NCBI GenBank assembly: GCA_021735655.1 | Contig: JAIPGM010000005.1 | Coordinates: 32,001-96,000, forward strand | DNA: 64,000 bases | Source: Candidatus Omnitrophota bacterium | Lineage (GTDB): Bacteria > Omnitrophota > Gorgyraeia > Duberdicusellales > 4484-171 | Direction of reading: 5' to 3' | Shown: one piece after another, positions 1 to 64,000 of the stretch | How positions within the stretch are numbered: position 1 is the stretch's first letter | Layout: every line of letters starts with the position of its first letter | Translations under genes and position numbers: made by a program | The notes under the pieces: generated by a model | Told to the model about the DNA's origin: nothing | Seen by the model: only the letters and a program-made list of their open reading frames with translations | Database searches by the model: none

Positions 1-1135
1 TCTCTTTAGGGAGCAGGTTAATTGCTGTCGCAGAAAAAAGAACCGCCCCAAGATTATTTAGCAGCTGAAGACGAGAATTATCTAACTTATCCTGGCCGAT
101 CTCGCCAAAATCAAAGTTTTCAAGAAAAGGCAAGCTTAAAACTTCCAAAGATAACTCTTTGGCCAGGTAACTATCTAAATTTTTTAAATTAGCGCCACCG
201 CCAACCAAGTACAGCTTGGAAGAAATCTCTTGATCAAGCTCAGAAACAAAATAATCAAAACTACGTTTTAATTCTTTAGCTAGAATCTCTAAATGTGGCC
301 GCATCAAAGAAATAACTTGAATCGCCTCAATATTGCCCTTGATAGCCTGGTTTTGACTTTTCGGAAAACCAAAGGTCTGCTTTATCTCCTCGGCCTCGGC
401 ATAACTAAGTTGAACTTTTCCTTTATCGGAAATAAGCGTTCCGGTTAAGTCTTGGGTAAGCTTTTCTGAAGAAAAAGGTATTTTTCGAGAAAATTTCAAA
501 GTATTATTAAGATAAATATAGAGACTACTCTGGTTGTAGCCAATATCAAGGATACTTTCAACTTTAAAACTTTCCGGCTGAGACTTTAAAATATTGCTAT
601 AATTAAAAGGCGCTAAGGAAACCTTTGATGGGGTAATATTGCATTCTTTTAATACCGATATATATTCATTAACCGCTTCTGCGTTAGCGACAGCAAAAAC
701 TATCTCGTTTTTCTTTACTTGCTCTTGATCGGTAAATTCTCTAATAACCTGCCACTCAATAGTCGCATCTTTTAAATCGAAGTTAAGCTCATCTTTCAGC
801 TGCCACTTAGCTGCTCCGATAATTTCAGCCTTAGGTAAAACCGGCAACTCAAGATTTTTTATTACTATTGAATCCGGGTCGGAAATAGTTAAACAAACTT
901 GGGCTTCCAAGATAGAATTTCTTTCTAAGAAAGATTTAATCAGCGCTATTAAGTCATCTTTTGTCTGATTAGTTAAAGATATTTTCTCAATTAATAAATC
1001 TTTGAGCTTAAACCTATTCCTGTATGGTTCTAAAAAAGAAATCTTTAAAAAAGCCTGGCCAAACTCAATAGATACCACTACCTTCGGCTTTTTTTGAAAA
1101 ATACTAGTTAAATTTGCAATAAGCCCATTAACCAT
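1..1135 (-). CDS. pilM: Type IV pilus assembly protein PilM-like (actin/FtsA-like fold); C-terminus runs off the window edge
   Basis: My own minus-strand translation from ATG at 1135-1133 stays open to position 1. The product MVNGLIANLTSIF...LVGGGANLKNLDSYLAKELSLEV...INLLPKE has the glycine-rich actin-like motif and PilM-like C-terminal region. It is absent from the ORF track because no stop falls inside the window. It lies directly downstream of the pilin genes. Confidence 0.6.
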   Translation of the reverse strand, partial: MVNGLIANLTSIFQKKPKVVVSIEFGQAFLKISFLEPYRNRFKLKDLLIEKISLTNQTKDDLIALIKSFLERNSILEAQVCLTISDPDSIVIKNLELPVLPKAEIIGAAKWQLKDELNFDLKDATIEWQVIREFTDQEQVKKNEIVFAVANAEAVNEYISVLKECNITPSKVSLAPFNYSNILKSQPESFKVESILDIGYNQSSLYIYLNNTLKFSRKIPFSSEKLTQDLTGTLISDKGKVQLSYAEAEEIKQTFGFPKSQNQAIKGNIEAIQVISLMRPHLEILAKELKRSFDYFVSELDQEISSKLYLVGGGANLKNLDSYLAKELSLEVLSLPFLENFDFGEIGQDKLDNSRLQLLNNLGAVLFSATAINLLPKE

Positions 1136-1375
1136 AAGTTTTTACTACATAGTAAGCAATAAACAATAATAAAATAGAAATTAGAATGCTCGAAACTCCT
1201 ATACCAACCCTTAAATTATAAACTGTTTCTTCAAAGGATACAAGGGCTTTATTGGTATACTCGGAAATCAATCTAAGTGTATCTGGGCAAATAAACAAAA
1301 CCATACCAAAAAAGGAAGGAAACTAAACCTACAACTATTTAAAAAACCATCATAGACCTCCTTTTATAAATATTA

Positions 1376-1972
1376 CTAAAAACTTTTAATTTCTACACTC
1401 TGGGTAAGGTCAACTGAACCTTGAAAATCATCAAAGTTGCCGGTTGCGGTTTTAACAGTAATACTAATGATTACTCGCCGGATATCGGTTAAAGCATCCA
1501 CCCCTAAAACCCAATCAGCATCAGAAGCCTTTTTATAACTAAAAATAACTCCTGTAGTATCCTTACCGTCAATAGTAAGTTCGGTTGGAATATAGTAAGG
1601 TACAACTGATTCAGCTGACCAGCTCCCACCACTATTGGTGCTAATTGAGCGGTAAATATGACCGTCACCACTGTCCCAACGAAACCGAACTGAAAGCACA
1701 ACTGCCGGGTAACCATAACTATAAGAAAATTGGGTACTCGAAGCATCGATTATGCTCCGAGTGTATCTTAAGCCCCGGGCATCAGGCGTACCCTCAATCA
1801 TTAGATTGCTAATTTCTTGAGCAATTTTTTGACAATCAAGCTGCCGCGGACTATAAATAAATAACTGAACAAAAAAAATCATCGCTCCAGCTACTACAGC
1901 AGCGACAATTGAAACTATCAACATAGTCATTATTAACTCAATTAAGGTCTCGCACTTTTTTATTTTTACCAT
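1376..1972 (-). CDS. Minor pilin / pseudopilin-like protein with a prepilin-type N-terminal helix
   Basis: N-terminus MVKIKKCETLIELIMTMLIVSIV matches the class III prepilin leader plus TLIELI hydrophobic helix with Glu at +5. The residue preceding the helix is Cys rather than Gly. It sits in the pilus operon. Confidence 0.55.
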   Translation of the reverse strand: MVKIKKCETLIELIMTMLIVSIVAAVVAGAMIFFVQLFIYSPRQLDCQKIAQEISNLMIEGTPDARGLRYTRSIIDASSTQFSYSYGYPAVVLSVRFRWDSGDGHIYRSISTNSGGSWSAESVVPYYIPTELTIDGKDTTGVIFSYKKASDADWVLGVDALTDIRRVIISITVKTATGNFDDFQGSVDLTQSVEIKSF

Positions 1973-2733
1973 GAGTAAGCTGTGGTTTCAGTTGCATCGC
2001 TCATTACAAACACTAGACTACTAACTGAGCTTAAATTTTTACTAAAAGTAAATAGACCAGTATTGTTATACGTTGCTCCAGCCGAAAGAGTAAAATTAGT
2101 ATCAAAAGTGATAGTTGATCCTGAACTCTGAGTACCGCTCCACCTTTGAGAACCGTCCATAGTAATAGTTTTAACCTTTATGCCGCTTGCACCGCTAAAA
2201 CTGATAGTTACTCCAGTAATAGTTATGCCGCTGCCACCAGTATTCTCTAAGGTAATATTCTGTAAATTCTTAGCCACTATACTTCCTCCGGATACTGCCA
2301 ATGAGTCTGCTTCGTTGCCACCCACCCCAGCAACGCCTCCACCGCTTCCAGAACCAAAAGAAGCATTAGCCAAGTAAGTGACTACTCTTGCTAGTTGGCT
2401 CGCGCTACCGCCCTCATAAACCGTAACTACAACTTTCTTTAAGGTACTGTTTGAACCAACAACAAAATCAACTTCACGTCTTAAATCCTGACTATAGCCC
2501 TCATAATTTGAAGTATTAGTATCATAACCATCAGCTAGAGTAATATTATCATAGGCTAAGCTATTAATCTTAGACATCTCAGTTTTAGCTAAACCTTCAG
2601 CAACCAACAGTTGACGAGAATAAGCTATTGAACGTATGTACTCCATAGTCATAATACTGCTTGGTATCACCACTATTGCTATAATTACTATAGCGATAAT
2701 TAACTCAATAAGGGTAACGCTCTTTCTTATCAT
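1966..2733 (-). CDS. Minor pilin-like protein with a prepilin-type N-terminus
   Basis: N-terminus MIRKSVTLIELIIAIVIIAIV has a TLIELI motif with Glu5 and Ser at -1. It has a Gly/Ser/Thr-rich C-terminal region. It overlaps its neighbours by 4-7 nt, consistent with operon coupling. Confidence 0.55.
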   Translation of the reverse strand: MIRKSVTLIELIIAIVIIAIVVIPSSIMTMEYIRSIAYSRQLLVAEGLAKTEMSKINSLAYDNITLADGYDTNTSNYEGYSQDLRREVDFVVGSNSTLKKVVVTVYEGGSASQLARVVTYLANASFGSGSGGGVAGVGGNEADSLAVSGGSIVAKNLQNITLENTGGSGITITGVTISFSGASGIKVKTITMDGSQRWSGTQSSGSTITFDTNFTLSAGATYNNTGLFTFSKNLSSVSSLVFVMSDATETTAYSW

Positions 2734-3500
2734 GGCAGTATGTGATCCTGTGATTCTTCCCAGGAGACAATCTTGCTAGTTCCTATATCATAAGCTGCCT
2801 TAAGAGTACGTCTCCAGGTATAATTTGTGACTATCTTACCAGTAGAAGTTATATTCATAACATTATCAGAAGTAAGACCAGAGTTTAAAAGCATAACTTC
2901 AACCGTACTCCCATCGCTAAAAGTAATAACTGCTGTAATAGTCATGGGAGTAATATCGCTGCCTATTTCCCAATCCAACCAAACATCATTCTCAGTTGTA
3001 CCAGCCGGTATTGTAAAATCAGCCATGTCAATGTTAGTTCCACTCTGAGCGGTTCCAGTCCACTCAGCAGTTGCCCGACCCAAATCTATACTAATTAAGT
3101 TCTCACCGGCATCAGGGGTCCAGCTTACCTGCACATGAGTTATAGTAAGATCACCACCGCTAACATTGGTCATGCTAACATTTTTCAATTTTCGATTAGC
3201 AATTATGTTTGTGGTGCTTGAATCAGCAATAAAAAACATGCCTGAGCCGCCAAAAGAATAATAAGTATTTGGGTCTATCGCAATATCGGCTTGAGCGCTA
3301 ACTAAACCATCAGCTTCGTAGTCAGCTACTGCCGCCATAACTCCGGCCTGAGCAGCATAAAAAGCCTTTTGCTGATCAATGCTAGCGATATTATACTCTA
3401 AGGCTTGACTTATATAGACTACAATACCTAAGGCTACTATAGCCATTAAAACAACTATAATGATTACTGCAATTAAAGCAAAACTCTTATGTTTGATCAT
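2730..3500 (-). CDS. PilX-like minor pilin (prepilin-like N-terminal helix without Glu5)
   Basis: N-terminus MIKHKSFALIAVIIIVVLMAIVALGIV is a charged leader followed by a hydrophobic helix that lacks Glu5, as in PilX/FimU-like minor pilins. It lies directly downstream of pilA. Confidence 0.45.
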   Translation of the reverse strand: MIKHKSFALIAVIIIVVLMAIVALGIVVYISQALEYNIASIDQQKAFYAAQAGVMAAVADYEADGLVSAQADIAIDPNTYYSFGGSGMFFIADSSTTNIIANRKLKNVSMTNVSGGDLTITHVQVSWTPDAGENLISIDLGRATAEWTGTAQSGTNIDMADFTIPAGTTENDVWLDWEIGSDITPMTITAVITFSDGSTVEVMLLNSGLTSDNVMNITSTGKIVTNYTWRRTLKAAYDIGTSKIVSWEESQDHILP

Positions 3501-3523
3501 TGTTAACTAACAATAATGACAGT

Positions 3524-3565
3524 AAAAAGGGGGCAGAGAAATTAGAATGTTAATTTTCTGCCCCC
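3524..3565 (-). terminator. Strong hairpin plus T-tract immediately downstream of pilA (intrinsic terminator/attenuator)
   Basis: The GGGGGCAGAGAAATT...AATTTTCTGCCCCC inverted repeat at 3529..3565 is followed on the minus strand by TTTTT. Confidence 0.6.
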
Positions 3566-3591
3566 TGCTTCTTCATAATCAATTAAACTCT

Positions 3592-3969
3592 TTATTGAAA
3601 CGTTCCGTTGGCAACAGTGTAGTTGTAAACAGTACCGGTCGGACCAGTATAGTTAACACCTGAGGCCCTGCTCCAATCCTGAGTTACTCCTTGAGCCAAT
3701 ACATTCTCAAAGCAAGGATCAGCTACGCTGCAAGTAGTATTATTATTATCCCCAAGAGTAGTCGGCCAAGCACAAGTCCCACCGGCACAAGCATTAGCAT
3801 AAAAAGTTGCTATGCCAGAGCGCACACCGCCGATTATACCCTTCTCGGCAGCTATCTGGGCTTGAGATTGAAGATCGTAGTATTTAGGAATAGCTACCGC
3901 AGCTAAGATTCCCAAAATAACAATGATCATGATTAGCTCGATCAAAGTAAAACCTTTTCTCATAAACAC
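3592..3969 (-). CDS. pilA: Type IV major pilin (PilA-like)
   Basis: Canonical prepilin signal MFMRKGFTLIELIMIIVILGILAAVAIP (G-1, F+1, E+5). The protein is 125 aa with several Cys in the C-terminal half. It is followed by a strong hairpin. Confidence 0.85.
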   Translation of the reverse strand: MFMRKGFTLIELIMIIVILGILAAVAIPKYYDLQSQAQIAAEKGIIGGVRSGIATFYANACAGGTCAWPTTLGDNNNTTCSVADPCFENVLAQGVTQDWSRASGVNYTGPTGTVYNYTVANGTFQ

Positions 3970-3973
3970 CTCC

Positions 3974-5191
3974 TTATCGTTTAAAAATTGCCATTAAATT
4001 CCACATTGGTAAAAATATTCCCAGAGCCATAAAAAGAACACCACAGCCTAAAACAAGTATCATTATCGGCTCAATCAAGGAACTAAAATTTTCAATTGTA
4101 TATTCAATCTGGCTATCGTAATAGTCAGAAACAAATAAAAGTAGTTCATCAACTCTACCGGAATCTTCACCTACTGCAACCATTTGAGTTACTACCGGAG
4201 CAAACATTCCACTCTTCTTCATTGGATTGGCAATTCCCTCTCCCTCATTGACCGAAGTCCGGATATCATTTATCGTCTTTTCAATCACTGCATTGCCTAT
4301 ACCACCGGAAGAAAGCTCCAAAACCCGCAAAATTGGCACGCCTGAATGCATCAGAGTGCCGGTGGCCCGGCAGAAACGAGACATATACATTTTCAAAAAT
4401 AACGGCCCAAAAACCGGAACCTTTAATTTAAATTTATCCCATAAAAATCGCCCGCCTTTCGTATTGATATATTTGTAAAAAGAAAAAATAACTATACCTA
4501 ACAAAATCCCGGTAAGCCACCAATATTGACTGACCGCAGTATTAATCCAAATAAGCACCCGGGTTGGTAAAGGTAAAACTATATTAGCCGCTGAGTAAAT
4601 CTTAACAAAACGAGGAATTACAAAAATGATCAGAATAAAAAAAGCAATCGCCATAGCGCAAACTACCATCATCGGATAACGAGTTGCGCTCTTAATCTGC
4701 ATCTTTATTTTTTCTTCATGGACTCCTAAGGCGCTTAAGCGCTCTAAGGATTCACCTAGGGTTCCACTTTCCTCAGCCGACTTAAGCATATTAGTATAAA
4801 GCGGACTGAAAACTTTCGGGTGTCTCTCAAGAGCGCTTGATAAGTCATTGCCCTCTCTTATTTCTCGAGACACCGCTTCTAAGGTTTTTTTAAAAAGTTT
4901 ATTACTAGTTTGATCACCGAGTGCCACTAGGCTTGAAAGAATAGTTACTCCAGCCCGTTGCAAAGTTGCAAACTGACGAGTAAACATATTAATTTCAGAA
5001 AGTTTAACCTTTTTAAACCGGCGTAACAACTCATTTAAAAAATTAGCTTCCTTACTCGACTCTTCTATAGTTACAGGCAAATAGTCCATTTCTTTAAGCT
5101 TATTAGCAACTGCATTTTCGGTTTCAGCTTCCATTGAACCGGTGACCAGCTTACCTTGTTTGTCGCGAGCCTTGTATTGAAATTCAGCCAT
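3974..5191 (-). CDS. pilC: Type IV pilus platform protein PilC (GspF family)
   Basis: 405 aa with two GspF-like repeats and three TM helices. It is adjacent to pilB and pilA. Confidence 0.85.
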   Translation of the reverse strand: MAEFQYKARDKQGKLVTGSMEAETENAVANKLKEMDYLPVTIEESSKEANFLNELLRRFKKVKLSEINMFTRQFATLQRAGVTILSSLVALGDQTSNKLFKKTLEAVSREIREGNDLSSALERHPKVFSPLYTNMLKSAEESGTLGESLERLSALGVHEEKIKMQIKSATRYPMMVVCAMAIAFFILIIFVIPRFVKIYSAANIVLPLPTRVLIWINTAVSQYWWLTGILLGIVIFSFYKYINTKGGRFLWDKFKLKVPVFGPLFLKMYMSRFCRATGTLMHSGVPILRVLELSSGGIGNAVIEKTINDIRTSVNEGEGIANPMKKSGMFAPVVTQMVAVGEDSGRVDELLLFVSDYYDSQIEYTIENFSSLIEPIMILVLGCGVLFMALGIFLPMWNLMAIFKR

Positions 5192-6864
5192 TACTTAACC
5201 TTGGTTACCTTTAATACTTCTTCCGCTGTAGTAATACCCTGACTTACCTTCTCTAAGCCGTCCTCGCTTAAGGTTTTTATCCAACCTGAGGCTACGGCCC
5301 TTTCTAATATCTTATCAGCTGATTGTTTTTCATTAACCATATTGCGTATCTCATCGTTAATAGTGAAAAACTCATAGATTCCAGTTCTTCCCATAAATCC
5401 AGTATTATCGCATTTTTTGCAACCCTTGCCACGATAAAATAAATTCTTGATTTTAACACCTAAATCTTTCAAAATAGACTCTGATGGTTTATACTCTTCT
5501 TTACACTTATCACAAATTACTCTCACTAATCTTTGAGCAATAACCCCAATAACCGAGCTAGAAACTAAAAACGGTTCAACCCCCATATCAACCAAACGGG
5601 TTAAAGATGATACAGCATCATTAGTGTGTAGTGTCGAAAGAACCAAATGTCCGGTAAGCGAAGCTCTAATTGCAATCTCAGCGGTTTCCTTATCACGAAT
5701 TTCACCAACCATAATCACATCCGGATCCTGACGCAAAATTGCTCGAAGACCTTCAGCAAAAGTAACACCAATTTTAGAATTTACCTGGGTCTGGCGTATT
5801 AAAGGCAATTCATATTCAACTGGATCCTCAATAGTAATAATATTTTTATCAATTGAATTAATAGTAGTTAGAGCTGCATAAAGAGTAGTAGTTTTTCCGC
5901 TTCCGGTAGGCCCAGTTACTAGAATAATTCCATTAGGCCGATGGATAAGTTTATTAAGTGCCTCTAGACTTTCATTAGATAAACCTAGATCTTTAAGCCC
6001 TAAAACAACTGACGACTTATCTAAAATTCTCATTACCACATTCTCTCCGTGAACTGTCGGAAAAGTTGAAACTCTGATGTCAATATCCCGATTTTCTATC
6101 TTTAAACGAATTTTTCCATCTTGGGGCCGGCGATTCTCAGCAATATCTAAATTAGCCAAAATTTTAATTCGCGAGGTTAAAGCTCGATTTAAGGCTTTGG
6201 GTAAATTGTGGGACTCACGGAGAACTCCATCAACTCGGTTGCGGACCAGTAAAGTTTTAGCTTCTGGTTCAATATGAATATCCGAAGCCCGTTCCTTCAC
6301 TGCCTTAGAAATAATTAAGCTAACCAATTTTACTACCGGAGCTTCTTCGGCAATTTCAGCTAAATCCTTATCGTCCTTGACTGAAATTCTTTCAGTATCG
6401 ATAGAATCAACGATTTCGTCAACTGTAGATGAACCACCATAATAGATATCTAAAATCTTTTGAATCCCGGTCTCAGAGGCTACAACCGGATCAATAGCAT
6501 CCATCTGGCTCATCTTACGAGCCTGATCCAAAGCTACTATGTCCTGAGGGTTAAACATAGCTACGGTTAAACTAGTACCAACCTTAAATAAAGGCACCAT
6601 TTTATATTTTTTAGCTAATTTTTCAGGAATTAACTTGGTTAATTCTGAATCAATAACGTATTCGCCTAAATCCATATAGGGCACACCTAAAGCTTTAGCC
6701 CTAACTTCAGCAATACTTTCCTCACTGATAAACTTTAACTTTTCCAAAGCCTTAATAATCGAAAGGCCAGTACGCCTGGTCTCGATCGTTGCCTGATCGA
6801 GCTGTTCCTGAGTAATCAAATTCTCTTTTAGTAATAAATCAGCTATCTCTTGTTTTTTAGCCAT
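5191..6864 (-). CDS. pilB: Type IV pilus assembly ATPase PilB (GspE family)
   Basis: GspE N-terminal domain, Walker A GPTGSGKTTTLYAAL and a tetracysteine motif CDKCKEEY...CKKCDNTG. A GGAGAG RBS lies upstream. The start overlaps the pilC stop. Confidence 0.9.
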   Translation of the reverse strand: MAKKQEIADLLLKENLITQEQLDQATIETRRTGLSIIKALEKLKFISEESIAEVRAKALGVPYMDLGEYVIDSELTKLIPEKLAKKYKMVPLFKVGTSLTVAMFNPQDIVALDQARKMSQMDAIDPVVASETGIQKILDIYYGGSSTVDEIVDSIDTERISVKDDKDLAEIAEEAPVVKLVSLIISKAVKERASDIHIEPEAKTLLVRNRVDGVLRESHNLPKALNRALTSRIKILANLDIAENRRPQDGKIRLKIENRDIDIRVSTFPTVHGENVVMRILDKSSVVLGLKDLGLSNESLEALNKLIHRPNGIILVTGPTGSGKTTTLYAALTTINSIDKNIITIEDPVEYELPLIRQTQVNSKIGVTFAEGLRAILRQDPDVIMVGEIRDKETAEIAIRASLTGHLVLSTLHTNDAVSSLTRLVDMGVEPFLVSSSVIGVIAQRLVRVICDKCKEEYKPSESILKDLGVKIKNLFYRGKGCKKCDNTGFMGRTGIYEFFTINDEIRNMVNEKQSADKILERAVASGWIKTLSEDGLEKVSQGITTAEEVLKVTKVK

Positions 6865-6884
6865 TATCTCTCCAATTATTGTAT

Positions 6885-8216
6885 TTATCTACGTATCCTC
6901 AAATTCTTAGGAAGAGTGACTGTAAAAGTTGTCCCTTTGTTAATTTCAGAATCAACGAAGGTCTCTCCTCCGTGCATCTCAACAATATCCTTAACGATCG
7001 ATAAGCCCAAGCCGCTACCTTTAACTTTATCCTTAGAATACCCTTCGATTCTTTTGAATCGATCAAAAATTTTGTCTAAATCTTGCTTCGGCATACCAAT
7101 GCCAGTATCAGAAACGATAATCTTTACATTTTTTTCAGTATCTTCAAGTTTCAGGTTAATCTTACCCTTTGGTTTGTTATATTTTATAGCATTGTCGATA
7201 AAGTTTGAGATAACTTCATAAAGCTTATCTTCGTCCCCCCAAATTTCTATTTTTCTATTTGGCAAAGAAATCTTGATGTCGACTTCCTTTTTTTGGGCCA
7301 GCGGCCTAAGGGTTGCTACTGCTAATTCAGCTATCCTTCCTATATCAAAAAGGGTTCTTTTCATCTCCCTAGTTTCAGCATCTACTTTTGAAAAATCTAG
7401 CAAATCATCAATTAGGCGACTTAGACGACTAATGCTTTGAACCGCCAAGCTTAAAAGTTTTTTCTGCTGGCTATTAATATTTCCAGCTATTTCCTCTAGA
7501 ATAATCCCTACCGATTCTTTAATTGCCGTCAAGGGCGTGCGTAACTCATGAGATACATTAGCAATAAAATTGGCCCTTAGGTCATCTAAATGCTTTGTGT
7601 CTTCTCTGAGACGAGAATTAGTGACCGCTAAGGCAGCTAAATCGGCTAACTTGCTTAAAATATCAAGGTCTTCTTCATTGAAAACACCTTTAGAAATTTT
7701 ATTGTTAACATTTATCACCCCAATAACCTTATCTTGTATTTTTAAAGGAACGCTTAATAAAGAATTGGTATTATACTTCCCGTTACGTTTAGAAAAGCGC
7801 GGATCTTTGCTGATATCTTTAACTAATAAAGACTGCCCAGTTTGGGCAACCCAACCAGAAACGCCTTCACCTAGCTTAACTTTTACGTTCTTAATAATCT
7901 CTTTATCTAGACCTTTAGCAAACTTGATTAGCATCTCGCCGGTATTTTTTCCAACCAACATAAGTGAAACAATCCCAACTGACATTACATTAGCGATTCT
8001 ATCCACAAGCATATTAAGAGTTTTCTCTAAATTAAAATTACCGGATATTTCTTTACTAATATTATAAGCCATCGTTAATTTAAAAAGTTCTTTCTCTAAA
8101 AAATCTCGGTTTTCTTTACTTAAGCTACTCTTAAAATCTTTTAAATTAACTAAAGATTTAGTAACCTCTGTTATCGACTTCTTGCGCTTAAACAAACGTG
8201 CGACCGTATTAATCAT
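6885..8216 (-). CDS. Sensor histidine kinase with GAF domain (soluble)
   Basis: GAF-like N-terminal region, HisKA H-box HELRTPLTAIKES and HATPase G-boxes DTGIGMP / GSGLGLSIVK. No TM segments. Confidence 0.85.
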   Translation of the reverse strand: MINTVARLFKRKKSITEVTKSLVNLKDFKSSLSKENRDFLEKELFKLTMAYNISKEISGNFNLEKTLNMLVDRIANVMSVGIVSLMLVGKNTGEMLIKFAKGLDKEIIKNVKVKLGEGVSGWVAQTGQSLLVKDISKDPRFSKRNGKYNTNSLLSVPLKIQDKVIGVINVNNKISKGVFNEEDLDILSKLADLAALAVTNSRLREDTKHLDDLRANFIANVSHELRTPLTAIKESVGIILEEIAGNINSQQKKLLSLAVQSISRLSRLIDDLLDFSKVDAETREMKRTLFDIGRIAELAVATLRPLAQKKEVDIKISLPNRKIEIWGDEDKLYEVISNFIDNAIKYNKPKGKINLKLEDTEKNVKIIVSDTGIGMPKQDLDKIFDRFKRIEGYSKDKVKGSGLGLSIVKDIVEMHGGETFVDSEINKGTTFTVTLPKNLRIRR

Positions 8217-8638
8217 GCTTGTTCTCCAGTCAACTCTTTAATCTTATCTAGTAAAACCTTAGGCTCAAAAGGCTTAACTATATAAGCATCAGCCCCAACT
8301 TCTTGCCCCATTTTCTTATCACTATCTTGAGCCCGGGCCGTAAAAAGAATAATCGGTATGCTTTTATACTTTTCATCAAATTTAAGCATTCGGCAGACTT
8401 TATAACCATCAACCTTAGGAAGCATTAAGTCTAAAATAATTAAATCCGGATTACTCTTCTTTGCTTTGTCCAACGCCTCCTGGCCATCATAAGCAAATAG
8501 AACATCATAACCGCTAGCTTCTAGCCTCATCTTTAACATCTCAACCAACGCTGCTTCATCGTCAACTACGAGTATTTTTTTTGCCATCTTGCTCTCCCCT
8601 TTTAAATCCTGATAAATTAACTTTTGTTTTATTGACAA
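8213..8638 (-). CDS. Single-domain response regulator (CheY-like receiver only)
   Basis: KILVVDDE...DLIILDLMLPKVDGY...K receiver signature with no output domain. ATGA overlap with the upstream kinase. The true start may be the internal Met in MAKKILVV. Confidence 0.8.
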   Translation of the reverse strand: MSIKQKLIYQDLKGESKMAKKILVVDDEAALVEMLKMRLEASGYDVLFAYDGQEALDKAKKSNPDLIILDLMLPKVDGYKVCRMLKFDEKYKSIPIILFTARAQDSDKKMGQEVGADAYIVKPFEPKVLLDKIKELTGEQA

Positions 8639-9009
8639 TACTTATCTGCTACGCTTAAAACCTTATTTATATTTTTAACCTCTTGGGACAAATCTCCAGT
8701 TTTAACAATAAACCCCGAAGCACCCATATCTTTTGCTTTATCGAAAAGTTTCTGATCAGAATAAGCAGTTATAATGAATATCGGTAAATGCTTATCATGT
8801 TTTCTGATTTTTTTTAAGGTGTCTAGACCATTAAGCTTAGGCATTAATATATCAAGTAATACCACGTCCAGCCTTTCATTCTTTATCTTCTCTAAACCCT
8901 CCTTGCCATCAGAAGCAGTGATAACTTCATAATTATTCTCTTTTAGCCTCTGGCTAATCAGATCTAAAAAATCTGGTTCATCGTCCACAACCAATATCTT
9001 TTTTTTCAT
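8629..9009 (-). CDS. Single-domain response regulator (receiver only)
   Basis: MKKKILVVDDEPDF...VVLLDILMPKLNGLD receiver motifs. 126 aa. Confidence 0.85.
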   Translation of the reverse strand: MKKKILVVDDEPDFLDLISQRLKENNYEVITASDGKEGLEKIKNERLDVVLLDILMPKLNGLDTLKKIRKHDKHLPIFIITAYSDQKLFDKAKDMGASGFIVKTGDLSQEVKNINKVLSVADKYCQ

Positions 9010-9030
9010 CGAACACCTCGCTTTTGATTC

Positions 9031-9402
9031 CTAATCATCTTTCTTAATTTTCTTTAAAATACTTTCTATTTCTTCTTTAATATTACCATCTTTAACGATA
9101 AACCCGGTTGCCCCTGCTCTTTTAGCCTCTTCTTTTCGATTCTCGGTGGAAAAAGATGTCAACATAAATACTGGCAACTTCTTATGTTTATTTCTTATTA
9201 TCTCTAAAGCCGACATTCCGTCAAGTACCGGCATCAATATATCTAAAAAGACTATGTCAGGACTATCACTCTCTACCTTCTCTACTCCTTTCTGACCATT
9301 AACAGCGCTACATATCTCACAATTATTAGCCTCTAATCTAACTTTCATTATCTCCACGAAAACCGGATCATCATCAACAAGTAAAACTTTAAGTTTAGGC
9401 AT
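9031..9402 (-). CDS. Single-domain response regulator (receiver only)
   Basis: LKVLLVDDDPVF...IVFLDILMPVLDGMS receiver motifs. 123 aa. Confidence 0.85.
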   Translation of the reverse strand: MPKLKVLLVDDDPVFVEIMKVRLEANNCEICSAVNGQKGVEKVESDSPDIVFLDILMPVLDGMSALEIIRNKHKKLPVFMLTSFSTENRKEEAKRAGATGFIVKDGNIKEEIESILKKIKKDD

Positions 9403-9411
9403 AACTACCCC

Positions 9412-12400
9412 TTAACTCCTTCTTGCTTTATCGATTAAGTCAGCTTCACCTTTAGCATCATCGGGATAAGTTGATATCCTTACCCCGAAGGAAACCTTTT
9501 TAACTAATCGTTTTTTAATTAAATAACTATCCAAAGCCCTTCTTAGTCTTTCTTCTATCCTTAAGGCATTATACCTATTACAATCGGCAAGAGTAATTAT
9601 ATACTCCCCGACGACATCCCTAGTCACCAGTCTCCCTTGACCCTTAATAGCACTTTCAAGAATACTGCTAATTTCCTTTACGATTATTTTCATCTCCCTT
9701 AAAGATAACTCTTTATTTAACTCAATAAAATTATCAATATTTAGTATCACAAGCGACATTTTAATATTATCTCTAGCCGCATCCCTGATAGCATCCTTAA
9801 TAAACTCCTTAAATAAAGCATCACTATTATAATTAGGAAAAGTAAAAATAAATTTTGTTCCTTTGCCTTTTGAACTTTCAACCCAAATCCTTCCATTATG
9901 CAACGTAACAATCCCCTTAACAATAGATAAACCCAAGCCAGTTCCTTTTTCACCAGCTCCGACATCGCGCTCAAACTGCTGGAATTTATCGAATATCTTA
10001 GATAAATCACTCTTTGCAATACCTTTCCCGGTATCAACCACGCTACAAACAACCTCGTCATTCTTCGCCTCGATTACGATCTCAATGTAGCCTTTTTCGG
10101 TAAACTTAAAAGCATTATTAATCAAATTAACAAATATTTGAACAGCTTTATCCGAATCAAGATAAACCTCAAGTTTTTTTGTCGGAAGTTTAGTTTTAAT
10201 CTCAAGGCCTTTTTCTTTTGCCTTAAGCTCAAAAGATGAAACCACATCTTTTATTAATCTATTAATATTAATCAACTGCCTTTTAAGTATCACCTTTCCA
10301 GATTCAATTTTAGATATATCCAAAAGTTCATTTATAATCCGAGCTAACCGATCAATATTATTCTTAGAAGTAACAAGAATCCTTTCCTGTTTTTCATTAA
10401 TTTCACCCGGTATCTTATCTAAAATTAAACTTATCCCCTCCTTAGTGATAGATAAGGGAGTACGTAATTCATGAGATACGGTTGCGACAAAATTACTCTT
10501 TAAATCATCAAGTCTTTGAAGCTCGATATTTTTCTGCTCCATTTCTTCATAAAGCATCCTAATAGCTTCTTGATTCTTTTTCCGTTGAGTAATATCCTCG
10601 GCAACCTTAAGGTAATAGTTAACTTCACCGCTGTACTCTCTAATCGGTGATATCGAGGCTTGCTCCCAATAAAGCTGACCATTCTTTTTTTTATTATGGA
10701 ATTCACCTCGCCACTCTTTACCTGCAATAATAGTCTTCCATAAATCGCTATAACTATCCGAAGGCATATCTCCTGACTTTAAAACTCGAGGATTTTTTCC
10801 TAAAACTTCTTCCGATGAATAGCCGGTGAGCTGAGTAAACTTTGGATTTACATAAACAAGATTCCCTTTGACATCAGTAATTACCACCACACTCGGACTT
10901 TGCTCAACGGCACGTGATAATTTTTCCAATTCCTGTTGAGCAATTTTATGCTCAGTGATATTGCGGACTGTAGCCTGAAGGAGCTTCTTACCACTAATTT
11001 CCATAGCAGTTAAGAGAACTGTCGCGAAAAATTCTTCTCCTTTCATCGTTTTATGCTTCCACTCAAAAAAATGTGAGCCTTTATCAATTGCCATTTCCAT
11101 CATTTGTTTAGATTTGACAAAAGAAGAAAGTCCATCTGGTTGCTGTTCGGGCGATACCTCTGCCGGCCCCTTACTAATGAACCCTTCCTCGCTCTCGCAA
11201 GCGAATAATTCTAAAGTGGCCTTGTTGCAGCTCAAAAACTTTCCTTCACAATCTAATGTCATTATCGCATCGCGAGACGAATCGAAAAGAATTCGATATT
11301 TCTCTTCACTCATTCGCACTGCTTCTTCTACTTTTTTGCGCTCAGTGATATCTTCAAAAATTTCTAAAATTGCTTTCTTGCCCTTATAAACCATACCAGC
11401 ATACGTTATTTGAACTACTCGTCCACCAAGCACATCTCTACTTTCACAAGTCTCAATTCCCTCCACCCATACATCTTTCTTAAGCGGACAAAGATCACAT
11501 TGCTTTTTATTGTCTTTATAAGCCTCCCAGCACTTTCTCCCTTCAAGATCGTCGCCACAGGCATGCTTCAATATATTATTGGCAAAAATTATAGTTCCAT
11601 CTTCAGCAACAATATCTATCCCAAAAGGTATAGTAGCTAACAAAGCTTGGTTAAGTTCGTTAATTTTTACTAGCTCTCCCTCAGCTTTTTTACGCATGTC
11701 AATTTCTTTATTTAAATCACTTATAAAGGTAGTCGTATTTTTTAATTTATCGATCATCACATTAAAAGAGTCAGAAAATTGTTCAATTTCATCACCAGTA
11801 TTTATCTCCACTTTGAAATTTAAATTTCCCTCAGCAACCTTAGTTGTAGCTTCATGCAATATTGTTATCGGTTTTACAAAGATTCCGCTAAAAATAAATC
11901 CTAAACCGGCCAACACTATCAATAGAATAATAATAATAATAAGTGAATTAAAAATTAACCTATTTAAAGATTCAAACACCTCGGCTGATTCCTGATCTAT
12001 GCAAATTCTCCACGATAGCCCTCGCTCCAAAAGATTAGATTGCATAACTAAGGCATAAGCGACAAACATTCTCTTTCCTTGAATTTTAGATTTATCTATC
12101 ATCATCCATTGATTCTTATTTTCTAATAGTTTACCTAAATCTTTAGTGCTGAAAAATTTAGCAGTTAGCGGTTTAAATTCAGGATGGTATAGAATGTTGG
12201 CTTCTTGATCAATTAAGACAGCATGGCCAGTTTTTCCGATTTTAAAATTTTCTAAAGCTGAAAAAAAACGTTTTATGTCTAATACGGCCTTACAGACACC
12301 TATCACTTCTCCGGAGCCTCTGATCGGGACCGCTAGAGATATCCCTAAAACATTACTTGATTCATCATAGTTAGCGCCCTCAATGTAAACCTTACCTTCA

Positions 12401-12939
12401 CCGTTATTAAACGCCTCTTGCCACCACTGCTCATCTGCCTGGTAAAAGTCAGTAGTCTTACCTGACGCGGCGACTAAACCTCCAAATCTATCAGTTACGA
12501 ATATTTCACTTAAACTGTTATCGACATCTTTTACTCTAGTTAATCGCTTACTTACTGGACTTTCTAAATATCTTTTAACCAATAAGTTATCTTCGGAATC
12601 GCTAATCCATTCCTCATCCCGGCTTTTAAAATAAGCTCGAATAGCATCCTGATCCATACCTTCATAGTTCAAATTATGCCTTTTAATCTCATCTATACGC
12701 AGAGGATGCGACATGTATATATCTATATCTAAAATTTCCTCATCAATAATCCTAGCCATTGCTGCGCTGAGTAGCTGTGCCATATCGCGATAATCTTCAC
12801 CAATATTATTCCGCAACAGATTAGCTGCCCAAAAATATCCTAAGCTAAGGACTACCGACGCAAAAATAACGAGACACAAACAAATCATTAAGGTAATCTT
12901 GCGTCTAATACCGGTTTTATGTTTTATTTCTTGTTGCAT
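9412..12939 (-). CDS. Large hybrid sensor kinase: TM, periplasmic Cache-like domain, TM, HAMP, three PAS-like segments, HisKA-HATPase, C-terminal degenerate GGDEF-like domain
   Basis: Two TM helices flank an extracytoplasmic region of about 290 aa. H-box HELRTPLSITKEG and G-box GTGLGLSIVKGIVTLHNGRIWVES are present. The C-terminal 165 aa (LVILNIDNFIELN...RDVVGEYIITL...VSFGVRISTYPDD...ADLIDKA) resembles a GGDEF fold with the motif degraded to VGEY. Confidence 0.8.
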   Translation of the reverse strand: MQQEIKHKTGIRRKITLMICLCLVIFASVVLSLGYFWAANLLRNNIGEDYRDMAQLLSAAMARIIDEEILDIDIYMSHPLRIDEIKRHNLNYEGMDQDAIRAYFKSRDEEWISDSEDNLLVKRYLESPVSKRLTRVKDVDNSLSEIFVTDRFGGLVAASGKTTDFYQADEQWWQEAFNNGEGKVYIEGANYDESSNVLGISLAVPIRGSGEVIGVCKAVLDIKRFFSALENFKIGKTGHAVLIDQEANILYHPEFKPLTAKFFSTKDLGKLLENKNQWMMIDKSKIQGKRMFVAYALVMQSNLLERGLSWRICIDQESAEVFESLNRLIFNSLIIIIILLIVLAGLGFIFSGIFVKPITILHEATTKVAEGNLNFKVEINTGDEIEQFSDSFNVMIDKLKNTTTFISDLNKEIDMRKKAEGELVKINELNQALLATIPFGIDIVAEDGTIIFANNILKHACGDDLEGRKCWEAYKDNKKQCDLCPLKKDVWVEGIETCESRDVLGGRVVQITYAGMVYKGKKAILEIFEDITERKKVEEAVRMSEEKYRILFDSSRDAIMTLDCEGKFLSCNKATLELFACESEEGFISKGPAEVSPEQQPDGLSSFVKSKQMMEMAIDKGSHFFEWKHKTMKGEEFFATVLLTAMEISGKKLLQATVRNITEHKIAQQELEKLSRAVEQSPSVVVITDVKGNLVYVNPKFTQLTGYSSEEVLGKNPRVLKSGDMPSDSYSDLWKTIIAGKEWRGEFHNKKKNGQLYWEQASISPIREYSGEVNYYLKVAEDITQRKKNQEAIRMLYEEMEQKNIELQRLDDLKSNFVATVSHELRTPLSITKEGISLILDKIPGEINEKQERILVTSKNNIDRLARIINELLDISKIESGKVILKRQLININRLIKDVVSSFELKAKEKGLEIKTKLPTKKLEVYLDSDKAVQIFVNLINNAFKFTEKGYIEIVIEAKNDEVVCSVVDTGKGIAKSDLSKIFDKFQQFERDVGAGEKGTGLGLSIVKGIVTLHNGRIWVESSKGKGTKFIFTFPNYNSDALFKEFIKDAIRDAARDNIKMSLVILNIDNFIELNKELSLREMKIIVKEISSILESAIKGQGRLVTRDVVGEYIITLADCNRYNALRIEERLRRALDSYLIKKRLVKKVSFGVRISTYPDDAKGEADLIDKARRS

Positions 12940-13007
12940 TTTCTATTAAGTATTTTAGGTAAGTTTCTTGTATTTATCAGTTTATCATCCTGCCGAAAAA
13001 TTACAAG

Positions 13008-13024
13008 ATGATATTACAATATCA
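13008..13024. promoter_or_regulatory. Palindrome TGATATT-AC-AATATCA upstream of the hybrid kinase gene
   Basis: Perfect 7-bp arms with a 2-bp spacer in the 127-bp intergenic region, 70 nt upstream of the kinase ATG. Confidence 0.3.
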
Positions 13025-13066
13025 TATATCTAGAAAGGATAAATTAAGAAAAAGGAAGGTATATCT

Positions 13067-13720
13067 TTAGAAAGAAACTTTCAGCTTTGTCCCAAAAATA
13101 TGCAAATCATTCCACTTATCGCTCTTTTCGGTAGTTTCCCAAAGATAGTAGACTTCACCTTTTAGGTTTTTGATGATTTTAAGACCAAATCCGCCATAGA
13201 ACCGGTTGCGGTTTAAAGTTTCAACATCAAAATCATAAAAAATCTCATCAGCTATATAAGGCTGAATCTCTAGTTTGGTAAGCTTAAACGGAGCTTTTAT
13301 GCTAAACTTATTACGATAACGCCAATAATTATCAGCATCCTCACGATTTCGATATTCTAAGCGGCCACGATTGCTAAAGGCCAAATCAAATAATTTCCAT
13401 TTTAGATCAGCATTTAGGTGAGGTCGGTTCTCTACCTTCCAATCGCTACTTTTATCTTCATGAATATGCCGATAGTTTACACCGAGATCTAACCAACTAA
13501 CCAAGCCAGAATAAGTTACTCCTAGATCTGAATGATTATAGTAAGGATTATTAGCATTATCGCCCCAGCGGAACTCTTCTTCAAACGATAGTTTCCAATC
13601 ATCATTAATCTTTTTAGATACGTTCGAAGTATTCCAATATTGAAAGTCGCCATCATCAAAAGAAAAGGAACAAAAAGGAAATAATGCAATCGCAATAGTT
13701 AAAACAATTAACTTTCTCAT
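13067..13720 (-). CDS. Predicted outer-membrane beta-barrel protein (DUF2490-like)
   Basis: Signal peptide MRKLIVLTIAIALFPFCSF (start taken at the internal Met). Alternating amphipathic strands rich in Tyr, Trp and Asn. C-terminal ...KLKVSF ends with the aromatic residue typical of OMP barrels. Confidence 0.5.
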   Translation of the reverse strand: MRKLIVLTIAIALFPFCSFSFDDGDFQYWNTSNVSKKINDDWKLSFEEEFRWGDNANNPYYNHSDLGVTYSGLVSWLDLGVNYRHIHEDKSSDWKVENRPHLNADLKWKLFDLAFSNRGRLEYRNREDADNYWRYRNKFSIKAPFKLTKLEIQPYIADEIFYDFDVETLNRNRFYGGFGLKIIKNLKGEVYYLWETTEKSDKWNDLHIFGTKLKVSF

Positions 13721-13780
13721 AGAAAAATAATATACATCACGAAACAAAACTGTCAACAATAAAGTATATAAAGTTGTCTG

Positions 13781-15307
13781 TTAAACGGGTAGAGTAAATA
13801 TAAAACGGGAGCCTTTTCCTTCACCCTTAGAACTAGCCTCTATTTTTCCCTTATGTTCCTGAATGATATCTTTACAAATTGCAAGGCCCAGCCCAGTTCC
13901 TTCAACTTTTCCGCTTCTGGCTGGTTTAATTTGCTCAAAGGAATGAAAAAGTTTTGGAATATCATTTTTCTTTATACCGATTCCGGTATCAAAAACTTCA
14001 ACTTCGATACTATTGTCTATTTTTCTGGTAACTACAATAACTTCGCCTTTTTTGGTAAATTTAATCGCATTACTGACTAAGTTGCTGATAACTTGACTAA
14101 TCCGATCCTTATCAAACCTTGGCTTAGGTAAATCCTGACCAAGCTTTAAGCTAAACTGCAAACCTTTACGCTCAGCCAAAGGTTGCATTATTTCATAAAC
14201 ATCCCTGACAACCTCATTGACATCGTCCTCTTTAAGCCTAAGCTCCATCTTGCCGGCTTCCAGCTTTTGAAATTCTAAAACATCATTAATCAAACGAGCT
14301 AGACGATTAACGTTCTTTTTGGCCATCGAGAGAAGGTTCTTTTGCTCAGTGTTTGTATCTCCGGCCAACCCATCGAAAACTATACTAATGCTGGTTTTAA
14401 TTGCCGCCAAAGGTGTCCGCAGCTCATGAGAAACCATTGAAGTTAGTTTTGACTTATATTCCACAGCCTCGCGTAACTTTTCTTCAACTCTTTTACGTTC
14501 GCTAATCTCTTTTTTAAGTTCAAGAGTACGCTCATCGACTAATTCTTCAAGATGATCCTGATATTTCTTTAACTCATCGGTCATCGTATTAAACAAAGAA
14601 GCCAAATCGCCGATCTCGTCATTGCCCTTGACCTCGGTATGACGTCCAAATTCCTTATGAGAAATAATATATCTAATAGCTCCCAACAGCTTCGAAATCG
14701 GAACAATAACAATCCTAGAAAGGCTCTGATAAAATAAAAATATACAAAAACCTAAGGCTAACAGTAAAACCAAAAGGTTTTGAGCCCGCATTTTTCTTAT
14801 TTTACTATTTATAATTTCTTGTTTTATCCCAACATTGATCGTCCCGATAACCTCTTCGAACCAAGGAATTGGAATAATTGACTCATAATACTTACCAATA
14901 ACCAAAGTCCTCCGTTGGGAAGTTTTTAACGGATAGAGGTCACCGTATTTACCTTTGTCATAAATACTACTAAAAAAAGGAGATTTAGCATGGTATAAAA
15001 TCTTTCCATCCCGATCAGCAATAAAGCAATAATCAATGCCTTCATTTGCAAATAAAACACTCTGCAAATATTCATCCATACCCGAAAATTCATCGAGCGA
15101 AAAATAACGTAAATTATTGTGTACAGTCCGACGCAAAGCCTTACCAACCGCATAAGATTTTTCCTCCAAGGCTTCTTTATAAGCTACTTTAAAAGAAAAA
15201 ATGGTAATCAATGAATTAGCAGCTACCGCTACAACAATAACTAAAAGAATAACCGAAAATAGCTTGGTTTTGACACTTATATATTTCTTCTCTGATTTTT
15301 TATTCAT
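13781..15307 (-). CDS. Membrane sensor histidine kinase (periplasmic loop, HAMP, HisKA, HATPase)
   Basis: Two TM segments. H-box HELRTPLAAIKTS and G-boxes DTGIGI / GTGLGLAICK. 4-nt overlap with the upstream binding-protein gene. Confidence 0.85.
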   Translation of the reverse strand: MNKKSEKKYISVKTKLFSVILLVIVVAVAANSLITIFSFKVAYKEALEEKSYAVGKALRRTVHNNLRYFSLDEFSGMDEYLQSVLFANEGIDYCFIADRDGKILYHAKSPFFSSIYDKGKYGDLYPLKTSQRRTLVIGKYYESIIPIPWFEEVIGTINVGIKQEIINSKIRKMRAQNLLVLLLALGFCIFLFYQSLSRIVIVPISKLLGAIRYIISHKEFGRHTEVKGNDEIGDLASLFNTMTDELKKYQDHLEELVDERTLELKKEISERKRVEEKLREAVEYKSKLTSMVSHELRTPLAAIKTSISIVFDGLAGDTNTEQKNLLSMAKKNVNRLARLINDVLEFQKLEAGKMELRLKEDDVNEVVRDVYEIMQPLAERKGLQFSLKLGQDLPKPRFDKDRISQVISNLVSNAIKFTKKGEVIVVTRKIDNSIEVEVFDTGIGIKKNDIPKLFHSFEQIKPARSGKVEGTGLGLAICKDIIQEHKGKIEASSKGEGKGSRFIFTLPV

Positions 15308-16398
15308 TTAACTATATTTTCTCCGGACATTTCTATATATTCAACCGGAACTTTAATTCCGAACTCCTCAGCTTTACGCAAATCAAAAGCAAAACCATTA
15401 TTCTTCGGCCATTCTGGATATATCTCTTTGATTGATCTACCTTCGAATAGCTCTTTAATCATTCTGGCAGCTTGGTGGCCCATGCTTCGGTTAGAAGGAT
15501 ATACAACCATAGTCGCTCCCCAGCCTTGCATAACCGACTCCTTTCCTAGACCAATCAAAGGCTTAGTCGCGTTTTCATAAACCATACGACAAAAATACTC
15601 CTGCACCCCCATCTGATCATTAGGGGCCAAGAAAACATCAACTATCGGATCAAGTTCTAAAACAAACCTCTTAGCTGCTTCAGCCATATATTTGCTTCCT
15701 TTTTCGCCAACAACTAAAGGCACTGAACGAAAAATAATCTTAAAATTCTTAAACTCAAGATTAGTTTTAAAAAGCTCCTCGGCCCACTTACGATAACTCC
15801 TTGACTGAGGCATATCAGCATAAATAAGACCAATAATTTTTGCCTTAGGCATTAACTCTTTGATAAATTCAAAACGGGTCGCAACTCTTAGAGGGTAATG
15901 GACTCCGGTAAAATTATACTTAGGCGGCGCATCAAAATCTTCAATTACTCCAATTCCAACTGGATCGGTATTAGCAGCAAAAACAGCTACTTGATCCTTG
16001 CCTAAAAGTACATTTTTAGCAGCAACGGTCATCACTGTACCATTAATAAAAATAATATCATAATTGTTCGGTAACTGTTCCTTGAGAATCGCCTCGCCTT
16101 TTTTTATATCATTTTCAATGACAAAGTAAGCCAGGCTTAAATTGCCCCCTTCTCGATAACCCCAATAACTGAGACGTTCAAGCATAGCTTCCCTTACCTC
16201 TTTATAGGGCTCTCCGGTTTGAGAATCCAAAATAAGCAGTTTAAAATTTCGGGAAGAATTTTTAGCCACCGCTGGCTGATTCTCGGTAAATAGTGCGGTT
16301 TCCTCAACTCGATCAGAATTAGTACAGGAAATAATTAGGCCTAGGCAAACAAAAATAAACGACCTTAATAATAAATTTAAAAAATTAACACCTTTCAT
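15304..16398 (-). CDS. Periplasmic substrate-binding protein of the ABC_sub_bind (PF04392-like) family, probable lipoprotein
   Basis: Start taken at the internal Met (MKGVNFLNLLLRSFIFVCLGLIISC) because it gives a lipoprotein-type signal. The ORF-track start at 16503 is less likely. The VAVFAANTDPVGIGV region is typical of this family. It is coupled to the downstream kinase. Confidence 0.6.
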   Translation of the reverse strand: MKGVNFLNLLLRSFIFVCLGLIISCTNSDRVEETALFTENQPAVAKNSSRNFKLLILDSQTGEPYKEVREAMLERLSYWGYREGGNLSLAYFVIENDIKKGEAILKEQLPNNYDIIFINGTVMTVAAKNVLLGKDQVAVFAANTDPVGIGVIEDFDAPPKYNFTGVHYPLRVATRFEFIKELMPKAKIIGLIYADMPQSRSYRKWAEELFKTNLEFKNFKIIFRSVPLVVGEKGSKYMAEAAKRFVLELDPIVDVFLAPNDQMGVQEYFCRMVYENATKPLIGLGKESVMQGWGATMVVYPSNRSMGHQAARMIKELFEGRSIKEIYPEWPKNNGFAFDLRKAEEFGIKVPVEYIEMSGENIVK

Positions 16399-16512
16399 CT
16401 TATGGTGATATTTTACCATAAACCATAAGACACAAAAACAAAAAATCCCCACCTTTTTTAAGGTGGGGATAGCTTGCTTAATTGTTCCTTCAGCCCAATT
16501 CAAGGACTAAGG

Positions 16513-17688
16513 TTATTTCCCTAAGTTAATCGCTCTGACCTTTACAACACCTTCAATCTTAGAAAGAGCTTTTATAGTCTCCTCCTTAGGTTCATCTGAA
16601 GCATCGATAATCGTACAAGCATAGCCGGCTTTACTCTTATTTAACATCTCAACGATATTAATATTGGCTTTAGCTAAAATCGTTGAAACCTGACCAACCA
16701 TATTCGGAATATCTTTATTCATAACTATCAACCGGTGACTAGAATTTTGCTCTAATTTACAGTCAGGAAAATTAACTGAATTCTTAATAACCCCCCGCTC
16801 AATGAAATTACGCAACTGCTTAACAACCATTACTGCGCAATTAGTTTCGGCCTCTTGGGTTGAAGCACCAAGATGAGGTATGGCTATTACCTTATCCATG
16901 TTAAGTAGTTCATCATCAGGAAAATCAGTTACATATCTCTCAACTATACCGTCTTTGATTGCTTTAGCTAAATCATCATTGTTTACTATTCCACCACGGG
17001 AAAGATTTAAAATCCTGACACCTTTTTTCATCCGAGAAAACTTCTCACTATCAACCATTCCTTTAGTTGCATCAGTCAAAGGCGTGTGCAGCGAAATATA
17101 ATCTGCTTCAGCCATAAGTGCATCTAAACCATTAGCTCGTTTTACCTGTCTTGAAAGACCCCAAGCCGACTCAACCGAGATAAACGGATCATAGCCAACA
17201 ACCTCCATACCCAAATCTAAAGCAGCATTGGCCACCATAACCCCGATTTTACCTAAGCCAACAATACCGAGAGTTTTGCCCATAATCTCAAAACCGGCAA
17301 AATCTTTCTTATTCTTTTCTACCGAGGTCGGAACTTCAGTTCCCTTTCCCTTAAGTGATTCAGAAAAGGCAATACCCTTAGAGATATCCCTTGAAGCTAG
17401 CAGCAATCCGGCTATAGTCAACTCTTTTACGGCGTTAGCATTGGCTCCCGGAGTATTAAAAACAACCACCCCTCTTTCTGAGCACTTATCAATCGAAATA
17501 TTGTTGGTTCCGGCTCCAGCCCGACCCACCGCAAGAAGAGATTTCGGTAACTCCATATCATGCATCTTAAAGCTTCGGAGGATTATTGCTTCGGGATTAG
17601 TAACTTCAGTACCAATCTCATATTGATCAAGCGGAAAAAGGGCTAAGCCCTCTGTTGAAATTTTATCTAGTTTCATTACCTTATACAT
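16513..17688 (-). CDS. serA: D-3-phosphoglycerate dehydrogenase (2-hydroxyacid dehydrogenase fold with C-terminal ACT domain)
   Basis: NAD-binding GLGKIGVMVANAA motif. The catalytic region and a C-terminal ACT-like domain are present. Start reassigned to the second ATG of AAGGAGGATATGATG, where the strong RBS lies, instead of the ORF-track start at 17778 that would overlap serC by 70 nt. Confidence 0.8.
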   Translation of the reverse strand: MYKVMKLDKISTEGLALFPLDQYEIGTEVTNPEAIILRSFKMHDMELPKSLLAVGRAGAGTNNISIDKCSERGVVVFNTPGANANAVKELTIAGLLLASRDISKGIAFSESLKGKGTEVPTSVEKNKKDFAGFEIMGKTLGIVGLGKIGVMVANAALDLGMEVVGYDPFISVESAWGLSRQVKRANGLDALMAEADYISLHTPLTDATKGMVDSEKFSRMKKGVRILNLSRGGIVNNDDLAKAIKDGIVERYVTDFPDDELLNMDKVIAIPHLGASTQEAETNCAVMVVKQLRNFIERGVIKNSVNFPDCKLEQNSSHRLIVMNKDIPNMVGQVSTILAKANINIVEMLNKSKAGYACTIIDASDEPKEETIKALSKIEGVVKVRAINLGK

Positions 17689-17707
17689 CATATCCTCCTT
17701 TAGTTGC

Positions 17708-18790
17708 TTATCGGTTTGTTTTTTCGAATTCTTCCATAAGTTCAACAAGTTTTTTAACCCCTTCAACCGGCATGGCATTGTAAATACTAGCTCGCATGCC
17801 GCCGACAGTACGGTGTCCTTTCAAAGTCTTAAAACCTTTAGCTGAAGCCTCCTCGATGAATTTCGCATCTAGCTCCTTATTCCCGGTAACAAAAGGGACA
17901 TTCATCAAAGAACGGTTTTCTTTTTTAACCGGACTGCTGAAAAGTTTTGACTGATCTAAATAGCTATAGAGAATTTCTGCTTTTTCACGATTGAGCTTTT
18001 CGATTGCCGCCAGTCCTCCTTTTCCCTTAATCCAGGCAAAAACTAACCCGGCTATATAGATTGAATAGCAGGGCGGTGTATTGAACATCGAACCGGCGTC
18101 AAGATGAGTTTTGTAATTAAGCATCGCCGGAATACTGTCTGGAGCCTGGCCTACTAAATCTTCACGGATGATAACCAAGGTAACACCGGCTGGTCCGATA
18201 TTTTTCTGAGCTCCGGCAAAGATAACTCCAAATTTTGAAACATCAATTGGCTCAGACAAAATATTAGAAGACATATCGGCGATTAAAGGAACTGCCCCTG
18301 TATTAGGGATCTTTTCATAAACTGTTCCGTAAATCGTATTGTTAGTTGCGATATAGAAATAGTCAGCGTCTTTAGAAAAATCATCAGAATTAAGTTCCGG
18401 GATATAAGTAAAATTCTTATCTTCGGAACTGGCAACAACCTTAACCGCCCCCTGTTTCTTAGCTTCGGCTATTGCTTTCTTGGTCCATTGGCCGGTATGC
18501 ACATAGTCGGCTTTTTTATTTTTGACCATTAAGTTCAAGGGAATCATCGAGAACTGTAAACTTGCCCCGCCTTGCAAAAACAAAACCTTATAGTTATCCG
18601 GAATAGCCATGATTTCTCGTAGGGTAGCTTCGGCCGTCTCGATAATACCTTTAAACTCCTTGCCGCGATGAGAAAGTTCCATTACACTCATACCACTTCC
18701 TTGATAATTAAACATCTCTGCGGCAGCTTTCTTCAAAACTTCCTCTGGCAAAACTGCTGGTCCAGCACTAAAATTGTATACCCTCTCCAT
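17708..18790 (-). CDS. serC: Phosphoserine aminotransferase
   Basis: 360 aa. N-terminus MERVYNFSAGPAVLPEEVL and the PLP-binding region are typical of SerC. RBS AAAGGGGGG. The start lies 2 nt after the rex stop. Confidence 0.85.
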   Translation of the reverse strand: MERVYNFSAGPAVLPEEVLKKAAAEMFNYQGSGMSVMELSHRGKEFKGIIETAEATLREIMAIPDNYKVLFLQGGASLQFSMIPLNLMVKNKKADYVHTGQWTKKAIAEAKKQGAVKVVASSEDKNFTYIPELNSDDFSKDADYFYIATNNTIYGTVYEKIPNTGAVPLIADMSSNILSEPIDVSKFGVIFAGAQKNIGPAGVTLVIIREDLVGQAPDSIPAMLNYKTHLDAGSMFNTPPCYSIYIAGLVFAWIKGKGGLAAIEKLNREKAEILYSYLDQSKLFSSPVKKENRSLMNVPFVTGNKELDAKFIEEASAKGFKTLKGHRTVGGMRASIYNAMPVEGVKKLVELMEEFEKTNR

Positions 18791-18792
18791 GG

Positions 18793-19410
18793 TTACCCCC
18801 CTTTAAGTGATGCGGCAACAAACCGCAAAGCATTAGTAAAATCCATATCTAAATACATAATATTTTCTGGCACTATAATTTTAATCGCTGAAAAATTTAA
18901 AATACCACGCACCCCGGCTTTGATTAACTTATCGGCTACGGCCTGAGCTGAGCCTGCCGGAACAGCGATTATTGCCAACTCAATGTTTCGCTGTTTAATA
19001 ATACTTTCTAATTGGTTATCGCCAAAAACATCGATAGCAGTGCGAATTCTTTCAATCTTATTAATACTGCAATCAAACCCAGCCACAATTTCAAATCCAT
19101 CCTCCTGAAACTTTTCATAATCTAGGAGAGCGCTCCCGAGACGTCCCAAGCCAACAATACAGGCCTTGCGCTTCTGATTTAAATTAAGCTTACGCCCCAA
19201 CTCTTGCTTTAAACCGCTAACTTCGTAGCCTTTTCGAGTGTAACCGGTAAGGCCTAAAGAGCTAATATCTTTACGCACCGTATATTCAGTAGCACCAATA
19301 GCTTTAGCCAGATTCAGAGAAGATACAAAATCAACTCCTTGCTTTTCTAAGGTGTTTAAATATCCAAAAATCTTACAAATTCGCTCAAGACTATTATCTG
19401 ATAAACTCAT
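18793..19410 (-). CDS. rex: Redox-sensing transcriptional repressor Rex
   Basis: 205 aa. N-terminal winged helix is followed by a Rossmann domain with CIVGLGRLGSAL. There are two Rex-box-like inverted repeats upstream. Confidence 0.8.
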   Translation of the reverse strand: MSLSDNSLERICKIFGYLNTLEKQGVDFVSSLNLAKAIGATEYTVRKDISSLGLTGYTRKGYEVSGLKQELGRKLNLNQKRKACIVGLGRLGSALLDYEKFQEDGFEIVAGFDCSINKIERIRTAIDVFGDNQLESIIKQRNIELAIIAVPAGSAQAVADKLIKAGVRGILNFSAIKIIVPENIMYLDMDFTNALRFVAASLKGG

Positions 19411-19431
19411 ATATGTTCCTTAACCTTATTT

Positions 19432-19449
19432 AAGTGAAATAATTCACTA
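19432..19449. promoter_or_regulatory. Rex-box-like operator (AAGTGAA-ATAA-TTCACTA)
   Basis: Matches the Rex consensus TTGTGAA-N4-TTCACAA at 11 of 14 half-site positions. It lies 22 nt upstream of the rex ATG. Confidence 0.5.
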
Positions 19450-19564
19450 TTATAGCTAATTTATACCCTATATTACCCTGAATGTCAAGATATTTTATGG
19501 TATTTTTTAGGCTAACTAATAAATGTATATTTTTCAATCGATTATCAGTATGATTCCTATAATA

Positions 19565-19583
19565 TTAGTGAAATTTTTCACCC
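19565..19583. promoter_or_regulatory. Second Rex-box-like operator (TAGTGAA-ATTT-TTCACCC)
   Basis: Same GTGAA-N4-TTCAC core, about 155 nt upstream of rex. Confidence 0.45.
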
Positions 19584-19604
19584 CATTATCAAAAAAAGGG
19601 GCGA

Positions 19605-21011
19605 TTATTGCCGGCCAGACAAAAATACAGTTTCGTCTTTTGCCGGAATACTGACTTTAATATTGTGCTTTTTCAGGTTAGTTCTTAATACCTCAGACTG
19701 CTCTTCGTCACCATGAACAATAAAAACCTTCTTTAACTTACCTTGGCATTTTTTAACATATTCGACCAGACCATTTTTATCCGAATGTGAACTAAAAGCA
19801 TTTAAAGTAACTACTTCGGCATTTAATTTATAAGGATGACCAAAGATCTTAACTTCCGGGTTTCTTTCAACAATTCTTCGGCCTAAGGTATTTTTAGCCA
19901 TATAGCCAATTGCAATTATGGTGTTGTGTGGATTTTCAATATTGTTTTTTAAATGGTGAAGTATTCGACCATTTTCGCACATTCCGGAAGCTGATATTAT
20001 TATCATCGGGCTTTTCTTTTCATTAAGCTTCTTTGATTTGTTGACATCAGTTATATAGGTAATGCTGCCATAACCTAAAGGATCCTCTTCTCTTTGAAAA
20101 GCCTGCTGAGTGATATCATCGAAATACTGCCAATTTTCCCGAAATACTTTAGTCAAATTCACCGCCAGGGGACTATCAACATAAATTGGAATCTTTTTTA
20201 TCTTTTTACGCTTTATCAACTCACTGATAAAAAATACAATTAACTGTGTTCTTTCTAAAGCAAAAGAAGGGATGATAATTTTACCGCCCCGCTTAATCGT
20301 ACGATTTACAGCAGCAGCCAGCTCTTCCTCAGCATCTTCGATACTTGAGTGACTTCTCCCACCATAGGTACTTTCAATTATAAGGTAATCTATATCTTTG
20401 GGAACTTCCGGATTTCTAAGTAAGGGCATGCCATAGCGGCCTAGGTCTACGGCATAAGCTATGCGCATATTGCCATGAGTAGTTTTAATATCAAGGGTTG
20501 GTACAGTTGAACCAAGAATATGCCCGGCTTCAAAAAAAGTTAAATCTATCTCTCTGGCCAAAGGAAATTTTTGATGATATTCCAAAGATCTAATATATTT
20601 AAGTGACTTCTCAGCATCTTTTTTAGTATAAAGTGGTTCCCTTGGCGGGAGATGTTTACGACGGTTAATCTTATTTACATAACGAACATCTTCTTCCTGG
20701 ACATAACCACTATCAGCAAGCATGTAATGCAATAATTTCTTAGTGACCGGAGTAGCAAATACATGTGAACGATAGCCGTTTTTTATTAAAGTCGGGATAT
20801 TACCACAATGATCGATATGAGCGTGGGAGACCACGCAGGCCTTTAAGCTTTGTGGGTTAAAGGAAAACTTTGAATTAACTTGGTAGGTTTCATCCCGACG
20901 ACCATGGAAAAGGCCGCAATCAAGCAATATACTGGAATGATCTGTAGATACAAGATGCTGCGAGCCGGTAACTGTACGAGCTCCGCCGCAGAATTTAATC
21001 GTTACTGTCAA
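19605..21011 (-). CDS. MBL-fold metallo-hydrolase of the beta-CASP family (RNA-metabolising; RNase J/CPSF-like)
   Basis: HAHIDHCG metallo-beta-lactamase motif and the beta-CASP region. 468 aa. Confidence 0.7.
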   Translation of the reverse strand: MTVTIKFCGGARTVTGSQHLVSTDHSSILLDCGLFHGRRDETYQVNSKFSFNPQSLKACVVSHAHIDHCGNIPTLIKNGYRSHVFATPVTKKLLHYMLADSGYVQEEDVRYVNKINRRKHLPPREPLYTKKDAEKSLKYIRSLEYHQKFPLAREIDLTFFEAGHILGSTVPTLDIKTTHGNMRIAYAVDLGRYGMPLLRNPEVPKDIDYLIIESTYGGRSHSSIEDAEEELAAAVNRTIKRGGKIIIPSFALERTQLIVFFISELIKRKKIKKIPIYVDSPLAVNLTKVFRENWQYFDDITQQAFQREEDPLGYGSITYITDVNKSKKLNEKKSPMIIISASGMCENGRILHHLKNNIENPHNTIIAIGYMAKNTLGRRIVERNPEVKIFGHPYKLNAEVVTLNAFSSHSDKNGLVEYVKKCQGKLKKVFIVHGDEEQSEVLRTNLKKHNIKVSIPAKDETVFLSGRQ

Positions 21012-21126
21012 CTAATACTCCTGGTGTTTTCATATCTACGTAGGAAACTTTTATTCCATGATTAATTATACCCTAATAATGAGAAAACCTAAAGTAAAAA
21101 TAATTAGCGATTTCTTTGAATTAAAC

Positions 21127-21669
21127 TTACTTTAGATAAGCCTTGATGATTTTTTGCTCTTTTAACGGCTTACTGGCTGAATTAACCGCTGTGCCTTCTA
21201 TTTTTTGAACAACTTCATAACCGGAGATTACTTCGCCAAAAATTGTATGCTTCATGTTAAGCCAAGGAGTAGGAACCGTAGTAATAAAAAATTGACTTCC
21301 GTTACTATTGGGTCCGGAATTAGCCATCGCCAATAGACCCGGCTTATCAAATTTAAGAGTTGGAGTAAATTCATCCTCAAACGACGCACCCCAAATTGAG
21401 CGACCGCCCATGCCGGTACCAGTCGGGTCTCCGCCTTGAATCATGAAATCAGCCATCACCCTGTGAAATATTATTCCGTTATAATAACCCTGCTCAACCA
21501 GTCCGATGAAATTTTCACAAGCTTTCGGTGCCCGCTCCGGCATAAGTTTAAGCTCGATATTACCCTGATTTGTTTCTAGAACTACTATATTTTTTTCCAT
21601 AGCTTTAACCTCCCCAAAAATACTGCCGGTAAAAATACCAATTAATAAAAAAACAAATAACCTTTTCAT
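21127..21669 (-). CDS. Peptidyl-prolyl cis-trans isomerase, cyclophilin type, secreted
   Basis: Signal peptide MKRLFVFLLIGIF followed by a cyclophilin core (FHRVMADFMIQGGDPTGTG). Start taken at the internal Met. Confidence 0.8.
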   Translation of the reverse strand: MKRLFVFLLIGIFTGSIFGEVKAMEKNIVVLETNQGNIELKLMPERAPKACENFIGLVEQGYYNGIIFHRVMADFMIQGGDPTGTGMGGRSIWGASFEDEFTPTLKFDKPGLLAMANSGPNSNGSQFFITTVPTPWLNMKHTIFGEVISGYEVVQKIEGTAVNSASKPLKEQKIIKAYLK

Positions 21670-21708
21670 AAACCCCCTCTCCTCCTTCAGCAATATTTCA
21701 ACCGATCC

Positions 21709-22878
21709 CTAAACCATTCTTATCGCTAGGGCCAAAGCACTGCCACCGCCTAGACAAGTAGCGGTTAAACCAATTTTTTTATTCTGAACCTTAAGCACAT
21801 TGATCAAAGTAACTAGCCCTCGGGCTCCGGAAACTCCCAAGGGATGACCCAAGGCAAGGGTTCCGCCAAAAACATTCAAACGTTGCTTATCCGCACCGCT
21901 TAAATTCATAGTCACTAAAGCTTGAACTGAAAAAGCCTCATTTATTTCAAATATATCCACGTCAGACAATTCAAGCGAGCTCAACTTAAGGCACTTTTTA
22001 ATCGCCAAGGCCGGAGCAGTAAAAACTAACTTTGCTTCAACAGCAACTGTAGCATATCCCAAAATATAAGCTAAAGGAGTAAGTTTATTTTCCTTAAGCC
22101 CCTTATCGGAAGAAAAAATCAAAGCCGCGGCTCCGTCTGCCGGGGCTGAAGAACTACCGGCAGTAACCGTACCGTTAGCTTCGAAAGCCGCAGGTAAATT
22201 GGATAATTTTTCTAAAGATAAGTTTTTTCTTGGCTTTTCATCGAGACTGAAAATCTTATCGTCATTTATAGAAATTGGTACAATTTCATTAGCAGATAGT
22301 CCTTGTTCTTGAGCATGGATCGCTTTGCGATGACTATCTAAAGTATAGATATCCTGATCCTCTCGGGATATATTAAACTCTTTAGCCGTATACTCAGCGA
22401 TTACTCCCATATGAGTATTGTTTAACTTACACCAAAGGCCGTCGTCAATTAAACTGTCACCTAAATCTTCCTTCTTGAATTCTCCTGACTTTTTATTTCG
22501 TGGCAAAATATATGGACATTGAGAAGCACTTTCCAAGCCTCCGGCAATAATTAAATCTGAATCTCGACAAAGTATAGCCTGACTTGCCAAAACTGCTGAT
22601 TTTAAACCCGAACCACAAACTTTGTTTATGGTAAAAGCCGGAGTTTCAACTGACAAACCGGCAGCAACTAAAGCCTGCCTAGCCGGATTCTGCCCTAAAC
22701 CGGTGCTTATGACATTCCCCATTATTACTTCATCTAGTGACGATTTATTTATCGAATTTTTTTCAACAATTTTTCTGATTACCGAACCGCCAAGTGAAAC
22801 CGCAGATAGCGTTTTCAAGCTCTGCCCCATGCCACCGATAGGAGTTCTTAAGCCATCTACTATAAATACCTTTTCCAT
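21709..22878 (-). CDS. Acetyl-CoA C-acetyltransferase (thiolase II)
   Basis: 389 aa. N-terminal VDGLRTPIG, an active-site Cys region and a C-terminal GLTATCLGGGSALA thiolase signature. Confidence 0.85.
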   Translation of the reverse strand: MEKVFIVDGLRTPIGGMGQSLKTLSAVSLGGSVIRKIVEKNSINKSSLDEVIMGNVISTGLGQNPARQALVAAGLSVETPAFTINKVCGSGLKSAVLASQAILCRDSDLIIAGGLESASQCPYILPRNKKSGEFKKEDLGDSLIDDGLWCKLNNTHMGVIAEYTAKEFNISREDQDIYTLDSHRKAIHAQEQGLSANEIVPISINDDKIFSLDEKPRKNLSLEKLSNLPAAFEANGTVTAGSSSAPADGAAALIFSSDKGLKENKLTPLAYILGYATVAVEAKLVFTAPALAIKKCLKLSSLELSDVDIFEINEAFSVQALVTMNLSGADKQRLNVFGGTLALGHPLGVSGARGLVTLINVLKVQNKKIGLTATCLGGGSALALAIRMV

Positions 22879-22895
22879 ATCCTGAAATATCTCCT

Positions 22896-23996
22896 CTAGC
22901 GAGACTTCGATTTAATTAATTCAAGTATCCGACCTACATCAACATACTTATCAATCAAATCTTCAGTTTTTTTAATCTTAGGTTTATCTTCGGCCCGGAT
23001 CTTAAAAATCATATTGTTAATCCTTCTAGCTGTAGAAAAAGAATCTTCCTCAACCAAGATTAAAGGAATATTAGCCCGGTCAATCGCCTCAATTATCTTT
23101 TTGACTGGTTTTTTTCCATAAGTAGCTATGATCCCGGAGATGTGATATTTATCAGCCACACCCAAAACCCAGCCACTTAAGGCTGAAAATATGATATCTT
23201 CACGATTTCCAGGAACAATCAAAAGAGTTCCGCCGGAAAAATAATCTAAAGCCTGATGAGCAACCACATCTCCAATGACAAAACGCTCAACCACTCTACC
23301 GAGACCATTATGACCACAGATAAGCTTACCCTTAAAATCCTCAAGCAACTCCGAAATTGTAGGATTAGAAAGCACCTCTTCAAAAGGAATCACTCCCAAA
23401 ACCTCTACCCCTTTTCTGGTTAAGCCTTTGCGAATTAGACGGTTAATTTTTTTGTATTTACTTTTTTTAACCTTATTAATGATTACCCCTAAAACTTCTA
23501 CCCCTCGAAGATCGAATTCAGCCCGATTAAGCATAATTTCATCAATCGGCCGGCCAATACCACCACAGCTCACAATAATAACTTTGAGTTTAAGTAACTT
23601 TGCCACATCAGCATTAGACATGTCAAACACCGAACCCACGCCAGCATGGCCAGTTCCTTCAACTAACAAAAAATTACACGACTTCTTTAAGCGCTCATGG
23701 GAACTTTTAACTTTATTAGCCAAAACAGAACGTTTACCGTGCAAGATATATTCCTCGGTAAAACCTGGAGGGATAGCTATCGGACTCATATCCTGCAAAT
23801 TACCCTTAAAGCCAAATATCTGTTTCATAAGCACTGCGTCTTTATCTATCTTTTTACCGTCAACAATCCGATACTGCTGCCCAACCGGTTTCATATAGCC
23901 TAGGCGCTTAACCCGTTTTTTCAAAACTGAAAGAAGCCCCAATGAAACTATAGTCTTTCCGTCATTTTGCCTGGTAGCACCAATATAAATACTCAT
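22896..23996 (-). CDS. Stand-alone phosphotransacetylase N-terminal-domain-like protein (P-loop BioD/CobQ-like fold plus DRTGG domain)
   Basis: MSIYIGATRQNDGKTIVSLGL resembles the N-terminal regulatory domain of long Pta enzymes. The C-terminal LLIVPGNREDII...IPLILV matches the DRTGG region. No PTA_PTB catalytic domain is present. Confidence 0.55.
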   Translation of the reverse strand: MSIYIGATRQNDGKTIVSLGLLSVLKKRVKRLGYMKPVGQQYRIVDGKKIDKDAVLMKQIFGFKGNLQDMSPIAIPPGFTEEYILHGKRSVLANKVKSSHERLKKSCNFLLVEGTGHAGVGSVFDMSNADVAKLLKLKVIIVSCGGIGRPIDEIMLNRAEFDLRGVEVLGVIINKVKKSKYKKINRLIRKGLTRKGVEVLGVIPFEEVLSNPTISELLEDFKGKLICGHNGLGRVVERFVIGDVVAHQALDYFSGGTLLIVPGNREDIIFSALSGWVLGVADKYHISGIIATYGKKPVKKIIEAIDRANIPLILVEEDSFSTARRINNMIFKIRAEDKPKIKKTEDLIDKYVDVGRILELIKSKSR

Positions 23997-24064
23997 AAAT
24001 TATCACCTCTCTCTTCTAATCTGCTCCGGTAAAAAATATAAAAAATCGTCTTGCCAAAATCATC

Positions 24065-25279
24065 CTAACTTTTTTTCTCTAAGCTCTGCCACTTAGTTTT
24101 TAAATCATCTCTATTTATCGCTTCTAAAAGATAATTAGTAAATTCACCGGCAGTTGCACCATTATCACGACCGGTAATTTTAATTTTTTGTTCAAAGTTT
24201 CCGCAAATATCCAAAGCCATACTTACCTTCTCAGCCTGATCCTTAAAACCAATATGGTTTAAAAGCATTGAACTTGCCCGAATCATTGATGATGGATCAG
24301 CATACTTAGCCCGTCCCTCCTTAACCATTCGAGGAGCACTCCCATGGATAGCCTCAAACATTGCCCAAAATTTACCGATATTAGCACTACCGGCAGTCCC
24401 TACTCCGCCTTGAAGTTGAGCAGCTTCATCAGTTAAAATATCACCGTAAAGATTAGGTAATACCATAACTTGAAAGTCGCTGCGACGGGCCGGATCAAGT
24501 AGTTTAGCAGTCATAATATCAATATACCACTCATCAGAGCTTATGCCTTCGGCTTCATACTCTTTAGCAATAGCTTTAGCTACTTTTGAAAATCTACCAT
24601 CAGTAGTTTTAACTACATTTGATTTTGTAACTACAGTTACCCGTTTTAAATTATTTTTCCGGGCATATTCAAAAGCCATACGGATAATTCGCTCAGCCCC
24701 TTGTTCAGTAATAACCTTAAAATCAATACTTAGATCATCACCGACATTTACCCCGCTAGAACCTAGAATATAGGCGCCTTCAGTATTCTCACGAAAAAAA
24801 ATCCAATCAATACCTTGGGCCGGGACTTTAACCGGCCGAACATTAGCAAAAAGATCCAACTCCCGACGCATAGCAACATTAGCACTTTCAATATTCGGCC
24901 AAGAATCTCCGGCTTGCGGCGTGGTAGTCGGACCTTTTAAAATAACATGGCATTTTTTTATTTCCTTTAAAACGTCATCGGGAATTGCCTTCTTATGTTT
25001 TGCCCGGTTTTCAATAGTTAAACCTTCAATAGTTTTAAAAGCGACTTTTCCTTGCTCAAGCTCTTTAGCCAACATGGCCTCTAAAACCTTACGGGCATGT
25101 TTTGAAATTTCCAGGCCAATTCCATCTCCGGCACAAATACCGATAATTATCGGTTTCAAAGTTGCATAATCAATCCAATCTTTAGCCTGTTTCATTTCCT
25201 TAATCCGCAAAAGTTGTTCTCTAATCAATTGGTCAAATTTATTCTTTGCTTCCTCTATTAATTTAGACTCTTTAAACAT
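24065..25279 (-). CDS. icd: Isocitrate dehydrogenase (NADP-dependent, prokaryotic type) / isopropylmalate dehydrogenase family
   Basis: GDGIGLEI and KGPTTTP motifs. 404 aa. C-terminal NLYGDILTDEAAQL-type signature. Confidence 0.7.
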   Translation of the reverse strand: MFKESKLIEEAKNKFDQLIREQLLRIKEMKQAKDWIDYATLKPIIIGICAGDGIGLEISKHARKVLEAMLAKELEQGKVAFKTIEGLTIENRAKHKKAIPDDVLKEIKKCHVILKGPTTTPQAGDSWPNIESANVAMRRELDLFANVRPVKVPAQGIDWIFFRENTEGAYILGSSGVNVGDDLSIDFKVITEQGAERIIRMAFEYARKNNLKRVTVVTKSNVVKTTDGRFSKVAKAIAKEYEAEGISSDEWYIDIMTAKLLDPARRSDFQVMVLPNLYGDILTDEAAQLQGGVGTAGSANIGKFWAMFEAIHGSAPRMVKEGRAKYADPSSMIRASSMLLNHIGFKDQAEKVSMALDICGNFEQKIKITGRDNGATAGEFTNYLLEAINRDDLKTKWQSLEKKS

Positions 25280-25337
25280 CGCTTGCTCCTCGTTTATTAC
25301 ACTTTATCAAAAAAATTGAAAACCGGCTGAAATTTAT

Positions 25338-27278
25338 TCATTCAAAAAATAAGTTGTGCCAAATAGCAAAATTAAGCAAAGCCCAAATTTTAAAAGTATT
25401 ATTTCCGGCTCCGGAAAAATGTCGCTTTAGCAAACTTTGAACATATTCCACGTTAAAGTAACCCATTTTTTTCAGATTCGCCTCAGAAAGATAATCAGTA
25501 ACCATAGGCTTAGCTTCCTTTTTCATCCATGGACCCACTGGCACACTGAGCCCTTTTTTAGCATTAAATATAATTTTAGCAGGAAGTTTACCTTTCATAG
25601 CTTTTTTTAGGCAATATTTCGATTCCAACCTCCTGACTTTTAAATTAAACGGCATCGCCATTATAAAATCTATCAAAGAATTATCTAGAAACGGTGATCT
25701 TATTTTTAATCCGGTAGCTCTACTTGCACAATCAAACATCGGCTGCAGAAAGTTTGGAGAAAGTATGTTAAAATCAGCAGCTATAATCTTATTGAAATCA
25801 CTTATACCTTTTATACCGCTTAATTGTTTTTTATAGGCATCAAAAGAATCATGCGAAGCAACCCCTCGTAAATCATTGCTATAAAGCTTCTGCTTTTCCT
25901 GCTCGCTGAAACTCAAACGCCAAAAATAATGGGCTCGGGCAACATCATTATAACGAGTTCCAGTCATAAGGTGCCGGATTTTAAAACTTAGGCTAACCGG
26001 CCAATTAGAAATCGAAAATTTATCGGCAATCGTTGCGATACCTCTTTTTAATCCTTTGGGAACTAACCGACTGTAATGAAAATTTGCTATATCTGCCAAG
26101 TAAGTATTAAACCCGCCTAGCGTTTCATCCGAGCCAGATCCGCTAAAAGCCACTTCTAAATCGGTATTATTTTTGATATAGTCAGAAACCAAATAAGTTC
26201 CCAGTATGGCCGGATTAGCGGCTAGACTGTCCCGATGCCAAATAATCTTTGGCAGCAATTTACATGCTTCTGGTCCAACATCTACCCTAGTAGCATCAAT
26301 GTTTAAACTATCCGAAGCATCTAAAACAGTCTTAGCAGTGTTATACTTTTTAACCCTGAATGCTGCATAAAAAGCTCTTGGCTTAACTTTTCCAAAGCTA
26401 TCAGTCAAATATGCTAAGCTGCTAGAATCTACCCCTCCACTGAAAAGAAGGCCGATGGATTTTTCCTGATCCAACTGACGTACCGCTGATTCTTTCAACT
26501 TTTCATAGAACGAATCAAAATAATAAGAGTCAGATTTTGCCTCTTGTTTAACTTCTGAAGGCTTCCAATACTCTCTTAAGCTAACTTTTTTTCCCGAACA
26601 CAACAATAAATGCCCCGGAGGAAGTGTATTTACGTCTTTGACTAATGTCTTAGGATCAGGAACATAGTTGTAAGAAAAAAAATCATGTAATCCGGAATAA
26701 TCTAAATGCTTATTGAAATTAGGATCGGCTAATATGGCCTTAATCTCTGAGCCAAAACTAATTCCTCCAGATTGAATAGTATAAAATAAAGGTTTATTGC
26801 CGAACCTGTCCCTGGCCAGCAATAATGCTTTTGCTCTTTTATCCCAGATTGCCAAAGCAAATATTCCATTTAAATACTTTATGCAATCAGCTCCGTATTC
26901 TTCGTAAAGATGGATTATAACTTCTGCCCGGTGAGCTGTTTTTAAGATATGGCCTTTCTGTTCTAGATCCTGCCTTAATTCATTAAAGTTATAGAGCTCC
27001 CCTTCATAGACTAGTAGGAGATCTTTTTCTTTAGAAGTTAACCCTTTAGCTTTTTCTAAATCAGCTGTATTTTGAATCCCAGTGCATACGCAACCAGAAC
27101 ATCTAGTTTCTTTTTTGCTGCCACAACAATTCGTTATGAGGCCTAATCCGATATTATCATCAATAAATACATCTCGCTTGCTGGGACGATGTTTTAAAGT
27201 ATCGGCCATCTTGATGATCACACTTTGACTCACCTGCCGATCAGAATTAAACTCAAATTTTCCGCATATTCCACACAT
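25338..27278 (-). CDS. asnB: Asparagine synthetase (glutamine-hydrolysing), with a Cys-rich insertion in the glutaminase domain
   Basis: N-terminal MCGICG (nucleophile Cys2) and the PP-loop SGGVDSS. A roughly 20-aa insert NCCGSKKETRCSGCVCTG is present. Confidence 0.8.
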   Translation of the reverse strand: MCGICGKFEFNSDRQVSQSVIIKMADTLKHRPSKRDVFIDDNIGLGLITNCCGSKKETRCSGCVCTGIQNTADLEKAKGLTSKEKDLLLVYEGELYNFNELRQDLEQKGHILKTAHRAEVIIHLYEEYGADCIKYLNGIFALAIWDKRAKALLLARDRFGNKPLFYTIQSGGISFGSEIKAILADPNFNKHLDYSGLHDFFSYNYVPDPKTLVKDVNTLPPGHLLLCSGKKVSLREYWKPSEVKQEAKSDSYYFDSFYEKLKESAVRQLDQEKSIGLLFSGGVDSSSLAYLTDSFGKVKPRAFYAAFRVKKYNTAKTVLDASDSLNIDATRVDVGPEACKLLPKIIWHRDSLAANPAILGTYLVSDYIKNNTDLEVAFSGSGSDETLGGFNTYLADIANFHYSRLVPKGLKRGIATIADKFSISNWPVSLSFKIRHLMTGTRYNDVARAHYFWRLSFSEQEKQKLYSNDLRGVASHDSFDAYKKQLSGIKGISDFNKIIAADFNILSPNFLQPMFDCASRATGLKIRSPFLDNSLIDFIMAMPFNLKVRRLESKYCLKKAMKGKLPAKIIFNAKKGLSVPVGPWMKKEAKPMVTDYLSEANLKKMGYFNVEYVQSLLKRHFSGAGNNTFKIWALLNFAIWHNLFFE

Positions 27279-27338
27279 TATCTCTACCTGTTTATCTGCA
27301 AGTATCGATCACGACTGTTGTTTTGATTAAGCTACGGT

Positions 27339-28931
27339 TTACTTGAAACGTTTTTTCTTCTTTGTGTTTTTAGCTCTTTCGACTAGCGGTTTTTTACCTG
27401 ATTTTGTTTTTTTAAAAGCATCGAGGATTTTTTCGGCTTCCTTAAAGGATACCGTAATAAATGAAAACTTATCAAAAACACTGACATCATTTATTTTTCT
27501 CTGGTCGATTCGCGAAACCTGCTGAATCAGTTCAACTATTTTGCGGGCAGTCATTTTATCAATCTTACCCTTAGCTACAAAAAGTCGAGTTGTTCCCTTT
27601 TTGTCAACATAGGGTTCTCGAATCATCGAATATTTAGCTTCATCCAGCTCTTCGCCAAAGGAATACTCAATTAAAGCTGAGATTACACTTTCCGGATCAT
27701 TTTCAGCTAAGATATCTTTAGCAAAAGATTTATGCTTTTGTGCATTCTCGGTATCAATTAAATCATCAAGACTTTTTTTAATCCGTACCTTCTTTGAGCT
27801 AATAACTTCTTCAACCCCAGGAATCTCTTTCCGACGAATATCAGTCTTAGTAAGTCTTTTGATAAATGTTAACTTTCGGTATTCATCAGAGGTAACAAAT
27901 GTGATCGCCGTACCAGTTCTGCCAGCTCTACCGGTTCTACCGATTCGATGCACATAGCTATGTGGGTCTTGAGGAAGTGCAAAATTTATAACGTGAGTTA
28001 AATCATTCACATCGATTCCTCTGGCGGCAACATCGGTAGCGACCAAAATAGTAGAACGCTTTTGCTTGAACTTATCAAGAATTCGTTCACGTTGGTTTTG
28101 AGAAATATCTCCATGAAGGCCATCTGAATCGTAACCACGGAAGCTAAGTTTTCGTGCTAATTCATCAACATCAATTTTAGTTCTACAAAAGATTAAACCA
28201 TAAAATTCATTTTCGCTATCAATAATTCTACATAATGCCTCAAATTTGTCGGCTCGATTCACTTCGAAATATATCTGATCAGTTAAACTTACCGTTAATT
28301 GATCTTGAGAAGCTCTAACCAGTTTATAACTTTTCATGTATTTCTTAGCAAGTTCGAGTATCGGCCTTGGCATGGTGGCCGAAAAAAGTAAAACCCGTTT
28401 TTCTTTACTCGCATAAGAAAGTATCTCCTCAACATCATCAATGAAACCCATATTAAGCATTTCATCAGCTTCATCGAGAATAAAATAGTTCACCTCGGAG
28501 AGATCTAAGGTTTTTCTTAATAAATGGTCTTTTACCCTTCCCGGGGTGCCAACTACAATGTCTACACCTTTGCGCAATCTGCGTAATTGCTGGTCTATAG
28601 ACTGACCGCCGTAAATTGCGGCAATATCTAGACTCTTATTGCCTCTTAAAGAATTTATTTCTTCAGCAACTTGCACTGCTAGCTCTCTAGTCGGGGTTAA
28701 GATGATAGCTTGGGGGGATCTTGTTCTATTGGTAATTTTTTCAATTAAAGGCAGGCCAAAAGCAGCAGTTTTACCGGTTCCGGTTTGGGCTTGGCCAACA
28801 ATATCGCAGCTATCCTTTAAAAACAAAGGAATAATTTCCTTTTGTATTTGGGTTGGTTCTTCAAAGCCTTTTCTTTTTAAGGCTGCTAAAGTGCTATCGG
28901 CTAAACCTAATTCTTTAAATTTCTCTAACAT
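27339..28931 (-). CDS. DEAD-box ATP-dependent RNA helicase with C-terminal DbpA-like RNA-binding extension
   Basis: Q-motif, AQTGTGKT, DEAD, SAT and HRIGRTGRAGRTG motifs. 530 aa with a Lys-rich tail. Confidence 0.9.
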   Translation of the reverse strand: MLEKFKELGLADSTLAALKRKGFEEPTQIQKEIIPLFLKDSCDIVGQAQTGTGKTAAFGLPLIEKITNRTRSPQAIILTPTRELAVQVAEEINSLRGNKSLDIAAIYGGQSIDQQLRRLRKGVDIVVGTPGRVKDHLLRKTLDLSEVNYFILDEADEMLNMGFIDDVEEILSYASKEKRVLLFSATMPRPILELAKKYMKSYKLVRASQDQLTVSLTDQIYFEVNRADKFEALCRIIDSENEFYGLIFCRTKIDVDELARKLSFRGYDSDGLHGDISQNQRERILDKFKQKRSTILVATDVAARGIDVNDLTHVINFALPQDPHSYVHRIGRTGRAGRTGTAITFVTSDEYRKLTFIKRLTKTDIRRKEIPGVEEVISSKKVRIKKSLDDLIDTENAQKHKSFAKDILAENDPESVISALIEYSFGEELDEAKYSMIREPYVDKKGTTRLFVAKGKIDKMTARKIVELIQQVSRIDQRKINDVSVFDKFSFITVSFKEAEKILDAFKKTKSGKKPLVERAKNTKKKKRFK

Positions 28932-29209
28932 GGCGGTTATTATAGCAGATTATCCAATATTATAAAGGGTTTGTTTTAGGCGACGATATTGACTTGGGGA
29001 ACGTAAATTGCTCCTACAAGCCCAATTCAAACTAGATTCCAATCAACCTTTTTATAAACATACTCAAAAACTACCCTGCGACAGGCTAATAGGAAAAAAC
29101 AGAATTAAAAAAATAGCTTTTATTTTACAATTCTTGTCAACTTTTTTAACCTACCCTACGTCTTATATATGTAAAGATTGAAATATCAAGCCTAAAAAAG
29201 GAGGTAGCC

Positions 29210-29599
29210 ATGAAAAACCTAGTTGTTCTGATTCTCATTACTATGATGTCCCTAACCGGTACGGTTAAAGTTTTTGCTAGCGACTGGGATGTTGCTGGTA
29301 AAGTACTAACCGGTATTGCCGGATTAAGAGTTATTACCGGCGGCAAAGTAGATTTAATTGGTGGTATAACTGGTATAAACAAAAACCGCTATGTTTCCAG
29401 TAAAAAATATCGTAATCAAAGTAAAAACCATGAATACTGTCAACAAGAATGGGTTCCCTACTACAGTTGGGAACGAGAATGGATTCCGACCCATAGTGAA
29501 TACAGCAAGAAAAAAGGTGAGATTATTGTCGAAGGCCACTACATTAAATATAAAGTCACCAACAATGGTCATTGGCAAACAAATCACAGATGCAGATAG
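29210..29599 (+). CDS. Small secreted protein of unknown function
   Basis: Strong RBS AAAAAAGGAGG 7 nt upstream. Signal peptide MKNLVVLILITMMSLTGTVKVFA. Gly/Ile-rich N-terminal half and Trp/His/Cys-containing C-terminal half. It is the only plus-strand gene in the first 43 kb. Confidence 0.5.
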   Translation: MKNLVVLILITMMSLTGTVKVFASDWDVAGKVLTGIAGLRVITGGKVDLIGGITGINKNRYVSSKKYRNQSKNHEYCQQEWVPYYSWEREWIPTHSEYSKKKGEIIVEGHYIKYKVTNNGHWQTNHRCR

Positions 29600-29648
29600 A
29601 TCCCTTTTCAACTAAACCAATAAGTCTGATTTAACATCTAGGTAAGAC

Positions 29649-30884
29649 TCATAAGCTATTACCACAAACCCAGCCGGTAGAAAATGCTGCTTGCATATTA
29701 TATCCACCGGTTCCAGCGTCAATATCAATCATCTCGCCGGCAAAATAAAGTCCGGAGATGAGTTTTGACTCCATTGTCTTAGGATTAATTTCTTTTGTGT
29801 TAACGCCGCCCCTGGTAACAACGCCATCTTTAAGTGGCATCACTCCGGTTACAGTTAACCGTAAATCAGATAACCCCTTGACCATCCTCTTTCTCTCCTC
29901 AGCTGTAATTTGACTTGCTGTTTTGCCTGCATCAAGGCAACAATATTGGAAAAATCCATCTATTACCTTATTTGGCAAAAGGTTTTTGAATATATTTTTT
30001 ATAGTCTTTTTGGGGCTAGTGCTGAACTCACTCAAAAACATTGCATCTAACTTTTTATTATCCAGGGTCGGTTTAAAATTAATTCCTAGAGTTACTTTAT
30101 CTGCGGACCTTAAAGCATCATAGATATCGGCGCTAAGATCAAGAACAATTGGACCGGATATCCCAAAATGAGTAAAAAGCATCTCACCAAAACGATGGCT
30201 CATCTCTTTTTTGCCCGAAAAAAGGGTCAAGCGTACATTTTTAAATGCTATCCCCTGCCAAGCTCTGATAAATTTTTCTTTAATCCTCACCGGGACTAAG
30301 GCCGGCTTTAAAACTATGATTTCATGACCAAGCTCCTCTGCCATTCTATATCCATCGCCACTTGAGCCGGTCAAAGGATAGGAAAGACCCCCGGTTGCAA
30401 TCACCACTTTCCTGGCACTAAAAGAGTTATTAGAATTAGTTAAAACTCCCCTAACTGATCCATCTCTAAGCAAAACTTTTTTTACCCGCTGATTAAAAAT
30501 AATTTTAATATTTCTATTTTTTAACCTTGTTTTTAAAGCGCCTAGAACATCTCCGGCTTGATCAGTTTTGGGAAATATTCTTCCGTCATTCTCCACCTTA
30601 AGTTTAAGATTGGAATTTTCAAAAAATGATACTAGTTCAGTGTTAAAGAATTTTGCAAAAGCATTTCTTAAAAAGTTACCGGAAGCAGAAAACTTATCTA
30701 AAAATTCTCTAATCTCACAGGAATTAGTCAGATTGCACCTACTATTTCCTGAAATAAGCAGTTTCTTGCCTGGAGAACTATTTCGTTCAATCAATAAAAC
30801 TTTTCTTTTTCTTTGGGCCGCGCCGATTGCTGCCATCATCCCCGAAGGACCGGCCCCGACTATAATTACATCAAATTCTTCCAT
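29649..30884 (-). CDS. HI0933-family FAD-dependent oxidoreductase (BaiN-like flavoprotein)
   Basis: VIIVGAGPSGMMAAIGAA dinucleotide-binding motif. 411 aa with a typical HI0933-like layout. Confidence 0.75.
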   Translation of the reverse strand: MEEFDVIIVGAGPSGMMAAIGAAQRKRKVLLIERNSSPGKKLLISGNSRCNLTNSCEIREFLDKFSASGNFLRNAFAKFFNTELVSFFENSNLKLKVENDGRIFPKTDQAGDVLGALKTRLKNRNIKIIFNQRVKKVLLRDGSVRGVLTNSNNSFSARKVVIATGGLSYPLTGSSGDGYRMAEELGHEIIVLKPALVPVRIKEKFIRAWQGIAFKNVRLTLFSGKKEMSHRFGEMLFTHFGISGPIVLDLSADIYDALRSADKVTLGINFKPTLDNKKLDAMFLSEFSTSPKKTIKNIFKNLLPNKVIDGFFQYCCLDAGKTASQITAEERKRMVKGLSDLRLTVTGVMPLKDGVVTRGGVNTKEINPKTMESKLISGLYFAGEMIDIDAGTGGYNMQAAFSTGWVCGNSL

Positions 30885-31017
30885 AAAAAATACTCCGAGG
30901 CATTATACTTTCTTAAACACCTCTAGTCAAAAGCAAAACGGTCTGACCCATAAGCCCAGCGCTCGACTGAAGCACTTCATAAAACCACTTATTACTATTT
31001 TAAAAAAAATCGTAAAT

Positions 31018-32934
31018 TTAGGTAAGCATTGCCAGCAGTTGGGAGAGCTTTATCGTAGCTACACCGATCACCGAATCAGCTCCTCCATAATAATTATAAA
31101 TAGTGTTGCCACGACAAATATGGCCGCAAGGAAAAACAACATTGGGAATTTGACCTTCTTTTTCGTATTTTTTTTCCGGGTTAAATATTGCTTCGCTGGT
31201 ACGCGAAAGAACAACCAGAGGGTTTTTAAGATCAAGTAAAGCCGCCCCTAAACTATAATGACAATCTTCAGAAACTCCGTGATAAAATAAAATCCATCCA
31301 GCCTTGGTTTTTATCGGTGGCCCGGCTAAGCCAATTTTTTTACTGTCCCACATTCCATAACGCGGACCCATGAGCCAAAGACCTTTAGCAACCTCCTGTG
31401 GTGCTTTTTCCAAAGAATTCACAAAATCCACACAGATCTGACTATTGATCCGATGAACTATCAAGTATTGACCATTAATCTTTTCAGGAAAAATGCAGGC
31501 ATCTTTATCATCAATCCCCAAAGGAGTAATCAAAACTGGTTTCGTCCAATTCCATTTATGGTTGAGAAAATCTTTCACGCTGATCGAAGAAAGCCCTACC
31601 CGCGGTGGCTCAACTCCGTTATAGGCGGTATAGCACATATATAAAGTATTACCTATTCTAACAATTCGCGGATCTTCACAGCCAGAGTTACCATTAGGAA
31701 CTTTCTTTATCTCACAATCTAAACGCGGCAGGTAAATCGGTTCAGACAACCTCTGAGTAATTGTTAAACCATCCGAACTCATCGCATAACCCAAGGTTGA
31801 AGTATTATCTTCAGACATTGCCCGGTAAACAATATGAATTTTACCATCAAGCTCAATTGCTGCCGGGTTAAAAGTTGCCTTGCTTTCCCAAGGATGTCCG
31901 CTAATCGGAGCAATTATCGGATTCTTCTTATGCCGAACAACGTAGCCAGATTTTGACTTCGGATGAATACTATTAATTAAATCTTTCAGCCTGACCTTAG
32001 CCAAGCAAGAAGTAGTATCGGCGGCGCCGTAAAAAATCCAAAGATCTCCATCGCGAATTAAAGCTCCCGAAGGAAAAATAACATTGTTAATCTGCCCATA
32101 CTTCTCGTAACTTTCTTCCGGAACCAACATCGGATGCCGAGTGCGCCCGATGATCTTTCTAGGATTTTTTGAATCAAGCAGCAAAGCTTCAATACCAAAG
32201 ATCTTATTGGTATCACGATAGTTCTGAATATGCGAATAAATCAACAGCCAACCTTCCTTAATCTTTAAAGGTGCAGCTCCAATTTCAATATGATCCGTAG
32301 CCACTCGACGCACATGAACAATATGTTTATTGAGATTTTTATACCAATCAGCCCAATACAACGAATTCCAAATATCAGCCTCCCGGTCAAACTGGGCTAA
32401 AGCAATTCGAGCCGTACGGTTTAGGTTATCAGTATTTACCGTAAGCAGAACTGTCATCTTACCATTAATTTTTGAAGAAAAAAGAGCCATAGCTTTGGCA
32501 TTAAACGGTGTAACCAAGTGCTTTTCTTCAATCTTCTTAAAATCCCTGGTTATCGCGCAAGCTACTCTGATACCGTCAAAACGAAATGGGTAGACTGACA
32601 ACGCAGTGTAAAAAATATAATATTTACCATTCAGTTGTGTAACTCTTGGGTCTTCACAGCCATACCTCTCCCAATCCAACTCAGGCCTTATCAGCTGGGA
32701 CCGATCGCTATAGTGAATACCGTCTTTACTGACAGCGTGTCCAATCGAGGAAATACGTAAACCATTATTCGGTATTAAGTCCGGCTCAGACATTGCCCGG
32801 TAAACACAATGAATTGTTTCTTTATCGGTTTTACTAACCACCGGAGACCAGTTGAAAGCAGCAAAAGTCTCCCAGAAATGCTGTTGGGTAGGAACTAAGA
32901 CTGGGTTATGTGTTGAACGTCTAACAACGAACAT
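31018..32934 (-). CDS. Tandem two-domain GH130-like glycoside hydrolase/phosphorylase (DUF377 beta-propeller x2)
   Basis: Two internal repeats each carry the NP(V/I)L.P...FNPAA...YRAMSE...YYGGAD family signature. Confidence 0.65.
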   Translation of the reverse strand: MFVVRRSTHNPVLVPTQQHFWETFAAFNWSPVVSKTDKETIHCVYRAMSEPDLIPNNGLRISSIGHAVSKDGIHYSDRSQLIRPELDWERYGCEDPRVTQLNGKYYIFYTALSVYPFRFDGIRVACAITRDFKKIEEKHLVTPFNAKAMALFSSKINGKMTVLLTVNTDNLNRTARIALAQFDREADIWNSLYWADWYKNLNKHIVHVRRVATDHIEIGAAPLKIKEGWLLIYSHIQNYRDTNKIFGIEALLLDSKNPRKIIGRTRHPMLVPEESYEKYGQINNVIFPSGALIRDGDLWIFYGAADTTSCLAKVRLKDLINSIHPKSKSGYVVRHKKNPIIAPISGHPWESKATFNPAAIELDGKIHIVYRAMSEDNTSTLGYAMSSDGLTITQRLSEPIYLPRLDCEIKKVPNGNSGCEDPRIVRIGNTLYMCYTAYNGVEPPRVGLSSISVKDFLNHKWNWTKPVLITPLGIDDKDACIFPEKINGQYLIVHRINSQICVDFVNSLEKAPQEVAKGLWLMGPRYGMWDSKKIGLAGPPIKTKAGWILFYHGVSEDCHYSLGAALLDLKNPLVVLSRTSEAIFNPEKKYEKEGQIPNVVFPCGHICRGNTIYNYYGGADSVIGVATIKLSQLLAMLT

Positions 32935-32965
32935 ATTTAATTTTTATCCTCTTTTGACCTCACTG

Positions 32966-34819
32966 TCAAGAGTAAACTACTTTTCTTAGTTGATAACTGA
33001 CGGCTTTATCTTTTTTAACGCTTTTAATAAGCTGATCAAGCTGAGCAGTAGCACAGCACACCACCCGGTCTCCGCCGCCATAATAAACAAAAAGTTCATC
33101 GCCCAAAACTACGGCCCCGCAAGGATAAACTACTCCCGGTTTTCCTTCATTCTCGTAATGCTCATCGGGCTCAAGTATCGGGTTAGAAGTACGAAAAAGA
33201 ACCTTTGAGGGATCTTTTAAATCCAAAATCATGGCTCCAATCTTATAGCGAGTATCGTCCCGATCATCAACAGCATGGTAGATAACTAACCAACCCTGGC
33301 TGGTCTTAATCGGGGTTGCTCCTACGCTAAGCTTTCGACTATCCCACATGCCCGGTCGAGTAGTGATTTTACCCTTAGTCTCAAGCCAACTACCATCGTC
33401 AAACTTAAGATCATCACGGTAGTCAATCAGAATATGTGGAAAGATTCTGTGAAAAATAACATACTTGCCTTTAACTTTTTCTGGCAGAATACAACCACTT
33501 TTATCAACAACTCCCGGAGGCGAAATTAATTTCGGTTTTTCCCAATTCCATTGCTGGTTAAGAAAATCTTCCCGCTCAATCGTACTTAAAGCAATCCGTG
33601 GATGAGAATAACCGTTGTAAGCAACGTAGGTAAGGTAAACCTTATTATCGATAGCGGTAAGCTTGGGGTCTTCGCAACCACCCCAACCGCAACCGGACTT
33701 ATAAAGATCAATACGTTGAGCCGGTTTCGTATGAACTCCTTCGAAATCTTCACGCGGAACATAAGAGAGGTCTATTGAATCTGGTTCAATGCTAAAACCG
33801 TCTTTGCTTGCAGCATAACCAAAAGAAGATAAACCGCCCTTACTGACTGCCCGATAAAGAATATGAACTTTTCCGTCATCATACAAAGCTGCTGGATTAA
33901 AAGTAGCCTCAGCTTCCCAATCATTTGCCGTGTTAGGAACAATGATCGGATTATTATGAAACCGCTTTAGATTAGCAAAAACTTTTTTGGCCCGAACCGA
34001 AGGAAAAGGTTGATGAATCGTAAGTATGCTAATCTCACCGGTTTTTGAAACAAAATAAACTAAAATTTCTTCTTTATGAAAAACTGCTCCCAAAGGATTT
34101 AATTCCTGACTTCCAATATCCCGTAAATCATCCCAAAGCGGAACTTCTGAGCGCCAAATTAAATTATTCGGATCAGAAAGAGAAAATAAAGCTCCTCCGA
34201 TCTGCAAAGTTTGGCGACCGTTTTGTTTATAAGATGAATCATAAATTACCAACAGCCCACTAGGAGTCAGAGCTGCTGCCAAAACACTTAACGGAGCTTG
34301 ATCAAAACAGCTACTCCTTGGAGCAAGACAAGCGACATCAGAAATTTTCCATTTTTTTAAATCCGAAGAAAACGCAGTCTTGATTGACCCTTGGCCAAAA
34401 TAAATACCATACTTACCATTAAGCTTGTAATTAGAAACTAAAACGCCCCTCTCCTGAACTTTTGATATTTTACCGCTGATCTTAAAACGCTTTAAATCCT
34501 TGGAAGTTGCACCAATCAAGCAATCCGTGGTTTTACCTTTCTGAAGGAAAGTCATAAAATAACCTTTGTCCGATAGCGAAACTGCCAAGTACTGGTAAGA
34601 TTCTATTTTTGCCTTTTGACCAAAGGCGGCAGCTATCTCAACCTTAGTTTTCGCCTGTGTAAAACGCCGACCGGTTTTTCCCTTAGCAAGATAAAGTTCG
34701 GGTTTACCGAGATCAGTTGATTTAAACAAAAGCCCCACCGAATCTTTATCAAACATTACCCCAACTGGAAAAATTGATTTTTGACCCTGGTTTTTTTTGG
34801 TTATTTTCTTCTTAATCAT
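32966..34819 (-). CDS. Paralogous two-domain GH130-like protein
   Basis: C-terminal half carries NPIIVPN...FNPAALYDDGKVHILYRAVS...YYGGGD. The N-terminal half is a diverged propeller. It is adjacent to its paralogue. Confidence 0.6.
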   Translation of the reverse strand: MIKKKITKKNQGQKSIFPVGVMFDKDSVGLLFKSTDLGKPELYLAKGKTGRRFTQAKTKVEIAAAFGQKAKIESYQYLAVSLSDKGYFMTFLQKGKTTDCLIGATSKDLKRFKISGKISKVQERGVLVSNYKLNGKYGIYFGQGSIKTAFSSDLKKWKISDVACLAPRSSCFDQAPLSVLAAALTPSGLLVIYDSSYKQNGRQTLQIGGALFSLSDPNNLIWRSEVPLWDDLRDIGSQELNPLGAVFHKEEILVYFVSKTGEISILTIHQPFPSVRAKKVFANLKRFHNNPIIVPNTANDWEAEATFNPAALYDDGKVHILYRAVSKGGLSSFGYAASKDGFSIEPDSIDLSYVPREDFEGVHTKPAQRIDLYKSGCGWGGCEDPKLTAIDNKVYLTYVAYNGYSHPRIALSTIEREDFLNQQWNWEKPKLISPPGVVDKSGCILPEKVKGKYVIFHRIFPHILIDYRDDLKFDDGSWLETKGKITTRPGMWDSRKLSVGATPIKTSQGWLVIYHAVDDRDDTRYKIGAMILDLKDPSKVLFRTSNPILEPDEHYENEGKPGVVYPCGAVVLGDELFVYYGGGDRVVCCATAQLDQLIKSVKKDKAVSYQLRKVVYS

Positions 34820-34840
34820 TGGATACCTCTTTTTAATAAA

Positions 34841-35200
34841 CTAGCCAGTCCGGTTATACTTATCCTCCAACCTCACGATATCGTTTTCGTCAAAATCGCC
34901 AAAAGAAATCTCTAAAACTTTTATTGATAAATTATCTGCCTGAATTCGATGATTTTGACCCCGAGCGATGAAGAATTCATCGCCCTCCCGGGCATTAAAA
35001 ACATTATCTCCAACAACAATCGTAGCCTCTCCGGAAATAACTTTCCAAAATTCCGAACGTTGACGATGATATTGAAGGCTTAAGGCTTGATGAGGATTAA
35101 CCGTAAGAATTTTAACTGTGCTGGATTGATCATGGGTAAACTGTTCAAATTCCCCCCACGGTTTGGTTTCGGTATGCTTTTTTTCTATGCCCTTCGACAT
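34841..35200 (-). CDS. Cupin-domain protein (mannose-6-phosphate-isomerase-type cupin)
   Basis: Two His-containing cupin motifs (QYHRQRSEFWKVISGEA...EFFIARGQNHRIQ). Start taken at the internal Met, which has a GGGGTG SD-like sequence upstream. Confidence 0.6.
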   Translation of the reverse strand: MSKGIEKKHTETKPWGEFEQFTHDQSSTVKILTVNPHQALSLQYHRQRSEFWKVISGEATIVVGDNVFNAREGDEFFIARGQNHRIQADNLSIKVLEISFGDFDENDIVRLEDKYNRTG

Positions 35201-35536
35201 ACATACACCCCTGCAAGCAGGCACAATAATCCTGCCGACACAACTTTAGTTGCATAACTGCTAACTAATTTTACTTTTTTAACTTGAGACGGGTTGGTAA
35301 ACTTAACTGTTTTACTGAAGCAGTATTATACTCAAAACGCCACCCTTGTCAACTAAAATAATTGTAAAAAATTCTCTAATTTGGTTCCTTTTTCCAAATC
35401 TAATCCGGATTATTTTTTCTACTTTCCAAACATTTCAACGGGGTAAATTGTCGGCATTTCGAAATAAAAAACTTCCTTTACAGTAAAATGTTTACCAAAA
35501 AAATATTTTGATCTGATGATTTATAAATCTTAATGA

Positions 35537-36874
35537 TTAGAGTTTTCTTAAAACAATTCTGGCGGTATTAATCGATAAAACTCCGGCCGCCAAGTTAGCT
35601 ATACATAAACCGACGAATAATCCGGCTAATCCGGCCAAGTAACCGCCAACCAAAGCTAAAGGAATATACAAAACAAGCATTCGAATCAAATTAATTACGA
35701 TAGCCACCAAAGGTTTATTAATGGCGTTAAAGGTCGAAGTTACCAAAAAAGAAGTCCCCCTTAAACCATAGCTTATCGGAATAATCCACAGGTACCATCT
35801 AATATATTTAGCAACCTCTAAATCTTTACCGAAAAGATTTCCTAAGGGTGCGGCCAAAGCCAATAAGAATAAAAAACAACCTAAGCCCCATAAAAGAGAA
35901 AAATTATTGGCCTTTTTTAAAGCTAGCTTTACTCGACTGAAATTATTTGCCCCCCAATTTTGGCCGATAAAAGGAATTAAAGCAGTTGCCAAGGCCATTA
36001 CAACCATAAAAGCAAACATCTCGATCTTTAAGGTAACACCAAGAGCAGCAACTGCGCTTGGTCCAAAACCAGCGACTAAACGCATAATTACTGCCATAGA
36101 CAAAGGCATAATCACACGGGATACTGCCGAAGGAACGCCGATATAAAAAAAATCTTTTGCCGAATTAACCAGCCCTTTAAGTGGTGGCAAAGTAAAATCA
36201 ATTATTTTCTCTTTAAAACGCAAAATTAGTAACGAAAAAACCATCGCAAAGGCCCGGGCAATAACTGTAGCAATAGCTGCTCCCTTCAACTCCCAACGAG
36301 GGAATCCTCCCAAGCCAAAAATCATTAAAGGATCCAAAATAATATTAATCACCGTTGAAATGATCATGATTAAACTAGGGAAAAAGGTATCACCGCAGGC
36401 TCTGATAGCATTATTCCCCACCATCGGAATAACCACAAAAGCCGCACCCAAATACCAAACATACATATATTGTTTAACCAAAACTAAAATTCTCCCTTTG
36501 GCCCCTAATAAACCAAACAACCAATTCATCGAGAATAAACCTAAAACAGAAAAAATAACAACAATGAAAAGTGAAATAAGCAGGCTATCGGTAGTGAGCC
36601 GCTTTACCCGATGTAAATCCCCTCTACCGATAGCCCGAGAAACTATCGAAGAAGTTGCCACACCAAAACCTAAAGACAAACTTAAAATAAGCATAACTAC
36701 CGGGAAGGTAAATCCCATTGCTGCCAGCTCTTCGGTACCCAACCGGGAAACAAAAAAGCTATCAACCAGATTAAATAACACCATCGAAAGCATACCAAAA
36801 ACCATTGGGATGGTAAGTGAGGTTAGCTTTTTAACTACTGAGCCTTGAGTAAGATGATTTTTTTGATTAGCCAT
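35537..36874 (-). CDS. MATE-family multidrug/xenobiotic efflux transporter
   Basis: 445 aa and 12 predicted TM helices with the MATE N-terminal signature LTSLTIPMVFGMLSMVLFNLVDSFFVSRLG. Confidence 0.85.
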   Translation of the reverse strand: MANQKNHLTQGSVVKKLTSLTIPMVFGMLSMVLFNLVDSFFVSRLGTEELAAMGFTFPVVMLILSLSLGFGVATSSIVSRAIGRGDLHRVKRLTTDSLLISLFIVVIFSVLGLFSMNWLFGLLGAKGRILVLVKQYMYVWYLGAAFVVIPMVGNNAIRACGDTFFPSLIMIISTVINIILDPLMIFGLGGFPRWELKGAAIATVIARAFAMVFSLLILRFKEKIIDFTLPPLKGLVNSAKDFFYIGVPSAVSRVIMPLSMAVIMRLVAGFGPSAVAALGVTLKIEMFAFMVVMALATALIPFIGQNWGANNFSRVKLALKKANNFSLLWGLGCFLFLLALAAPLGNLFGKDLEVAKYIRWYLWIIPISYGLRGTSFLVTSTFNAINKPLVAIVINLIRMLVLYIPLALVGGYLAGLAGLFVGLCIANLAAGVLSINTARIVLRKL

Positions 36875-37006
36875 AATAGGGCCTATTATATCACAGCCAG
36901 TCTCTTTTAAAAAAACCCTGACAAAAAGTCAGGGCCTAATTAATAAGAAAAATACTGACTCAAAATTTAGATGACCTTCAAAGAAGGTAAAAATACATAT
37001 AGCTCC

Positions 37007-37855
37007 TTAATTAAAAATCAACCGACTGATCTTTTTCCAATGCCTCGAAACATAATTAGTTGTATAAGTACTGCCAGTATTGGTCCATAAGTATTTATTA
37101 TTAAACATATACTGGGGGTGATAATCTGTAGCTAGGGCTGCTAAGGGATAAGCTTTTAAGTTTTTTATCTTGGCCTTTTCAGTGGCCTCAAGAAGAAATA
37201 CTCCATCGCTATGAAAAATAACCACCCAGGCGTGCATCGCTGTCCCATACCTTCCTAAAACCACTCTGGCATCCAGACCCATCTCAATAAGCCAATCAGC
37301 TAAGAACAAAGAGTGGTCTTCGCAATCACCAATCCCGGTTTCAAAAACTTCTTTTGAAGTCAGCCAAAGGTCGGATAATCCTGTAAATTGGGTCTGATCA
37401 GACTGATACTTTAATCTCATCGTAGTAATATAATGAGGAACCCAATAATCTTCAACCTCAAAAGGTTTCCAACCGATAATAAAGCTATTTACAAAGTGAT
37501 GCCGATGGTCACTACCTAAGGCAGATAATGCAGCTATGTCTTTATTTTCTCCCAATAACCAGCTACGAGGTAATGAAACATCTGACAAAGACATACCCGA
37601 GAAGTATCTTTGGATACTTTCCTCATCAAGGCGAGTATTAGTATTATCAATTAATTCAACGTAAGAAGTCTTTAGGAAAGGCTTACTAACATCAAAAAGG
37701 GAATTCTCCAATGCCTTATTTATTTTATTAGAGTAAAATTCAGATTCCTCCTTAACCTTAACAACATAAGGCTCCGGACTAAAAAACCTCATTAGCAAAG
37801 AGCTAGTAACCAAAAATAGTATTGCAACGATAAATGGCTTCGCCGAAGATTTCAC
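37007..37855 (-). CDS. Transglutaminase-like cysteine protease-fold protein, membrane-anchored or secreted
   Basis: N-terminal hydrophobic anchor. Catalytic-triad-like GIGDCEDHSLF...HAWVVIF...D is present. Confidence 0.65.
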   Translation of the reverse strand: MKSSAKPFIVAILFLVTSSLLMRFFSPEPYVVKVKEESEFYSNKINKALENSLFDVSKPFLKTSYVELIDNTNTRLDEESIQRYFSGMSLSDVSLPRSWLLGENKDIAALSALGSDHRHHFVNSFIIGWKPFEVEDYWVPHYITTMRLKYQSDQTQFTGLSDLWLTSKEVFETGIGDCEDHSLFLADWLIEMGLDARVVLGRYGTAMHAWVVIFHSDGVFLLEATEKAKIKNLKAYPLAALATDYHPQYMFNNKYLWTNTGSTYTTNYVSRHWKKISRLIFN

Positions 37856-37856
37856 T

Positions 37857-38087
37857 TTAAATCTTTAAGCCAAACGAAATAATTAACGCTACAAAAATAA
37901 GGGCTGTAGAAGCAAATATAGCTACTGAGATATTGTTTTTCTTAAGCTCTTCTTGAATCTCAAGCTTAGTTAAAAGATACTTATCTATTATCTTTAAAGC
38001 AACAATGCCGATAGTAAAGGCAACCAAGGTATTAAATATACTTACTCCTAAATTAAAAAATACTGCCCTCAAAAAACTAAAATTCAT
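37857..38087 (-). CDS. Small two-TM membrane protein (DUF350-like)
   Basis: 76 aa with two hydrophobic helices. The start lies 2 nt from the transglutaminase-like gene stop. Confidence 0.45.
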   Translation of the reverse strand: MNFSFLRAVFFNLGVSIFNTLVAFTIGIVALKIIDKYLLTKLEIQEELKKNNISVAIFASTALIFVALIISFGLKI

Positions 38088-38251
38088 ATCCTACCTCCCT
38101 TTTGTAACGACTTATCCCTGTTCAAAAATCGCAAAAACAAGTAAACATAAAAACTAGCTATCCGATTTAGGTCTATTCAAACTACATTATACCAATAATT
38201 ATCCTTCACTCAATGGTTAGAATTTCCAAAATTTATTACAAAGATATAAAA

Positions 38252-39265
38252 TTAGTTAACCACGATTCCTTTCTCTCCTAATAATTCTTTAGCCGAGTCC
38301 CTATAACAAGTGTCATCATTAGCGCCCATTGCGACTGCTTTCTTGTAAGTTGCCTCAGCTAAATATAATTTGCCCATTCTTGTATAGGTCCAAGATAATT
38401 CATAAAGAGTTGTCGACCTCGGATAAAGTTTTAACGAATATAAATAATCTTTTTCTGCTTTTTCGTATTCTCCATCTCGATAGTGAAAACCGGCATTAAT
38501 TTCCCATGCTCTCCAGGAATTAGGATACAAAAATAACGCTTTCTTTATGATTTTCTTCCCTTCCTCAGGATGAACCTGCAATTGTTCGCAAAAACGCGCA
38601 ACGATAAGCATCGGTTCGAGTTCATTATCTGCCACCTCTACGGATCTTGCATAAGCTTGGAAAGCTTCTTCATTGTTATTGTTATAACGATGAATTAAAG
38701 CGATATTATGATAAGGCATCCAATTTGTGGGATTATGCAATATCTCTAACTCAAACTCCTTTTGTGCGACTTGGTAGTTTTTATCAATTTCCATATAGAC
38801 GCTGCCGATACTATTATGAACATTCAATAAGCGGGTATTAATTTTTTCAGCTTGCAAATAATAATCTAAGGCTTTTGACAAATCTTTTTCTGCTAAGAAT
38901 GTATCACCTATCAAATTCAGTACCTCGGCGTCTCTCTTGTCAATTTCCAACATTTTTAAAGCACTACTCCTTGCCATACTATAATCATTTTCAGCCATAA
39001 AAAGATCATAGGCTTTAATTAGAAACTTTTTATCATAGCTTTTAGTTGCAGTTTTGGTTTCTAAGTCATAAATCAGTGGTTGCACCCAATCTTTATTGCT
39101 GGAAAAATCCGGTAAAGGCACATAATAAGGTTTAAGGAGTATCGGCTTAAGAATAATATCATTACAAGACTTAAAGGAAAGGCCAATCGGACTGATGCCG
39201 ATTTGAGCAAAAGAATTAATACTAATAAAAGTAAAAATGAGCAACAAATTAAAAAATTTCCGCAC
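38252..39265 (-). CDS. Secreted TPR-repeat protein
   Basis: Signal peptide MRKFFNLLLIFTFISINSFA. Multiple 34-aa TPR-like repeats with W/Y/A periodicity. Confidence 0.65.
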   Translation of the reverse strand: MRKFFNLLLIFTFISINSFAQIGISPIGLSFKSCNDIILKPILLKPYYVPLPDFSSNKDWVQPLIYDLETKTATKSYDKKFLIKAYDLFMAENDYSMARSSALKMLEIDKRDAEVLNLIGDTFLAEKDLSKALDYYLQAEKINTRLLNVHNSIGSVYMEIDKNYQVAQKEFELEILHNPTNWMPYHNIALIHRYNNNNEEAFQAYARSVEVADNELEPMLIVARFCEQLQVHPEEGKKIIKKALFLYPNSWRAWEINAGFHYRDGEYEKAEKDYLYSLKLYPRSTTLYELSWTYTRMGKLYLAEATYKKAVAMGANDDTCYRDSAKELLGEKGIVVN

Positions 39266-39459
39266 AGCTTCTTCTCCTTTTATAGTCTCACTTTATCAAA
39301 AAATCCATTAGTGTCAATATTTCGAAAAAATCTGATCAAAAATAGCAGACCAACAGGTTTGTAAATAAAGACGAGCTTCCCGGCGAGGACTGATTTTGCA
39401 ACTTTTTGATATTTAATACTATCAAATACTGGATATAATTTTTGCACCAATCGGGTAAG

Positions 39460-40290
39460 TTATTCAAACTTAATCTCATCTAAATAGAATACAATTCCAT
39501 CTGGGTTAGCATCTGGAGTTGCTATCCAGCAAAATCCACCAATTATATATGACATATCTTTATCTTTTAAATCAATTGTATATTGTGTCCATTCCTTATT
39601 CAAAACTAAGGGACCGGTACTAACTCTATCTGAATCGGAAAACTCATTCATGATGCCACCAACCTTAAATTCCTCAATATTCTCTCCTCCCTTTGCGCCT
39701 CTGGCCCAAAAGGTAAGTTTAGCGGCTTTTGACAGGTTATATCCAGCATCAACAGTGCCCCAGTTGTTCGCTGGAGCTTGCCAATATATACCTGCCCAAC
39801 GTGCGTATTGAAAACCACAAGCGCAATAATTAATTTCAATACAAGTCTCCCCTGAATAAGGGTTTTCTTTACTGAGGTAAGAATATTTTATATCACCATA
39901 ATCTCCCATCAATCCATAAGGAAAAAAATGGTTCTTGGCTGAGCCTCTGTCTGAATAAACATAAAAAGGCATGTCTTGGGCCTTGCCCACTGTTCCTGCC
40001 TCCATGGGACCGGTATAAGGAGGCGGCACAATAGGAGTTTTAGTATATAATCCCTCGGGACACAAGAAGTGTGCTTCAGTGGTTTTAACCCCGTCAATAG
40101 TTTCAATTTCATCAAAATAGTAAGTTATCGGTACACCTTCTATATCTACGACGATACTTTTGTCGGTTTTTCTCAGGTATTTTCCTTCTACTGATTTTCC
40201 TGATTTAAGGACTAGAACTTCAGAAAAAGCTGGGATTGCTAACGATAAACAGATCAATAAAGCTAGAGTTACTATGTATTTTTTATCCAT
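39460..40290 (-). CDS. Secreted hypothetical protein
   Basis: Signal peptide MDKKYIVTLALLICLSLAIPAFS. Aromatic-rich body with no recognisable catalytic motifs. Confidence 0.45.
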   Translation of the reverse strand: MDKKYIVTLALLICLSLAIPAFSEVLVLKSGKSVEGKYLRKTDKSIVVDIEGVPITYYFDEIETIDGVKTTEAHFLCPEGLYTKTPIVPPPYTGPMEAGTVGKAQDMPFYVYSDRGSAKNHFFPYGLMGDYGDIKYSYLSKENPYSGETCIEINYCACGFQYARWAGIYWQAPANNWGTVDAGYNLSKAAKLTFWARGAKGGENIEEFKVGGIMNEFSDSDRVSTGPLVLNKEWTQYTIDLKDKDMSYIIGGFCWIATPDANPDGIVFYLDEIKFE

Positions 40291-40359
40291 AAATGTTTAT
40301 TTTGACACGAATTATAAAGCCCTCTAAAAATATATTATCACAAAAGGCCAGAAAGACAA

Positions 40360-40395
40360 GGCTCACCCAATTGGACGAGTTTCACACTTTTTTAG
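40360..40395. repeat. Intergenic repeat containing the palindromic core CCAATTGG (copy A). Copy B lies at 48503..48540
   Basis: GGCTCACCCAATTGGACGAGTTTCACACTTTT versus GGCTCCCCCCAATTGGACGAATTTCGAAACTTTC. The shared core GGCTC-CCCAATTGGACGA-TTTC sits in two unrelated intergenic regions. Confidence 0.4.
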
Positions 40396-40496
40396 CCTCG
40401 GAAAAAATATAAAAGGACCAAAAAGGATACTTTCTGATGTTTAGAGGTAATCAATAAAAAATCAAGGAGCATTAGAAAGATGGTCTACCCTCTTTT

Positions 40497-41762
40497 TTAC
40501 TGATCAGAAAAACTATGAACATTTTCATCGATAATAATATCACTTAAACTGAGCGGTTTATCCAAGGTTATTCCTTCTAAGCTCCGACAACGGCTTAAGG
40601 CAACATAAAGTTGTCCCGGGCTAAATGCACCATGGCCTATATCGATAATTACTTTTTCAAAAGTTTGACCCTGACTTTTATGAATTGTAATCGCCCAGGC
40701 TAGTTTTAGGGGATATTGTCTAAATGATCCGTCTATTTCCTGTTTGATGCCTTGAGTAGAATCATCGAATATGTACCGTATTTTTTCCCAGGTAAATTTT
40801 TCTAAAACATACACTCTACCTTCAATACTAACTCTAACCAAATCACCTGTAAGTTCTGCGATTTCGGCAAGAGTACCATTAACCCATCTTTTTTCTTTAT
40901 CATTATTTAGCAATATTACCCGAGCCCCTTTTTTAAGGAACAATACCTCTTCAGTAGGATAGAGATTTGATTTATAATTTTCAGATACCTCGGCGGTGTA
41001 TTGATATTGTTTTGAGTCAATTTCATCAAGAAAACTTTTGTTTATTTTTTCAGCATTTTTGTTAGTTGTAGTTAAAGTAATAGCTCCATTTTTAATATTG
41101 CCAGCATTTACTCTTTTATTTAAGCTATCAATATCCTTGAGGCTACACTTATTTAAACGTATTCTACCAAGAAGATCGACAAACTTCTTATCAGTTTGTC
41201 GATATATCCGGTCAAGCTGAATGCGATGTAATTCTATCTGGTTAATCACATTTGCATTAAAAAAATAAGAGTGGCTATAATATTGCTTAATCAAGGGCTC
41301 CAGGTTCCTCTCAACTACCGGCGGAAGTTGGAAAACATCTCCAAACATAATTATTCTTATTCCGCCAAAGGGAATATCTTTTTTTCGGTTTATTCTTAAA
41401 GAATGGTCTATTGCATCAAACATGTCAGCTCTGACCATTGAGGCCTCGTCGATTAGGAGAATGTCGAGGTTTTCGATTATTTTCTTTTTAGCACGGTATA
41501 ATCTCTTAACCTGTTCTTTTTGAATAAACCCCAATGGAAAACTAAAAAAAGAATGAATGGTTTGCCCTTCGACATTTATTGCTGCGATTCCGGTAGGCGC
41601 CAAGGTAATAACATTTTTTTTAGTAATCTCCTTAAAGTAACGTAACAAAGTGGATTTTCCAGAACCGGCTTTCCCGGTAATGAATAGATGTTTGTCGGAA
41701 TCCTCCATCAATTCTAATGGCTCTTTAAACTCTCCACAAAAATCAAACTTATCACTATTCAT
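40497..41762 (-). CDS. Pif1/RecD-family (SF1B) DNA helicase
   Basis: Walker A GKAGSGKST, the LLIDEASMV motif and C-terminal HKSQGQTF...LYVALSRC motifs typical of the Pif1/RecD AAA_30 plus UvrD_C_2 architecture. Confidence 0.75.
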   Translation of the reverse strand: MNSDKFDFCGEFKEPLELMEDSDKHLFITGKAGSGKSTLLRYFKEITKKNVITLAPTGIAAINVEGQTIHSFFSFPLGFIQKEQVKRLYRAKKKIIENLDILLIDEASMVRADMFDAIDHSLRINRKKDIPFGGIRIIMFGDVFQLPPVVERNLEPLIKQYYSHSYFFNANVINQIELHRIQLDRIYRQTDKKFVDLLGRIRLNKCSLKDIDSLNKRVNAGNIKNGAITLTTTNKNAEKINKSFLDEIDSKQYQYTAEVSENYKSNLYPTEEVLFLKKGARVILLNNDKEKRWVNGTLAEIAELTGDLVRVSIEGRVYVLEKFTWEKIRYIFDDSTQGIKQEIDGSFRQYPLKLAWAITIHKSQGQTFEKVIIDIGHGAFSPGQLYVALSRCRSLEGITLDKPLSLSDIIIDENVHSFSDQ

Positions 41763-41796
41763 TTTATTCTACTAACAATGGCTAATTCCGGGTTAA

Positions 41797-42453
41797 TCAA
41801 ACAAGATAAGCTTCTACCTTAGCAAGAAGCTTATTTATATCGTTGGCAATATCTTCCGGAAGAACAGAAAGAGTCTCAATTTCACGCCTAACCCTTTTTA
41901 AATCAGAAATAAATCTCATAATCGCTACCCTACCAGAGCGGGTTCTTTCTTTTTCAGGATCTATATCCTCCCTTCTTTGTCTTATCATTTGGGTAAGATC
42001 TTTTTTAACCTCACCAAGATGTTTTCCTTTATCTAATAAATCAGATTTTACTTTTCGGTAATCATCGTCGCTTAAAGTTTTACGTGCCCGCTGTAAAGCA
42101 TTAACTACATCGAAACTAGGCGTTACCTTATTCGGTTCATCTTCAGCACGAGAATCTTTTAAATACAATGGCTCTTCTTTTTCAAGGAACGCATATGAAC
42201 GAATGAGCTTCATTGCGGTGTGTTTACGAACATGCACTTCTTTTTCAGTAAATTGGTCGAATTTCTCATATCCCCAATTACGGTATAACTTTTCTTCCCA
42301 AACAATATGTAAAACTTTTGCAAGACTTTTCCATGAATTTTTGAAATCCCGAGTTGCCCTTACTACTTGGGCTCTCACCTCATCAGCATCGATATCTTTA
42401 CTTGGTAGATCAATTATCTGATTACTTTCTAGCTGATACACCTCTGGCTCCAT
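41797..42453 (-). CDS. Hypothetical protein, DUF3102-like (phage/plasmid-associated family)
   Basis: The motif WGYEKFDQFTEKEVHVRKHTAMKLIRSY resembles the W...W...F.S.RTA.RYM core of DUF3102 proteins. Highly charged. It lies immediately upstream of the helicase on the same strand. Confidence 0.4.
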   Translation of the reverse strand: MEPEVYQLESNQIIDLPSKDIDADEVRAQVVRATRDFKNSWKSLAKVLHIVWEEKLYRNWGYEKFDQFTEKEVHVRKHTAMKLIRSYAFLEKEEPLYLKDSRAEDEPNKVTPSFDVVNALQRARKTLSDDDYRKVKSDLLDKGKHLGEVKKDLTQMIRQRREDIDPEKERTRSGRVAIMRFISDLKRVRREIETLSVLPEDIANDINKLLAKVEAYLV

Positions 42454-42526
42454 AAGTTATTTCCTCCAATTTCCTTCTACCCTGCGTTTTCTTCTTTAAA
42501 AAAATACCCCAAGAGATCAATCGCCT

Positions 42527-43768
42527 TTATTTATGTTTTTTCGCTCTTTTGCTTTTGGATTTAAATCGCTCTGTTTCTTTTTCAATTATGCTCATCCAAT
42601 CGCTGTTCTGATTAACCGGATTAACAACTGTCGAATAATCCCCTTTACTAACTTCAATAACTCCTATCTCTTTATCTAAAAATGTCTGAATTTCATCAAG
42701 CAATTCTAATTCTTCTTTACTGCAAAAAGAAATAGCAACACCCTTATTGATCCCTCTGCCGGTACGCCCAACCCGATGGACATAATTTTCTGTTTTTATC
42801 GGTAGGTCATAATTAATAACATATTTAATATCGACAACATTAATTCCTCGAGCACTAATGTCGGTAGCGATCAAAATATTGCACTCGCCTGCTTTAAATT
42901 TTTTCATTACATCGGTGCGTTTATCCTGTTCTTTATCTCCATGAATAGATAAAGAACTTATCCCCACTCTCTCCATTGCTTTGGCTACCCGCTGAGCACG
43001 GACTTTTGTCCGAACAAAAACAATAATTTTACTCGCTGGATTATCCTTAATAAAACTCTCCAAGAAAAACCGCTTATCCTCCATTTCGACAAACATCACA
43101 TAATGAGTAACGTTCTTTGATACCGGATCTTTAGGTGAAATTTGGATACGTATTGCTGATCCCTTAACTTGAGAATAAGCTAATTTCTTAATCTTATCGC
43201 TTATGGTTGCTGAAAAGAAAAGAGTTTGATGGCGGCGCTTTAGCATTTTCTTAATATATTTGATATCTTCAATAAACCCTAATTCAAGCATATGATCAGC
43301 CTCATCAAGAACTAAAATTTCAATATGATCCAAATTAATATACTTCTGATTAATCAAATCAAACATTCGCCCGGGAGTTGCAATTAAAATGTCTATACCC
43401 TCCTGGAGTTTTTTAATTTGTTGATCCTGCTCAACCCCACCGCATAAAGCAAAAGTTTTGACTTTAGTGTGTTTGGACAACTGAATGAAAACTTCTCCGA
43501 TCTGCAACGCTAGCTCACGAGTAGGCGCCATAATAATACATTTAATTCCTCTTGACCTCTTACTCCTTTTATCAGAATGAATCCTATTGATAATCGGAAT
43601 AGCAAAGGCCGCTGTCTTACCAGTACCAGTTTGAGCAACAGCCAAAACGTCTTCTCCTTTAAGAATTGAAGGTATCGCCTTAAACTGAATATCTGTAGGC
43701 CGAACAAAGCCTAATCGAGCTAAGTTTCTTTTGATATCACTAGAAATATAATACTTTTCAAATTTCAT
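42527..43768 (-). CDS. DEAD-box ATP-dependent RNA helicase (RhlE-like)
   Basis: AQTGTGKT, DEAD, SAT and HRVGRTGRG motifs. 413 aa with a basic tail. Confidence 0.9.
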   Translation of the reverse strand: MKFEKYYISSDIKRNLARLGFVRPTDIQFKAIPSILKGEDVLAVAQTGTGKTAAFAIPIINRIHSDKRSKRSRGIKCIIMAPTRELALQIGEVFIQLSKHTKVKTFALCGGVEQDQQIKKLQEGIDILIATPGRMFDLINQKYINLDHIEILVLDEADHMLELGFIEDIKYIKKMLKRRHQTLFFSATISDKIKKLAYSQVKGSAIRIQISPKDPVSKNVTHYVMFVEMEDKRFFLESFIKDNPASKIIVFVRTKVRAQRVAKAMERVGISSLSIHGDKEQDKRTDVMKKFKAGECNILIATDISARGINVVDIKYVINYDLPIKTENYVHRVGRTGRGINKGVAISFCSKEELELLDEIQTFLDKEIGVIEVSKGDYSTVVNPVNQNSDWMSIIEKETERFKSKSKRAKKHK

Positions 43769-43921
43769 AATGCCTATCTTACCATAAAAACAAAAATCTG
43801 CTATTGTTTAAGAAACGGTAATTTTTAGTAAATTTGACGAAGAAAACATTATTCTTTAAAAAACCCACCTAAAGAAATCTTTTAGATAGAAATTTCCCAA
43901 CTCCTACTATATAATATAGTT

Positions 43922-46900
43922 ATGCGGATTTTAGAAAAAACAATTGCTTACTTTGCCAACCGACATCTTTTAACTAACCTAATGTTTGTGGTCGTCTTTA
44001 TCGGCGGCGTTATCGCCTGGAACAATACCGGCAAAGAAGAACTGCCGGATATTGAATTTGACCACGCCCATGTATCGGCTCGCTATCCGGGAGCCACCGC
44101 CGAAGAAGTTGAACATTTTCTGACCAAACCCCTGGAAGAACAAATTAAAGGCCTCGACGGTGTCTACCGAGTAAACAGCACCTCCAGCGACGGTGGGACT
44201 AGTATCAGTGTTGACTTCGAACAAAACTACCCCGACCTTGACGAAGCAGTGATGGAATTAAGAAATGCCGTGCTTGACACTGACCTACCTGATGATGTTA
44301 CTGATGAACCAGAAGTAAACATCTGGAAAACTACTAAAATGGCAATCATTGATCTTGCCTTAATCGATACCCGAAAACACCTCCTTGATAAACCATCTCG
44401 GCAACGGCTGCAACAATATGCTTACACTCTTGAGCAACAACTGCTGAATATGCCTCAGGTAAACAGCGTGGAAAAATCCGGCTACCATCAGGAAGAAATA
44501 AAAATAATGATCAAGCCGGATAAATTAAAACAGTTCGATATTCCTTTTAACACTGTATTACGGGAAGTTAAAAATAACCACATCCGCCAGCCAGCCGGAA
44601 ACCTGGAAGCAAAAAATGAACCAAAGATTACCCTCCTCTCAGAACTGGATACCGCTGAAAAATTAAATCAGCTGATAATCCAAGGCGGCTTTGAAGGCCA
44701 AGTAGTAAGACTCAAAGAAGTAGCAGATATCGAATATGGATTCGAAAAAAATAATTCCATATCCAAAGTCAACGGCCACGAAGCAATAACACTCAGGGTA
44801 GTCAAAAACAGTTCTTACGGTATCCTAGAAGCTATTGAAGCTGTAAAAAAACAGGTTAAAAATTTTCAAAATACCAGCTTGCAGAATACCGATATCCAGC
44901 TAGTCAGTCTTGATGATGAATCAGTAGATTTAAAAAACCGTTTATCGATCGTAGTAACTAACGGTGCTATCGGTTTTATTCTAATTTTAATCAGTCTGTT
45001 TTTCTTTTTGAATTTTCGCTCAGGTCTCTGGGTAGCTATGGGCATACCCTTTACCCTCTGTTTTTCAATGATTTGCGTAGCCATGGCCGGCTATACTATC
45101 AACAACATAACTTTAGCGGCGGTAATAATTGTTTTAGGCATGATCGTTGACGATGCTATTGTGGTATCAGAAAATATCAGCCGCCTGCGTCTACAAGGTA
45201 TACCCGACGAAGAAGCGGTAGTCAATGGCACGGCTTTTGTTTTTCTGCCGGTAGTAGCCAGTATCTTAACCACCTGTATTGCTTTTGTGCCGCTGTTTTT
45301 TTTTCAAGCCCGCTTCGGCAAAATGTTGGTATTCATCCCGCCGATAATCTTTTTTATGCTCGGAGCCAGCCTCTTTGAATCTTTATTCATCCTCCCTGGA
45401 CATATGCATCTTAAAGTTCCGATTTTTAACCAGCTGGTAAATCGGTTTAAGAAAAATAAATCTAAGCCCTTAAAAACTAACTGGTTTAACAAAGTAGAAG
45501 ATATGTACGGCGGGATCCTTAAGCGGCTGCTACCTTTTAAATGGCTCATCTTTATCGGCTTTATCGGCCTTTTGATATTTTCCGGATTCATCATCAAGAC
45601 TAAGATGAAATATGTAATGTTTCCCGACGAAGAGACGCGTGAAATCAGGATCTCTGGCGAAGCACGCCTTGATGCTGACCGCTATGAAACTGCTGAGCTA
45701 ACCCAAAAAGTAGAAGAAATGATTCTGTCCTACTTAGGAAAAGAAGTGATCGGTTTTCGCACTCAAATAGCTAGAAACCGCTGGGGAAGAGCGATCCAGG
45801 AAAATAAATTTCAGATGCGTATTGAGATCCTGCCCAAAGAAAAACGTAAGAAATCTGCCGACCAACTGATTAAAGAATGGGAAAATAAATTCTCAGGAAT
45901 AAGCGGCCTGGTCAATCTAAAAGCCTCTAAGAGCCGCTGGGGACATTCTAGCGGTAGTCCGATAGAGATAATCGTCCAGGAAAACAATGATCAGACCAGA
46001 AAAAAAATAGTTGAAAAACTGGTTGAAGCGATGAAAAACCACCCGGGGCTAGAAAATGTAGAAATAGATGAACCTTTGGAAAATCCCGAATATAAAATAA
46101 GTCTTAACCGGGAAAAAATTAAACGCCTCTCGATAACTCCAGCTGATGTCTCATCAACCTTAAGAGCTGCCCTAGAAGGAACGATCGCTTATGAATTATT
46201 AAAAGGTGATGAAGAAGTGAATGTCCGTTTTACTGTTATCGAAGCCGCTAAAACTGATATTGAAAAAATCCTTGATATCCCGATAGAGAATGCCGGAAAT
46301 TATCTGGTACCTTTGCGAAATATCGTAGAAGTCAATCAAACCCTAACCCCTAACTCCATCGAAAGAAAAGATTCGAAACGCCTCACCACTATTTTTGCTG
46401 ATATAAATAGCAGCTCAAAACTCACCCCGTTAGAAATAGCCAAGCAACTTGAAGCTAAACAATTACCCGAGATTTTATCCCAATACCCCACGGCTTTAAT
46501 TAACTTTGAAGGAGAAATAAAAGATACCCGTGAAAGCAAAGGTGACTTTACCGGATCAATAGTGATGGCTGTTTTGCTTATTTATATTGTCTTAGTCTTA
46601 TTATTTAATTCCCTGATCAAACCGCTGATTATTATGCTGGCTATTCCTTTTGGCATCGTCGGTATAGTTTTGGCTTTCTGGCTGCATGGCAAAGTTTTAT
46701 TCGGATTTTTCGCCGCAATCGGCGCGATCGGCTTAGCCGGTGTTGTGGTCAATGACTCAATAATCATGCTGGTAAAACTGGAGAAAAGCTACGATAAATC
46801 GCTAAACAAAGATCATTACAACCAGCAGATAGCTGATATTGCTAAAACCCGTTTAAGAGCCGTGGTCTTAACCACCCTTACTACGGTAGCCGGGCTTTTG

Positions 46901-47059
46901 CCTACTGCCTACGGCTTTACCGGCTATGATGCAATGTTAGCTGAGATGATGCTGGCTCTTTGCTGGGGCTTGATCTTCGGAACCCTGATCACCTTAATTT
47001 TAGTTCCCTGTATGTATAGCCTAATTAAACAAATGCACTTTAGACTACAAAAAACATGA
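43922..47059 (+). CDS. RND-superfamily efflux permease (AcrB/AcrD/AcrF family)
   Basis: 1045 aa, 12 TM segments, two large periplasmic loops and an AcrB-like N-terminus. Confidence 0.85.
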   Translation: MRILEKTIAYFANRHLLTNLMFVVVFIGGVIAWNNTGKEELPDIEFDHAHVSARYPGATAEEVEHFLTKPLEEQIKGLDGVYRVNSTSSDGGTSISVDFEQNYPDLDEAVMELRNAVLDTDLPDDVTDEPEVNIWKTTKMAIIDLALIDTRKHLLDKPSRQRLQQYAYTLEQQLLNMPQVNSVEKSGYHQEEIKIMIKPDKLKQFDIPFNTVLREVKNNHIRQPAGNLEAKNEPKITLLSELDTAEKLNQLIIQGGFEGQVVRLKEVADIEYGFEKNNSISKVNGHEAITLRVVKNSSYGILEAIEAVKKQVKNFQNTSLQNTDIQLVSLDDESVDLKNRLSIVVTNGAIGFILILISLFFFLNFRSGLWVAMGIPFTLCFSMICVAMAGYTINNITLAAVIIVLGMIVDDAIVVSENISRLRLQGIPDEEAVVNGTAFVFLPVVASILTTCIAFVPLFFFQARFGKMLVFIPPIIFFMLGASLFESLFILPGHMHLKVPIFNQLVNRFKKNKSKPLKTNWFNKVEDMYGGILKRLLPFKWLIFIGFIGLLIFSGFIIKTKMKYVMFPDEETREIRISGEARLDADRYETAELTQKVEEMILSYLGKEVIGFRTQIARNRWGRAIQENKFQMRIEILPKEKRKKSADQLIKEWENKFSGISGLVNLKASKSRWGHSSGSPIEIIVQENNDQTRKKIVEKLVEAMKNHPGLENVEIDEPLENPEYKISLNREKIKRLSITPADVSSTLRAALEGTIAYELLKGDEEVNVRFTVIEAAKTDIEKILDIPIENAGNYLVPLRNIVEVNQTLTPNSIERKDSKRLTTIFADINSSSKLTPLEIAKQLEAKQLPEILSQYPTALINFEGEIKDTRESKGDFTGSIVMAVLLIYIVLVLLFNSLIKPLIIMLAIPFGIVGIVLAFWLHGKVLFGFFAAIGAIGLAGVVVNDSIIMLVKLEKSYDKSLNKDHYNQQIADIAKTRLRAVVLTTLTTVAGLLPTAYGFTGYDAMLAEMMLALCWGLIFGTLITLILVPCMYSLIKQMHFRLQKT

Positions 47060-48453
47060 AGAAAATAACTATAGTCTATTTATTTTCTTTTTTGATTTTG
47101 TTGACGGTCTACGCTCAAGAAGAACCACAAGAAATCTCCCTGGAAGAATTCATCCAGAAAGCCTGCCGTAAAGATACGGTGTTTCAGTCGATCCTTATTG
47201 ATGAACTAGCCCTCAAATACCGAAAAGCGCTGACCCTTCCGGCTGGAGATTTAGTAGTCTCAATAACCAATCAATATCATACTTTTTTTAATCCCAAAGA
47301 AAACGAAATAGACAATTCCTTTTCCTTAAGTAAATTATTTCCCAACACCGGAACCACAGTCAGCGCTGACTATACTTCTTCGGTTTCAAACAGTAGCCGG
47401 GCAGTTAATTCAGAATTAGATCTTTATATTTCCCAGCCGATCGCCGAGAATGCTTTTGGTAAAGATACCCGCCTATTAGATAAACTTACCGGTATTGAAA
47501 TCGATGTGGCCCAGCATCAAGTCATTGAAGCCTACGAAGACTACCTAGCCTCTTTGGTTCAGACCTATCTTGACTGGTATTCAGCCTACAAAAGCGTAGA
47601 AACAGCTGAAAATTCCTACAAAGTGAATCTGAAACTCTTAAAAAACGTTAAAGAACGCCAGCGTAACAGCATTGCCTTACCAATTGATGTTAATAAAATT
47701 AATGTCCAAGTCCTAGCTAAAGAGGAAAACCTAGTTTCCCTTAAAAATCAATATACCGAATACTTTAATCTGATCAAGCAAGCTCTACGTAGTGATGAAA
47801 ATATAGAACTTAAGCCTTTAGATCCTGATTCTTACGATCAAATTGCAATTGACTTTGACAACGGCTATCAGCAATTCCGTAGCCAAAGCCGAACCTATCA
47901 GATGCTTTTGCTGTTAGAAGAAAAAAGTTCAGTTCAAGTAGCCAGAGATGCTGATAAACTCCTACCATCTATCGACTTAAAACTTGGTTACTTAATAGAG
48001 GGCGATAACCACGGGTTAAGCAATAACCAGAATACGTTCTACGGTAAAATCGAACTAGACTGGCCTTTTTTCGGCCAAAAAGAACAAGCACAGCATGAAA
48101 CCTCAAAAATCGCTCAGCGCAAACAAAAGCTTAATAATCAAAGTACTTATGCTGACCTTTACACTAATCTAAAAAATATTTATGAGGCTGTCGAACGAGA
48201 AAAGAAACTAATCTCCCTGTCCGATGAAAAAATTGGCCTGGCTGAAGCTATCGTCAAAGATGAAACTAAAAACTACTCTTACGGCAAAGTGACCTTAAAA
48301 GATTATATCGATGAAATCAACAAGTTGGAAGATAATAAGTTCACTAAAATTACCCATACCATTCAACTGCGCAAGCTAATCGTCGAATGGCTGCGCTTAA
48401 ACGATCTTTTGATCACTCAAGACGAAACCCTAACCTTAACTGCCCCCGAATAA
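47056..48453 (+). CDS. Outer-membrane efflux protein (TolC/OEP family)
   Basis: Signal peptide plus two OEP-like coiled-coil repeat halves. 4-nt overlap with the RND gene. Confidence 0.65.
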   Translation: MKKITIVYLFSFLILLTVYAQEEPQEISLEEFIQKACRKDTVFQSILIDELALKYRKALTLPAGDLVVSITNQYHTFFNPKENEIDNSFSLSKLFPNTGTTVSADYTSSVSNSSRAVNSELDLYISQPIAENAFGKDTRLLDKLTGIEIDVAQHQVIEAYEDYLASLVQTYLDWYSAYKSVETAENSYKVNLKLLKNVKERQRNSIALPIDVNKINVQVLAKEENLVSLKNQYTEYFNLIKQALRSDENIELKPLDPDSYDQIAIDFDNGYQQFRSQSRTYQMLLLLEEKSSVQVARDADKLLPSIDLKLGYLIEGDNHGLSNNQNTFYGKIELDWPFFGQKEQAQHETSKIAQRKQKLNNQSTYADLYTNLKNIYEAVEREKKLISLSDEKIGLAEAIVKDETKNYSYGKVTLKDYIDEINKLEDNKFTKITHTIQLRKLIVEWLRLNDLLITQDETLTLTAPE

Positions 48454-48485
48454 AAAAGCCTGCCAAGAAATGGCAGGCTAAAAAG
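48452..48485 (-). terminator. Hairpin GCCTGCC-aagaaat-GGCAGGC flanked by A/T tracts; identical copy at 52611..52644
   Basis: A 33-nt block AAAAAAGCCTGCCAAGAAATGGCAGGC(T/C)AAAAAG is repeated twice 4.1 kb apart. On the minus strand the stem is followed by TTTTTT. It is located where the CcdA and TolC-like genes converge. Confidence 0.55.
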
Positions 48486-48601
48486 TTTGTAATTCGAAGA
48501 CTGGCTCCCCCCAATTGGACGAATTTCGAAACTTTCTAAAAAAATTTAGATATTATTATGCAGCCGCTAACAAGAAAAAATTGGACACCATATTAATATT
48601 A

Positions 48602-49297
48602 TCACCATAATGTATTAACAACAGTATAATTCCAAATAAAATAAATCCCAACAAGTATGAATATAATGCCCGTAATCTTCCTCGTGTATAATTCTAGCAC
48701 CGCTACTTTATGGAACCATTTCGAAAAAGAAGTAACACCCGCAGCAATTCCCAAGGCAAATACAACTACAGGAATACCTGTACCTATACCATAGAAAAAA
48801 GGTAAAATAATCCCATGAGGACTCTTTAAAGCAAGAGGGATTAAGCTGCCGAAAAATAGGGCTGCCGCTATTGGACAAAAAGATAAAGCAAACACTGCCC
48901 CAAGAACAAAAGCCCCCCTGGCTCCTGATTCTGACAATGCTGTCTGCTTGTCTTTAGAAATTGAGAATCTCAAAGCATTTATTTTTAGTATATCTAGCAA
49001 AGACAATCCAACCATTAGCAAAATAGGACCCAAAATCTTATTCATGTATTTCTGCAAAAAATTAGCTACTATCGGAATACTAACCAAAGAAGTTATGATA
49101 ATAGATCCTAACACCGCATAGGTAAGCATACGCCCAACAGTATAAGCAAGGCTTGATTGCAATACTTGTTTTGGATGATTTATTCTTTTTGATAGAAATG
49201 ATATAGCCGCTATATTTGTAGCAAAAGGACAGGGACTTATTGAGGTGAGAATTCCAAACCACAATGCAGAAACCAATGGTAGCACAATTTCAATCAT
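48602..49297 (-). CDS. ccdA: CcdA/DsbD-family thiol-disulfide transmembrane electron-transfer protein
   Basis: 231 aa and six TM helices with the ISPCP motif (LTSISPCPFATN) and a second conserved Cys in SFCP. Confidence 0.75.
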   Translation of the reverse strand: MIEIVLPLVSALWFGILTSISPCPFATNIAAISFLSKRINHPKQVLQSSLAYTVGRMLTYAVLGSIIITSLVSIPIVANFLQKYMNKILGPILLMVGLSLLDILKINALRFSISKDKQTALSESGARGAFVLGAVFALSFCPIAAALFFGSLIPLALKSPHGIILPFFYGIGTGIPVVVFALGIAAGVTSFSKWFHKVAVLELYTRKITGIIFILVGIYFIWNYTVVNTLW

Positions 49298-49299
49298 CT

Positions 49300-49716
49300 C
49301 TAAATATCCTTTAAGTAAGTGCTAATTTCAGTTGTGACATAGTTAAAAAATTTCTTTTTATCTCTTACATATTCCCATATTTTGGTAAGTTTCTTATGCT
49401 TTATTTCTTTGCCATCTTCAATGTATGAAATTACAAGAGTTTTTGTGTAGAGTTGGTATTCATCCACGAAATGCTTATTCTCTTTTTCTTCAATATTCAC
49501 TTCCTTAAAGACCAACAAGCCCTTAACCAGCTCGTCTTTAAAATTTTCTTCAATTGCTTCCTTTGCATACTGCTCCATCTTATAACAAGTCACGCAACGT
49601 GCATTGCCGTGAAAATAATACGCAATTATTTTAGTATCTTCACCAAACGCCATTGTTATATTTATTGATAACAATGCCATTAAAATAATTAGTAGAAAAA
49701 TTTTCTTTATAGCCAT
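49300..49716 (-). CDS. Periplasmic thioredoxin-fold protein with a CxxC motif
   Basis: Signal peptide MAIKKIFLLIILMALLSINITMAFG. CVTC redox motif in a thioredoxin-like beta-alpha context (IIAYYFHGNARCVTCYKMEQYAKEAI). Confidence 0.55.
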   Translation of the reverse strand: MAIKKIFLLIILMALLSINITMAFGEDTKIIAYYFHGNARCVTCYKMEQYAKEAIEENFKDELVKGLLVFKEVNIEEKENKHFVDEYQLYTKTLVISYIEDGKEIKHKKLTKIWEYVRDKKKFFNYVTTEISTYLKDI

Positions 49717-49719
49717 GTC

Positions 49720-50676
49720 TTACATTACCAATTGAAGCATATTGAATAAATATCCTGTAATAATTATCGCCACCGTTGTTATTCCAAAAAAGATTGTTAT
49801 TAACTGCAATTTCATTGCTCTCCTTAAGATTATCGCTTCCGGAAAACTCAAGGCAGCTGTTGCCATCATAAAAGCAAGCGCTGTCCCCAGAGGAACACCT
49901 TTTTTAAATAAAACCACCGCTATCGGCACAATTGCCGCACAACTCCCATACATTGGCACACCTAAAATAGCTGCGATAGGCACTGAAAATAGGCCTGTTT
50001 TACTTATTATTGTATGTATTGTTTCTTGGGGGATATAGTTATGGATAAAAGCACCTATACCTACGCCTAATAATACCCACATCCATAATTTTTTTGTAAT
50101 AGATTTGGCCTCATCTATTCCAAAAGCAAGCCTATCTCTTATCCCTTTGTAATCTACCTCTTTAATCACTTGTTTATCTTCTGAGACTAAGCCTTTAACA
50201 AGATATCTCTCTAAGTTCATCTTCCCCAGAATTACCCCTGAGAAAACACCTATTATAATTCCGCTTAATACATAAAAAAGAGTAATTTTCCATCCGAAAA
50301 AACCAAGCATTACTATTACCAAATACTCATTAATCAAGGGTGAAGTTATCAAAAAAGAAAACGTAGCCCCTAAGGGGATACCGGCTTCTAAAAAACTCAA
50401 AAAAATAGGTATAGATGAACATGAACAAAATGGAGTTATTGAACCAAAAAGCGAAGCAAAAAGATTACCGAGAACTTTCTTCTTACCAATCCAATTCTTA
50501 ATCTTATTCTGAGATATGTAAGTTCTAACAAAACCGATGGCTGCTATCATGAAAAACAACAGTAATAGTATTTTAATAGCGTCATACAAAAAGAAATTAG
50601 TTACTCCTGCCAATCTTGACTCCGGGGCCAAGCCAAAAACAGAATAAACTAACCAATCTATTATCGGCTGCAGCAT
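49720..50676 (-). CDS. DUF318 (PF03773) permease with TPFCSCS motif, ArsP-like
   Basis: 318 aa, 8 TM helices. [11 protein letters not shown] matches the signature of the ArsP/DUF318 permease family. Confidence 0.7.
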
Positions 50677-50801
50677 GATTTGCCCTTATCTTTATCCTTA
50701 CTCTCACAACAAGATTTTGTTTTTGCCTTTTTTTCCATCTTTTTATCTAACTTTTCCACTAACTTACAAAAAAAACCTTTCTTCTTTTTTGAATCACTCA
50801 T
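50661..50801 (-). CDS. Unannotated 46-aa Lys- and Cys-rich small protein ([46 protein letters not shown])
   Basis: Own translation; absent from the ORF track because it is shorter than 60 aa. The ATG overlaps the TGA of the DUF134 gene (ATGA). RBS AAGGAGG lies 5 nt upstream. The TAA stop overlaps the permease ATG region (ATGCTGCAGCCGATAA). It carries a C-x18-CC-x10-CC pattern. Confidence 0.45.
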
Positions 50802-51100
50802 TTCTTCCTCCTTGTAATTTTGCAACATCCACCCTCAATCTTTATTGCTTTTATATTTACCAATGCATCACCTATTTTACTATAGGCAGAAGCAATTATT
50901 CTTGAAAAGGTAGGCCGAGATATTTTTAGTTTCTTTGCTGCTGCTTCTTGCGTCAATCCTTCATAATCAGCCAATCTTACTGCCTCAAACTCATCTAAAG
51001 TCATGTGTACCCCGTCTAATTGATTAGATGACTTACACTGTGGCCTGAAACATCTTTCTCCTGGCTCACATTTAACCCATCTGGTCTTTTTCGGTCTCAT
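50798..51100 (-). CDS. DUF134 (UPF0251) family putative DNA-binding protein with sigma-70 region-4-like HTH
   Basis: MRPKKTRWVKCEPGERCFRPQC...LTLDEFEAVRLADYEGLTQEAAAKKLKISRPTFSRII matches the conserved DUF134 core. AGAGGT RBS. Preceded by a 30-bp perfect palindrome. Confidence 0.7.
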   Translation of the reverse strand: MRPKKTRWVKCEPGERCFRPQCKSSNQLDGVHMTLDEFEAVRLADYEGLTQEAAAKKLKISRPTFSRIIASAYSKIGDALVNIKAIKIEGGCCKITRRKK

Positions 51101-51110
51101 AGCTACCTCT

Positions 51111-51140
51111 TTATGTTATGAACATATGTTCATAACATAA
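51111..51140. promoter_or_regulatory. Perfect 30-bp palindrome TTATGTTATGAACAT|ATGTTCATAACATAA immediately upstream of the RBS of the DUF134 operon
   Basis: Verified as its own reverse complement. It ends 11 nt before the DUF134 ATG, adjacent to the AGAGGT RBS. Confidence 0.6.
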
Positions 51141-51161
51141 TATCAGCCAAAACCGCTCATG

Positions 51162-51199
51162 TCAAAAAAAATATCCCGAAGGAAAAATCTTCGGGATAT
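51162..51199 (-). terminator. Hairpin ATATCCCGAAG-gaaaaat-CTTCGGGATAT with T-tract (minus strand) after the MBL-rhodanese gene
   Basis: 11-bp perfect stem. On the minus strand it is followed by TTTTTTTT. Confidence 0.55.
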
Positions 51200-51309
51200 T
51201 AAAAAATAAATATAAGCTCTAATCCAAAACTATTAAAATTATTTACCGATTATTACCTCCCACAACCTGTAACCATGTTAGCTTAATTCTTCTAAATCTT
51301 TCACCTGAA

Positions 51310-52551
51310 TCATTGACTGATTGAACAAGTTCCACCGCCGATTTTCGACTTGTATATCTTTTTGTTATAAGGAAGCTTCATCAGCAACATTCCCATAAGG
51401 CAACTATTAGTTACCCCGGCAAAAATTAAAGCACAAGCAACCCATATTGAAATCCAAATAAAACCACTATGTAAAAAGTAAGCTAAAACTATCCCTAACA
51501 ACATCAAAATTCCAGCAACAACTCTCACTTGTCGCTCCAAAGACACCGAAGACTCCCCTTTGAGGACCGGAAATTTCTGCTTTTGCCAGGCAATTAAGCC
51601 TCCCTTCATTACTTTAACCGAAACAATGCCAGACTGCAATAACATATCAGCAGCCATCGGAGAACGGTTTCCGGTACGACAAAACACTATATACGATCGA
51701 TCAGTCTGACTTAAATCTTTTATTTTAGAATTCAACATATCTATTGGAATATTGATTGAATCCTTAATATGGGACTCATTAAACTCTAATGCTGAACGCA
51801 CATCTAAAAACTTCAAATTAGAGTCTTTAGAAGCATACTCTTTAGCTTCACCAGCTGAAACCATCTCTAAGGTCGTAGCTTCCCCTTTCTGATTAACCCT
51901 AATGATATTATCAATATTAAATGGTTTAGGAAGCTGCTTTGAACGAGCGTCGCTGACAAACTTATCTTTACTGATTTGGCGCATAAAAGGATTATTATTT
52001 TTTTCCTTGGCAATAGTAGATGAAACCTTCCCGTTGTAGTCGTGCGAAGGAAAAATAATAGTGTCTCCCGGAAAATTCTTAAACCTCTGTAAAGTTTCAA
52101 ACATTGCTTCCGGAGACCCATTTTGAAAATCGGTTCTCCCGACACTTCCGATCAGAAGAACGTCACCGGTAAATAATCGACCCTCTCCGTAAATAGCTAT
52201 GGTATCATCGGTGTGACCAGGAGCATATACAACCTTAAACTGCTTTGTTGCTAAAGCTATAGTATCCCCATCTTTAAGCTTTTGATCAACTACTTCGGAA
52301 ATTACTTTTTCGTGCATCAAAACAGGTACTTTAAGCAATTTCTTCAAATTTGCCGCTAAAGAAAAATGATCAGCATGAGTATGGGTATCGATTATATACT
52401 TTAAGTTTAGTTTCTTTTTTTTAAGATAATTGAGATAGTCTTCCTGAAGGCTTATATGTGGATCGATAACTAAGGCTTGATTTTGCGAGCCTAAAATATA
52501 AGAATAGCAACTTCCAGCAGTAAATTGTTTCATTGAAAAATCTTTATTCAT
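51310..52551 (-). CDS. MBL-fold hydrolase (persulfide-dioxygenase/ETHE1-like) fused to a rhodanese domain and a C-terminal two-TM anchor
   Basis: IIDTHTHADHFS metal-binding motif. Rhodanese active-site loop CRTGNRS. C-terminal hydrophobic YgaP-like segment. The architecture resembles CstB-type fusions. Confidence 0.75.
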   Translation of the reverse strand: MNKDFSMKQFTAGSCYSYILGSQNQALVIDPHISLQEDYLNYLKKKKLNLKYIIDTHTHADHFSLAANLKKLLKVPVLMHEKVISEVVDQKLKDGDTIALATKQFKVVYAPGHTDDTIAIYGEGRLFTGDVLLIGSVGRTDFQNGSPEAMFETLQRFKNFPGDTIIFPSHDYNGKVSSTIAKEKNNNPFMRQISKDKFVSDARSKQLPKPFNIDNIIRVNQKGEATTLEMVSAGEAKEYASKDSNLKFLDVRSALEFNESHIKDSINIPIDMLNSKIKDLSQTDRSYIVFCRTGNRSPMAADMLLQSGIVSVKVMKGGLIAWQKQKFPVLKGESSVSLERQVRVVAGILMLLGIVLAYFLHSGFIWISIWVACALIFAGVTNSCLMGMLLMKLPYNKKIYKSKIGGGTCSISQ

Positions 52552-52610
52552 ACCCCCCCTTTTTTTTACTTAATTTAATGATAAAACTTAGTTTCAAAAT
52601 GTCAAGAAAC

Positions 52611-52680
52611 AAAAAAGCCTGCCAAGAAATGGCAGGCCAAAAAGCAAAACCCCTTGCAGTCTCAATGATTGCAAGGGGTT
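52611..52680 (-). terminator. Two tandem hairpin terminators after the small secreted-peptide gene
   Basis: Hairpin 1 at 52648..52680 (AACCCCTTGCA...TGCAAGGGGTT) is followed on the minus strand by TTGCTTTTT. Hairpin 2 at 52617..52637 is the repeated GCCTGCC...GGCAGGC element followed by TTTTTT. Confidence 0.55.
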
Positions 52681-52704
52681 TAAAATTCAACTCACTAAAG
52701 AGAA

Positions 52705-52854
52705 TTACCAACCAGGTCCATCAGGGATACCATCTCCTGAATTAGGAGCTGGACCAGGCCCATTTCCCTTTTTGCTCTTTTCTTCAGCGAAAGAACTTCC
52801 AACAGTAGCAAGGAATAAGAGTAAGATTAGGATTAAACCAGTAACTTTTTTCAT
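52705..52854 (-). CDS. Unannotated 49-aa secreted Gly/Pro-rich peptide (MKKVTGLILILLLFLATVGSSFAEEKSKKGNGPGPAPNSGDGIPDGPGW)
   Basis: Own translation. RBS AAGGAGGTGA lies 6 nt upstream. It has a classic signal peptide with AXA-like cleavage site SFA/EE. It is followed by two hairpin terminators. Confidence 0.4.
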   Translation of the reverse strand: MKKVTGLILILLLFLATVGSSFAEEKSKKGNGPGPAPNSGDGIPDGPGW

Positions 52855-53132
52855 ACTCACCTCCTTCTAGATTATTAAACTTCTATTTATTTTATCGCAT
52901 GGATTTTTCCTGTCAAATAATTAAAAAGAATGTTAAAGTCAAGCCTTTATATCTTACATTACGGCAACTTTTTAACTACTATGTCAAATGTAAAAGTGCT
53001 GACCCCTTCAGGACGACAGGCAAAAAAATACCCCCCATCAAACAACAGAAAAGCAACAACTACAAGCTCCTTGTCTAAGTCTATACCCATTATTCTTCCT
53101 AAAATACAAATTTATCAATTTATCTATAGATG

Positions 53133-53160
53133 TTGACCAACCCCTCCGCCTTGGTATAAT
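53133..53160 (+). promoter_or_regulatory. Near-consensus sigma-70-type promoter TTGACC-N16-TATAAT ending 8 nt before the crtI-like ATG
   Basis: -35 TTGACC at 53133..53138 and -10 TATAAT at 53155..53160. This implies a leaderless or near-leaderless transcript for the gene starting at 53169. Confidence 0.5.
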
Positions 53161-53168
53161 AATATCGA

Positions 53169-54572
53169 ATGAAAAACAAGATAGCTATTATTGGTGCCGG
53201 GGTTGGCGGCTTAGCTACAGCTGCCCGCTTAAGCTTTAAAGGCCACCCGGTAGAAGTCTATGAAAAACTTACCTGTTGTGGCGGCAGAGCCAATATCATA
53301 GAAGACAAAGGGTTTAAGTTTGATACCGGGCCTTCTTTTGTGATGATGCCTGACTTCTTTAAAGAAGTCTTTGACTACTGCCAAGAAGATATCAAAGCTT
53401 ATCTGGACTTAAAAGTCCTGGATAAAAATTATAAAATATTTTATCCTGACGGCGATTCGCTTACTATCCATAAAGACAATCAAAAAACCGAAGCTGAACT
53501 GGAAAGGATAGAACCGGGAAGCTCTAAAGGCTATAAAAACTTTATTGTTGAAACCGGTAAAATCTATAAAGCCGTAGTTCCTCTGCTCTATCGCTGTTTC
53601 CGGCCCCAGGATGCCTTTAATCCGGCTTACTGGAAACTGATCAACAAACTGCATCTGGGAAAATCTTACTGGCAACTGGCAAAAAAGTTCTTTAAATCCG
53701 ATAAACTCTGCTACGCTTTTACCTTTGAAGCTATGTTTATCGGCGTCTCCCCTTTTAAGACTCCGGCCTTTTACAGTGTGATCGGTTACACTGACCAAGT
53801 CGATAAAATCGCTCACCCCATAGGCGGAATGTACCAAATACCTAAAGCTTTAGAAAAAATGGCTTTGAAATTCGGAACAAAGTTTAACTACCAACGTGAA
53901 ATAACCTCGCTAGAAGAAATCAAGGCTGATAAATTTGTGATCAATGCCGACTATTCTTTTGCTCAAAGTAAACTACTGGGAAAAAAGATCCCTGATTACG
54001 ACTATTCCTGCTCAGTGCTCCTGTTCTACTGGGGAATGAAAAAGAAAATACCCAACCTCGAGCATCACAATCTTTTCTTTGCTCAAGACCTAAGAAATAA
54101 CCTGAAAAATATTTTCCAAAACGGTATTGTGGGCGATGATTTTTCTTTTTATATTCACGTTCCCACAGTCACTGACCCCTCACTGGCCCCTGAAGGAAAG
54201 GATATCCTCTATATTTTAGCTCCGGTGCCGAATCTTAAAACATTTAAAGGGGATTTCAAAATCTACGAAGATAGAATAAGAAAAAAAGTTATTGCTAAAA
54301 TTGAATCACTGTGCGGATTTAAAATTGAAGATTCAATTGAAACCGAACACAAGTTTTACCCCGAAGATTTTATAAAAAAATACAGTATACTCTACGGGGC
54401 TACTTTTGGCCTAGCTCACAGCTTAAAACAAAGTGCTTTTTTCAGACCGCCTAACTACACCTCTAAACAAAAAAACATTTATTTTGTAGGGGCCAGCACC
54501 CAGCCTGGGGGCGGACTACCTCCAGTTATTGCCTCATCACGAATAGTGGCTGATTTGATTACTAAGAGCTAA
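53169..54572 (+). CDS. Phytoene-desaturase-family FAD oxidoreductase (CrtI/CrtD-like)
   Basis: IAIIGAGVGGLATAARL dinucleotide motif. 467 aa with a CrtI-like C-terminal region. Confidence 0.75.
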   Translation: MKNKIAIIGAGVGGLATAARLSFKGHPVEVYEKLTCCGGRANIIEDKGFKFDTGPSFVMMPDFFKEVFDYCQEDIKAYLDLKVLDKNYKIFYPDGDSLTIHKDNQKTEAELERIEPGSSKGYKNFIVETGKIYKAVVPLLYRCFRPQDAFNPAYWKLINKLHLGKSYWQLAKKFFKSDKLCYAFTFEAMFIGVSPFKTPAFYSVIGYTDQVDKIAHPIGGMYQIPKALEKMALKFGTKFNYQREITSLEEIKADKFVINADYSFAQSKLLGKKIPDYDYSCSVLLFYWGMKKKIPNLEHHNLFFAQDLRNNLKNIFQNGIVGDDFSFYIHVPTVTDPSLAPEGKDILYILAPVPNLKTFKGDFKIYEDRIRKKVIAKIESLCGFKIEDSIETEHKFYPEDFIKKYSILYGATFGLAHSLKQSAFFRPPNYTSKQKNIYFVGASTQPGGGLPPVIASSRIVADLITKS

Positions 54573-55413
54573 CCCCGATCAAGGCCCTTATTTTCTCAAT
54601 TATTTTTTTGGTGACTTTATCAGGAGTAGAAGCTCCGGCGGTTATTCCGATTCTTTTAGCACCTTTAAACCATTCTTTTCTTAAGTCATTATCTGACTGA
54701 ACCCAATGGCTTTTCTTATTAACTGACCGTGATATTTCATATAGGCGCCGAGTATTAGCGCTGGTCTTTGAACCGATAATAACAACTACATCATTCTTAA
54801 GCGGCAAAATTCGAATCTCAGCCTGTTTTCTTCGGGTAGGAACACAGATGGTGTTAAAAAATTTTAAATCCTTAATCTGAACCCTTAAACTTTTAACTAT
54901 TTTTTTTACCTTCTCGCTATTTTGAGTTGACTGCACTACCATCCCGGCTTTTTTTATTTTTTTGAGTCGGGCTAAAGATAACTTATTGCTAATAATCAAA
55001 GGTTTACGCTTAAGGTTTCCCACAATGCCTTTAACTTCATGGTGATTCTCATCTCCGATAATAATTACCACTCTGCCTTCTTTTTCCAGGCCTTGAGCTA
55101 TTTTATGGATTTCTTTAACCATCGGACAAGTAGCATCAATCAGCTTATAACCTAAGCCTCTAGCCTGCTTCATGGTCTTGAGGCTGCTCCCGTGAGCCCT
55201 TATTAGCAAAACTTTACCTTTACCATTTTTTAATACTTTTACCTTTTTTATTCCTGAGGCGGCAATATCCCGGCAAACATCTTCGTTGTGAACAATATCA
55301 CCGAGCATCTCTACCAAAGGATAATCTCCGGCAGACTTTAAAGCAATGTCTATTGCTCTTTTTACACCAAAACAAAATCCGGCTGATTTAGCTAGATTGA
55401 TTTTAGGTTTCAT
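54562..55413 (-). CDS. ispH: 4-hydroxy-3-methylbut-2-enyl diphosphate reductase
   Basis: AGFCFGVKRAI N-terminus and conserved Cys ligands (C13, C96-like, C195-like positions). 283 aa. Confidence 0.85.
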   Translation of the reverse strand: MKPKINLAKSAGFCFGVKRAIDIALKSAGDYPLVEMLGDIVHNEDVCRDIAASGIKKVKVLKNGKGKVLLIRAHGSSLKTMKQARGLGYKLIDATCPMVKEIHKIAQGLEKEGRVVIIIGDENHHEVKGIVGNLKRKPLIISNKLSLARLKKIKKAGMVVQSTQNSEKVKKIVKSLRVQIKDLKFFNTICVPTRRKQAEIRILPLKNDVVVIIGSKTSANTRRLYEISRSVNKKSHWVQSDNDLRKEWFKGAKRIGITAGASTPDKVTKKIIEKIRALIGVSS

Positions 55414-56273
55414 CGGTATTTTCCTTCAATAATTACCTTGGCTAAGAGCCCCAATTTACCTAAGCGGCTCACCGAAGCCCGCTGGAAAAACAAATCGTAA
55501 TTATTCTTTTCAATCTGATCAAGGATCGCCCCATATACCTTGCTCATCGCACAAACTACAAATCTGGAGCGCTTATCGGTTATCATCTTAATCCCTTCAT
55601 CAGCCAATTGATAGTAATTTCTGGCCCGCCGAATCTGATATTTAATAAAAGTGATAAACTTATCGCTAATTTTTTCTGAACTCAAATCCTCCTGGCTCAA
55701 GCCAAAACTTTTTAGTTCATCCTGAGGTAGGTATATTCTGCCTAAGCCTAAATCCTCTTTGACATCGCGCAGGATATTGGTAAGCTGCATGGCAATACCC
55801 AGATCAACTGCCGGCTGTTTTGCCTTATTGTCCCGATAACCAAAAACCTCAAGCATGATCAAACCCACCACTCCGGCAACTTTATAGCAATAATCGTATA
55901 GCTGCTTGAAATCAGCATAACTTTTCTTTTCCAAATCTAAATGCATACCTTTTATCAATTGATCAAAATAGTTCTTGGGTATATTATATTTATCTACTGT
56001 CTGCTTAAAAGCTAAAAGCAAAGCTTCCCGGGAGCAATCCAAGCCATACGCAGAATTTATCTTTTCTTCAATCCGGCTTAATTTTTTTAAGCCGCCGTTT
56101 GCGTTATCTACGCTGTCGTCGCTTATCCGACAAATGGCATATATACTGTAAGCGGCACGCCTTTTCTCTAAACCTAGAAATTTCGAGGCAAAATAGAAGG
56201 TTTTGGCGTGTTTTTTAGTCAGCTTTTCAGCCTCTTTAAATCCTTGATCAATGACTTTACCCATTGAAACCAT
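55410..56273 (-). CDS. Phytoene/squalene synthase family (CrtB/HpnD-like)
   Basis: Head-to-head prenyl synthase motifs (YAICRISDDSVD and the second Asp-rich region). 4-nt overlap with ispH. Confidence 0.8.
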   Translation of the reverse strand: MVSMGKVIDQGFKEAEKLTKKHAKTFYFASKFLGLEKRRAAYSIYAICRISDDSVDNANGGLKKLSRIEEKINSAYGLDCSREALLLAFKQTVDKYNIPKNYFDQLIKGMHLDLEKKSYADFKQLYDYCYKVAGVVGLIMLEVFGYRDNKAKQPAVDLGIAMQLTNILRDVKEDLGLGRIYLPQDELKSFGLSQEDLSSEKISDKFITFIKYQIRRARNYYQLADEGIKMITDKRSRFVVCAMSKVYGAILDQIEKNNYDLFFQRASVSRLGKLGLLAKVIIEGKYR

Positions 56274-56348
56274 TTTATATTACCGACCCCAAAAAGCCAA
56301 CAAGAATTTACCTTGCTAAATCCTAGATTGCTAACTAAAATATATCTG

Positions 56349-56657
56349 ATGTCAGATTATTTAAAGGTTTTAATCCTTTCAGTTCTGGTTCCTTTTGCCT
56401 GCAGCTTCTACCGGCCACTGAGGTTTTATGAAAATCTAAAAGCCTTGCTTGTTAGTGTAGGCTTAGTGGTCCTGATTTTTGGAGCCTGGGACATCTTAGC
56501 TACAGCCCGCGGCCACTGGCATTTCAATCCTCAAGGAGTAGGATCGCTAAAAATAATTAACTTACCCCTAGAAGAAGTATTATTCTTTATAGTTATTCCT
56601 TTTTGCTGTATTTTTACCTGGGAAGCAATAAACTATATTAAAAATAAAATCCAATGA
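56349..56657 (+). CDS. Lycopene cyclase domain protein (heterodimeric CrtYc/CrtYe-like subunit)
   Basis: About 100 aa with three TM helices and the PLEE(V/F)LFF motif. Start moved to the first ATG, because the ORF-track start is a TTG. Confidence 0.6.
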   Translation: MSDYLKVLILSVLVPFACSFYRPLRFYENLKALLVSVGLVVLIFGAWDILATARGHWHFNPQGVGSLKIINLPLEEVLFFIVIPFCCIFTWEAINYIKNKIQ

Positions 56658-56941
56658 AAGAATATACTCTCTTAGCTATAAGTTCGGTGGTTTTAACTAT
56701 TATCTGGAATAATTTAAGCGGAGTAAAGCTGTTTAAAAAGAAAATTTTTTATTTATTTCTTTTTATAATCTTTCTGTTTAAACTCCTAGTCAATGGAGCC
56801 CTAACTAAAACTATTGTTTTATATAATCCCGATTTCTTTTTGGGCTTAAGACTGGGCACCATCCCCCTGGAAGACTTTCTTTTTGGCTTTAGCATGGTCA
56901 CTCTCTCTATAATATTCTGGGAACAGTTTAAAAAGCAATGA
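56654..56941 (+). CDS. Lycopene cyclase domain protein (CrtYd/CrtYf-like subunit)
   Basis: 95 aa, TM helices, the PLEDFLFGFSMV motif. 4-nt overlap with the preceding subunit gene. Confidence 0.6.
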   Translation: MKEYTLLAISSVVLTIIWNNLSGVKLFKKKIFYLFLFIIFLFKLLVNGALTKTIVLYNPDFFLGLRLGTIPLEDFLFGFSMVTLSIIFWEQFKKQ

Positions 56942-57798
56942 AAAAAATATTTTTTATTCTTATTCTTTTAATATTCTTCTCCCTGCCATTGTTTGCTTTG
57001 GACTGGATAAATCTCCACCAACAGGCCTCGACTCAAACTCTGAGTAAAAATCCTCAATCTGAAAACGAACTATACATCCAGGGATTGGTTTATCTAAACG
57101 AACATAAAGACAATGAAGCTAAAGAGGTCTTCGACAAGCTTATTTCCCAAAACAACAACCTCTTTGAAGCCCGCTGGGGCCTAGCTGAAGTCTTGCGGCG
57201 TAAAAAAGCCTTAAAACAAAGCCAGGAAATACTTGATCAAATAATCCAAACTAATCCCGGTTTCTCACCGGCCTACATAACTCTTGCCTATATAAAGTAT
57301 ACCCAAACTAAATTCAATGAAGCCGCAAAACTGGCTTTAAAAGTCATAAAACAAGGCCCTGAGGCATCCGATATTGATAACTTTAGCCGGGCTTACCTTA
57401 TTTTTGCCGGCTCCAAAGGCTTAATCGCTTCAAAGGGCGGACCGCTCTCAAAACTGATAAATGGAACTCAGGTATTACCGAACTTAAAACGGGCTGAAAA
57501 GCTACGGCCGGACGCTCCGGAAGTCTTATTTGGCCTAGGCAACTTTTATTTCTTGGCCCCTGGTATTGCCGGCGGTAATCTGGACAAAGCCCAAGACTAT
57601 TTGAAACGCTGTCTTAAAAAAGATCCCTCGTTTGCCGATGCCTATGTAAGGCTGGCTCAAGTATATAAAGCCAAAAACAATGCCGAACAGTATGAGCTCT
57701 ATCTTAAAAAAGCAAAAGCCATTGATCCGCTTAACGAACTGCTCAACGATGAGCTCTCGGGAGAATGTAAGTTTAATTGCCAGACAGTAGAAGAATAA
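56938..57798 (+). CDS. Secreted TPR-like repeat protein
   Basis: Signal peptide MKKIFFILILLIFFSLPLFA followed by TPR-like helices. Confidence 0.55.
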   Translation: MKKIFFILILLIFFSLPLFALDWINLHQQASTQTLSKNPQSENELYIQGLVYLNEHKDNEAKEVFDKLISQNNNLFEARWGLAEVLRRKKALKQSQEILDQIIQTNPGFSPAYITLAYIKYTQTKFNEAAKLALKVIKQGPEASDIDNFSRAYLIFAGSKGLIASKGGPLSKLINGTQVLPNLKRAEKLRPDAPEVLFGLGNFYFLAPGIAGGNLDKAQDYLKRCLKKDPSFADAYVRLAQVYKAKNNAEQYELYLKKAKAIDPLNELLNDELSGECKFNCQTVEE

Positions 57799-57808
57799 AC
57801 CCGGTGGT

Positions 57809-58849
57809 TTAAGACTTTAGCAGTTTTTCCGGATATTTAATTAAAAAATCCTTATAGTTGCCGCTGATCGAAGACGAGTTTATCAAAGCTTGTGATCTTT
57901 TAACCAAAGAATTAATTTCTCTCTCAGCATAATCCAAGGCTCCGGATTCAGTAATAATCCGACGCACCTTTACCAAATCGTTTTGGCTTACCTTACTTTT
58001 AGCCAATAATCTTTTTATCGACATCCTAACAGCTTTGCTGCTATTCTGATAAGCTTGCCAGATAAGCAGGGTCTTTTTTGACTCCTGTAGATCAGAAAGG
58101 GTTGATTTACCGATTTTCTGCTCATCGCCAAACATACCTAAAATGTCATCTCGTATCTGAAAAGCCCTTCCCAAAAATATTCCAAACTTAAATAGTTTAT
58201 CGATTTCTTTTTTAGGGGCTCCGGCTAATATCGCACCGCTAGCTAAAGGCGTAGAAAAAGTATAACAAGCAGTCTTATAATCATATATCCGATAAATATT
58301 GTCTTTAGTTATCTTTTCAATCGAATCTATTCCACCCAAAAGCTCAATAAACTCTCCTGAACCAGTGTAGATAGCCGCCTCGATAAATTTTTTTAAAGCC
58401 TTTTCCTTGCGTTCCGGGTCCTCTCTTATCGCCAGAAAAGCTTTTATAGCAATAGCATACATTACATCACCGATAACTATACTTAAATCTTGACCGCTAA
58501 ATTTAACCTTCTTATAGTTTTTTAAATATTTATCCAATAATTTATGCATTGAAGGCTTACCACGACGAGTATCAGACTTATCAATTATATCGTCATGGAC
58601 AAGCATGAAATCATGCATCAGCTCTATAGCCAAAGCACTGCGGTATAATCCGGCAGGTAATTTCTTACTAAATCCCGAATAGCCGACCACAAAAAGTATC
58701 GGCCTGATCCGTTTTCCTTTACGCAGGATAAAATCTTTGATTGATTTAAACAGCAGCGGTGAGATTTTGCTCAAAGAATAGGTTTTATCTATATCGGTAG
58801 CGAACTTTTTAAGCTCAAGCTCAACTTTCTTTTTTATTTTATCAGGCAT
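57809..58849 (-). CDS. Polyprenyl diphosphate synthase (trans-IPPS family, GGPP/FPP synthase-like)
   Basis: First Asp-rich motif LVHDDIIDKSDTRRG and second Asp-rich motif FQIRDDILGMFGD. Confidence 0.8.
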   Translation of the reverse strand: MPDKIKKKVELELKKFATDIDKTYSLSKISPLLFKSIKDFILRKGKRIRPILFVVGYSGFSKKLPAGLYRSALAIELMHDFMLVHDDIIDKSDTRRGKPSMHKLLDKYLKNYKKVKFSGQDLSIVIGDVMYAIAIKAFLAIREDPERKEKALKKFIEAAIYTGSGEFIELLGGIDSIEKITKDNIYRIYDYKTACYTFSTPLASGAILAGAPKKEIDKLFKFGIFLGRAFQIRDDILGMFGDEQKIGKSTLSDLQESKKTLLIWQAYQNSSKAVRMSIKRLLAKSKVSQNDLVKVRRIITESGALDYAEREINSLVKRSQALINSSSISGNYKDFLIKYPEKLLKS

Positions 58850-58871
58850 TTATTTATGCTACCATATAAAC

Positions 58872-59768
58872 ATGGGCAGTTCAAATATTAAAAACTATAC
58901 AAGAGCCTTAAGGCTTCCCTTTGTCACTGCTAGCCTATTTCCTTTTATTTTCGGATCATTATTGAGCTTCTCCTCCTGGCTAAACTTTATTCTCGGCTTA
59001 ACTTGCGCTATCGCCACTCACCTAGGAGCCAATCTAATCAATGACTATGCCGACTCAAAATCCGGAGCTGACTGGCAAGATACAAAGTTTTACCGCTTTT
59101 TCGGCGGCTCTAAATTAATTCAGGAAGGAGTCTTTTCGGAAAAGTTTTACCTAAAAAATGCGATTTTTGCTTTTTTACTGGCCTTAGCCTGTGTTCTGAT
59201 TCTAGCAGCACGATTTAAAAATTTATCAGTGTTAGGTTATTATTTATTTATCTTGTTTTTGGGCTTTTCCTATTCCCATAAACCGCTTAAATTTTCTTAC
59301 CACCGCCTCGGTGAATTGATTATTTTTCTTCTTTTCGGACCGGCTCTGGTCATGGGTGCTTTATTTATCCAAACCCAACATTTTCCTACCTTGCAAGGTT
59401 TTCTGCTTTCAATACCCTTAGGAATATTTACCACGGCGATTCTTTTTGCCAATGAAATACCTGATTATCTAGATGACCGAAAAGCTAATAAATTTACTTT
59501 AGTCAGCTTGTTCGGACCGAAAAAATCATATATATTTTATTATCTTCTCTTGCTCGTGGGCTTTTCCTCAATAATTATTAATGTTATCCTAGGCTATCTG
59601 GACTGGCCGGCGCTTTTGGCTCTTGCCTTAGCCTTACTTGGTTATAAAGCCGGCAAAATATTAAAAGAAAACTACGCCGACAAAACAAAACTAATAAATT
59701 CGGCTAAAATGACCATAGCTTTACATAGCCTGGTAAGTATAATTTTAATTTTAAGTCTGATCTTATGA
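58872..59768 (+). CDS. UbiA-family prenyltransferase (lycopene-elongase- or MenA-like)
   Basis: NDYADSKSGAD and DYLDDRKAN Asp-rich motifs. About 8-9 TM helices. Confidence 0.75.
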   Translation: MGSSNIKNYTRALRLPFVTASLFPFIFGSLLSFSSWLNFILGLTCAIATHLGANLINDYADSKSGADWQDTKFYRFFGGSKLIQEGVFSEKFYLKNAIFAFLLALACVLILAARFKNLSVLGYYLFILFLGFSYSHKPLKFSYHRLGELIIFLLFGPALVMGALFIQTQHFPTLQGFLLSIPLGIFTTAILFANEIPDYLDDRKANKFTLVSLFGPKKSYIFYYLLLLVGFSSIIINVILGYLDWPALLALALALLGYKAGKILKENYADKTKLINSAKMTIALHSLVSIILILSLIL

Positions 59769-60832
59769 AAAAAATTGTTATTGTCGGTGGTGGCTTTGCC
59801 GGAATTTCAGCCGTAAAAACCCTGGCTAAATCTAAACTGGAATTAGTTCTTATCGATAAAAAGCAAAGTTGGGATTTTCTACCCTGCCTTCCCGATATCC
59901 TCAGCCAAAAAATAAATCCTGTATTTCTTACCGTAAATTTAGCTGATTTTATTAAAAAACTTGGCGGTAAATTTATCAATCAAGAAGTAAAATCGGTAGA
60001 TTTGGCTCAAAAGAATCTTAAGCTAGATTCTCAAGACCTAAGCTATGACTATCTGCTTCTTTGTAGCGGAACTAAAACTAATTTTTTCGGTAACTCGGAG
60101 ATGAAAAGACAGGCACTAAAACTAGACTCAATAGCAGACGCCGAGCTTATCCTTAGCCGCCTAGAAAAAGATGACTTTGATAAAATAGTCGTTATCGGTG
60201 GTGGTTATACCGGAATTGAAATTGCCACTAACCTGCGACAGCGTCAGGCTAAACCGATCAGCATTATCGAAAAATCACCCAACCTGCTCGGTACTCTGCC
60301 TCAATGGATGAAAGATTACGTTAAAGCTAATCTTGATAGATTAAATATTGAAGTCCTGGCTTCTTCTGAAATCAGCCAGATTCCCAAAAGAACTTTGCTG
60401 ATCTGGTCAGCCGGAGTAAAATCAGACGACTACATCTTTAACTTAAAACAAAACAAAACTCCCCAGGGAAGATTAAAGGTGGATAAATACTTAAAAATAA
60501 CCGACAACTGCTTTGTGGCCGGCGACATAGCTAACTTTGATTATCGCAGCCGGCCCTTAAGAATGTCTATACAATTTGCTATTACTCAAGGCAGACTAGC
60601 TGCAAGAAATATCATAAACAGCATCAAAGGCAAACCTCTAACCGAATACAAACCTAAGGATTTAGGCTATGTTATACCCATGCCCAACAACAAATCCTGC
60701 GGTTTAGTCTTGGGCTTGAGAGTAAAAAGCCGCTTAGCCACTTTTCTCCACTATTTTATGTGTATTTTTCGCTCGGAAAGTTTTAAAAATAAGCTGGGAA
60801 TAATTAAAAATCTTATAAAAGGAGGTGCCTGA
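59765..60832 (+). CDS. NAD(P)/FAD-dependent oxidoreductase (type II NADH dehydrogenase / SQR-like fold)
   Basis: Two GxGxxG motifs (IVGGGFAGISA and VIGGGYTGIEIA). 4-nt overlap with the UbiA gene. Confidence 0.7.
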   Translation: MKKIVIVGGGFAGISAVKTLAKSKLELVLIDKKQSWDFLPCLPDILSQKINPVFLTVNLADFIKKLGGKFINQEVKSVDLAQKNLKLDSQDLSYDYLLLCSGTKTNFFGNSEMKRQALKLDSIADAELILSRLEKDDFDKIVVIGGGYTGIEIATNLRQRQAKPISIIEKSPNLLGTLPQWMKDYVKANLDRLNIEVLASSEISQIPKRTLLIWSAGVKSDDYIFNLKQNKTPQGRLKVDKYLKITDNCFVAGDIANFDYRSRPLRMSIQFAITQGRLAARNIINSIKGKPLTEYKPKDLGYVIPMPNNKSCGLVLGLRVKSRLATFLHYFMCIFRSESFKNKLGIIKNLIKGGA

Positions 60833-61245
60833 TGAAAAGCTATGCGACTCTGCCTCTGCGCCTGGCTCTTGGAGCAGTGTTTATTTTTCACGGCCTACAA
60901 AAAGCCTTTGGGCTATTTGGCGGACCAGGAATAAAAGGTTTCTCAGGAATGCTTGCTGGACTAGGCTTTCCTTTTTCGGAAATCATGGCAATTCTAGTTG
61001 CCTACGTTGAGCTAATCGCCGGAATCCTTTTAGTTTTGGGGGTTCTAACAAGAATCTCTTCTCTATCACTTTTAATAATTATGATAGTTGCCCTGCTTAA
61101 AGTCCATCTAGCTAAAGGTTTTTCGATTATGAACGGTGGTTATGAATATGATCTGGTTCTAATTTTGATTTGTCTTTCGCTAATCATCTCCGGAGGCGGA
61201 AAATTAAGTTTAGGCCAAAAACTAAATAAATTAAAAAATCTTTAA
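60832..61245 (+). CDS. DoxX-family membrane protein
   Basis: LRLALGAVFIFHGLQKAFGLFGG N-terminus typical of DoxX. Four TM helices. The start overlaps the upstream stop. Confidence 0.7.
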   Translation: MKSYATLPLRLALGAVFIFHGLQKAFGLFGGPGIKGFSGMLAGLGFPFSEIMAILVAYVELIAGILLVLGVLTRISSLSLLIIMIVALLKVHLAKGFSIMNGGYEYDLVLILICLSLIISGGGKLSLGQKLNKLKNL

Positions 61246-61262
61246 AATAAAGTTACAATAAG

Positions 61263-61592
61263 TTAAATCTTACAGCCACAATTTTTTCTTTTTAATATCT
61301 TTACCTGCTCTTTATAGGAATCTATAAATATACACTGCTTTTTTGAGCCGGTAGCTAATTTTCTATCAAGGTCGCTCTTATGCCTATATCCTCTATTGGC
61401 CATCTCCGCAACAAGTTTATTGTGCCGCAAATATAACGAAGCCAATTTACACTTCCATCTAAGCGTCTCCGGATGCCGAGAGTATCCTTTTTTATTCTTA
61501 GTTAGAATAGACCAAATAGCATGTAATTCCCTATGCTCACCTAGAAGATGATTGCGACAAAGTTTTTTTGGAGGTATATCCCAAATTCTCAT
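61263..61592 (-). CDS. Pyrimidine-dimer DNA glycosylase (T4 endonuclease V / DenV family)
   Basis: 109 aa. The N-terminal motif DIPPKKLCRNHLLGEHRELHAIW parallels the T4 endoV LADQHLMAEYREL region. Confidence 0.55.
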   Translation of the reverse strand: MRIWDIPPKKLCRNHLLGEHRELHAIWSILTKNKKGYSRHPETLRWKCKLASLYLRHNKLVAEMANRGYRHKSDLDRKLATGSKKQCIFIDSYKEQVKILKRKNCGCKI

Positions 61593-61721
61593 AATTAAAA
61601 GCTTGATTCTTCACAGCCTTTTCTGCTATTTCTACCGCCATTACCCGCCAACAACAAAAACAAAAAAGCAACCCTAGGTAGAGAGCAGTAAAAAAGTTTA
61701 AGATATTTTGTTGCGAAATAA

Positions 61722-63470
61722 TTAAAAACTAACTTTGTAAGTAACCGATCCGCCAAGTTCGTAAAAGTCTTCTTTAAGCTGAGTTTCTAAATCAACCAAA
61801 AGAGTGGTATTTTTCTTGTTGAAGAATTCAAAACGGGAACCGACATTAAAGCTTGAGGGTGCCGGTCGGTAGCCTGAAGTTTCAAAAGAAGCCCCACCGC
61901 CCTCAAAACTGGCTAAAGACTGCTGTTTTTCATTCACCACACTGTAGAAATAACGAAAACGAAGCTCGGGAGTGAACAGCATCTTCTCGCTCTCAAAAAC
62001 CTTACTCAACCTAAGACCTCCGCCCAGCTGTAAAGTTTGGTAATTCTGAGACTCAACGCTGAGATTCAGCGCTCCGGCTCCAGTCTCAGTATAATCATCG
62101 AGCTCGAGATTAGTGTAGCTTAAAGCTAAAAGCGGAATGATCTCGAAATTCTTCTTTTTCAACTTATAGCCGCCTTCCAGGTAAGCTGAGAGCTGCTGGC
62201 CATCGTAATCAGCATTAGCCGTCCTTTCGATAGAACCGACAGTTACCTTTCTCGAATTATTATATTCACTGTAGCCGTAAGTCAGCACTGCATCAAACAG
62301 ATAAGGCTTATCCGGATGGCTATATTCTCCGTAAAGGCCGGTCTGATAACTTGTTATCCGAGTGCGCTCTTCGTTATCTTTTGACCTGATCTTACCTTCG
62401 CTAAACCCTTGGTCTATACCCAAGCGTAAAGAATTATTCAAAAACCCGTGGTCAAAGCCGATAACATTACCCCAAAGCTTAGCCCGGTAACCCTTACTTG
62501 CACCACGCTCACCCTGCCGGGCATAGCCACCATAAGACTGAAACCAGATATCGTTATTAAAAGAATCCTCTAATGAGTCTTCCTCAAGGCTATCTTCCTC
62601 GATCTTTGAATCTTGTAAACGCAATACCGTGGTCCTGACAAATTTATCCAGGGAACCGTTTGAGGTATTGATTACTCCCCTGTTAGCAGAAAGGCCCATG
62701 TCGTTCTCGGCCGAAGCTACGCCACCACCAGATAAAGCTTCGAGAGTATTAAGAATCGTGGTCATGTCCGAAGAAGGATTGCTTATATTATCGAGAACCC
62801 GACCGACAGCAGCTGAATTAGAGCTGGAAGCCTGGCTTTCAAACCCAGAGGTTGACCGGTCAGCAGTTAAAACCAAGTTGCCTCCGGAATTTGACGCGCT
62901 AAATGACACCCGAGAGTTACTTGAGGTAACTGTAGTCGGAGCATTCCCTATTCCTGAACCATTAGTATCGATAATAGTAAAGGTTGCATTTGACGGTATA
63001 TAGATATCATTGCTAACTGTAACCGCCACTGTACTTGCTGTATTTACCACTGCTGCGGCACCAGAAGTTATCCTGCCTGAGGTTGAAGGCGTATCAACGG
63101 TCAGGTTAAGGGTAGTCCCTGATCCTTGAGTATAAATGCCGGTACCGCCAAGAGTAAGAGTATTGGCTCCCAAGCCCAAACTGCCGGCATTATCTAAAGT
63201 AAGGTTTCCGGTAATTGTGCGGCTGCCAGTAAGATTTAAAGTTCCGCCGTCTCCTGCCGAATCTACAGTAGTAGTTACGGCCGCCAGGTTATGCCCTAGA
63301 AAAAGTGTACCCTCCCCGGGCAGACGTCTGACTGCGGCTCGATTCGCTATGAATTCCGCATAGAAGTCACCAGACCCAGCAAAAATCACGCCAGAATACG
63401 CCTGATTCCGACGGATTCCGAGGATCCGAAACAAAGCCCTGCCTTTGCCCTTGAAGCTCAAGGGTGCCAA
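61722..63470 (-). CDS. Autotransporter (passenger with Gly/Thr/Ser-rich beta-helix repeats plus C-terminal beta-barrel translocator); apparently missing its signal peptide
   Basis: C-terminal roughly 280 aa is a typical autotransporter beta-domain ending ...YKVSF. The ORF begins at a TTG directly after an in-frame stop with no signal peptide. GC is about 45 % versus about 37 % for neighbouring genes. Confidence 0.7.
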   Translation of the reverse strand: MAPLSFKGKGRALFRILGIRRNQAYSGVIFAGSGDFYAEFIANRAAVRRLPGEGTLFLGHNLAAVTTTVDSAGDGGTLNLTGSRTITGNLTLDNAGSLGLGANTLTLGGTGIYTQGSGTTLNLTVDTPSTSGRITSGAAAVVNTASTVAVTVSNDIYIPSNATFTIIDTNGSGIGNAPTTVTSSNSRVSFSASNSGGNLVLTADRSTSGFESQASSSNSAAVGRVLDNISNPSSDMTTILNTLEALSGGGVASAENDMGLSANRGVINTSNGSLDKFVRTTVLRLQDSKIEEDSLEEDSLEDSFNNDIWFQSYGGYARQGERGASKGYRAKLWGNVIGFDHGFLNNSLRLGIDQGFSEGKIRSKDNEERTRITSYQTGLYGEYSHPDKPYLFDAVLTYGYSEYNNSRKVTVGSIERTANADYDGQQLSAYLEGGYKLKKKNFEIIPLLALSYTNLELDDYTETGAGALNLSVESQNYQTLQLGGGLRLSKVFESEKMLFTPELRFRYFYSVVNEKQQSLASFEGGGASFETSGYRPAPSSFNVGSRFEFFNKKNTTLLVDLETQLKEDFYELGGSVTYKVSF

Positions 63471-63659
63471 AATAGCCTTAAATACGCCTTAAAATAATGA
63501 GAATTTTTGAGGGGTTTTATGCCCAGAAAGGGCTATATGCTGTTTAGCGGGGTGCAGTTAATATGCGACCGGTTTTTAAGGTAGGAAAAGTCGCCTAACT
63601 TGTTGTAGAATGGACACTTACTCAAAACAACACTTTTTGCCATGAAAGGAGCTTTTGTA

Positions 63660-64000
63660 TCATGAACCACACCCAATCTTATACCATAAACGGCTGTATA
63701 TTCCAAGAGTTTTTACTGCTTCTGGGCAGGGTTGTCCACAGTGACCTGATCCGGCAGATGGAGTACCTGAAAGTGGAGAATGAGGTTCTGCGGACCAAAT
63801 GCCCGAAACGGATAACCACAAGCCCGGCCGAGAAACGTAAGCTCATCAAATACGGCCTTGCCTGCAGGGGCAGAATAAAAGGCATTATATCCATCGTAAG
63901 CTATTCTACCTTCAGGCGCTGGGTAAATGGCGATATCCGCAATAAATATAAGCCTTCCAAGCAAGGCACGCCCAGAAAGACCACACAGGAAATAATAGAC
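63660..64000 (+). mobile_element. 5' part of an IS transposase gene (HTH region of an rve/DDE-type transposase), runs off the window edge
   Basis: ATG at 63660 with a GAAAGGAG RBS. My own translation is MNHTQSYTINGCIFQEFLLLLGRVVHSDLIRQMEYLKVENEVLRTKCPKRITTSPAEKRKLIKYGLACRGRIKGIISIVSYSTFRRWVNGDIRNKYKP.... The LRxENxxLR-type N-terminus resembles IS transposases. Local GC is about 50 %. Confidence 0.5.

Follow-up and report, generated by a model that had tools for sequence, protein, structure and literature searches.

A predicted inner-membrane fusion of a persulfide dioxygenase-like domain, a rhodanese and a cysteine-bearing tail in a Candidatus Omnitrophota bacterium

Results

The fusion gene and its transcription signals

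On the minus strand of the window, the whole 64,000-nt stretch of DNA that was analysed, an open reading frame with an ATG start lies at exactly 51310-52551 and encodes 413 amino acids (Table 1). The product is 100% identical to a deposited protein from a Candidatus Omnitrophica MAG (P0001), named 'MBL fold metallo-hydrolase'. A preliminary description of this DNA had proposed a triple fusion of an MBL domain, a rhodanese and a membrane anchor, and the fusion is real. Pfam annotation found all three domains: Lactamase_B at residues 11-170 (E = 4.4e-19, 69.6 bits), Rhodanese at residues 235-324 (E = 2.7e-17, 63.5 bits), and YgaP-like_TM (PF11127) at residues 337-392 (E = 9.5e-7, 29.3 bits against a gathering score of 25.3). 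None of the NCBIfam models reached its own cut-off on the fusion protein, and the AlphaFold2 model was of moderate quality (pLDDT 73.9, pTM 0.56). The HxHxDH metal motif and the CRTGNRS catalytic-cysteine loop named in that description correspond to H57-T-H-A-D-H62 and C291-R-T-G-N-R-S297, and alignments revealed loss of neither the rhodanese cysteine nor the MBL ligands. The motifs of the fusion protein were all invariant in 20 aligned homologues and are thus not a chance match.

The gene was also correctly placed upstream of a DUF134 operon on the same strand with a terminator between them; the 209-nt spacer contains a hairpin followed by T8. By its predicted signals the fusion gene appears to be monocistronic and to lie outside the DUF134 operon: it has its own sigma-70-type promoter and 3' terminator, and two tandem hairpins ending a small upstream ORF would insulate it from that side. 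These promoter and terminator calls are consensus predictions, and the counts found were not above shuffled expectation. A search of the window for the DUF134 palindrome (at most 3 mismatches) returned a single site, with none at the fusion-gene promoter. Two copies of a 37-nt direct repeat bracket a 4.16-kb block made up of the fusion gene and the DUF134 operon. A riboswitch or sRNA in the spacers was considered and rejected, as Rfam yielded only sub-threshold 'anti-hemB' matches on two terminator copies (28.6 and 24.6 bits against 49.5).

Table 1. Features of the fusion gene and its surroundings (window positions)
Feature	Position	Strand	Basis or remark
Whole ORF, PDO-rhodanese-YgaP_TM-Cys-tail fusion protein	51310..52551	minus	413 aa + stop
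PDO-like MBL domain, residues ~11-222	51886..52521	minus	Pfam Lactamase_B, phmmer, Foldseek
Metal motif H57-T-H-A-D-H62	52366..52383	minus	wider T56-H-T-H-A-D-H-F-S64 fits type I/II PDO consensus (PMC6060420)
Rhodanese domain, residues 235-324	51580..51849	minus	Pfam Rhodanese; aligned to BpPRF rhodanese domain
Catalytic loop C291-R-T-G-N-R-S297	51661..51681	minus	Cys in all 80 relatives; BpPRF has C-R-A-G-G-R-S
YgaP-like two-helix membrane hairpin, residues 337-392	51376..51543	minus	PF11127, 2mpn, hydropathy, AlphaFold2 helices
Lys-rich cytoplasmic tail (predicted), residues 393-413, ending G-G-G-T-C409-S-I-S-Q	51313..51375	minus	C409 conservation, relatives
C409 codon	51325-51327	minus	
Predicted sigma-70-type promoter of fusion gene, TTGACA-16-TATCAT	52578..52605	minus	11/12 consensus matches; consensus match only
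Two tandem terminator hairpins ending upstream small ORF	52616..52681	minus	-38.6 kcal/mol, z = -6.5
Predicted intrinsic terminator 3' of fusion gene	51170..51200	minus	12-bp stem + T8, -16.7 kcal/mol, z = -5.8
Predicted DUF134-operon promoter, TTGACA-17-TATTAT	51137-51165	minus	context, outside fusion gene
Perfect 30-nt palindrome before DUF134	51111-51140	minus	22-nt palindrome conserved in L004
37-nt direct repeat, copy 1 (terminator hairpin), after ArsG-like gene	48449..48485	minus	
37-nt direct repeat, copy 2, upstream of fusion gene	52608..52644	minus	95% identical
DUF134 gene, downstream of fusion gene	50798-51100	minus	209-nt spacer between
Neighbouring operon: DUF134 regulator, Cys-rich peptide, ArsP_1 permease, ArsF-like CxxC thioredoxin-fold protein, ArsG-like DsbD_2 membrane protein	48602..51100	minus	

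The MBL domain

Phmmer matches to the persulfide dioxygenases (PDOs) 9rhq, 4ysb and 4chl covered residues 10-221 of the fusion protein, with E-values of 1.5e-40 for 9rhq (142.5 bits), 1e-37 for the Myxococcus PDO (4ysb) and 4e-31 for human ETHE1 (hETHE1, 4chl). The domain aligned end to end with the latter two, with target-normalised Foldseek TM-scores of 0.85 (4ysb) and 0.83 (hETHE1). The iron ligands H57, H113 and D130, equivalent to H79/H135/D154 of hETHE1 and H57/H113/D130 of AcPDO, were invariant in 20 close relatives and kept in at least 78 of 80 locus-derived relatives. The second sphere consists of D61/H62, R139 (R163 in hETHE1), D141, H170 and Y172 (Y197 in hETHE1); from R139 onwards these residues were kept in nearly all 80 relatives, the one exception being D141N in L065. 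Mutagenesis of AcPDO identified H57, H113, R139, D141, H171 and Y173 as essential (PMC6060420), and the fusion protein has all six at the equivalent positions. The PDO-specific segments G-R-T-D-F-Q-x-G and H-D-Y, which hETHE1 and the Myxococcus PDO share, were invariant in the aligned homologues.

The preliminary description had called the domain 'ETHE1/CstB-type'. The PDO motif of types I and II, T-H-x-H-A-D-H-x-[T/S], keeps a third His where type III has F/Y (PMC6060420). This His is retained here, so the ETHE1 part of the label holds and the CstB/type III part does not. These residues identify the MBL domain as a mononuclear-iron persulfide dioxygenase domain that is ETHE1/type I-like. One type I feature is absent, the glutathione-binding Arg (R190 of AcPDO, 'NPR' motif), and the fusion protein has F189 there. 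Position 189 was F or Y in 27/27 close members and hydrophobic (L/I/W/F) in distant three-domain members; it was Arg in all 26 two-domain proteobacterial relatives and in every aligned PDO from the PDB. Because this Arg is lost, the physiological persulfide is probably something other than glutathione persulfide.

Rhodanese, membrane hairpin and tail

The rhodanese could be read as an arsenate reductase of the Cdc25/Acr2 type. This reading was rejected on two counts: the loop is of the BpPRF type, C-R-x-G-x-R-S, rather than HC-X5-R, and relatives do not keep the linkage to ars-named genes.

The two-TM hydrophobic tail claimed earlier was borne out by hydropathy, by AlphaFold2 helices at residues 338-360, 362-381 and 384-391, and by alignment to the NMR-solved TM domain of E. 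coli YgaP (2mpn; E = 4.5e-12, 63 residues aligned). Strong hydrophobicity is confined to residues ~343-392; outside them the Kyte-Doolittle mean over 19 residues peaks at 1.29, and no hydrophobic segment is present at the N-terminus. Within the hairpin, the intramembrane C384 is the equivalent of YgaP Cys159 in TMH2 (PMC4730233). Lys and Arg together follow a positive-inside pattern, with 4 ahead of TM1, none in the loop and 5 in the tail. The hairpin is predicted to return the chain to the cytoplasm, with the enzyme on the cytoplasmic face of the inner membrane.

The tail has a pLDDT of 27-41 and is thus modelled as disordered; its C409 was conserved in at least 90% of 20 aligned homologues. 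A disordered cytoplasmic tail with 1-4 copies of G-G-[T/G/A]-C-[A/S] was present in 54/54 full-length three-domain relatives, and the motif is repeated 2-4 times in members from Planctomycetota and Methylomirabilota. The first tail Cys lies 9-16 residues past P[YW]N in three-domain relatives, with one outlier at 5. A CAAX-like reading of ends such as C-S-I-S-Q and C-A-M-G was dismissed, because distant members carry the motif internally and in several copies. That the tail Cys is a PDO-specific feature proved only partly true: 72 of 117 PDO-less YgaP-like proteins (62%) also have a Cys-bearing tail.

Relatives

Clusters with the three-domain architecture number more than 120 at ≥63% identity and about 20 at 50% identity, and the architecture is conserved across Omnitrophota (including Candidatus Omnitrophus magneticus), Planctomycetota, Schekmanbacteria and Methylomirabilota. 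Literature searches on a membrane-anchored PDO-rhodanese-YgaP/DUF2892 architecture found no description; the family, though common, is unstudied. In 13 distant three-domain loci a divergent ArsR/SmtB-family gene lies 60-200 bp upstream. Its assignment as a BigR/SqrR persulfide sensor was rejected as not specific, since CzrA and SmtB score better. Contigs of relatives carry anaerobe-type genes, such as PFOR and ferredoxin beside P0004, yet PDOs need O2; this observation speaks against a PDO function.

Comparison with known systems

The best whole-length match, and the top Foldseek match, was BpPRF of Burkholderia/Paraburkholderia phytofirmans (PDB 5ve3-5ve5), which aligned with query residues 13-325 in a single alignment (E = 1.5e-34, ~28% identity). 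The two proteins share the order PDO then rhodanese, a type I-like PDO, the iron ligands and the rhodanese loop type. However, BpPRF is soluble and has neither the TM hairpin nor the Cys tail, it keeps the 'NPR' Arg in place of F189, and it has S-T-Y-T-Y where the fusion family has S-C15-Y-S-Y. The domain packing of our AlphaFold2 model also differs from that of BpPRF (rmsd ~12 Å over the whole length). E. coli YgaP (2mpn, 2moi, 5hbl) has the rhodanese followed by the PF11127 hairpin and its TMH2 cysteine, but it lacks a dioxygenase domain, has no Cys tail beyond its terminal P-W-N-Q-R, and is paired with the regulator YgaV; no adjacent YgaV-type ArsR-family regulator was found in the window. 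Human ETHE1 and the Myxococcus PDO are single-domain, soluble and glutathione-persulfide-specific enzymes that have the 'NPR' Arg where the fusion protein has Phe.

Staphylococcus aureus CstB (type III PDO-Rhod-Rhod, 3r2u) is likewise a PDO-rhodanese fusion for persulfide detoxification. It has two rhodanese domains, no membrane anchor and the type III F/Y, whereas the fusion protein has one rhodanese and keeps H62. The match was weak (E = 1.2e-15), and the internal C-G loop of CstB gave no alignment to the fusion protein. The Blh/BigR-operon sulfur transferase-dioxygenase (NF040641) matched partially, over the C-terminal PDO half (E = 2e-27, 96 bits against a cut-off of 625); there the sulfurtransferase is N-terminal, the opposite domain order.

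Discussion

Processing of sulfide or persulfide, as the preliminary description suggested, is the best reading of the gene, its nearest solved relatives being persulfide dioxygenases and the PDO-rhodanese fusion BpPRF. We consider it likely, on sequence grounds, that the product is a monocistronically encoded inner-membrane enzyme of the cytoplasmic face that removes sulfane sulfur (persulfides, polysulfides). By analogy with BpPRF and CstB, thiosulfate, polysulfide or thiol persulfides would donate sulfane sulfur to the rhodanese Cys, and a persulfide would be delivered to the Fe(II) site, where O2 would oxidise it to sulfite. The sulfite would then leave the enzyme, or form thiosulfate with another sulfane sulfur bound to C291. 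The hairpin would put the enzyme where hydrophobic sulfur species and the products of quinone-linked sulfide oxidation arise, and, if YgaP is a guide, it may also form dimers and bind the anionic product.

Two other readings concern the division of labour between the domains. The MBL domain could be an O2-independent hydrolase, glyoxalase II-like or acting on thioesters or persulfides, that works anaerobically with the rhodanese; the hosts look anaerobic, all seven glyoxalase II metal-ligand positions are filled (H57, H59, D61, H62, H113, D130, H170), and the best NCBIfam match is GSH_gloB. That match, however, reached 113.9 bits against a cut-off of 200.8, and HAGH_C gave 17.1 against a gathering score of 25. 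PDOs outscored glyoxalases by ~65-90 bits (55.6 bits for E. coli GloB, 6rz0, against 142.5 for 9rhq), and the invariance of the two PDO-specific segments also weighs against a hydrolase, which we regard as very improbable. The protein could instead be in essence a YgaP-type membrane sulfurtransferase or anion handler (thiosulfate:cyanide transfer, thiocyanate export) with an accessory or regulatory MBL domain, given that its rhodanese-PF11127 module is that of E. coli YgaP and that Cys-bearing tails occur in so many PDO-less YgaP-like proteins. Yet the PDO catalytic residues are conserved across more than 50% sequence divergence, which argues for an active dioxygenase, and export by YgaP is itself still hypothetical (PMC4730233). 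We give this reading scarcely any credence.

A wider reading combines the fusion protein with the DUF134/ArsP_1/ArsF-like/ArsG-like operon in one sulfur/thiol (or metalloid) stress module, much as the preliminary description had proposed a 'sulfur/thiol-stress island'. In its favour, the fusion gene lies next to the operon on one and the same strand, the two repeat copies enclose just these transcription units, and CxxC and Cys-rich motifs occur in the proteins encoded downstream. The synteny search, in which the fusion protein and nine window proteins were compared by phmmer with six-frame ORFs of 80 genome loci and neighbour ORFs were clustered, recovered the order fusion gene, DUF134, ArsP_1, ArsF-like, ArsG-like in L004, where the orthologue is 64% identical and the flanking genes differ. 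Among 28 loci at ≥61% identity, L004 alone keeps this order. The nearest two relatives, at 74% and 71% identity, instead have a cold-shock gene and an Rrf2 gene after the fusion gene, and the DUF134 genes near the fusion gene in L015 and L024 lie among unrelated Fic, LexA and ImuB genes. A Pfam scan of the 100 genes lying closest to the fusion gene in the 30 loci with the best matches (45-70% identity) found no family more than 3 times. The predicted terminator and separate promoter divide the two units, and the DUF134 operator is not shared. With no conserved partner among close relatives, the operon or island is rejected as a general property, and a common module is unlikely even at this locus; the link to the DUF134 operon is mostly a local accident. 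The window contained no SQR, sulfite exporter or persulfide-sensing regulator near the fusion gene, and a scan of ORFs of ≥120 aa in the 25-48 kb and 53-63 kb regions found no sulfur genes; the carotenoid stretch at 55410-58849 in the second region was read by eye only. A Pyr_redox_2 gene at 59765-60832, considered as an SQR, is NDH-2/FSP1-like instead.

For the tail we tentatively suggest, as a possibility to which we attach rather low confidence, that G-G-G-T-C409 is a built-in swinging-arm sulfur carrier: C291 would load the tail Cys, and the tail persulfide would be oxidised at the iron site. Such an arm could be likened to the C-terminal GGCGG arm of SoxY or to the C201-G202 loop of CstB. 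CstB offers a precedent for a substrate Cys borne by the protein itself: there, an internal Cys on a mobile loop mimics glutathione (PMC12934615). An enzyme of this kind would be glutathione-independent, which would explain the Arg loss in tail-carrying lineages. The unequal occurrence of the tail Cys (54/54 against 72/117), the nearly fixed spacing of the first Cys, 11-13 residues past the hairpin, the repeats and the predicted disorder leave room for such an arm. Cys tails also occur without a PDO domain, and P0137, from an independent three-domain lineage, retains 'NPR' together with a Cys tail; both observations speak against an exclusive link.

To our knowledge, the PDO-rhodanese fusions studied so far are only soluble enzymes of glutathione- or bacillithiol-producing aerobes. 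The present family would place this chemistry on the membrane, in little-studied and mostly anaerobic or oxic-anoxic-interface lineages, and couple it with loss of the glutathione-binding residue and gain of an obligatory Cys tail. If the tail is a substrate carrier, it would be a second, independent case of the 'self-substrate' mechanism lately proposed for CstB, and would help to explain the disposal of sulfane sulfur in organisms without glutathione. For annotation, the adjacent DUF134 operon should not be read as functionally linked, and thousands of proteins now called 'MBL fold metallo-hydrolase' could be given a specific name.

Domain architecture and predicted membrane topology

A triple fusion of a metallo-beta-lactamase-fold (MBL) domain, a rhodanese and a two-helix membrane anchor, to be checked by domain annotation, had been proposed in the preliminary description. 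It was confirmed: both named motifs are present, and Pfam placed three domains above their gathering scores, Lactamase_B at residues 11-170 (E = 4.4e-19), Rhodanese at 235-324 (E = 2.7e-17) and YgaP-like_TM (PF11127) at 337-392 (29.3 bits against a gathering score of 25.3). Coordinates are collected in the table.

Features of the fusion gene and its surroundings
Feature	Position	Strand	Remark
Fusion gene	51310-52551	-	ATG-started ORF, 413 aa; stop codon included
H57-T-H-A-D-H62 motif	52366-52383	-	MBL domain
C291-R-T-G-N-R-S297 loop	51661-51681	-	rhodanese domain
Spacer, fusion gene/DUF134 gene	51101-51309	-	hairpin and T8, predicted promoter, palindrome
Palindrome	51111-51140		perfect, 30 nt
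37-nt direct repeat (terminator hairpin and T-run)	48449-48485 and 52608-52644		copies 95% identical
Sub-threshold Rfam anti-hemB sRNA matches	48450-48531; 52609-52677	-	24.6 and 28.6 bits; gathering score 49.5
ArsF-like and ArsG-like genes	48602-49716	-	NCBIfam matches
Small Lys-/Cys-rich ORF	50661-50828	-	no Pfam or NCBIfam match
ORF of 51 aa	52705-52860	-	no family match
Carotenoid/isoprenoid cluster	53169-58849
Putative quinone-linked genes	58872-61245	+

A 19-residue Kyte-Doolittle mean of at least 1.6 was reached only by the hydrophobic tail segment, which has four Lys/Arg residues preceding it, none in its short turn and five following. The AlphaFold2 (AF2) model contains helices at 338-360, 362-381 and 384-391, and the segment aligned over 63 residues with the NMR transmembrane domain of E. 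coli YgaP (2mpn, E = 4.5e-12). Since hydropathy over the whole ORF revealed no hydrophobic segment at the N-terminus, a cytoplasmic location is expected for the C-terminus as well as for the catalytic domains, as in YgaP (PMC4730233).

Identity of the MBL domain

Persulfide dioxygenases (PDOs) were the best matches among all PDB sequences: 9rhq (1.5e-40), Myxococcus 4ysb (9.8e-38) and human ETHE1 (4e-31), with the Burkholderia PDO-rhodanese fusion BpPRF covering residues 13-325 in a single alignment (1.5e-34). The glyoxalase II enzymes 1xm8 (76 bits) and E. coli GloB (56 bits) scored far below these. BpPRF again came first in a Foldseek search with the AF2 model (E = 4e-26), and target-normalised TM-scores were 0.85 for 4ysb and 0.83 for ETHE1. 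No NCBIfam model reached its cut-off for the protein (GSH_gloB, 113.9 versus 200.8; Blh, 96 versus 625).

Type I and II PDOs share the motif T-H-x-H-A-D-H-x-T/S, type III enzymes lack its third His, and mutagenesis of AcPDO identified H57, H113, R139, D141, H171 and Y173 as essential (PMC6060420). The fusion protein carries T56-H-T-H-A-D-H-F-S64, H113, D130, R139, D141, H170 and Y172, and by these residues its MBL domain is therefore classified as ETHE1/type I-like, like that of BpPRF and not CstB/type III. Of the earlier 'ETHE1/CstB-type' label the first half thus holds and the second is dropped. Loss of metal ligands, named beforehand as speaking against the call, was not seen; the motif and active-site positions were invariant in 20 close homologues and kept in nearly all of 80 genome-derived relatives. 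A family-specific residue, C15 (G-S-C-Y-S-Y), takes the place of S-T-Y-T-Y in type I PDOs, its alignment being ambiguous between ETHE1 C34 and the adjacent Thr. All relatives keep it, two-domain ones included, with the sole exception of locus L030, where the reading frame is disrupted and the HxHxDH motif is incomplete too.

A lost arginine and a cysteine tail

The glutathione-binding Arg of the type I 'NPR' motif (AcPDO R190) is Phe in the fusion protein (N187-P188-F189). Position 189 was F or Y in 27/27 close members and L, I, W or F in distant three-domain members, against Arg in 26/26 two-domain proteobacterial relatives and every aligned PDB PDO.

After the hairpin-terminal P-[Y/W]-N, all 54 complete three-domain proteins had a short Gly/Ala/Lys-rich tail with the motif G-G-[T/G/A]-C-[A/S]-[A/V/I/M]. 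It contained one Cys in 27 proteins, two in 8, three in 15 and four in 4, the first lying 9-16 residues past the anchor (mostly 11-13; one outlier at 5). The fusion protein ends in K-I-G-G-G-T-C409-S-I-S-Q, and since pLDDT there is 27-41 the tail is modelled as disordered. Together, the Cys tail and the lost Arg suggest a physiological persulfide other than glutathione persulfide. One could further read the tail Cys as a swinging-arm substrate carrier. CstB offers a precedent, an internal Cys-Gly loop that mimics glutathione and is self-S-sulfonated (PMC12934615), to which the tail Cys may be likened. We nevertheless consider a carrier role unlikely, because the tail is merely enriched with PDO and because P0137, from an independent three-domain lineage, keeps 'NPR' and has the tail as well.

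The tail Cys proved enriched in PDO-containing proteins but not specific to them: it occurred in 72 of 117 PDO-less Rhod+PF11127 proteins (62%) and was missing from the other 45. In E. coli YgaP and in protein P0245 the chain stops right after the hairpin anchor. Two permuted relatives were also observed. P0154 (639 aa) comprises Rhod, the PF11127 hairpin, a Cys-rich linker, a type III PDO (HPHADF) and two more Rhod domains; P0144 (314 aa) has an N-terminal Cys-rich domain, taken to be C_GCAxxG_C_C-like, then Rhod, hairpin and Cys tail. Different redox domains are thus found joined to the Rhod-hairpin-Cys module.

Distribution and proposed mechanism

The protein is already in databases: an entry from a Candidatus Omnitrophica MAG (109,460-base contig), with the generic name 'MBL fold metallo-hydrolase', matches it at 100% identity. 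Of the clusters formed at 90% identity, the best 120 were 63-75% identical to it and 407-430 aa long, nearly all with the same three Pfam domains; an exhaustive HMMER search of 1.84 billion representatives yielded about 20 clusters at 50% identity that have all three domains at full length. When each species was represented by one genome, full-length matches with three domains came from Omnitrophota (Candidatus Omnitrophus magneticus, L014, among them), Planctomycetota/Phycisphaerae, Schekmanbacteria, Methylomirabilota and one Thermoanaerobaculia MAG, and Proteobacteria contributed only two-domain relatives with a differing rhodanese loop, C-E-F-G-K-I-S. A full-text literature search found no published description of the PDO-rhodanese-hairpin architecture. 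The fusion protein is a membrane-anchored, Cys-tailed variant of the known PDO-rhodanese fusion type without the 'NPR' Arg, and is new as a variant.

Judged by its sequence, the protein combines the active site of an iron-type PDO, the catalytic Cys of a rhodanese, a hairpin of the YgaP type, in which C384 is the intramembrane counterpart of YgaP C159, and a Cys conserved in the tail. By analogy with BpPRF, CstB and YgaP, sulfane sulfur would be caught on C291 and a persulfide oxidised by O2 at Fe(II), giving sulfite or thiosulfate. The anchor would put the enzyme close to a source of hydrophobic sulfur species, and might also serve dimerisation and anion handling. The PDO step would need a supply of O2 in hosts that are apparently anaerobic; PFOR and ferredoxin genes lie close to that of the relative P0004.

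The host lineage is usually described as anaerobic, and the carotenoid/isoprenoid cluster is unexpected in such a lineage and relevant to host exposure to O2 or light. Pfam and NCBIfam both confirmed its CrtI; the names given to IspH, phytoene synthase, a polyprenyl synthetase and two lycopene-cyclase halves come from reading translations only. Beyond it, about 7 kb away from the fusion gene, genes for a MenA-like prenyltransferase, an NDH-2/FSP1-like flavoprotein (not SQR) and a DoxX membrane protein stand in a row and suggest a quinone-linked module. In a few Omnitrophota a fused MsrA-MsrB methionine sulfoxide reductase (L001, L010, L034) or a rubrerythrin-like gene (L005) adjoins the fusion gene, which hints at an oxidative-stress context, although the association is not conserved.

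Predicted transcription units and the adjacent DUF134 operon

The terminator described between the fusion gene and the DUF134 gene was recovered as a 12-bp stem followed by T8 (-16.7 kcal/mol, z = -5.8). The same spacer holds a predicted promoter, TTGACA-17-TATTAT, and, between its -10 box and the DUF134 start codon, the palindrome (TTATGTTATGAACAT joined to ATGTTCATAACATAA), probably an operator through which the DUF134 HTH protein controls its own gene. Its 22-nt core is kept at the same position in L004 (2746-2767), the locus of a 64%-identity relative. Two tandem terminator hairpins and a predicted promoter, TTGACA-16-TATCAT, lie 5' of the fusion gene; its own promoter and the terminators on either side predict a monocistronic gene.

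The preliminary description had joined the fusion gene and the DUF134 operon into a sulfur/thiol-stress island, a proposal that found little support. Within the window, only the 37-nt repeat (GCCTGCCATTTCTTGGCAGGC and T-run) hints at a physical unit, its copies flanking exactly these two transcription units over 4.16 kb. It occurs exactly twice in the 64-kb window and in none of 84 fetched related loci, and may be the scar of an insertion or rearrangement. Against a unit, the palindrome occurs only once in the window, a terminator and separate predicted promoters divide the two units, and phmmer searches with the neighbouring proteins showed that the full order PRF (the fusion gene), DUF134, ArsP_1, ArsF-like, ArsG-like recurs at a single locus, L004. 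There the flanking genes differ, and an extra Thioredoxin_3 gene downstream of the permease replaces the Cys-rich peptide. At two other loci a DUF134 gene, unrelated, lies 1.5-2.7 kb off amid Fic, LexA and ImuB genes, and the genes that follow in the pair of relatives nearest in sequence (74% and 71% identity) are a cold-shock and an Rrf2 gene. Among the 100 nearest neighbour genes of 30 loci no Pfam family appeared more than three times. We take the adjacency to be lineage-specific, perhaps the outcome of a shared rearrangement; it does not show that the two units work together.

The distant loci of Planctomycetota and Methylomirabilota usually have a divergent ArsR/SmtB-family gene as upstream neighbour (13 loci), considered as a BigR/SqrR type and rejected as not specifically BigR/SqrR-like. 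In three Planctomycetota loci (L035, L041, L044) the three-domain gene is followed, 160-600 bp downstream, by another PDO-rhodanese paralogue that is more divergent, and has a SulP-type transporter and a divergent gene of the ArsR family upstream.

Within the DUF134 operon, NCBIfam named a 'nitroreductase subunit ArsF family' protein (110 bits versus 60) and an 'aminobenzylarsenical efflux permease ArsG' (273 versus 200). These arsenical names may over-specify function: the former looks like a signal-anchored CxxC thioredoxin-fold protein (C-V-T-C), the latter like a CcdA/DsbD_2-type membrane thiol-disulfide transporter. The small Lys-/Cys-rich ORF (C, CC, CC motifs) likely starts at ATG 50799-50801, which overlaps the DUF134 stop (ATGA) after AGGAGG, giving a 46-aa product. 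The anti-hemB matches on the repeated terminator regions most likely reflect terminator-hairpin similarity only. The 51-aa ORF has a signal-peptide-like N-terminus, a Gly/Pro-rich end (GNGPGPAPNSGDGIPDGPGW), its own promoter (TTGACA-16-TAAAAT) and two tandem terminators.

Follow-up and report, generated by a model that had tools for sequence, protein, structure and literature searches.

The locus analyzed here raises the question of whether a UbiA-family prenyltransferase encoded beside carotenoid genes takes part in pigment synthesis or belongs to a pathway of its own. The window, a stretch of 64,000 nucleotides, comes from an uncultivated member of Candidatus Omnitrophota, and its GC content (~0.35-0.40) together with genes for an autotransporter beta-domain, OEP and AcrB bears out the description of the host as a low-GC diderm. 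The original prediction was of a carotenoid-type cluster, possibly for a C50 or otherwise elongated carotenoid, and every gene that it named was recovered at its coordinates (ORFs, Pfam, NCBIfam). Three genes were absent from its list, encoding a secreted TPR-repeat protein (56938-57798), an NDH-2-like flavoprotein (59765-60832) and a DoxX-family protein (60832-61245), all on the plus strand. We consider it likely that this is a composite isoprenoid-lipid locus, in which two functionally separable modules share one prenyl diphosphate supply; the products are most likely a cyclic C40 carotene and, separately, a C20-prenylated naphthoquinone-like lipid.

The prenyltransferase (58872-59768, plus strand; PF01040, 99 bits) belongs to the MenA/UBIAD1 clade and lies outside the lycopene-elongase (CrtEb/LyeJ) clade. 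It had 11 NCBIfam matches at E<=0.01, the best ten to MenA-type models and the eleventh to an unnamed prenyltransferase model (NF009523), and at that threshold matched none of the lycopene-elongase-type models NF009516, NF010119 and NF009608. A control LyeJ-like protein from a haloarchaeal crtD-lyeJ-cruF cluster matched all three, NF009516 above cutoff with 426 bits and the other two below cutoff. With the Omnitrophota UbiA profile, MenA references scored 70-108 bits, the LyeJ-like protein 9.9, E. coli UbiA 2.8 and CyoE -4.6; the sole relative in the PDB was UBIAD1 (E=1.7e-20), and all plasmid tblastn matches were annotated as MenA. Models and profile scores thus group the protein with the quinone enzymes, the very outcome that the original prediction had set against its own reading, and the proposed role as lycopene elongase finds no support. 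The first motif, NDYADSKSGAD, has MenA spacing and is followed by a conserved, subfamily-specific insertion, FGGSKLIQE. The second Asp-rich motif, however, reads NEIPDxxxD... where MenA has NNxRDxxxDxxxGKxTL, and its "IPD" is common to this protein and the LyeJ-like protein. No MenA equivalog reached its cutoff (best 119 versus 264; TIGR00751 83 versus 102). Given these sub-cutoff scores, the divergent second motif and the insertion, the acceptor substrate may be other than DHNA.

The neighbors of this gene are consistent with quinone chemistry. It shares an ATGA overlap with the gene for an NDH-2/FSP1-like, NAD(P)H:quinone oxidoreductase-type flavoprotein (PF07992, 122 bits), whose nearest PDB entries are NDH-2 4nwz (9.8e-24), AIFM2/FSP1 (6.5e-23) and S. 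aureus NDH-2. The DoxX-family gene encodes a small membrane protein (PF07681, 74.8 bits, with weaker DoxD matches), from a family whose annotation links its members to quinones (DoxD/TQO relatives). Translational coupling joins the flavoprotein and DoxX genes to the UbiA gene in one unit. Divergent from the UbiA gene, with 22 bp between the start codons, is a gene for a prenyl diphosphate synthase (57809-58849, minus strand; PF00348, 181 bits). In NCBIfam it matches short-chain synthases best (IdsA, GGPP synthase), with every score under the cutoff, and bifunctional FPP/GGPP enzymes are among its best matches. The FARM motif, DDIID, lacks an insertion. Position -5 of DDxxD is Phe in 71 of 71 orthologues, which by the established chain-length rule predicts a short-chain product; the enzyme is a putative archaeal-type, short-chain (E)-prenyl diphosphate synthase making GGPP or FPP. 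The TPR protein (Pfam TPR families) has an N-terminal hydrophobic signal-like segment. Its gene overlaps that of cyclase subunit B by 4 nt in the window and is conserved beside the prenyl diphosphate synthase gene in related loci, even those without carotenoid genes.

The distribution of the two gene groups was compared over 80 related species-level loci. The prenyl diphosphate synthase gene was found in 71 of these, the NDH-2-like gene in 69 (and in 55 of the 60 loci having at least 3 kb downstream), DoxX in 47, the TPR gene in 46 and ispH in 30; crtB was found in 19, crtI in 15 and the cyclase genes in 12-13. Presence or absence of carotenoid genes was scored within the locus itself (7-10 kb) in the 45 loci whose upstream flank spans 7.2 kb or more. 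Eight carried the full set, one crtI and crtB only, four ispH-crtB only, one a CrtI-family ORF alone and ~31 none, and genomes whose UbiA locus is without carotenoid genes could carry them elsewhere. The carotenoid-positive loci are scattered over the UbiA similarity tree. In loci without carotenoid genes ispH directly adjoins the prenyl diphosphate synthase gene, so that ispH is part of the conserved core, whereas the variation lies in the carotenoid genes, located between the two in a subset of genomes; the notion of an inserted ispH has the events reversed. Gene order in the full cluster is unchanged across ~14 loci from divergent lineages; the two modules have therefore truly been linked for a long time, and this linkage could reflect functional coupling.

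Within the variable part, crtI (53169-54572, plus strand) encodes a CrtI/CrtN-family carotene desaturase that depends on FAD (TIGR02734, 398.7 bits against an NCBIfam cutoff of 238) and among solved structures is closest to Pantoea CrtI (4dgk, E=4.8e-63). The HMBPP reductase gene ispH (54562-55413, minus strand; TIGR00216, 251.6 bits against 187.9) overlaps by 4 nt a crtB-like gene for a head-to-head prenyl synthase of the squalene/phytoene synthase family (55410-56273, minus strand; Pfam PF00494, 260 bits), and the two are co-transcribed. The true start of the crtB-like gene is likely the ATG at 56264, 7 nt past a TAAAAT -10 hexamer. On the plus strand, a promoter-like TTGCTA-17-TAAAAT (56313-56341) precedes cyclase subunit A (56349-56657, ORF from 56313), a CrtYc-like protein of 102 aa with ~3 TM segments and an LPLEE motif. 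Its gene overlaps by 4 nt that of subunit B (56654-56941, plus strand), which is CrtYd-like, has 95 aa and carries IPLED. Both were correctly called lycopene cyclase domain proteins of ~100 aa, with 67.5 and 40.6 bits to TIGR03462 against a cutoff of 39.4, and the PxEE motif of subunit A and the PxED motif of subunit B are found in 12 of 12 and 13 of 13 orthologues, respectively. Taken together, a desaturase of the CrtI family, a synthase resembling CrtB/CrtM and a heterodimeric cyclase-domain pair, next to a short-chain prenyl diphosphate synthase, bear out the label of a carotenoid-type cluster.

The synthase is probably a phytoene synthase, judging from its similarity scores, although no NCBIfam equivalog reached its cutoff. 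HpnD was the single best model (227 bits, below 279 (278.6)), as would suit a squalene/hopanoid-type pathway with this enzyme as HpnD and an HpnE-like flavoprotein, but cyanobacterial CrtB was a near-tie (220 bits, below 550). In the Omnitrophota synthase profile, CrtB/CrtM references score 165-229 bits, Deinococcus CrtB being the best at 229, versus 133 for two real HpnD proteins and 64 for HpnC, and plasmid matches to CrtB/CrtM (125-159 bits) exceed those to HpnD (97-111 bits). By these scores the enzyme resembles CrtB/CrtM more than HpnD, and the clustering with HpnD that was to count against a carotenoid pathway did not appear. The position of CrtM F26, which sets C30 versus C40 product size and where F26S/A/L mutations lead to C40 synthesis (PMC13304436), is Ser in 20 of 20 Omnitrophota orthologues and in CrtB references, whereas it is Phe in CrtM and Met in HpnD. 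The locus has no second SQS_PSY gene to serve as HpnC, neither it nor related loci encode a squalene-hopene cyclase, and the desaturase and HpnE match at 35-37 bits, so that the hopanoid reading is disfavored and its probability practically negligible. A C30 (4,4'-diapocarotenoid) pathway, with a CrtM-like dehydrosqualene synthase acting on FPP and a CrtN desaturase, draws on the Omnitrophota desaturase profile, which in a small reference panel scores S. equorum CrtN at 389 bits, haloarchaeal CrtD at 328, Pantoea CrtI at 296 and HpnE at 37; the desaturase, a CrtI-family enzyme, is nearest CrtN within that panel. Its top plasmid matches are staphylococcal C30 operons, the solved structures nearest the synthase are CrtM-type, the prenyl diphosphate synthase may also make FPP, and CrtN has been reported in Planctomycetes and Verrucomicrobia, both related phyla (PMC9907078). 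However, the structure matches are biased toward CrtM because the PDB holds no CrtB or CrtN structure, and one CrtN-like branch reportedly functions in making C40 products (PMC9907078). The invariant Ser and the lead of Deinococcus CrtB also argue against C30 products, and no crtP, aldH, crtQ or crtO was found nearby (ORFs, Pfam). Finally, the locus includes the cyclase-domain pair, and such proteins are known for C40/C50 substrates; on balance we regard a C30 pathway as unlikely.

The C50 proposal would have the UbiA protein add C5 units to lycopene and the cyclase pair act as CrtYe/Yf-type C50 cyclases. The Pfam-level inventory does fit CrtE, CrtB, CrtI, CrtYe/Yf and CrtEb, ispH would provide DMAPP, and both the gene order kept in divergent loci and the "IPD" shared with the LyeJ-like protein agree with it. 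Against this stand the elongase models matched by the control alone, the profile scores and the UBIAD1 relationship, and also the position of the UbiA gene, which is apart from the cyclase genes, coupled to the NDH-2-like gene and inherited with it, the prenyl diphosphate synthase and DoxX, in most cases at loci without carotenoid genes. MenA-clade placement and independent inheritance already largely refute this proposal, which we consider extremely improbable. The constant order of the two modules over deep divergence would also be expected of one integrated pathway, in which the cyclase pair closes the terminal isoprene of the chain installed by the MenA-like enzyme to give an omega-cyclic prenylquinone or meroterpenoid, or in which the modules are obligately coupled. 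Chemically, a carotene psi-end and the omega-end of a polyprenyl chain are equivalent. By one account no enzymes are known that make omega-cyclic menaquinone (PMC13386864). The cyclase genes, however, co-occur with crtB and crtI in every locus with a long enough contig and are missing from most loci bearing the UbiA module, a distribution that fits a carotenoid cyclase rather than a quinone-tail cyclase and makes this integrated pathway very improbable.

In the two-module arrangement that we favor, a phylum-wide core consists of the prenyl diphosphate synthase gene divergent from an operon of prenyltransferase, flavoprotein and DoxX genes, often with ispH and the TPR gene beside it. The prenyltransferase would place a short chain, probably C20, on a naphthoquinone-type head group, and the flavoprotein with DoxX would reduce or use the resulting membrane quinone. 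Since genes of the Men and futalosine routes seem to be lacking, the cell may obtain this head group by salvage. Among the KOs listed for two Omnitrophota genomes are K02548 (menA) and K02291 (crtB), and that list, from a table that may hold single-copy KOs only, includes no menB/C/D/F, ubiE or mqnA/C/D/E (Seymour et al. 2023; PMC10066038). Streptococcal precedent exists in S. agalactiae, where ndh shares an operon with menA, no further men genes are present and exogenous DHNA is used (PMC6030563). In the patchy accessory module, CrtB would join two GGPP into phytoene, CrtI would convert phytoene to lycopene or neurosporene, and a CrtYc/CrtYd-like heterodimer would cyclize psi-ends to a beta- or gamma-carotene-type C40 pigment, with ispH and the prenyl diphosphate synthase supplying both branches. 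Either O2 or the adjacent quinone pool may take up the electrons from CrtI, and CrtI is able to use quinones without O2 (PMC3382138). The carotenoid gene set is ordinary in kind, and the quinone module would make and reduce a vitamin-K-like prenylated quinone; of the two, the MenA-like module, an apparent orphan, deserves more attention.

The leaderless promoter proposed for crtI is a fair reading for this window. A sigma-70-like TTGACC-16-(TGg)TATAAT (53133-53160, plus strand) ends 8 nt before the crtI ATG, which has no Shine-Dalgarno sequence, and a leaderless transcript is predicted on both grounds. In the loci of other species that we compared, the region preceding crtI lacks a conserved counterpart of this promoter, and the same promoter-to-start geometry recurs at several unrelated genes of the window.

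Open reading frame mapping with Pfam and NCBIfam searches confirmed all genes named in the original prediction for this isoprenoid locus. A CrtI-family desaturase gene (crtI, 53169-54572, + strand; TIGR02734 398.7 bits, cutoff 238) faces ispH (54562-55413, -; TIGR00216 above cutoff) and a gene for a squalene/phytoene-synthase family protein (crtB, 55410-56273, -; PF00494). Two lycopene-cyclase-domain genes come next, cycA (56349-56657, +; LPLEE motif) and cycB (56654-56941, +; IPLED motif), the latter overlapping by 4 nt a gene for a secreted TPR protein (56938-57798, +). A polyprenyl synthase gene (PPS, 57809-58849, -; PF00348) then diverges from an operon of a UbiA-family prenyltransferase (58872-59768, +; PF01040), an NDH-2-like flavoprotein (59765-60832, +; ATGA overlap with the UbiA gene) and DoxX (60832-61245, +). 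The TPR protein, the flavoprotein and DoxX were absent from the earlier gene list. The description of the host as a low-GC diderm also holds, because the window encodes an autotransporter, OEP and AcrB. No compositional trace of recent transfer was found in the region, whose GC content (0.365-0.387) is that of the window, and searching the window for Rfam families and tRNAs returned no matches.

These genes had been read as a C50-type or elongated carotenoid pathway, with the UbiA-family protein as a possible lycopene elongase. Of its 11 NCBIfam matches, the ten that score best are all of the MenA type, each below its cutoff: NF004751 at 118.9 bits (cutoff 264), TIGR00751 at 83.1 bits (102.15) and, second-best, the cyanobacterial/plant phytyl-transferring MenA model TIGR02235 at 104 bits (225). 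The MenA controls from E. coli and Priestia exceed the curated equivalog cutoffs. Our elongase control, a LyeJ-like protein from a haloarchaeal crtD-prenyltransferase-cruF-crtB cluster on the Halocatena plasmid NZ_CP096020.1, scores 426 bits with NF009516, 133 with NF010119 and 109 with NF009608 and matches no model named MenA. The window protein has no match to these three elongase-type models (NCBIfam, E<=0.01) and shares with the control only NF004617 and NF009523, unnamed "prenyltransferase" models. When a profile built from 20 Omnitrophota UbiA sequences was scored against reference prenyltransferases, MenA of Priestia, Arthrobacter, Natrinema and E. coli reached 70-108 bits, versus 9.9 bits for the LyeJ-like protein, 2.8 bits for E. 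coli UbiA and -4.6 bits for E. coli CyoE. In the PDB the profile finds a single relative, UBIAD1 (E=1.7e-20), and the plasmid tblastn matches of the protein are annotated as MenA throughout.

MenA and UBIAD1 are the closest relatives of the window UbiA by every measure used. Its motif 1 (NDYADSKSGAD) has the MenA-specific spacing NDYxDxxxGxD. The protein differs from MenA in scoring under all curated cutoffs, in a conserved insertion, FGGSKLIQE, after motif 1 (D67 W68 ... F77 G78 G79 S80 K81 I83 Q84), and in an altered Asp-rich motif 2, NEIPDYLDDRKANKFTL, which reads NE[IV]PDxxxD in place of the NNxRD of MenA (NNxRDxxxDxxxGKxTL); it shares 26-31% identity with bona fide MenA. The model, profile, PDB and motif evidence together places the protein in the MenA/UBIAD1 clade, as a divergent member, and it is not a CrtEb/LyeJ-type elongase. 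Curated cutoffs exclude it from MenA proper, although its relationship to the clade is clear.

When one genome per GTDB species was scanned, relatives of this protein turned up in at least 177 Omnitrophota species. The best 120 homologues share 55-77% identity, all source-named ones being from Omnitrophota, and the window protein matches, with 100% identity, an NCBI "prenyltransferase" of a Candidatus Omnitrophica MAG. We fetched 80 of the 177 loci, scored the ten window proteins in them by tblastn and clustered all neighboring ORFs. PPS is found in 71 of the 80 loci, the NDH-2-like gene in 69, DoxX in 47, ispH in 30, crtB in 19, crtI in 15 and the cyclases in 12-13. Presence or absence of carotenoid genes was assessed in the 45 loci whose sequence extends 7.2 kb or more upstream of UbiA: eight carry crtI, crtB and both cyclases in the gene order of the window, one (locus L054) has crtI and crtB without cyclases, four (L014, L019, L061 and L062) have ispH-crtB only, one (L029) has a lone CrtI-family ORF, and about 31 keep UbiA with no carotenoid gene upstream. 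In several carotenoid-free loci (e.g. L002/L003, L026, L050 and L067) ispH directly adjoins PPS, which makes (ispH-)PPS divergent from UbiA-NDH2-DoxX the conserved unit, with the carotenoid genes as a variable insert between ispH and PPS. The claim that ispH had been inserted into a carotenoid cluster is thus the wrong way round. Carotenoid-positive loci are dispersed over the UbiA similarity tree, which together with their constant gene order suggests that the linkage of the two modules is an old arrangement that was lost repeatedly.

Several further features of these loci were recorded. Among the reduced carotenoid modules are intact crtB genes that lack a desaturase or cyclase within 7-10 kb. 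In the "crtB-only" loci, the 464-477-aa ORFs upstream of ispH were considered as divergent CrtI but proved unrelated, none matching the query set by blastp. The TPR gene, present in 46/80 loci, lies immediately upstream of PPS, convergent with it, even where carotenoid genes are absent. Frequent extra neighbors in the 80 loci are limited to CbiMNQO, a response regulator and an M48 peptidase; the CbiMNQO-type ECF cobalt/nickel transporter, absent from the window, often lies 3' of UbiA-NDH2-DoxX (e.g. L061 12426-15000, L014 and L062). Some loci with the PPS and UbiA-NDH2-DoxX arrangement are labelled Planctomycetales/Planctomycetia (L007, L032, L034, L054, L056, L058, L069, L073 and L080), Paceibacterota (L013), Auribacterota (L025) or Margulisiibacteriota (L049). 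Those with non-Omnitrophota labels show 50-59% identity, and the labels likely reflect label or binning differences and not true spread.

Alternatives to a cyclic C40 carotenoid were weighed. The C50 cluster of Corynebacterium is arranged crtE-crtB-crtI-crtYe-crtYf-crtEb, and a haloarchaeal crtD-lyeJ-cruF cluster is seen on the Halocatena plasmid NZ_CP096020.1; at the Pfam level the window resembles such clusters in its polyprenyl_synt, SQS_PSY, Amino_oxidase, two Lycopene_cyc and UbiA domains. It differs from them in that its UbiA is assigned to the MenA/UBIAD1 clade, is coupled to an NDH-2-like gene, is parted from the cyclases by the TPR gene and PPS, and has an inheritance independent of that of the carotenoid genes. 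The C50-type or elongated pathway was rejected on both the elongase subfamily, outside which the UbiA falls, and co-inheritance, about 31 of the 45 loci keeping UbiA with no upstream carotenoid gene. A hopanoid pathway of the HpnCDE type was also rejected: there is a single SQS_PSY gene, HpnD is under cutoff, the desaturase is unrelated to HpnE (35-37 bits), and no SHC was found in the locus or related loci. The synthase itself reaches no equivalog cutoff; in NCBIfam it scores 227 bits with HpnD and 220 bits with cyanobacterial CrtB, which amounts to a tie. Against annotated proteins collected from plasmids, the Omnitrophota synthase profile ranks CrtB of Deinococcus (229 bits), CrtM of Staphylococcus (200 bits) and CrtB of Thermus, Pantoea and Halocatena (165-187 bits) above HpnD (133 bits) and HpnC (64 bits). 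By these scores the synthase is not HpnD-like, in keeping with the carotenoid role first proposed.

A C30 (diapocarotenoid) product is kept alive by the desaturase, whose profile ranks CrtN (389 bits) over haloarchaeal CrtD (328 bits) and Pantoea CrtI (296 bits) in a small reference panel. We consider such a product improbable: a CrtN-like branch has been reported to be active in C40 synthesis (PMC9907078), and the position equivalent to F26 of CrtM is Ser in 20/20 Omnitrophota synthases, as in the CrtB references (S/S/S/T), versus Phe in CrtM and Met in HpnD. F26 sterically restricts CrtM to C30 products, and F26A/S/L mutants form C40 phytoene (PMC13304436). With an E-value of 4.8e-63 against the CrtI structure 4dgk, the desaturase belongs to the CrtI family of phytoene desaturases, a family-level assignment that spans C30 and C40 substrates. 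Both proposed lycopene-cyclase-domain genes were borne out by TIGR03462 (cycA 67.5 bits, cycB 40.6 bits, cutoff 39.4), with PxEE in 12/12 and PxED in 13/13 orthologues and about three hydrophobic segments in each protein. They form a heterodimer-type pair, for which available models do not separate C50 from C40 cyclases, and accompany crtB and crtI at every locus whose contig permits checking. A tblastn search of plasmids with cycB, seeking CrtYc/Yd or CrtYe/Yf references, gave no match and hence no direct C50 versus C40 comparison. An exhaustive HMMER search with cycA recovered only 3 close representatives; the next relatives are metagenomic proteins, either unnamed or called lycopene (beta-)cyclase or lycopene cyclase domain-containing protein, and because they carry no taxonomy the search is uninformative on origin. 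The most economical prediction for the carotenoid module is a cyclic C40 carotene.

C40 clusters with a heterodimeric cyclase, crtE-crtB-crtI-crtYc-crtYd, are found in Brevibacterium linens and Mycobacterium. Like them, the window has a putative short-chain prenyl synthase, a CrtB-like synthase whose F26-equivalent residue is small, a desaturase of the CrtI family and a pair of overlapping cyclase-domain genes of about 100 aa, each with PxE(E/D). It differs in its host, a member of an uncultivated, largely anaerobic PVC-group phylum; in the splitting of its genes into three short units, divergent or convergent, with ispH and the TPR gene interspersed; in a desaturase nearer, in the reference panel, to CrtN than to proteobacterial CrtI; and in having no hydroxylase, ketolase or glycosyltransferase genes. 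The locus is predicted to work like a CrtE/CrtB/CrtI/CrtYc-Yd C40 cluster beside a menA-ndh-type quinone operon. Among the papers searched, none describes this UbiA module or a carotenoid cluster from Omnitrophota.

PPS matches Polyprenyl_synt at 181 bits, and its best NCBIfam models are short-chain synthases, each below cutoff; its DDIID motif is uninterrupted, with Phe five residues upstream in 71/71 orthologues. In (E)-prenyl synthases, Phe at -5 of DDxxD indicates a short-chain product, and from this rule we infer that PPS makes GGPP or FPP. The pairing of UbiA with a PPS predicted to be C20-type recalls UBIAD1 (GGPP to MK-4) and the phytyl-transferring MenA of cyanobacteria and plants. 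The flavoprotein has the two-dinucleotide fold of the NDH-2/AIF family (PF07992 122 bits), and its best PDB matches are NDH-2 4nwz (9.8e-24), AIFM2/FSP1 (6.5e-23) and S. aureus NDH-2 (1e-18); it is predicted, at the family level, to be a quinone reductase of the NDH-2/FSP1 type. Characterized relatives of the DoxX family, DoxD/TQO, are quinone-linked membrane proteins.

No Men or futalosine head-group genes and no MenG/UbiE were found in the 64-kb window or within 10 kb on either side in the 80 loci, where clustering of neighbors also gave no recurrent quinone head-group, methyltransferase or decarboxylase genes near UbiA (MenG/UbiE, UbiD/X, Mqn). Genomes with the UbiA module appear to lack any quinone head-group pathway. 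Seymour et al. 2023 (PMC10066038) report that menaquinone pathways in Omnitrophota are confined to some Velamenicoccia, and their KO entries for two Omnitrophota genomes include K02548 (menA) and K02291 (crtB) in both and K15977 (DoxX) in one; menB/C/D/F, ubiE and mqnA/C/D/E are not among the entries listed for these genomes. The supplement of a 2026 quinone-distribution paper has no Omnitrophota entries. A precedent exists in S. agalactiae, where ndh and menA share an operon, other men genes are absent, and demethylmenaquinone is made from exogenous DHNA (PMC6030563). Like the window, it combines a MenA-type prenyltransferase and a type-2 NADH dehydrogenase in one operon with an apparently missing head-group pathway. 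The window differs in that it has DoxX and the TPR protein at the locus instead of cydAB, a donor predicted to be short-chain where that of S. agalactiae is C50, and a salvage that is putative. The core-gene identities, the KO table and this precedent point to a quinone prenylation-and-reduction module, possibly salvage-fed, formed by the UbiA operon and PPS, whose chain length and head group we infer. We tentatively propose, as a possibility held with low confidence, that UbiA, the NDH-2/FSP1-like protein and DoxX together with the C20-type PPS convert a scavenged naphthoquinone to a short-chain, MK-4-like membrane quinone or make an undescribed prenylated redox lipid, the latter because UbiA motif 2 is altered and the insertion conserved. 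CrtI accepts quinones as electron acceptors in the absence of O2 (PMC3382138), so that a neighboring quinone module could, speculatively, be functionally convenient for an anaerobe; where carotenoid genes exist, the lipid of the UbiA module may serve as an anaerobic electron sink for CrtI.

The near-consensus crtI promoter is also real as a site: TTGACC-16-(TGg)TATAAT at 53133-53160 has a -10 element that ends 8 nt short of the ATG and lacks a Shine-Dalgarno sequence, and a leaderless transcript is predicted, as originally proposed. It is absent in other species, some of which have SD-like sequences instead. Comparable sites precede crtB, when read from its second ATG at 56264 (TTGGCT-17-TAAAAT, 7 nt gap), and cycA (ATG 56349; TTGCTA-17-TAAAAT, 7 nt gap), again without Shine-Dalgarno. 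A TAnnnT -10 element ending 6-8 nt before an ATG without Shine-Dalgarno is thus found at 55410-56264 (-), 56349 (+) and 53169 (+), and the same geometry recurs at three unrelated window genes (27339-28931 (-), 42527-43768 (-) and 43922-47059 (+)); leaderless transcription of first genes may thus be widespread here and not special to crtI. The divergent start codons of PPS and UbiA are 22 bp apart (58850-58871), so their promoters must overlap or lie inside the neighboring coding sequences.

The carotenoid cluster as first framed has little import beyond extending the distribution of heterodimeric lycopene cyclases to another uncultivated phylum; a tempting but wrong C50 annotation is removed. 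It is mildly notable that pigment genes were kept or repeatedly lost in a mostly anaerobic, ultra-small and partly host-dependent lineage, and that they adjoin a UV-dimer glycosylase gene. A more useful pointer is the conserved, apparently orphan MenA-like/NDH-2-like/DoxX module of Omnitrophota, which might repay experiments. Quinone salvage or a new redox lipid, if true, would bear on nanobacterial respiration and dependence on partners and would correct the automatically assigned names "prenyltransferase" and "1,4-dihydroxy-2-naphthoate octaprenyltransferase".

The glycosylase gene, for a pyrimidine-dimer DNA glycosylase of UV-damage repair, lies just beyond DoxX (61263-61592, -) and may hint at light or UV exposure. 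It recurs by the UbiA module in other loci (L002/L003/L016, 12437-12766; L009; L012; L084, 3544-3885), and the haloarchaeal crtD-lyeJ-cruF cluster is likewise adjoined by a gene of this type. The autotransporter gene that follows (61722-63470, -) has a GC content of 0.465, against about 0.37 elsewhere, which may reflect the composition of a repeat-rich passenger domain or foreign DNA. Just upstream of crtI (49720-52551, -) lie genes for a DUF134 regulator, an ArsP-type permease and a fusion of an MBL-fold hydrolase, rhodanese and YgaP-like membrane domain that resembles a persulfide dioxygenase/sulfurtransferase; this set is not conserved beside the cluster in other loci. The window further encodes two tandem GH130 (mannoside phosphorylase) proteins with long N-terminal extensions (31018-34819, -) and a 1175-aa Cache-HAMP-PAS-histidine kinase with a C-terminal GGDEF-like domain (9412-12939, -).

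Follow-up and report, generated by a model that had tools for sequence, protein, structure and literature searches.

An Omnitrophota type Va autotransporter gene, very probably disrupted by an insertion sequence that supplies a false N-terminus

The end of the 64,000-nucleotide window (the whole stretch of DNA analysed here) carries an open reading frame (ORF) that is listed publicly as a complete protein (P0001, 579 residues, "autotransporter domain-containing protein") and lies next to a transposase gene on the opposite strand. The question raised by this locus is whether the ORF encodes an intact autotransporter and, if it does not, what has happened to it. An earlier note, made from the sequence, had described a horizontally acquired autotransporter gene that lacks a signal peptide and has been truncated at its 5' end by an insertion sequence (IS). 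Our analysis indicates that an IS of about 1.42 kb has very probably inserted within the region of a type Va autotransporter gene that encodes the passenger, leaving a chimeric remnant. The features of the locus are collected in Table 1.

Table 1. Features at the autotransporter–IS junction, in window coordinates
Feature	Position	Strand	Remarks
Autotransporter ORF	61722..63470	minus	582 aa, TTG start
Native 3' remnant of type Va autotransporter gene	61722..63310	minus	codons 54/55–582 and TAA stop
Autotransporter β-barrel translocator domain	61791..62549	minus	ORF aa 308–560, Pfam PF03797
Remaining C-terminal portion of passenger	62550..63310	minus	ORF aa 54–307, Ser/Gly/Thr-rich, GC2 = 0.54
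Fortuitous antisense frame in IS left end	63312..63470	minus	53 codons, TTG start
IS, left ~690 nt, cut by window end	63311..64000	plus	blastn and alignment A2
Conserved IS left terminus, CCTCCCCGGGCAGACGTCTGACTGCGG	63311..63337	plus	nearly invariant in seven copies
Long IS leader	63338..63661	plus	conserved blocks, e.g. GCCTTAAAATAATGAGAATTTTTGA (alignments A2, A3)
IS transposase, first 113 codons	63662..64000	plus	coiled-coil-like N-terminal segment and start of HTH region

Comparison of the ORF with profile libraries revealed a strong match to the autotransporter barrel family PF03797 (E = 1.8e-54; 185.6 bits, cut-off 26) that takes in profile positions 1–253 of 255, and a match to TIGR01414 (74.5 bits, cut-off 16). 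The best relative of known structure is the barrel of EstA (PDB 3KVN, E = 8.8e-14), and the protein ends in ...VTYKVSF, with an aromatic last residue. The remnant resembles type Va autotransporters such as Pseudomonas aeruginosa EstA and the Omnitrophota metallophosphatase-autotransporters P0004–P0008 (about 970 residues) in its complete C-terminal barrel, its Ser/Gly/Thr-rich passenger stalk ahead of the barrel and its terminal Phe. The native part, in which the C-terminal end of the passenger is followed by the whole β-barrel, has an uninterrupted reading frame. Some 254 passenger residues are left, aligning with residues ~458–700 of P0004, and by this alignment the passenger is not complete. 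A Pyr_excise gene neighbours the ORF; exact-protein look-ups with the ORF, with the identical P0001 and with this neighbour, aimed at sequence past 64000, retrieved no record.

The N-terminus is a different matter. No Sec signal peptide is present in the ORF: the highest 11-residue Kyte–Doolittle mean within the first 70 residues is 1.29, against signal-peptide maxima of 2.8–3.6 within the first 40 residues of five intact homologues. This bears out the absence of a signal peptide reported earlier, and the TTG start was also correctly placed just after a stop, the nearest in-frame one being a TAA at 63491..63489, seven codons upstream. In BLASTP the ORF is 60% identical to P0004 and P0005, two Omnitrophota autotransporters of 970–976 residues, over about 520 residues, running from query residues 62–82 through the C-terminus. 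Alignment with these intact homologues locates the missing N-terminus: homology sets in at query residue ~62, equivalent to residue 458 of the 976 of P0004, and the junction described below falls at about residue 450 of the ~970-residue proteins. The latter have a clear signal peptide followed by an N-terminal metallophosphatase passenger; the remnant is short of its signal peptide and functional passenger, amounting to about 190–450 residues. Unlike P0004–P0008, it lacks the signal peptide and functional passenger of approximately the first 450 residues and carries 53 IS-encoded residues in their place.

Where the native sequence stops is defined by the mobile element. The IS had been thought merely to abut the ORF; its left end in fact lies inside it, at 63311, and not in the 190-nt gap between ORF and transposase gene. 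For six independent copies of the ~1.42-kb element, found in unrelated contexts, similarity to the window sets in at exactly this base; the blastn alignments of four close copies in contigs of other metagenome-assembled genomes start at 63310–63312 (L002, 94.3% identity; L003, 92.9%; L004, 83.1%; L006, 81.1%). Alignment A2, of seven IS copies, places the boundary at the same 63311: the left flanks are unrelated as far as this base, and to its right CCTCCCCGGGCAG... hardly varies. The left end is common to the window, L002, L003, L004, L006 (two copies), L008 and L009, and is kept even in L008 and L009, which are only ~70% identical and whose flanks left of the terminus are unrelated. A short motif common to L002 and L008 is the one exception to the unrelatedness of the flanks. 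An independent assembly, Logan contig L001 (SRR12088349_2840), is 100% identical to the window over 49765–63367 and stops there, 57 nt into the IS.

The element spans 1418–1426 nt in L002, L003 and L004. If the window copy is of full length, its right end would be expected near 64,725–64,730, with the terminus ...TTATTGGGG near 64,727 (also written ...GCATTATTATTGGGG, near 64,725–64,730). No further copies of the IS were found within the window. That one sharply bounded segment of 1.42 kb recurs in at least six unrelated contexts marks it, on comparative grounds, as mobile.

It follows from the position of the boundary that the annotated protein of 579/582 residues is a chimera, its TTG and first 53 codons being derived from antisense IS DNA. 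This antisense frame continues without a shift into the autotransporter remnant, so that the N-terminus annotated for the protein is a false one. The peptide, MAPLGFKGKG...RRLPGE, is also encoded by IS copies L002 and L003, where it reads into unrelated flanks. Between the window and L003, the 53 codons differ by nine nonsynonymous and two synonymous changes; the corresponding values for the transposase are five and 13. These counts indicate that the 53-residue peptide evolves without purifying selection. In the diverged copy L004, a different frame is open at the IS left end. A genuine conserved antisense gene in the IS end was considered and rejected, the frame not being kept in L004 and the changes being mostly nonsynonymous.

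The earlier note had placed the transposase on the strand opposite to the autotransporter, preceded by a ribosome-binding site and running off the window, and all of this holds; the ATG lies at 63662–63664 rather than at 63660, preceded by AAAGGAG at 63645–63651, and its distance from the TTG is 191 nt rather than 190 nt. On its own, the 113-codon fragment has no match in Pfam. It is, however, 97%, 96% and 91% identical to the starts of the ORFs of L002, L003 and L004, respectively, and in L003 and L004 there is a single ORF of 355 codons, whereas the L002 ORF is interrupted by a stop. The full-length proteins match rve_3 (37–39 bits, cut-off 26.5) together with HTH_21 and HTH_32, and a D..D..E pattern can be recognised by eye in a full-length relative (...WACDFF..., ...IRDGDAKFPKEF..., ...NPYAEGF...). 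The transposase-like ORF thus belongs to a real mobile element, as had been proposed, with the DDE/rve core in its full-length copies. The best NCBIfam matches are to IS3 (NF033516; 79.9 bits against a cut-off of 160) and IS481 (NF033577; 73.1 against 224). Judged from these profiles, the IS encodes a single 355-residue HTH and rve (DDE) transposase that falls below the curated cut-offs of both families. The plasmid-borne relatives have no more specific PGAP name than 'integrase core domain-containing protein'.

The ends of the element are unusual. Repeat finding and local alignment of the ends revealed terminal inverted repeats of only 4–5 nt (CCCC...GGGG) and a weak subterminal match. The earlier note had held that a transposase-like ORF lacking inverted repeats and a DDE domain would refute its reading; the repeats are indeed all but lacking, and mobility is evident nevertheless from the recurrent segment. 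A k-mer scan of the flanks of L002, L003 and L004 for target-site duplications gave chance 3-mers only, with none of 3 nt or more at consistent offsets, and none was seen on inspection of L008 and L009, making five complete relatives in all. Elements of the rve type without target-site duplication or long terminal inverted repeats are atypical. The stop codon of the transposase lies at the very right terminus of the element. At the other end, the whole leader, 63311–63661, is 351 nt long. It has no credible match in Rfam; the only match, to RUF1, is a spurious one located elsewhere that scores 26 bits, the gathering score being 70. A folded structure for the leader has essentially no covariation support (RNAalifold covariation term −0.24 kcal/mol).

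In summary of its affinities, the IS resembles IS481 and IS3 in the HTH and rve core of its full-length relatives, and IS481 in its length of ~1.4 kb and its one ORF. It differs from IS3 in having a single ORF (L003, L004), with no orfA/orfB −1 frameshift, from IS481 in lacking terminal inverted repeats beyond 4–5 nt and, in the five relatives, the 4–15-bp target-site duplication, and from both in its scores far below either cut-off, its unusually long leader of 351 nt and the placing of the transposase stop.

These observations suggest a history for the locus. The IS left end lies at 63311 and its transposase is transcribed away from the remnant, so that the sequence 5' of the junction, in the orientation of the autotransporter gene, is IS DNA. 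Promoter, start codon and Sec signal peptide are gone from the remnant, as is the functional passenger at the N-terminus, for which the closest homologues have a metallophosphatase domain. The antisense frame that is open at the IS end joins the remnant by chance, giving the ORF of 582 codons that gene callers report as a complete autotransporter. The 582-residue product, if made, would be cytoplasmic and non-functional, and we infer that the locus is therefore a pseudogene; the comparison with intact homologues supports the view that the remnant cannot function as an autotransporter. The insertion appears recent, since the frame of the remnant is undamaged. The truncation of the 5' end proposed in the earlier note is accordingly sustained, by the junction at 63311 and by the homologue alignment, and the lost 5' part is probably to be found directly on the far side of the IS, provided that this caused no deletion as well.

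That proviso leads to the strongest alternative, in which the 5' half of the gene is gone from the genome altogether, through an adjacent deletion mediated by the IS or through recombination between two IS copies. The window ends before the right end of the IS, so that simple insertion is no more than probable, and both the five complete relatives without target-site duplication or long terminal inverted repeat and the source contig count against it. Absence of the duplication is expected where recombination or rearrangement is frequent; it may equally be simply a property of this IS group. A search with the N-terminal 482 residues of the closest full-length homologue gave no match, and hence no N-terminal fragment protein, on the 109,460-bp source contig. 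This negative result is weak, since the lost passenger may not have been metallophosphatase-like (those of homologues P0002, P0009 and P0011 are of other kinds), and fragments of pseudogenes are often not released as proteins. The best match to the query, P0145 on L085, is another truncated metallophosphatase-autotransporter from an unrelated genome; it was discarded as the missing 5' half, since its nucleotide sequence resembles neither the window nor the IS. Other IS copies do appear to exist in the same sample, because the end of the Logan contig lies 57 nt inside the element. Overall, we regard removal of the 5' half as a real possibility, at rather less than even chances.

A second alternative is that the autotransporter gene was itself acquired horizontally, arriving on an island together with the IS or close to it. 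The G+C content is 0.454 in the native autotransporter part (61722–63310) and 0.471 in the IS part (63311–64000), against 0.376 in the rest of the window; relative to background windows of the same length, these values correspond to z = +4.0 and z = +3.7. The rise from about 37% to about 45% described previously is therefore accurate, whereas the ~50% given for the region beyond 63300 is nearer 47%, one 400-nt window reaching 0.497. Acquisition is favoured by the raw G+C of the autotransporter part and by its GC3 of 0.42–0.44, among the highest values in the native range (0.34 ± 0.04). The excess is, however, concentrated at codon position 2 (0.46–0.54 versus about 0.34) and accompanies a roughly twofold enrichment in Ser, Gly and Thr, so that the raw rise is mostly due to amino-acid composition. 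When synonymous codon usage is scored given amino-acid content, the autotransporter has z = −1.55, and four native window genes score lower; its codon usage is within the native range. The IS is clearly foreign by the same measure (transposase z = −5.0, GC3 0.61), and the proposed codon analysis thus points to foreign DNA for the IS only.

The genomic setting of the homologues bears on the same question. The contexts of P0007 and P0002, inspected as positional orthologues, share no synteny with the window; on this comparison the autotransporters are an accessory gene family, which would be compatible with transfer. The top homologues, at 48–61% identity, are nevertheless nearly all labelled Omnitrophota. 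Moreover, the IS sits in the autotransporter gene and not beside it; being inserted into the gene, it does not form one co-transferred unit with it. We consider horizontal acquisition of the autotransporter unlikely, and the claim to that effect in the earlier note is not upheld.

Could the chimeric ORF be functional or switchable, either through an outward promoter and TTG in the IS end or through reversible excision, as a phase-variable adhesin? The frame of the remnant is fully open, the IS-derived frame is joined to it in frame, and the same outward frame is present in two close IS copies (L002 and L003). Against this, the protein has no signal peptide and therefore would undergo neither Sec export nor barrel insertion, the outward frame is not in frame in L004, and its changes are the nonsynonymous excess described above. 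Scanning of 63311–63662 on either strand gave no sigma-70-like promoter match, with fewer sites overall than in shuffled sequences, for a consensus that is perhaps ill-suited to the phylum. A 31-mer taken from the native flank of the junction had no exact match in JGI metagenome contigs, which thus gave neither an empty-site allele nor a second assembly. A working or switchable gene is, on this evidence, very improbable.

An assembly or binning chimera, in which an Omnitrophota contig has been joined to an unrelated repeat, is more improbable still: IS elements commonly cause misjoins, and near-identical copies do occur in metagenome-assembled genomes (MAGs) labelled as different phyla, but the unitig-based Logan contig reproduces the junction and 57 nt of the IS at 100% identity, and the break falls exactly at the conserved IS terminus, as in real insertions.

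We return, then, to insertion of the IS into the autotransporter gene. Surface-protein and autotransporter pseudogenes disrupted by IS elements are known from IS-rich genomes such as those of Bordetella pertussis, Shigella and Yersinia pestis. The present case resembles these in that an IS interrupts the coding region for an accessory surface protein and leaves a fragment that automated annotation can miscall; it differs in its host, an uncultivated Omnitrophota MAG, and in its IS, which is of an unnamed PVC-associated group. The disruption of an accessory surface gene in this way is ordinary, routine biology.

The IS group itself is spread across Omnitrophota, Planctomycetota and Auribacterota, with copies 93–94% identical in MAGs of different phyla, and is characterised by a leader of ~350 nt, a transposase whose stop falls at the terminus itself, ends of the form CCTCCCC...GGGG and the lack of a target-site duplication in the five complete relatives. 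That it constitutes an unnamed group of rve-type insertion sequences behaving unlike IS3 or IS481 is a doubtful proposition, to which we attach little weight; if true, a different geometry of strand transfer or a site preference may be involved. The group is uncharacterised and could merit naming.

For annotation, the consequence is that a publicly listed complete protein of 579 residues has 53 residues of antisense IS origin and comes from what is probably a 5'-truncated pseudogene. The locus also counsels caution in taking raw G+C as evidence of horizontal transfer: amino-acid composition explains most of the rise, and the truly foreign DNA here, the IS, stands out by its synonymous codon usage. 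The open, outward-reading left end of this IS may also graft false N-termini onto fragments of host genes.

Residues 308–560 of the minus-strand autotransporter ORF match the Pfam autotransporter beta-domain over nearly the full profile length (E 1.8e-54), and the barrel assignment is also backed by TIGR01414 and by its likeness to the barrel of EstA (PDB 3KVN). An NCBI "autotransporter domain-containing protein", P0001, is 100% identical to this ORF (579/582 aa), and the nearest in-frame stop, a TAA at 63491..63489, lies 7 codons upstream of the TTG start. The earlier note had also read a plus-strand transposase frame with a ribosome-binding site; both are present, with the ATG slightly displaced from the 63660 that it gave. 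Just upstream of the locus, the gene table of the independently assembled contig L001 shows an isoprenoid/carotenoid-like cluster (53169–60832) encoding an amine-oxidase-type desaturase, LytB, squalene/phytoene synthase, a lycopene cyclase domain, polyprenyl synthetase, a UbiA prenyltransferase and a Pyr_redox_2 enzyme, followed by DoxX and a pyrimidine-dimer glycosylase.

Coordinates of the autotransporter ORF, the transposase frame and the insertion sequence copies
Feature	Coordinates	Strand	Details
Autotransporter ORF	61722..63470	minus	582 codons, TTG start, TAA stop
Antisense IS frame (ORF codons 1–53)	63470..63312	minus	from IS-copy comparison
Transposase N-terminal frame	ATG 63662–63664	plus	AAAGGAG at 63645–63651; leaves window after 113 codons
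Complete IS relatives	L002:3124–4541; L003:677–2093; L004:6034–7450; L008:8527–9928; L009:9650–11061

Nearly every database relative of the 113-aa transposase fragment is a short piece at the end of a contig, the usual mark of repeats breaking assemblies. Scanning species-representative genomes with an alignment of transposase fragments gave 80 loci, including L002, L003 and L004, which are 97%, 96% and 91% identical to the window fragment at the protein level. When window 62800–64000 was compared with all loci by blastn, the matches in these three and in L006 started at 63310–63312 and extended to 64000. The IS copies align mutually over 1418–1426 nt, where similarity ends. In a seven-copy alignment, sequence is near-invariant from CCTCCCCGGGCAGACGTCTGACTGCGG onward, also in L008 and L009 (~70% identical overall), and to the left of it the flanks are unrelated except for a short motif in L002 and L008. 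Because the copies share sequence from this point and their left flanks do not match, we place the left end of the IS at 63311, to within one base, and not in the 190-nt gap between the ORFs. A full-length copy should have its right end near 64,725–64,730. The exceptional motif (L002:3076–3123 and L008:8478–8526; ...ACTGAYATCACTCA.AG.CCGCGCCTCGCCCGACCC...) comprises ~40–50 nt directly left of IS copies of separate subgroups in separate MAGs. A third copy of it, at L008:18659, has no adjoining IS; the motif may be favoured as an insertion target or may itself be a small repeat element of another kind.

The best homologues of the ORF, all labelled Omnitrophota (56–61% identity, 970–976 aa), carry an N-terminal metallophosphatase domain (PF00149) and an autotransporter barrel. 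In BLASTP alignments, residue 62 of the ORF pairs with residue 458 of P0004, and residue 82 with residue 476 of P0005, both continuing to the C-terminus; native similarity therefore begins at the junction, deep in the passenger, and the missing N-terminus is located as the earlier note had proposed, by alignment to intact proteins. Since passenger lengths vary, with shorter and different ones in P0009 (710 aa) and P0014 (823 aa), the loss is given as a range of roughly 190–450 residues, the signal peptide always among them. The intact homologues open with a classic signal peptide, such as MKIVIRTSIILTFIVALGCSSLLCCFAFAE, and their 11-residue hydrophobic maximum is 2.8–3.6 versus 1.29 in the first 70 residues of the ORF, bearing out the claim that it lacks one. 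Type Va secretion requires Sec export before barrel insertion, so the predicted product would be unable to work as an autotransporter. The Omnitrophota set (P0004–P0008 and P0018–P0020) comprises autotransporters of ~700–976 aa with a calcineurin-like metallophosphatase passenger (PF00149); standalone relatives occur in Verrucomicrobia. In one full-text search combining Omnitrophota and autotransporter, no paper on such a passenger came up.

A simple insertion, which we consider somewhat the better account, would leave the 5' half of the gene just beyond the IS; its loss through IS-associated deletion or recombination is a less probable but serious contender. When the N-terminal half of P0004 was used as query, the 109,460-bp source contig gave no matching fragment, the best match being P0145 on L085, from a different genome. 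A 31-mer taken from native sequence beside the junction did not occur in JGI metagenome contigs. L085 (ENA ERZ27313066 k141_384973) itself holds a truncated metallophosphatase-autotransporter (4840–6336, 498 aa), broken off at nearly the same relative point and ending in an unrelated 17-aa tail, with no nucleotide similarity to the window and an IS110-type transposase gene ~540 nt upstream.

A MAG-specific misjoin at 63311 is disfavoured, since L001 (Logan contig SRR12088349_2840), an independent assembly 100% identical to window 49765–63367, passes the junction by 57 nt before it ends. A de Bruijn assembler is expected to stop on entering a repeat common to other copies in the sample. The end of L001 lies 30 nt past 63337, a variable IS site where the window has G and both L002 and L003 have C; this fits a k=31 graph in which the contig merges with further IS copies of the same sample.

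The peptide M(A/G)PLGFKGKG...AVRRLPGE, encoded by the antisense IS frame, is also encoded by L002 and L003 at their left ends, from which the frames continue into wholly different flanks. Between the window and L003, codons 1–53 differ by 9 nonsynonymous and 2 synonymous codon changes, versus 5 and 13 in the transposase N-terminus, and in the diverged copy L004 another frame is open at the IS left end. The nonsynonymous excess, the differing L004 frame and the varying flanks mark this as a frame that is open by chance in GC-rich sequence, and not a real antisense gene. The annotated 579/582-aa protein is therefore a chimera of IS antisense sequence and autotransporter remnant.

The 113-aa fragment by itself has no Pfam match. 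L003 and L004 each contain one 355-aa ORF, which begins 351 nt inside the left end and has its stop at the extreme right terminus (...TTATTGGGG); the L002 ORF has an internal stop. The 355-aa protein gives rve_3 above the Pfam cut-off, HTH_21 and HTH_32, and a D...D...E pattern judged by eye. It falls outside both curated NCBIfam families, scoring 79.9 bits for IS3 (cut-off 160) and 73.1 bits for IS481 (cut-off 224), and plasmid-borne relatives at 27–33% identity are annotated merely as "integrase core domain-containing protein". The earlier note would have doubted an IS lacking inverted repeats and a DDE domain: the catalytic features are there in full-length relatives, but the search turned up no long repeats, just CCCC...GGGG and a weak subterminal match. 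None of the five complete copies shows a target-site duplication, and their transposase stop codons either sit at the right flank or take their last bases from it. Such ends are atypical for rve-type elements, among which this IS is an unnamed member. Its mobility follows from the recurrence of the same sharp-ended segment in unrelated contexts and not from terminal repeats. At L006:4652–5439 one copy is nested in the transposase gene of another, after ...IVSYS (position 5253), the contig ending inside the nested insertion. Copies 93–94% nucleotide-identical to that of the window come from MAGs with the labels Omnitrophota and Syntrophaceae, and an 83% identical copy from a Thermodesulfovibrionia MAG; either the IS has recently passed between phyla or the bins are contaminated. 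Near another copy (L080:1376–8922 and L017:4935–12481, isolate R3-B46) lie >7 kb of internally repetitive DNA, probably a giant repetitive gene, with self-matches of ~71% identity at offsets ~70–75 nt apart.

GC content is 0.454 over 61722–63310, 0.471 over 63311–64000 and 0.376 in the remaining window. Relative to same-length background windows the excess is ~4 and 3.7 SD, so the reported rise is real, although "about 50%" over the IS was slightly high. It gives no support to the idea that the autotransporter is foreign: the excess sits mostly at codon position 2, where GC is ~0.34 in other genes but 0.46 overall here and as much as 0.54 in the passenger, because Ser, Gly and Thr are enriched about twofold. 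GC3 (0.42–0.44) lies at the high end of native values (0.34 ± 0.04). The codon analysis that had been suggested was run as a likelihood score of synonymous choice for the given amino-acid content and gave z = −1.55 for the autotransporter, with four native genes lower, and z = −5.0 for the transposase fragment (GC3 0.61). The compositionally foreign part is the IS, not the autotransporter. Close homologues of the latter stand in non-syntenic contexts, so the family is accessory; GC alone does not demonstrate horizontal transfer, and transfer of the gene within the phylum is conceivable.

The proposal that the IS truncated the 5' end of the autotransporter gene thus holds, with the junction at 63311 and a chimeric ORF. 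The locus is most probably a pseudogene, and its truncation by an IS is a routine kind of event.
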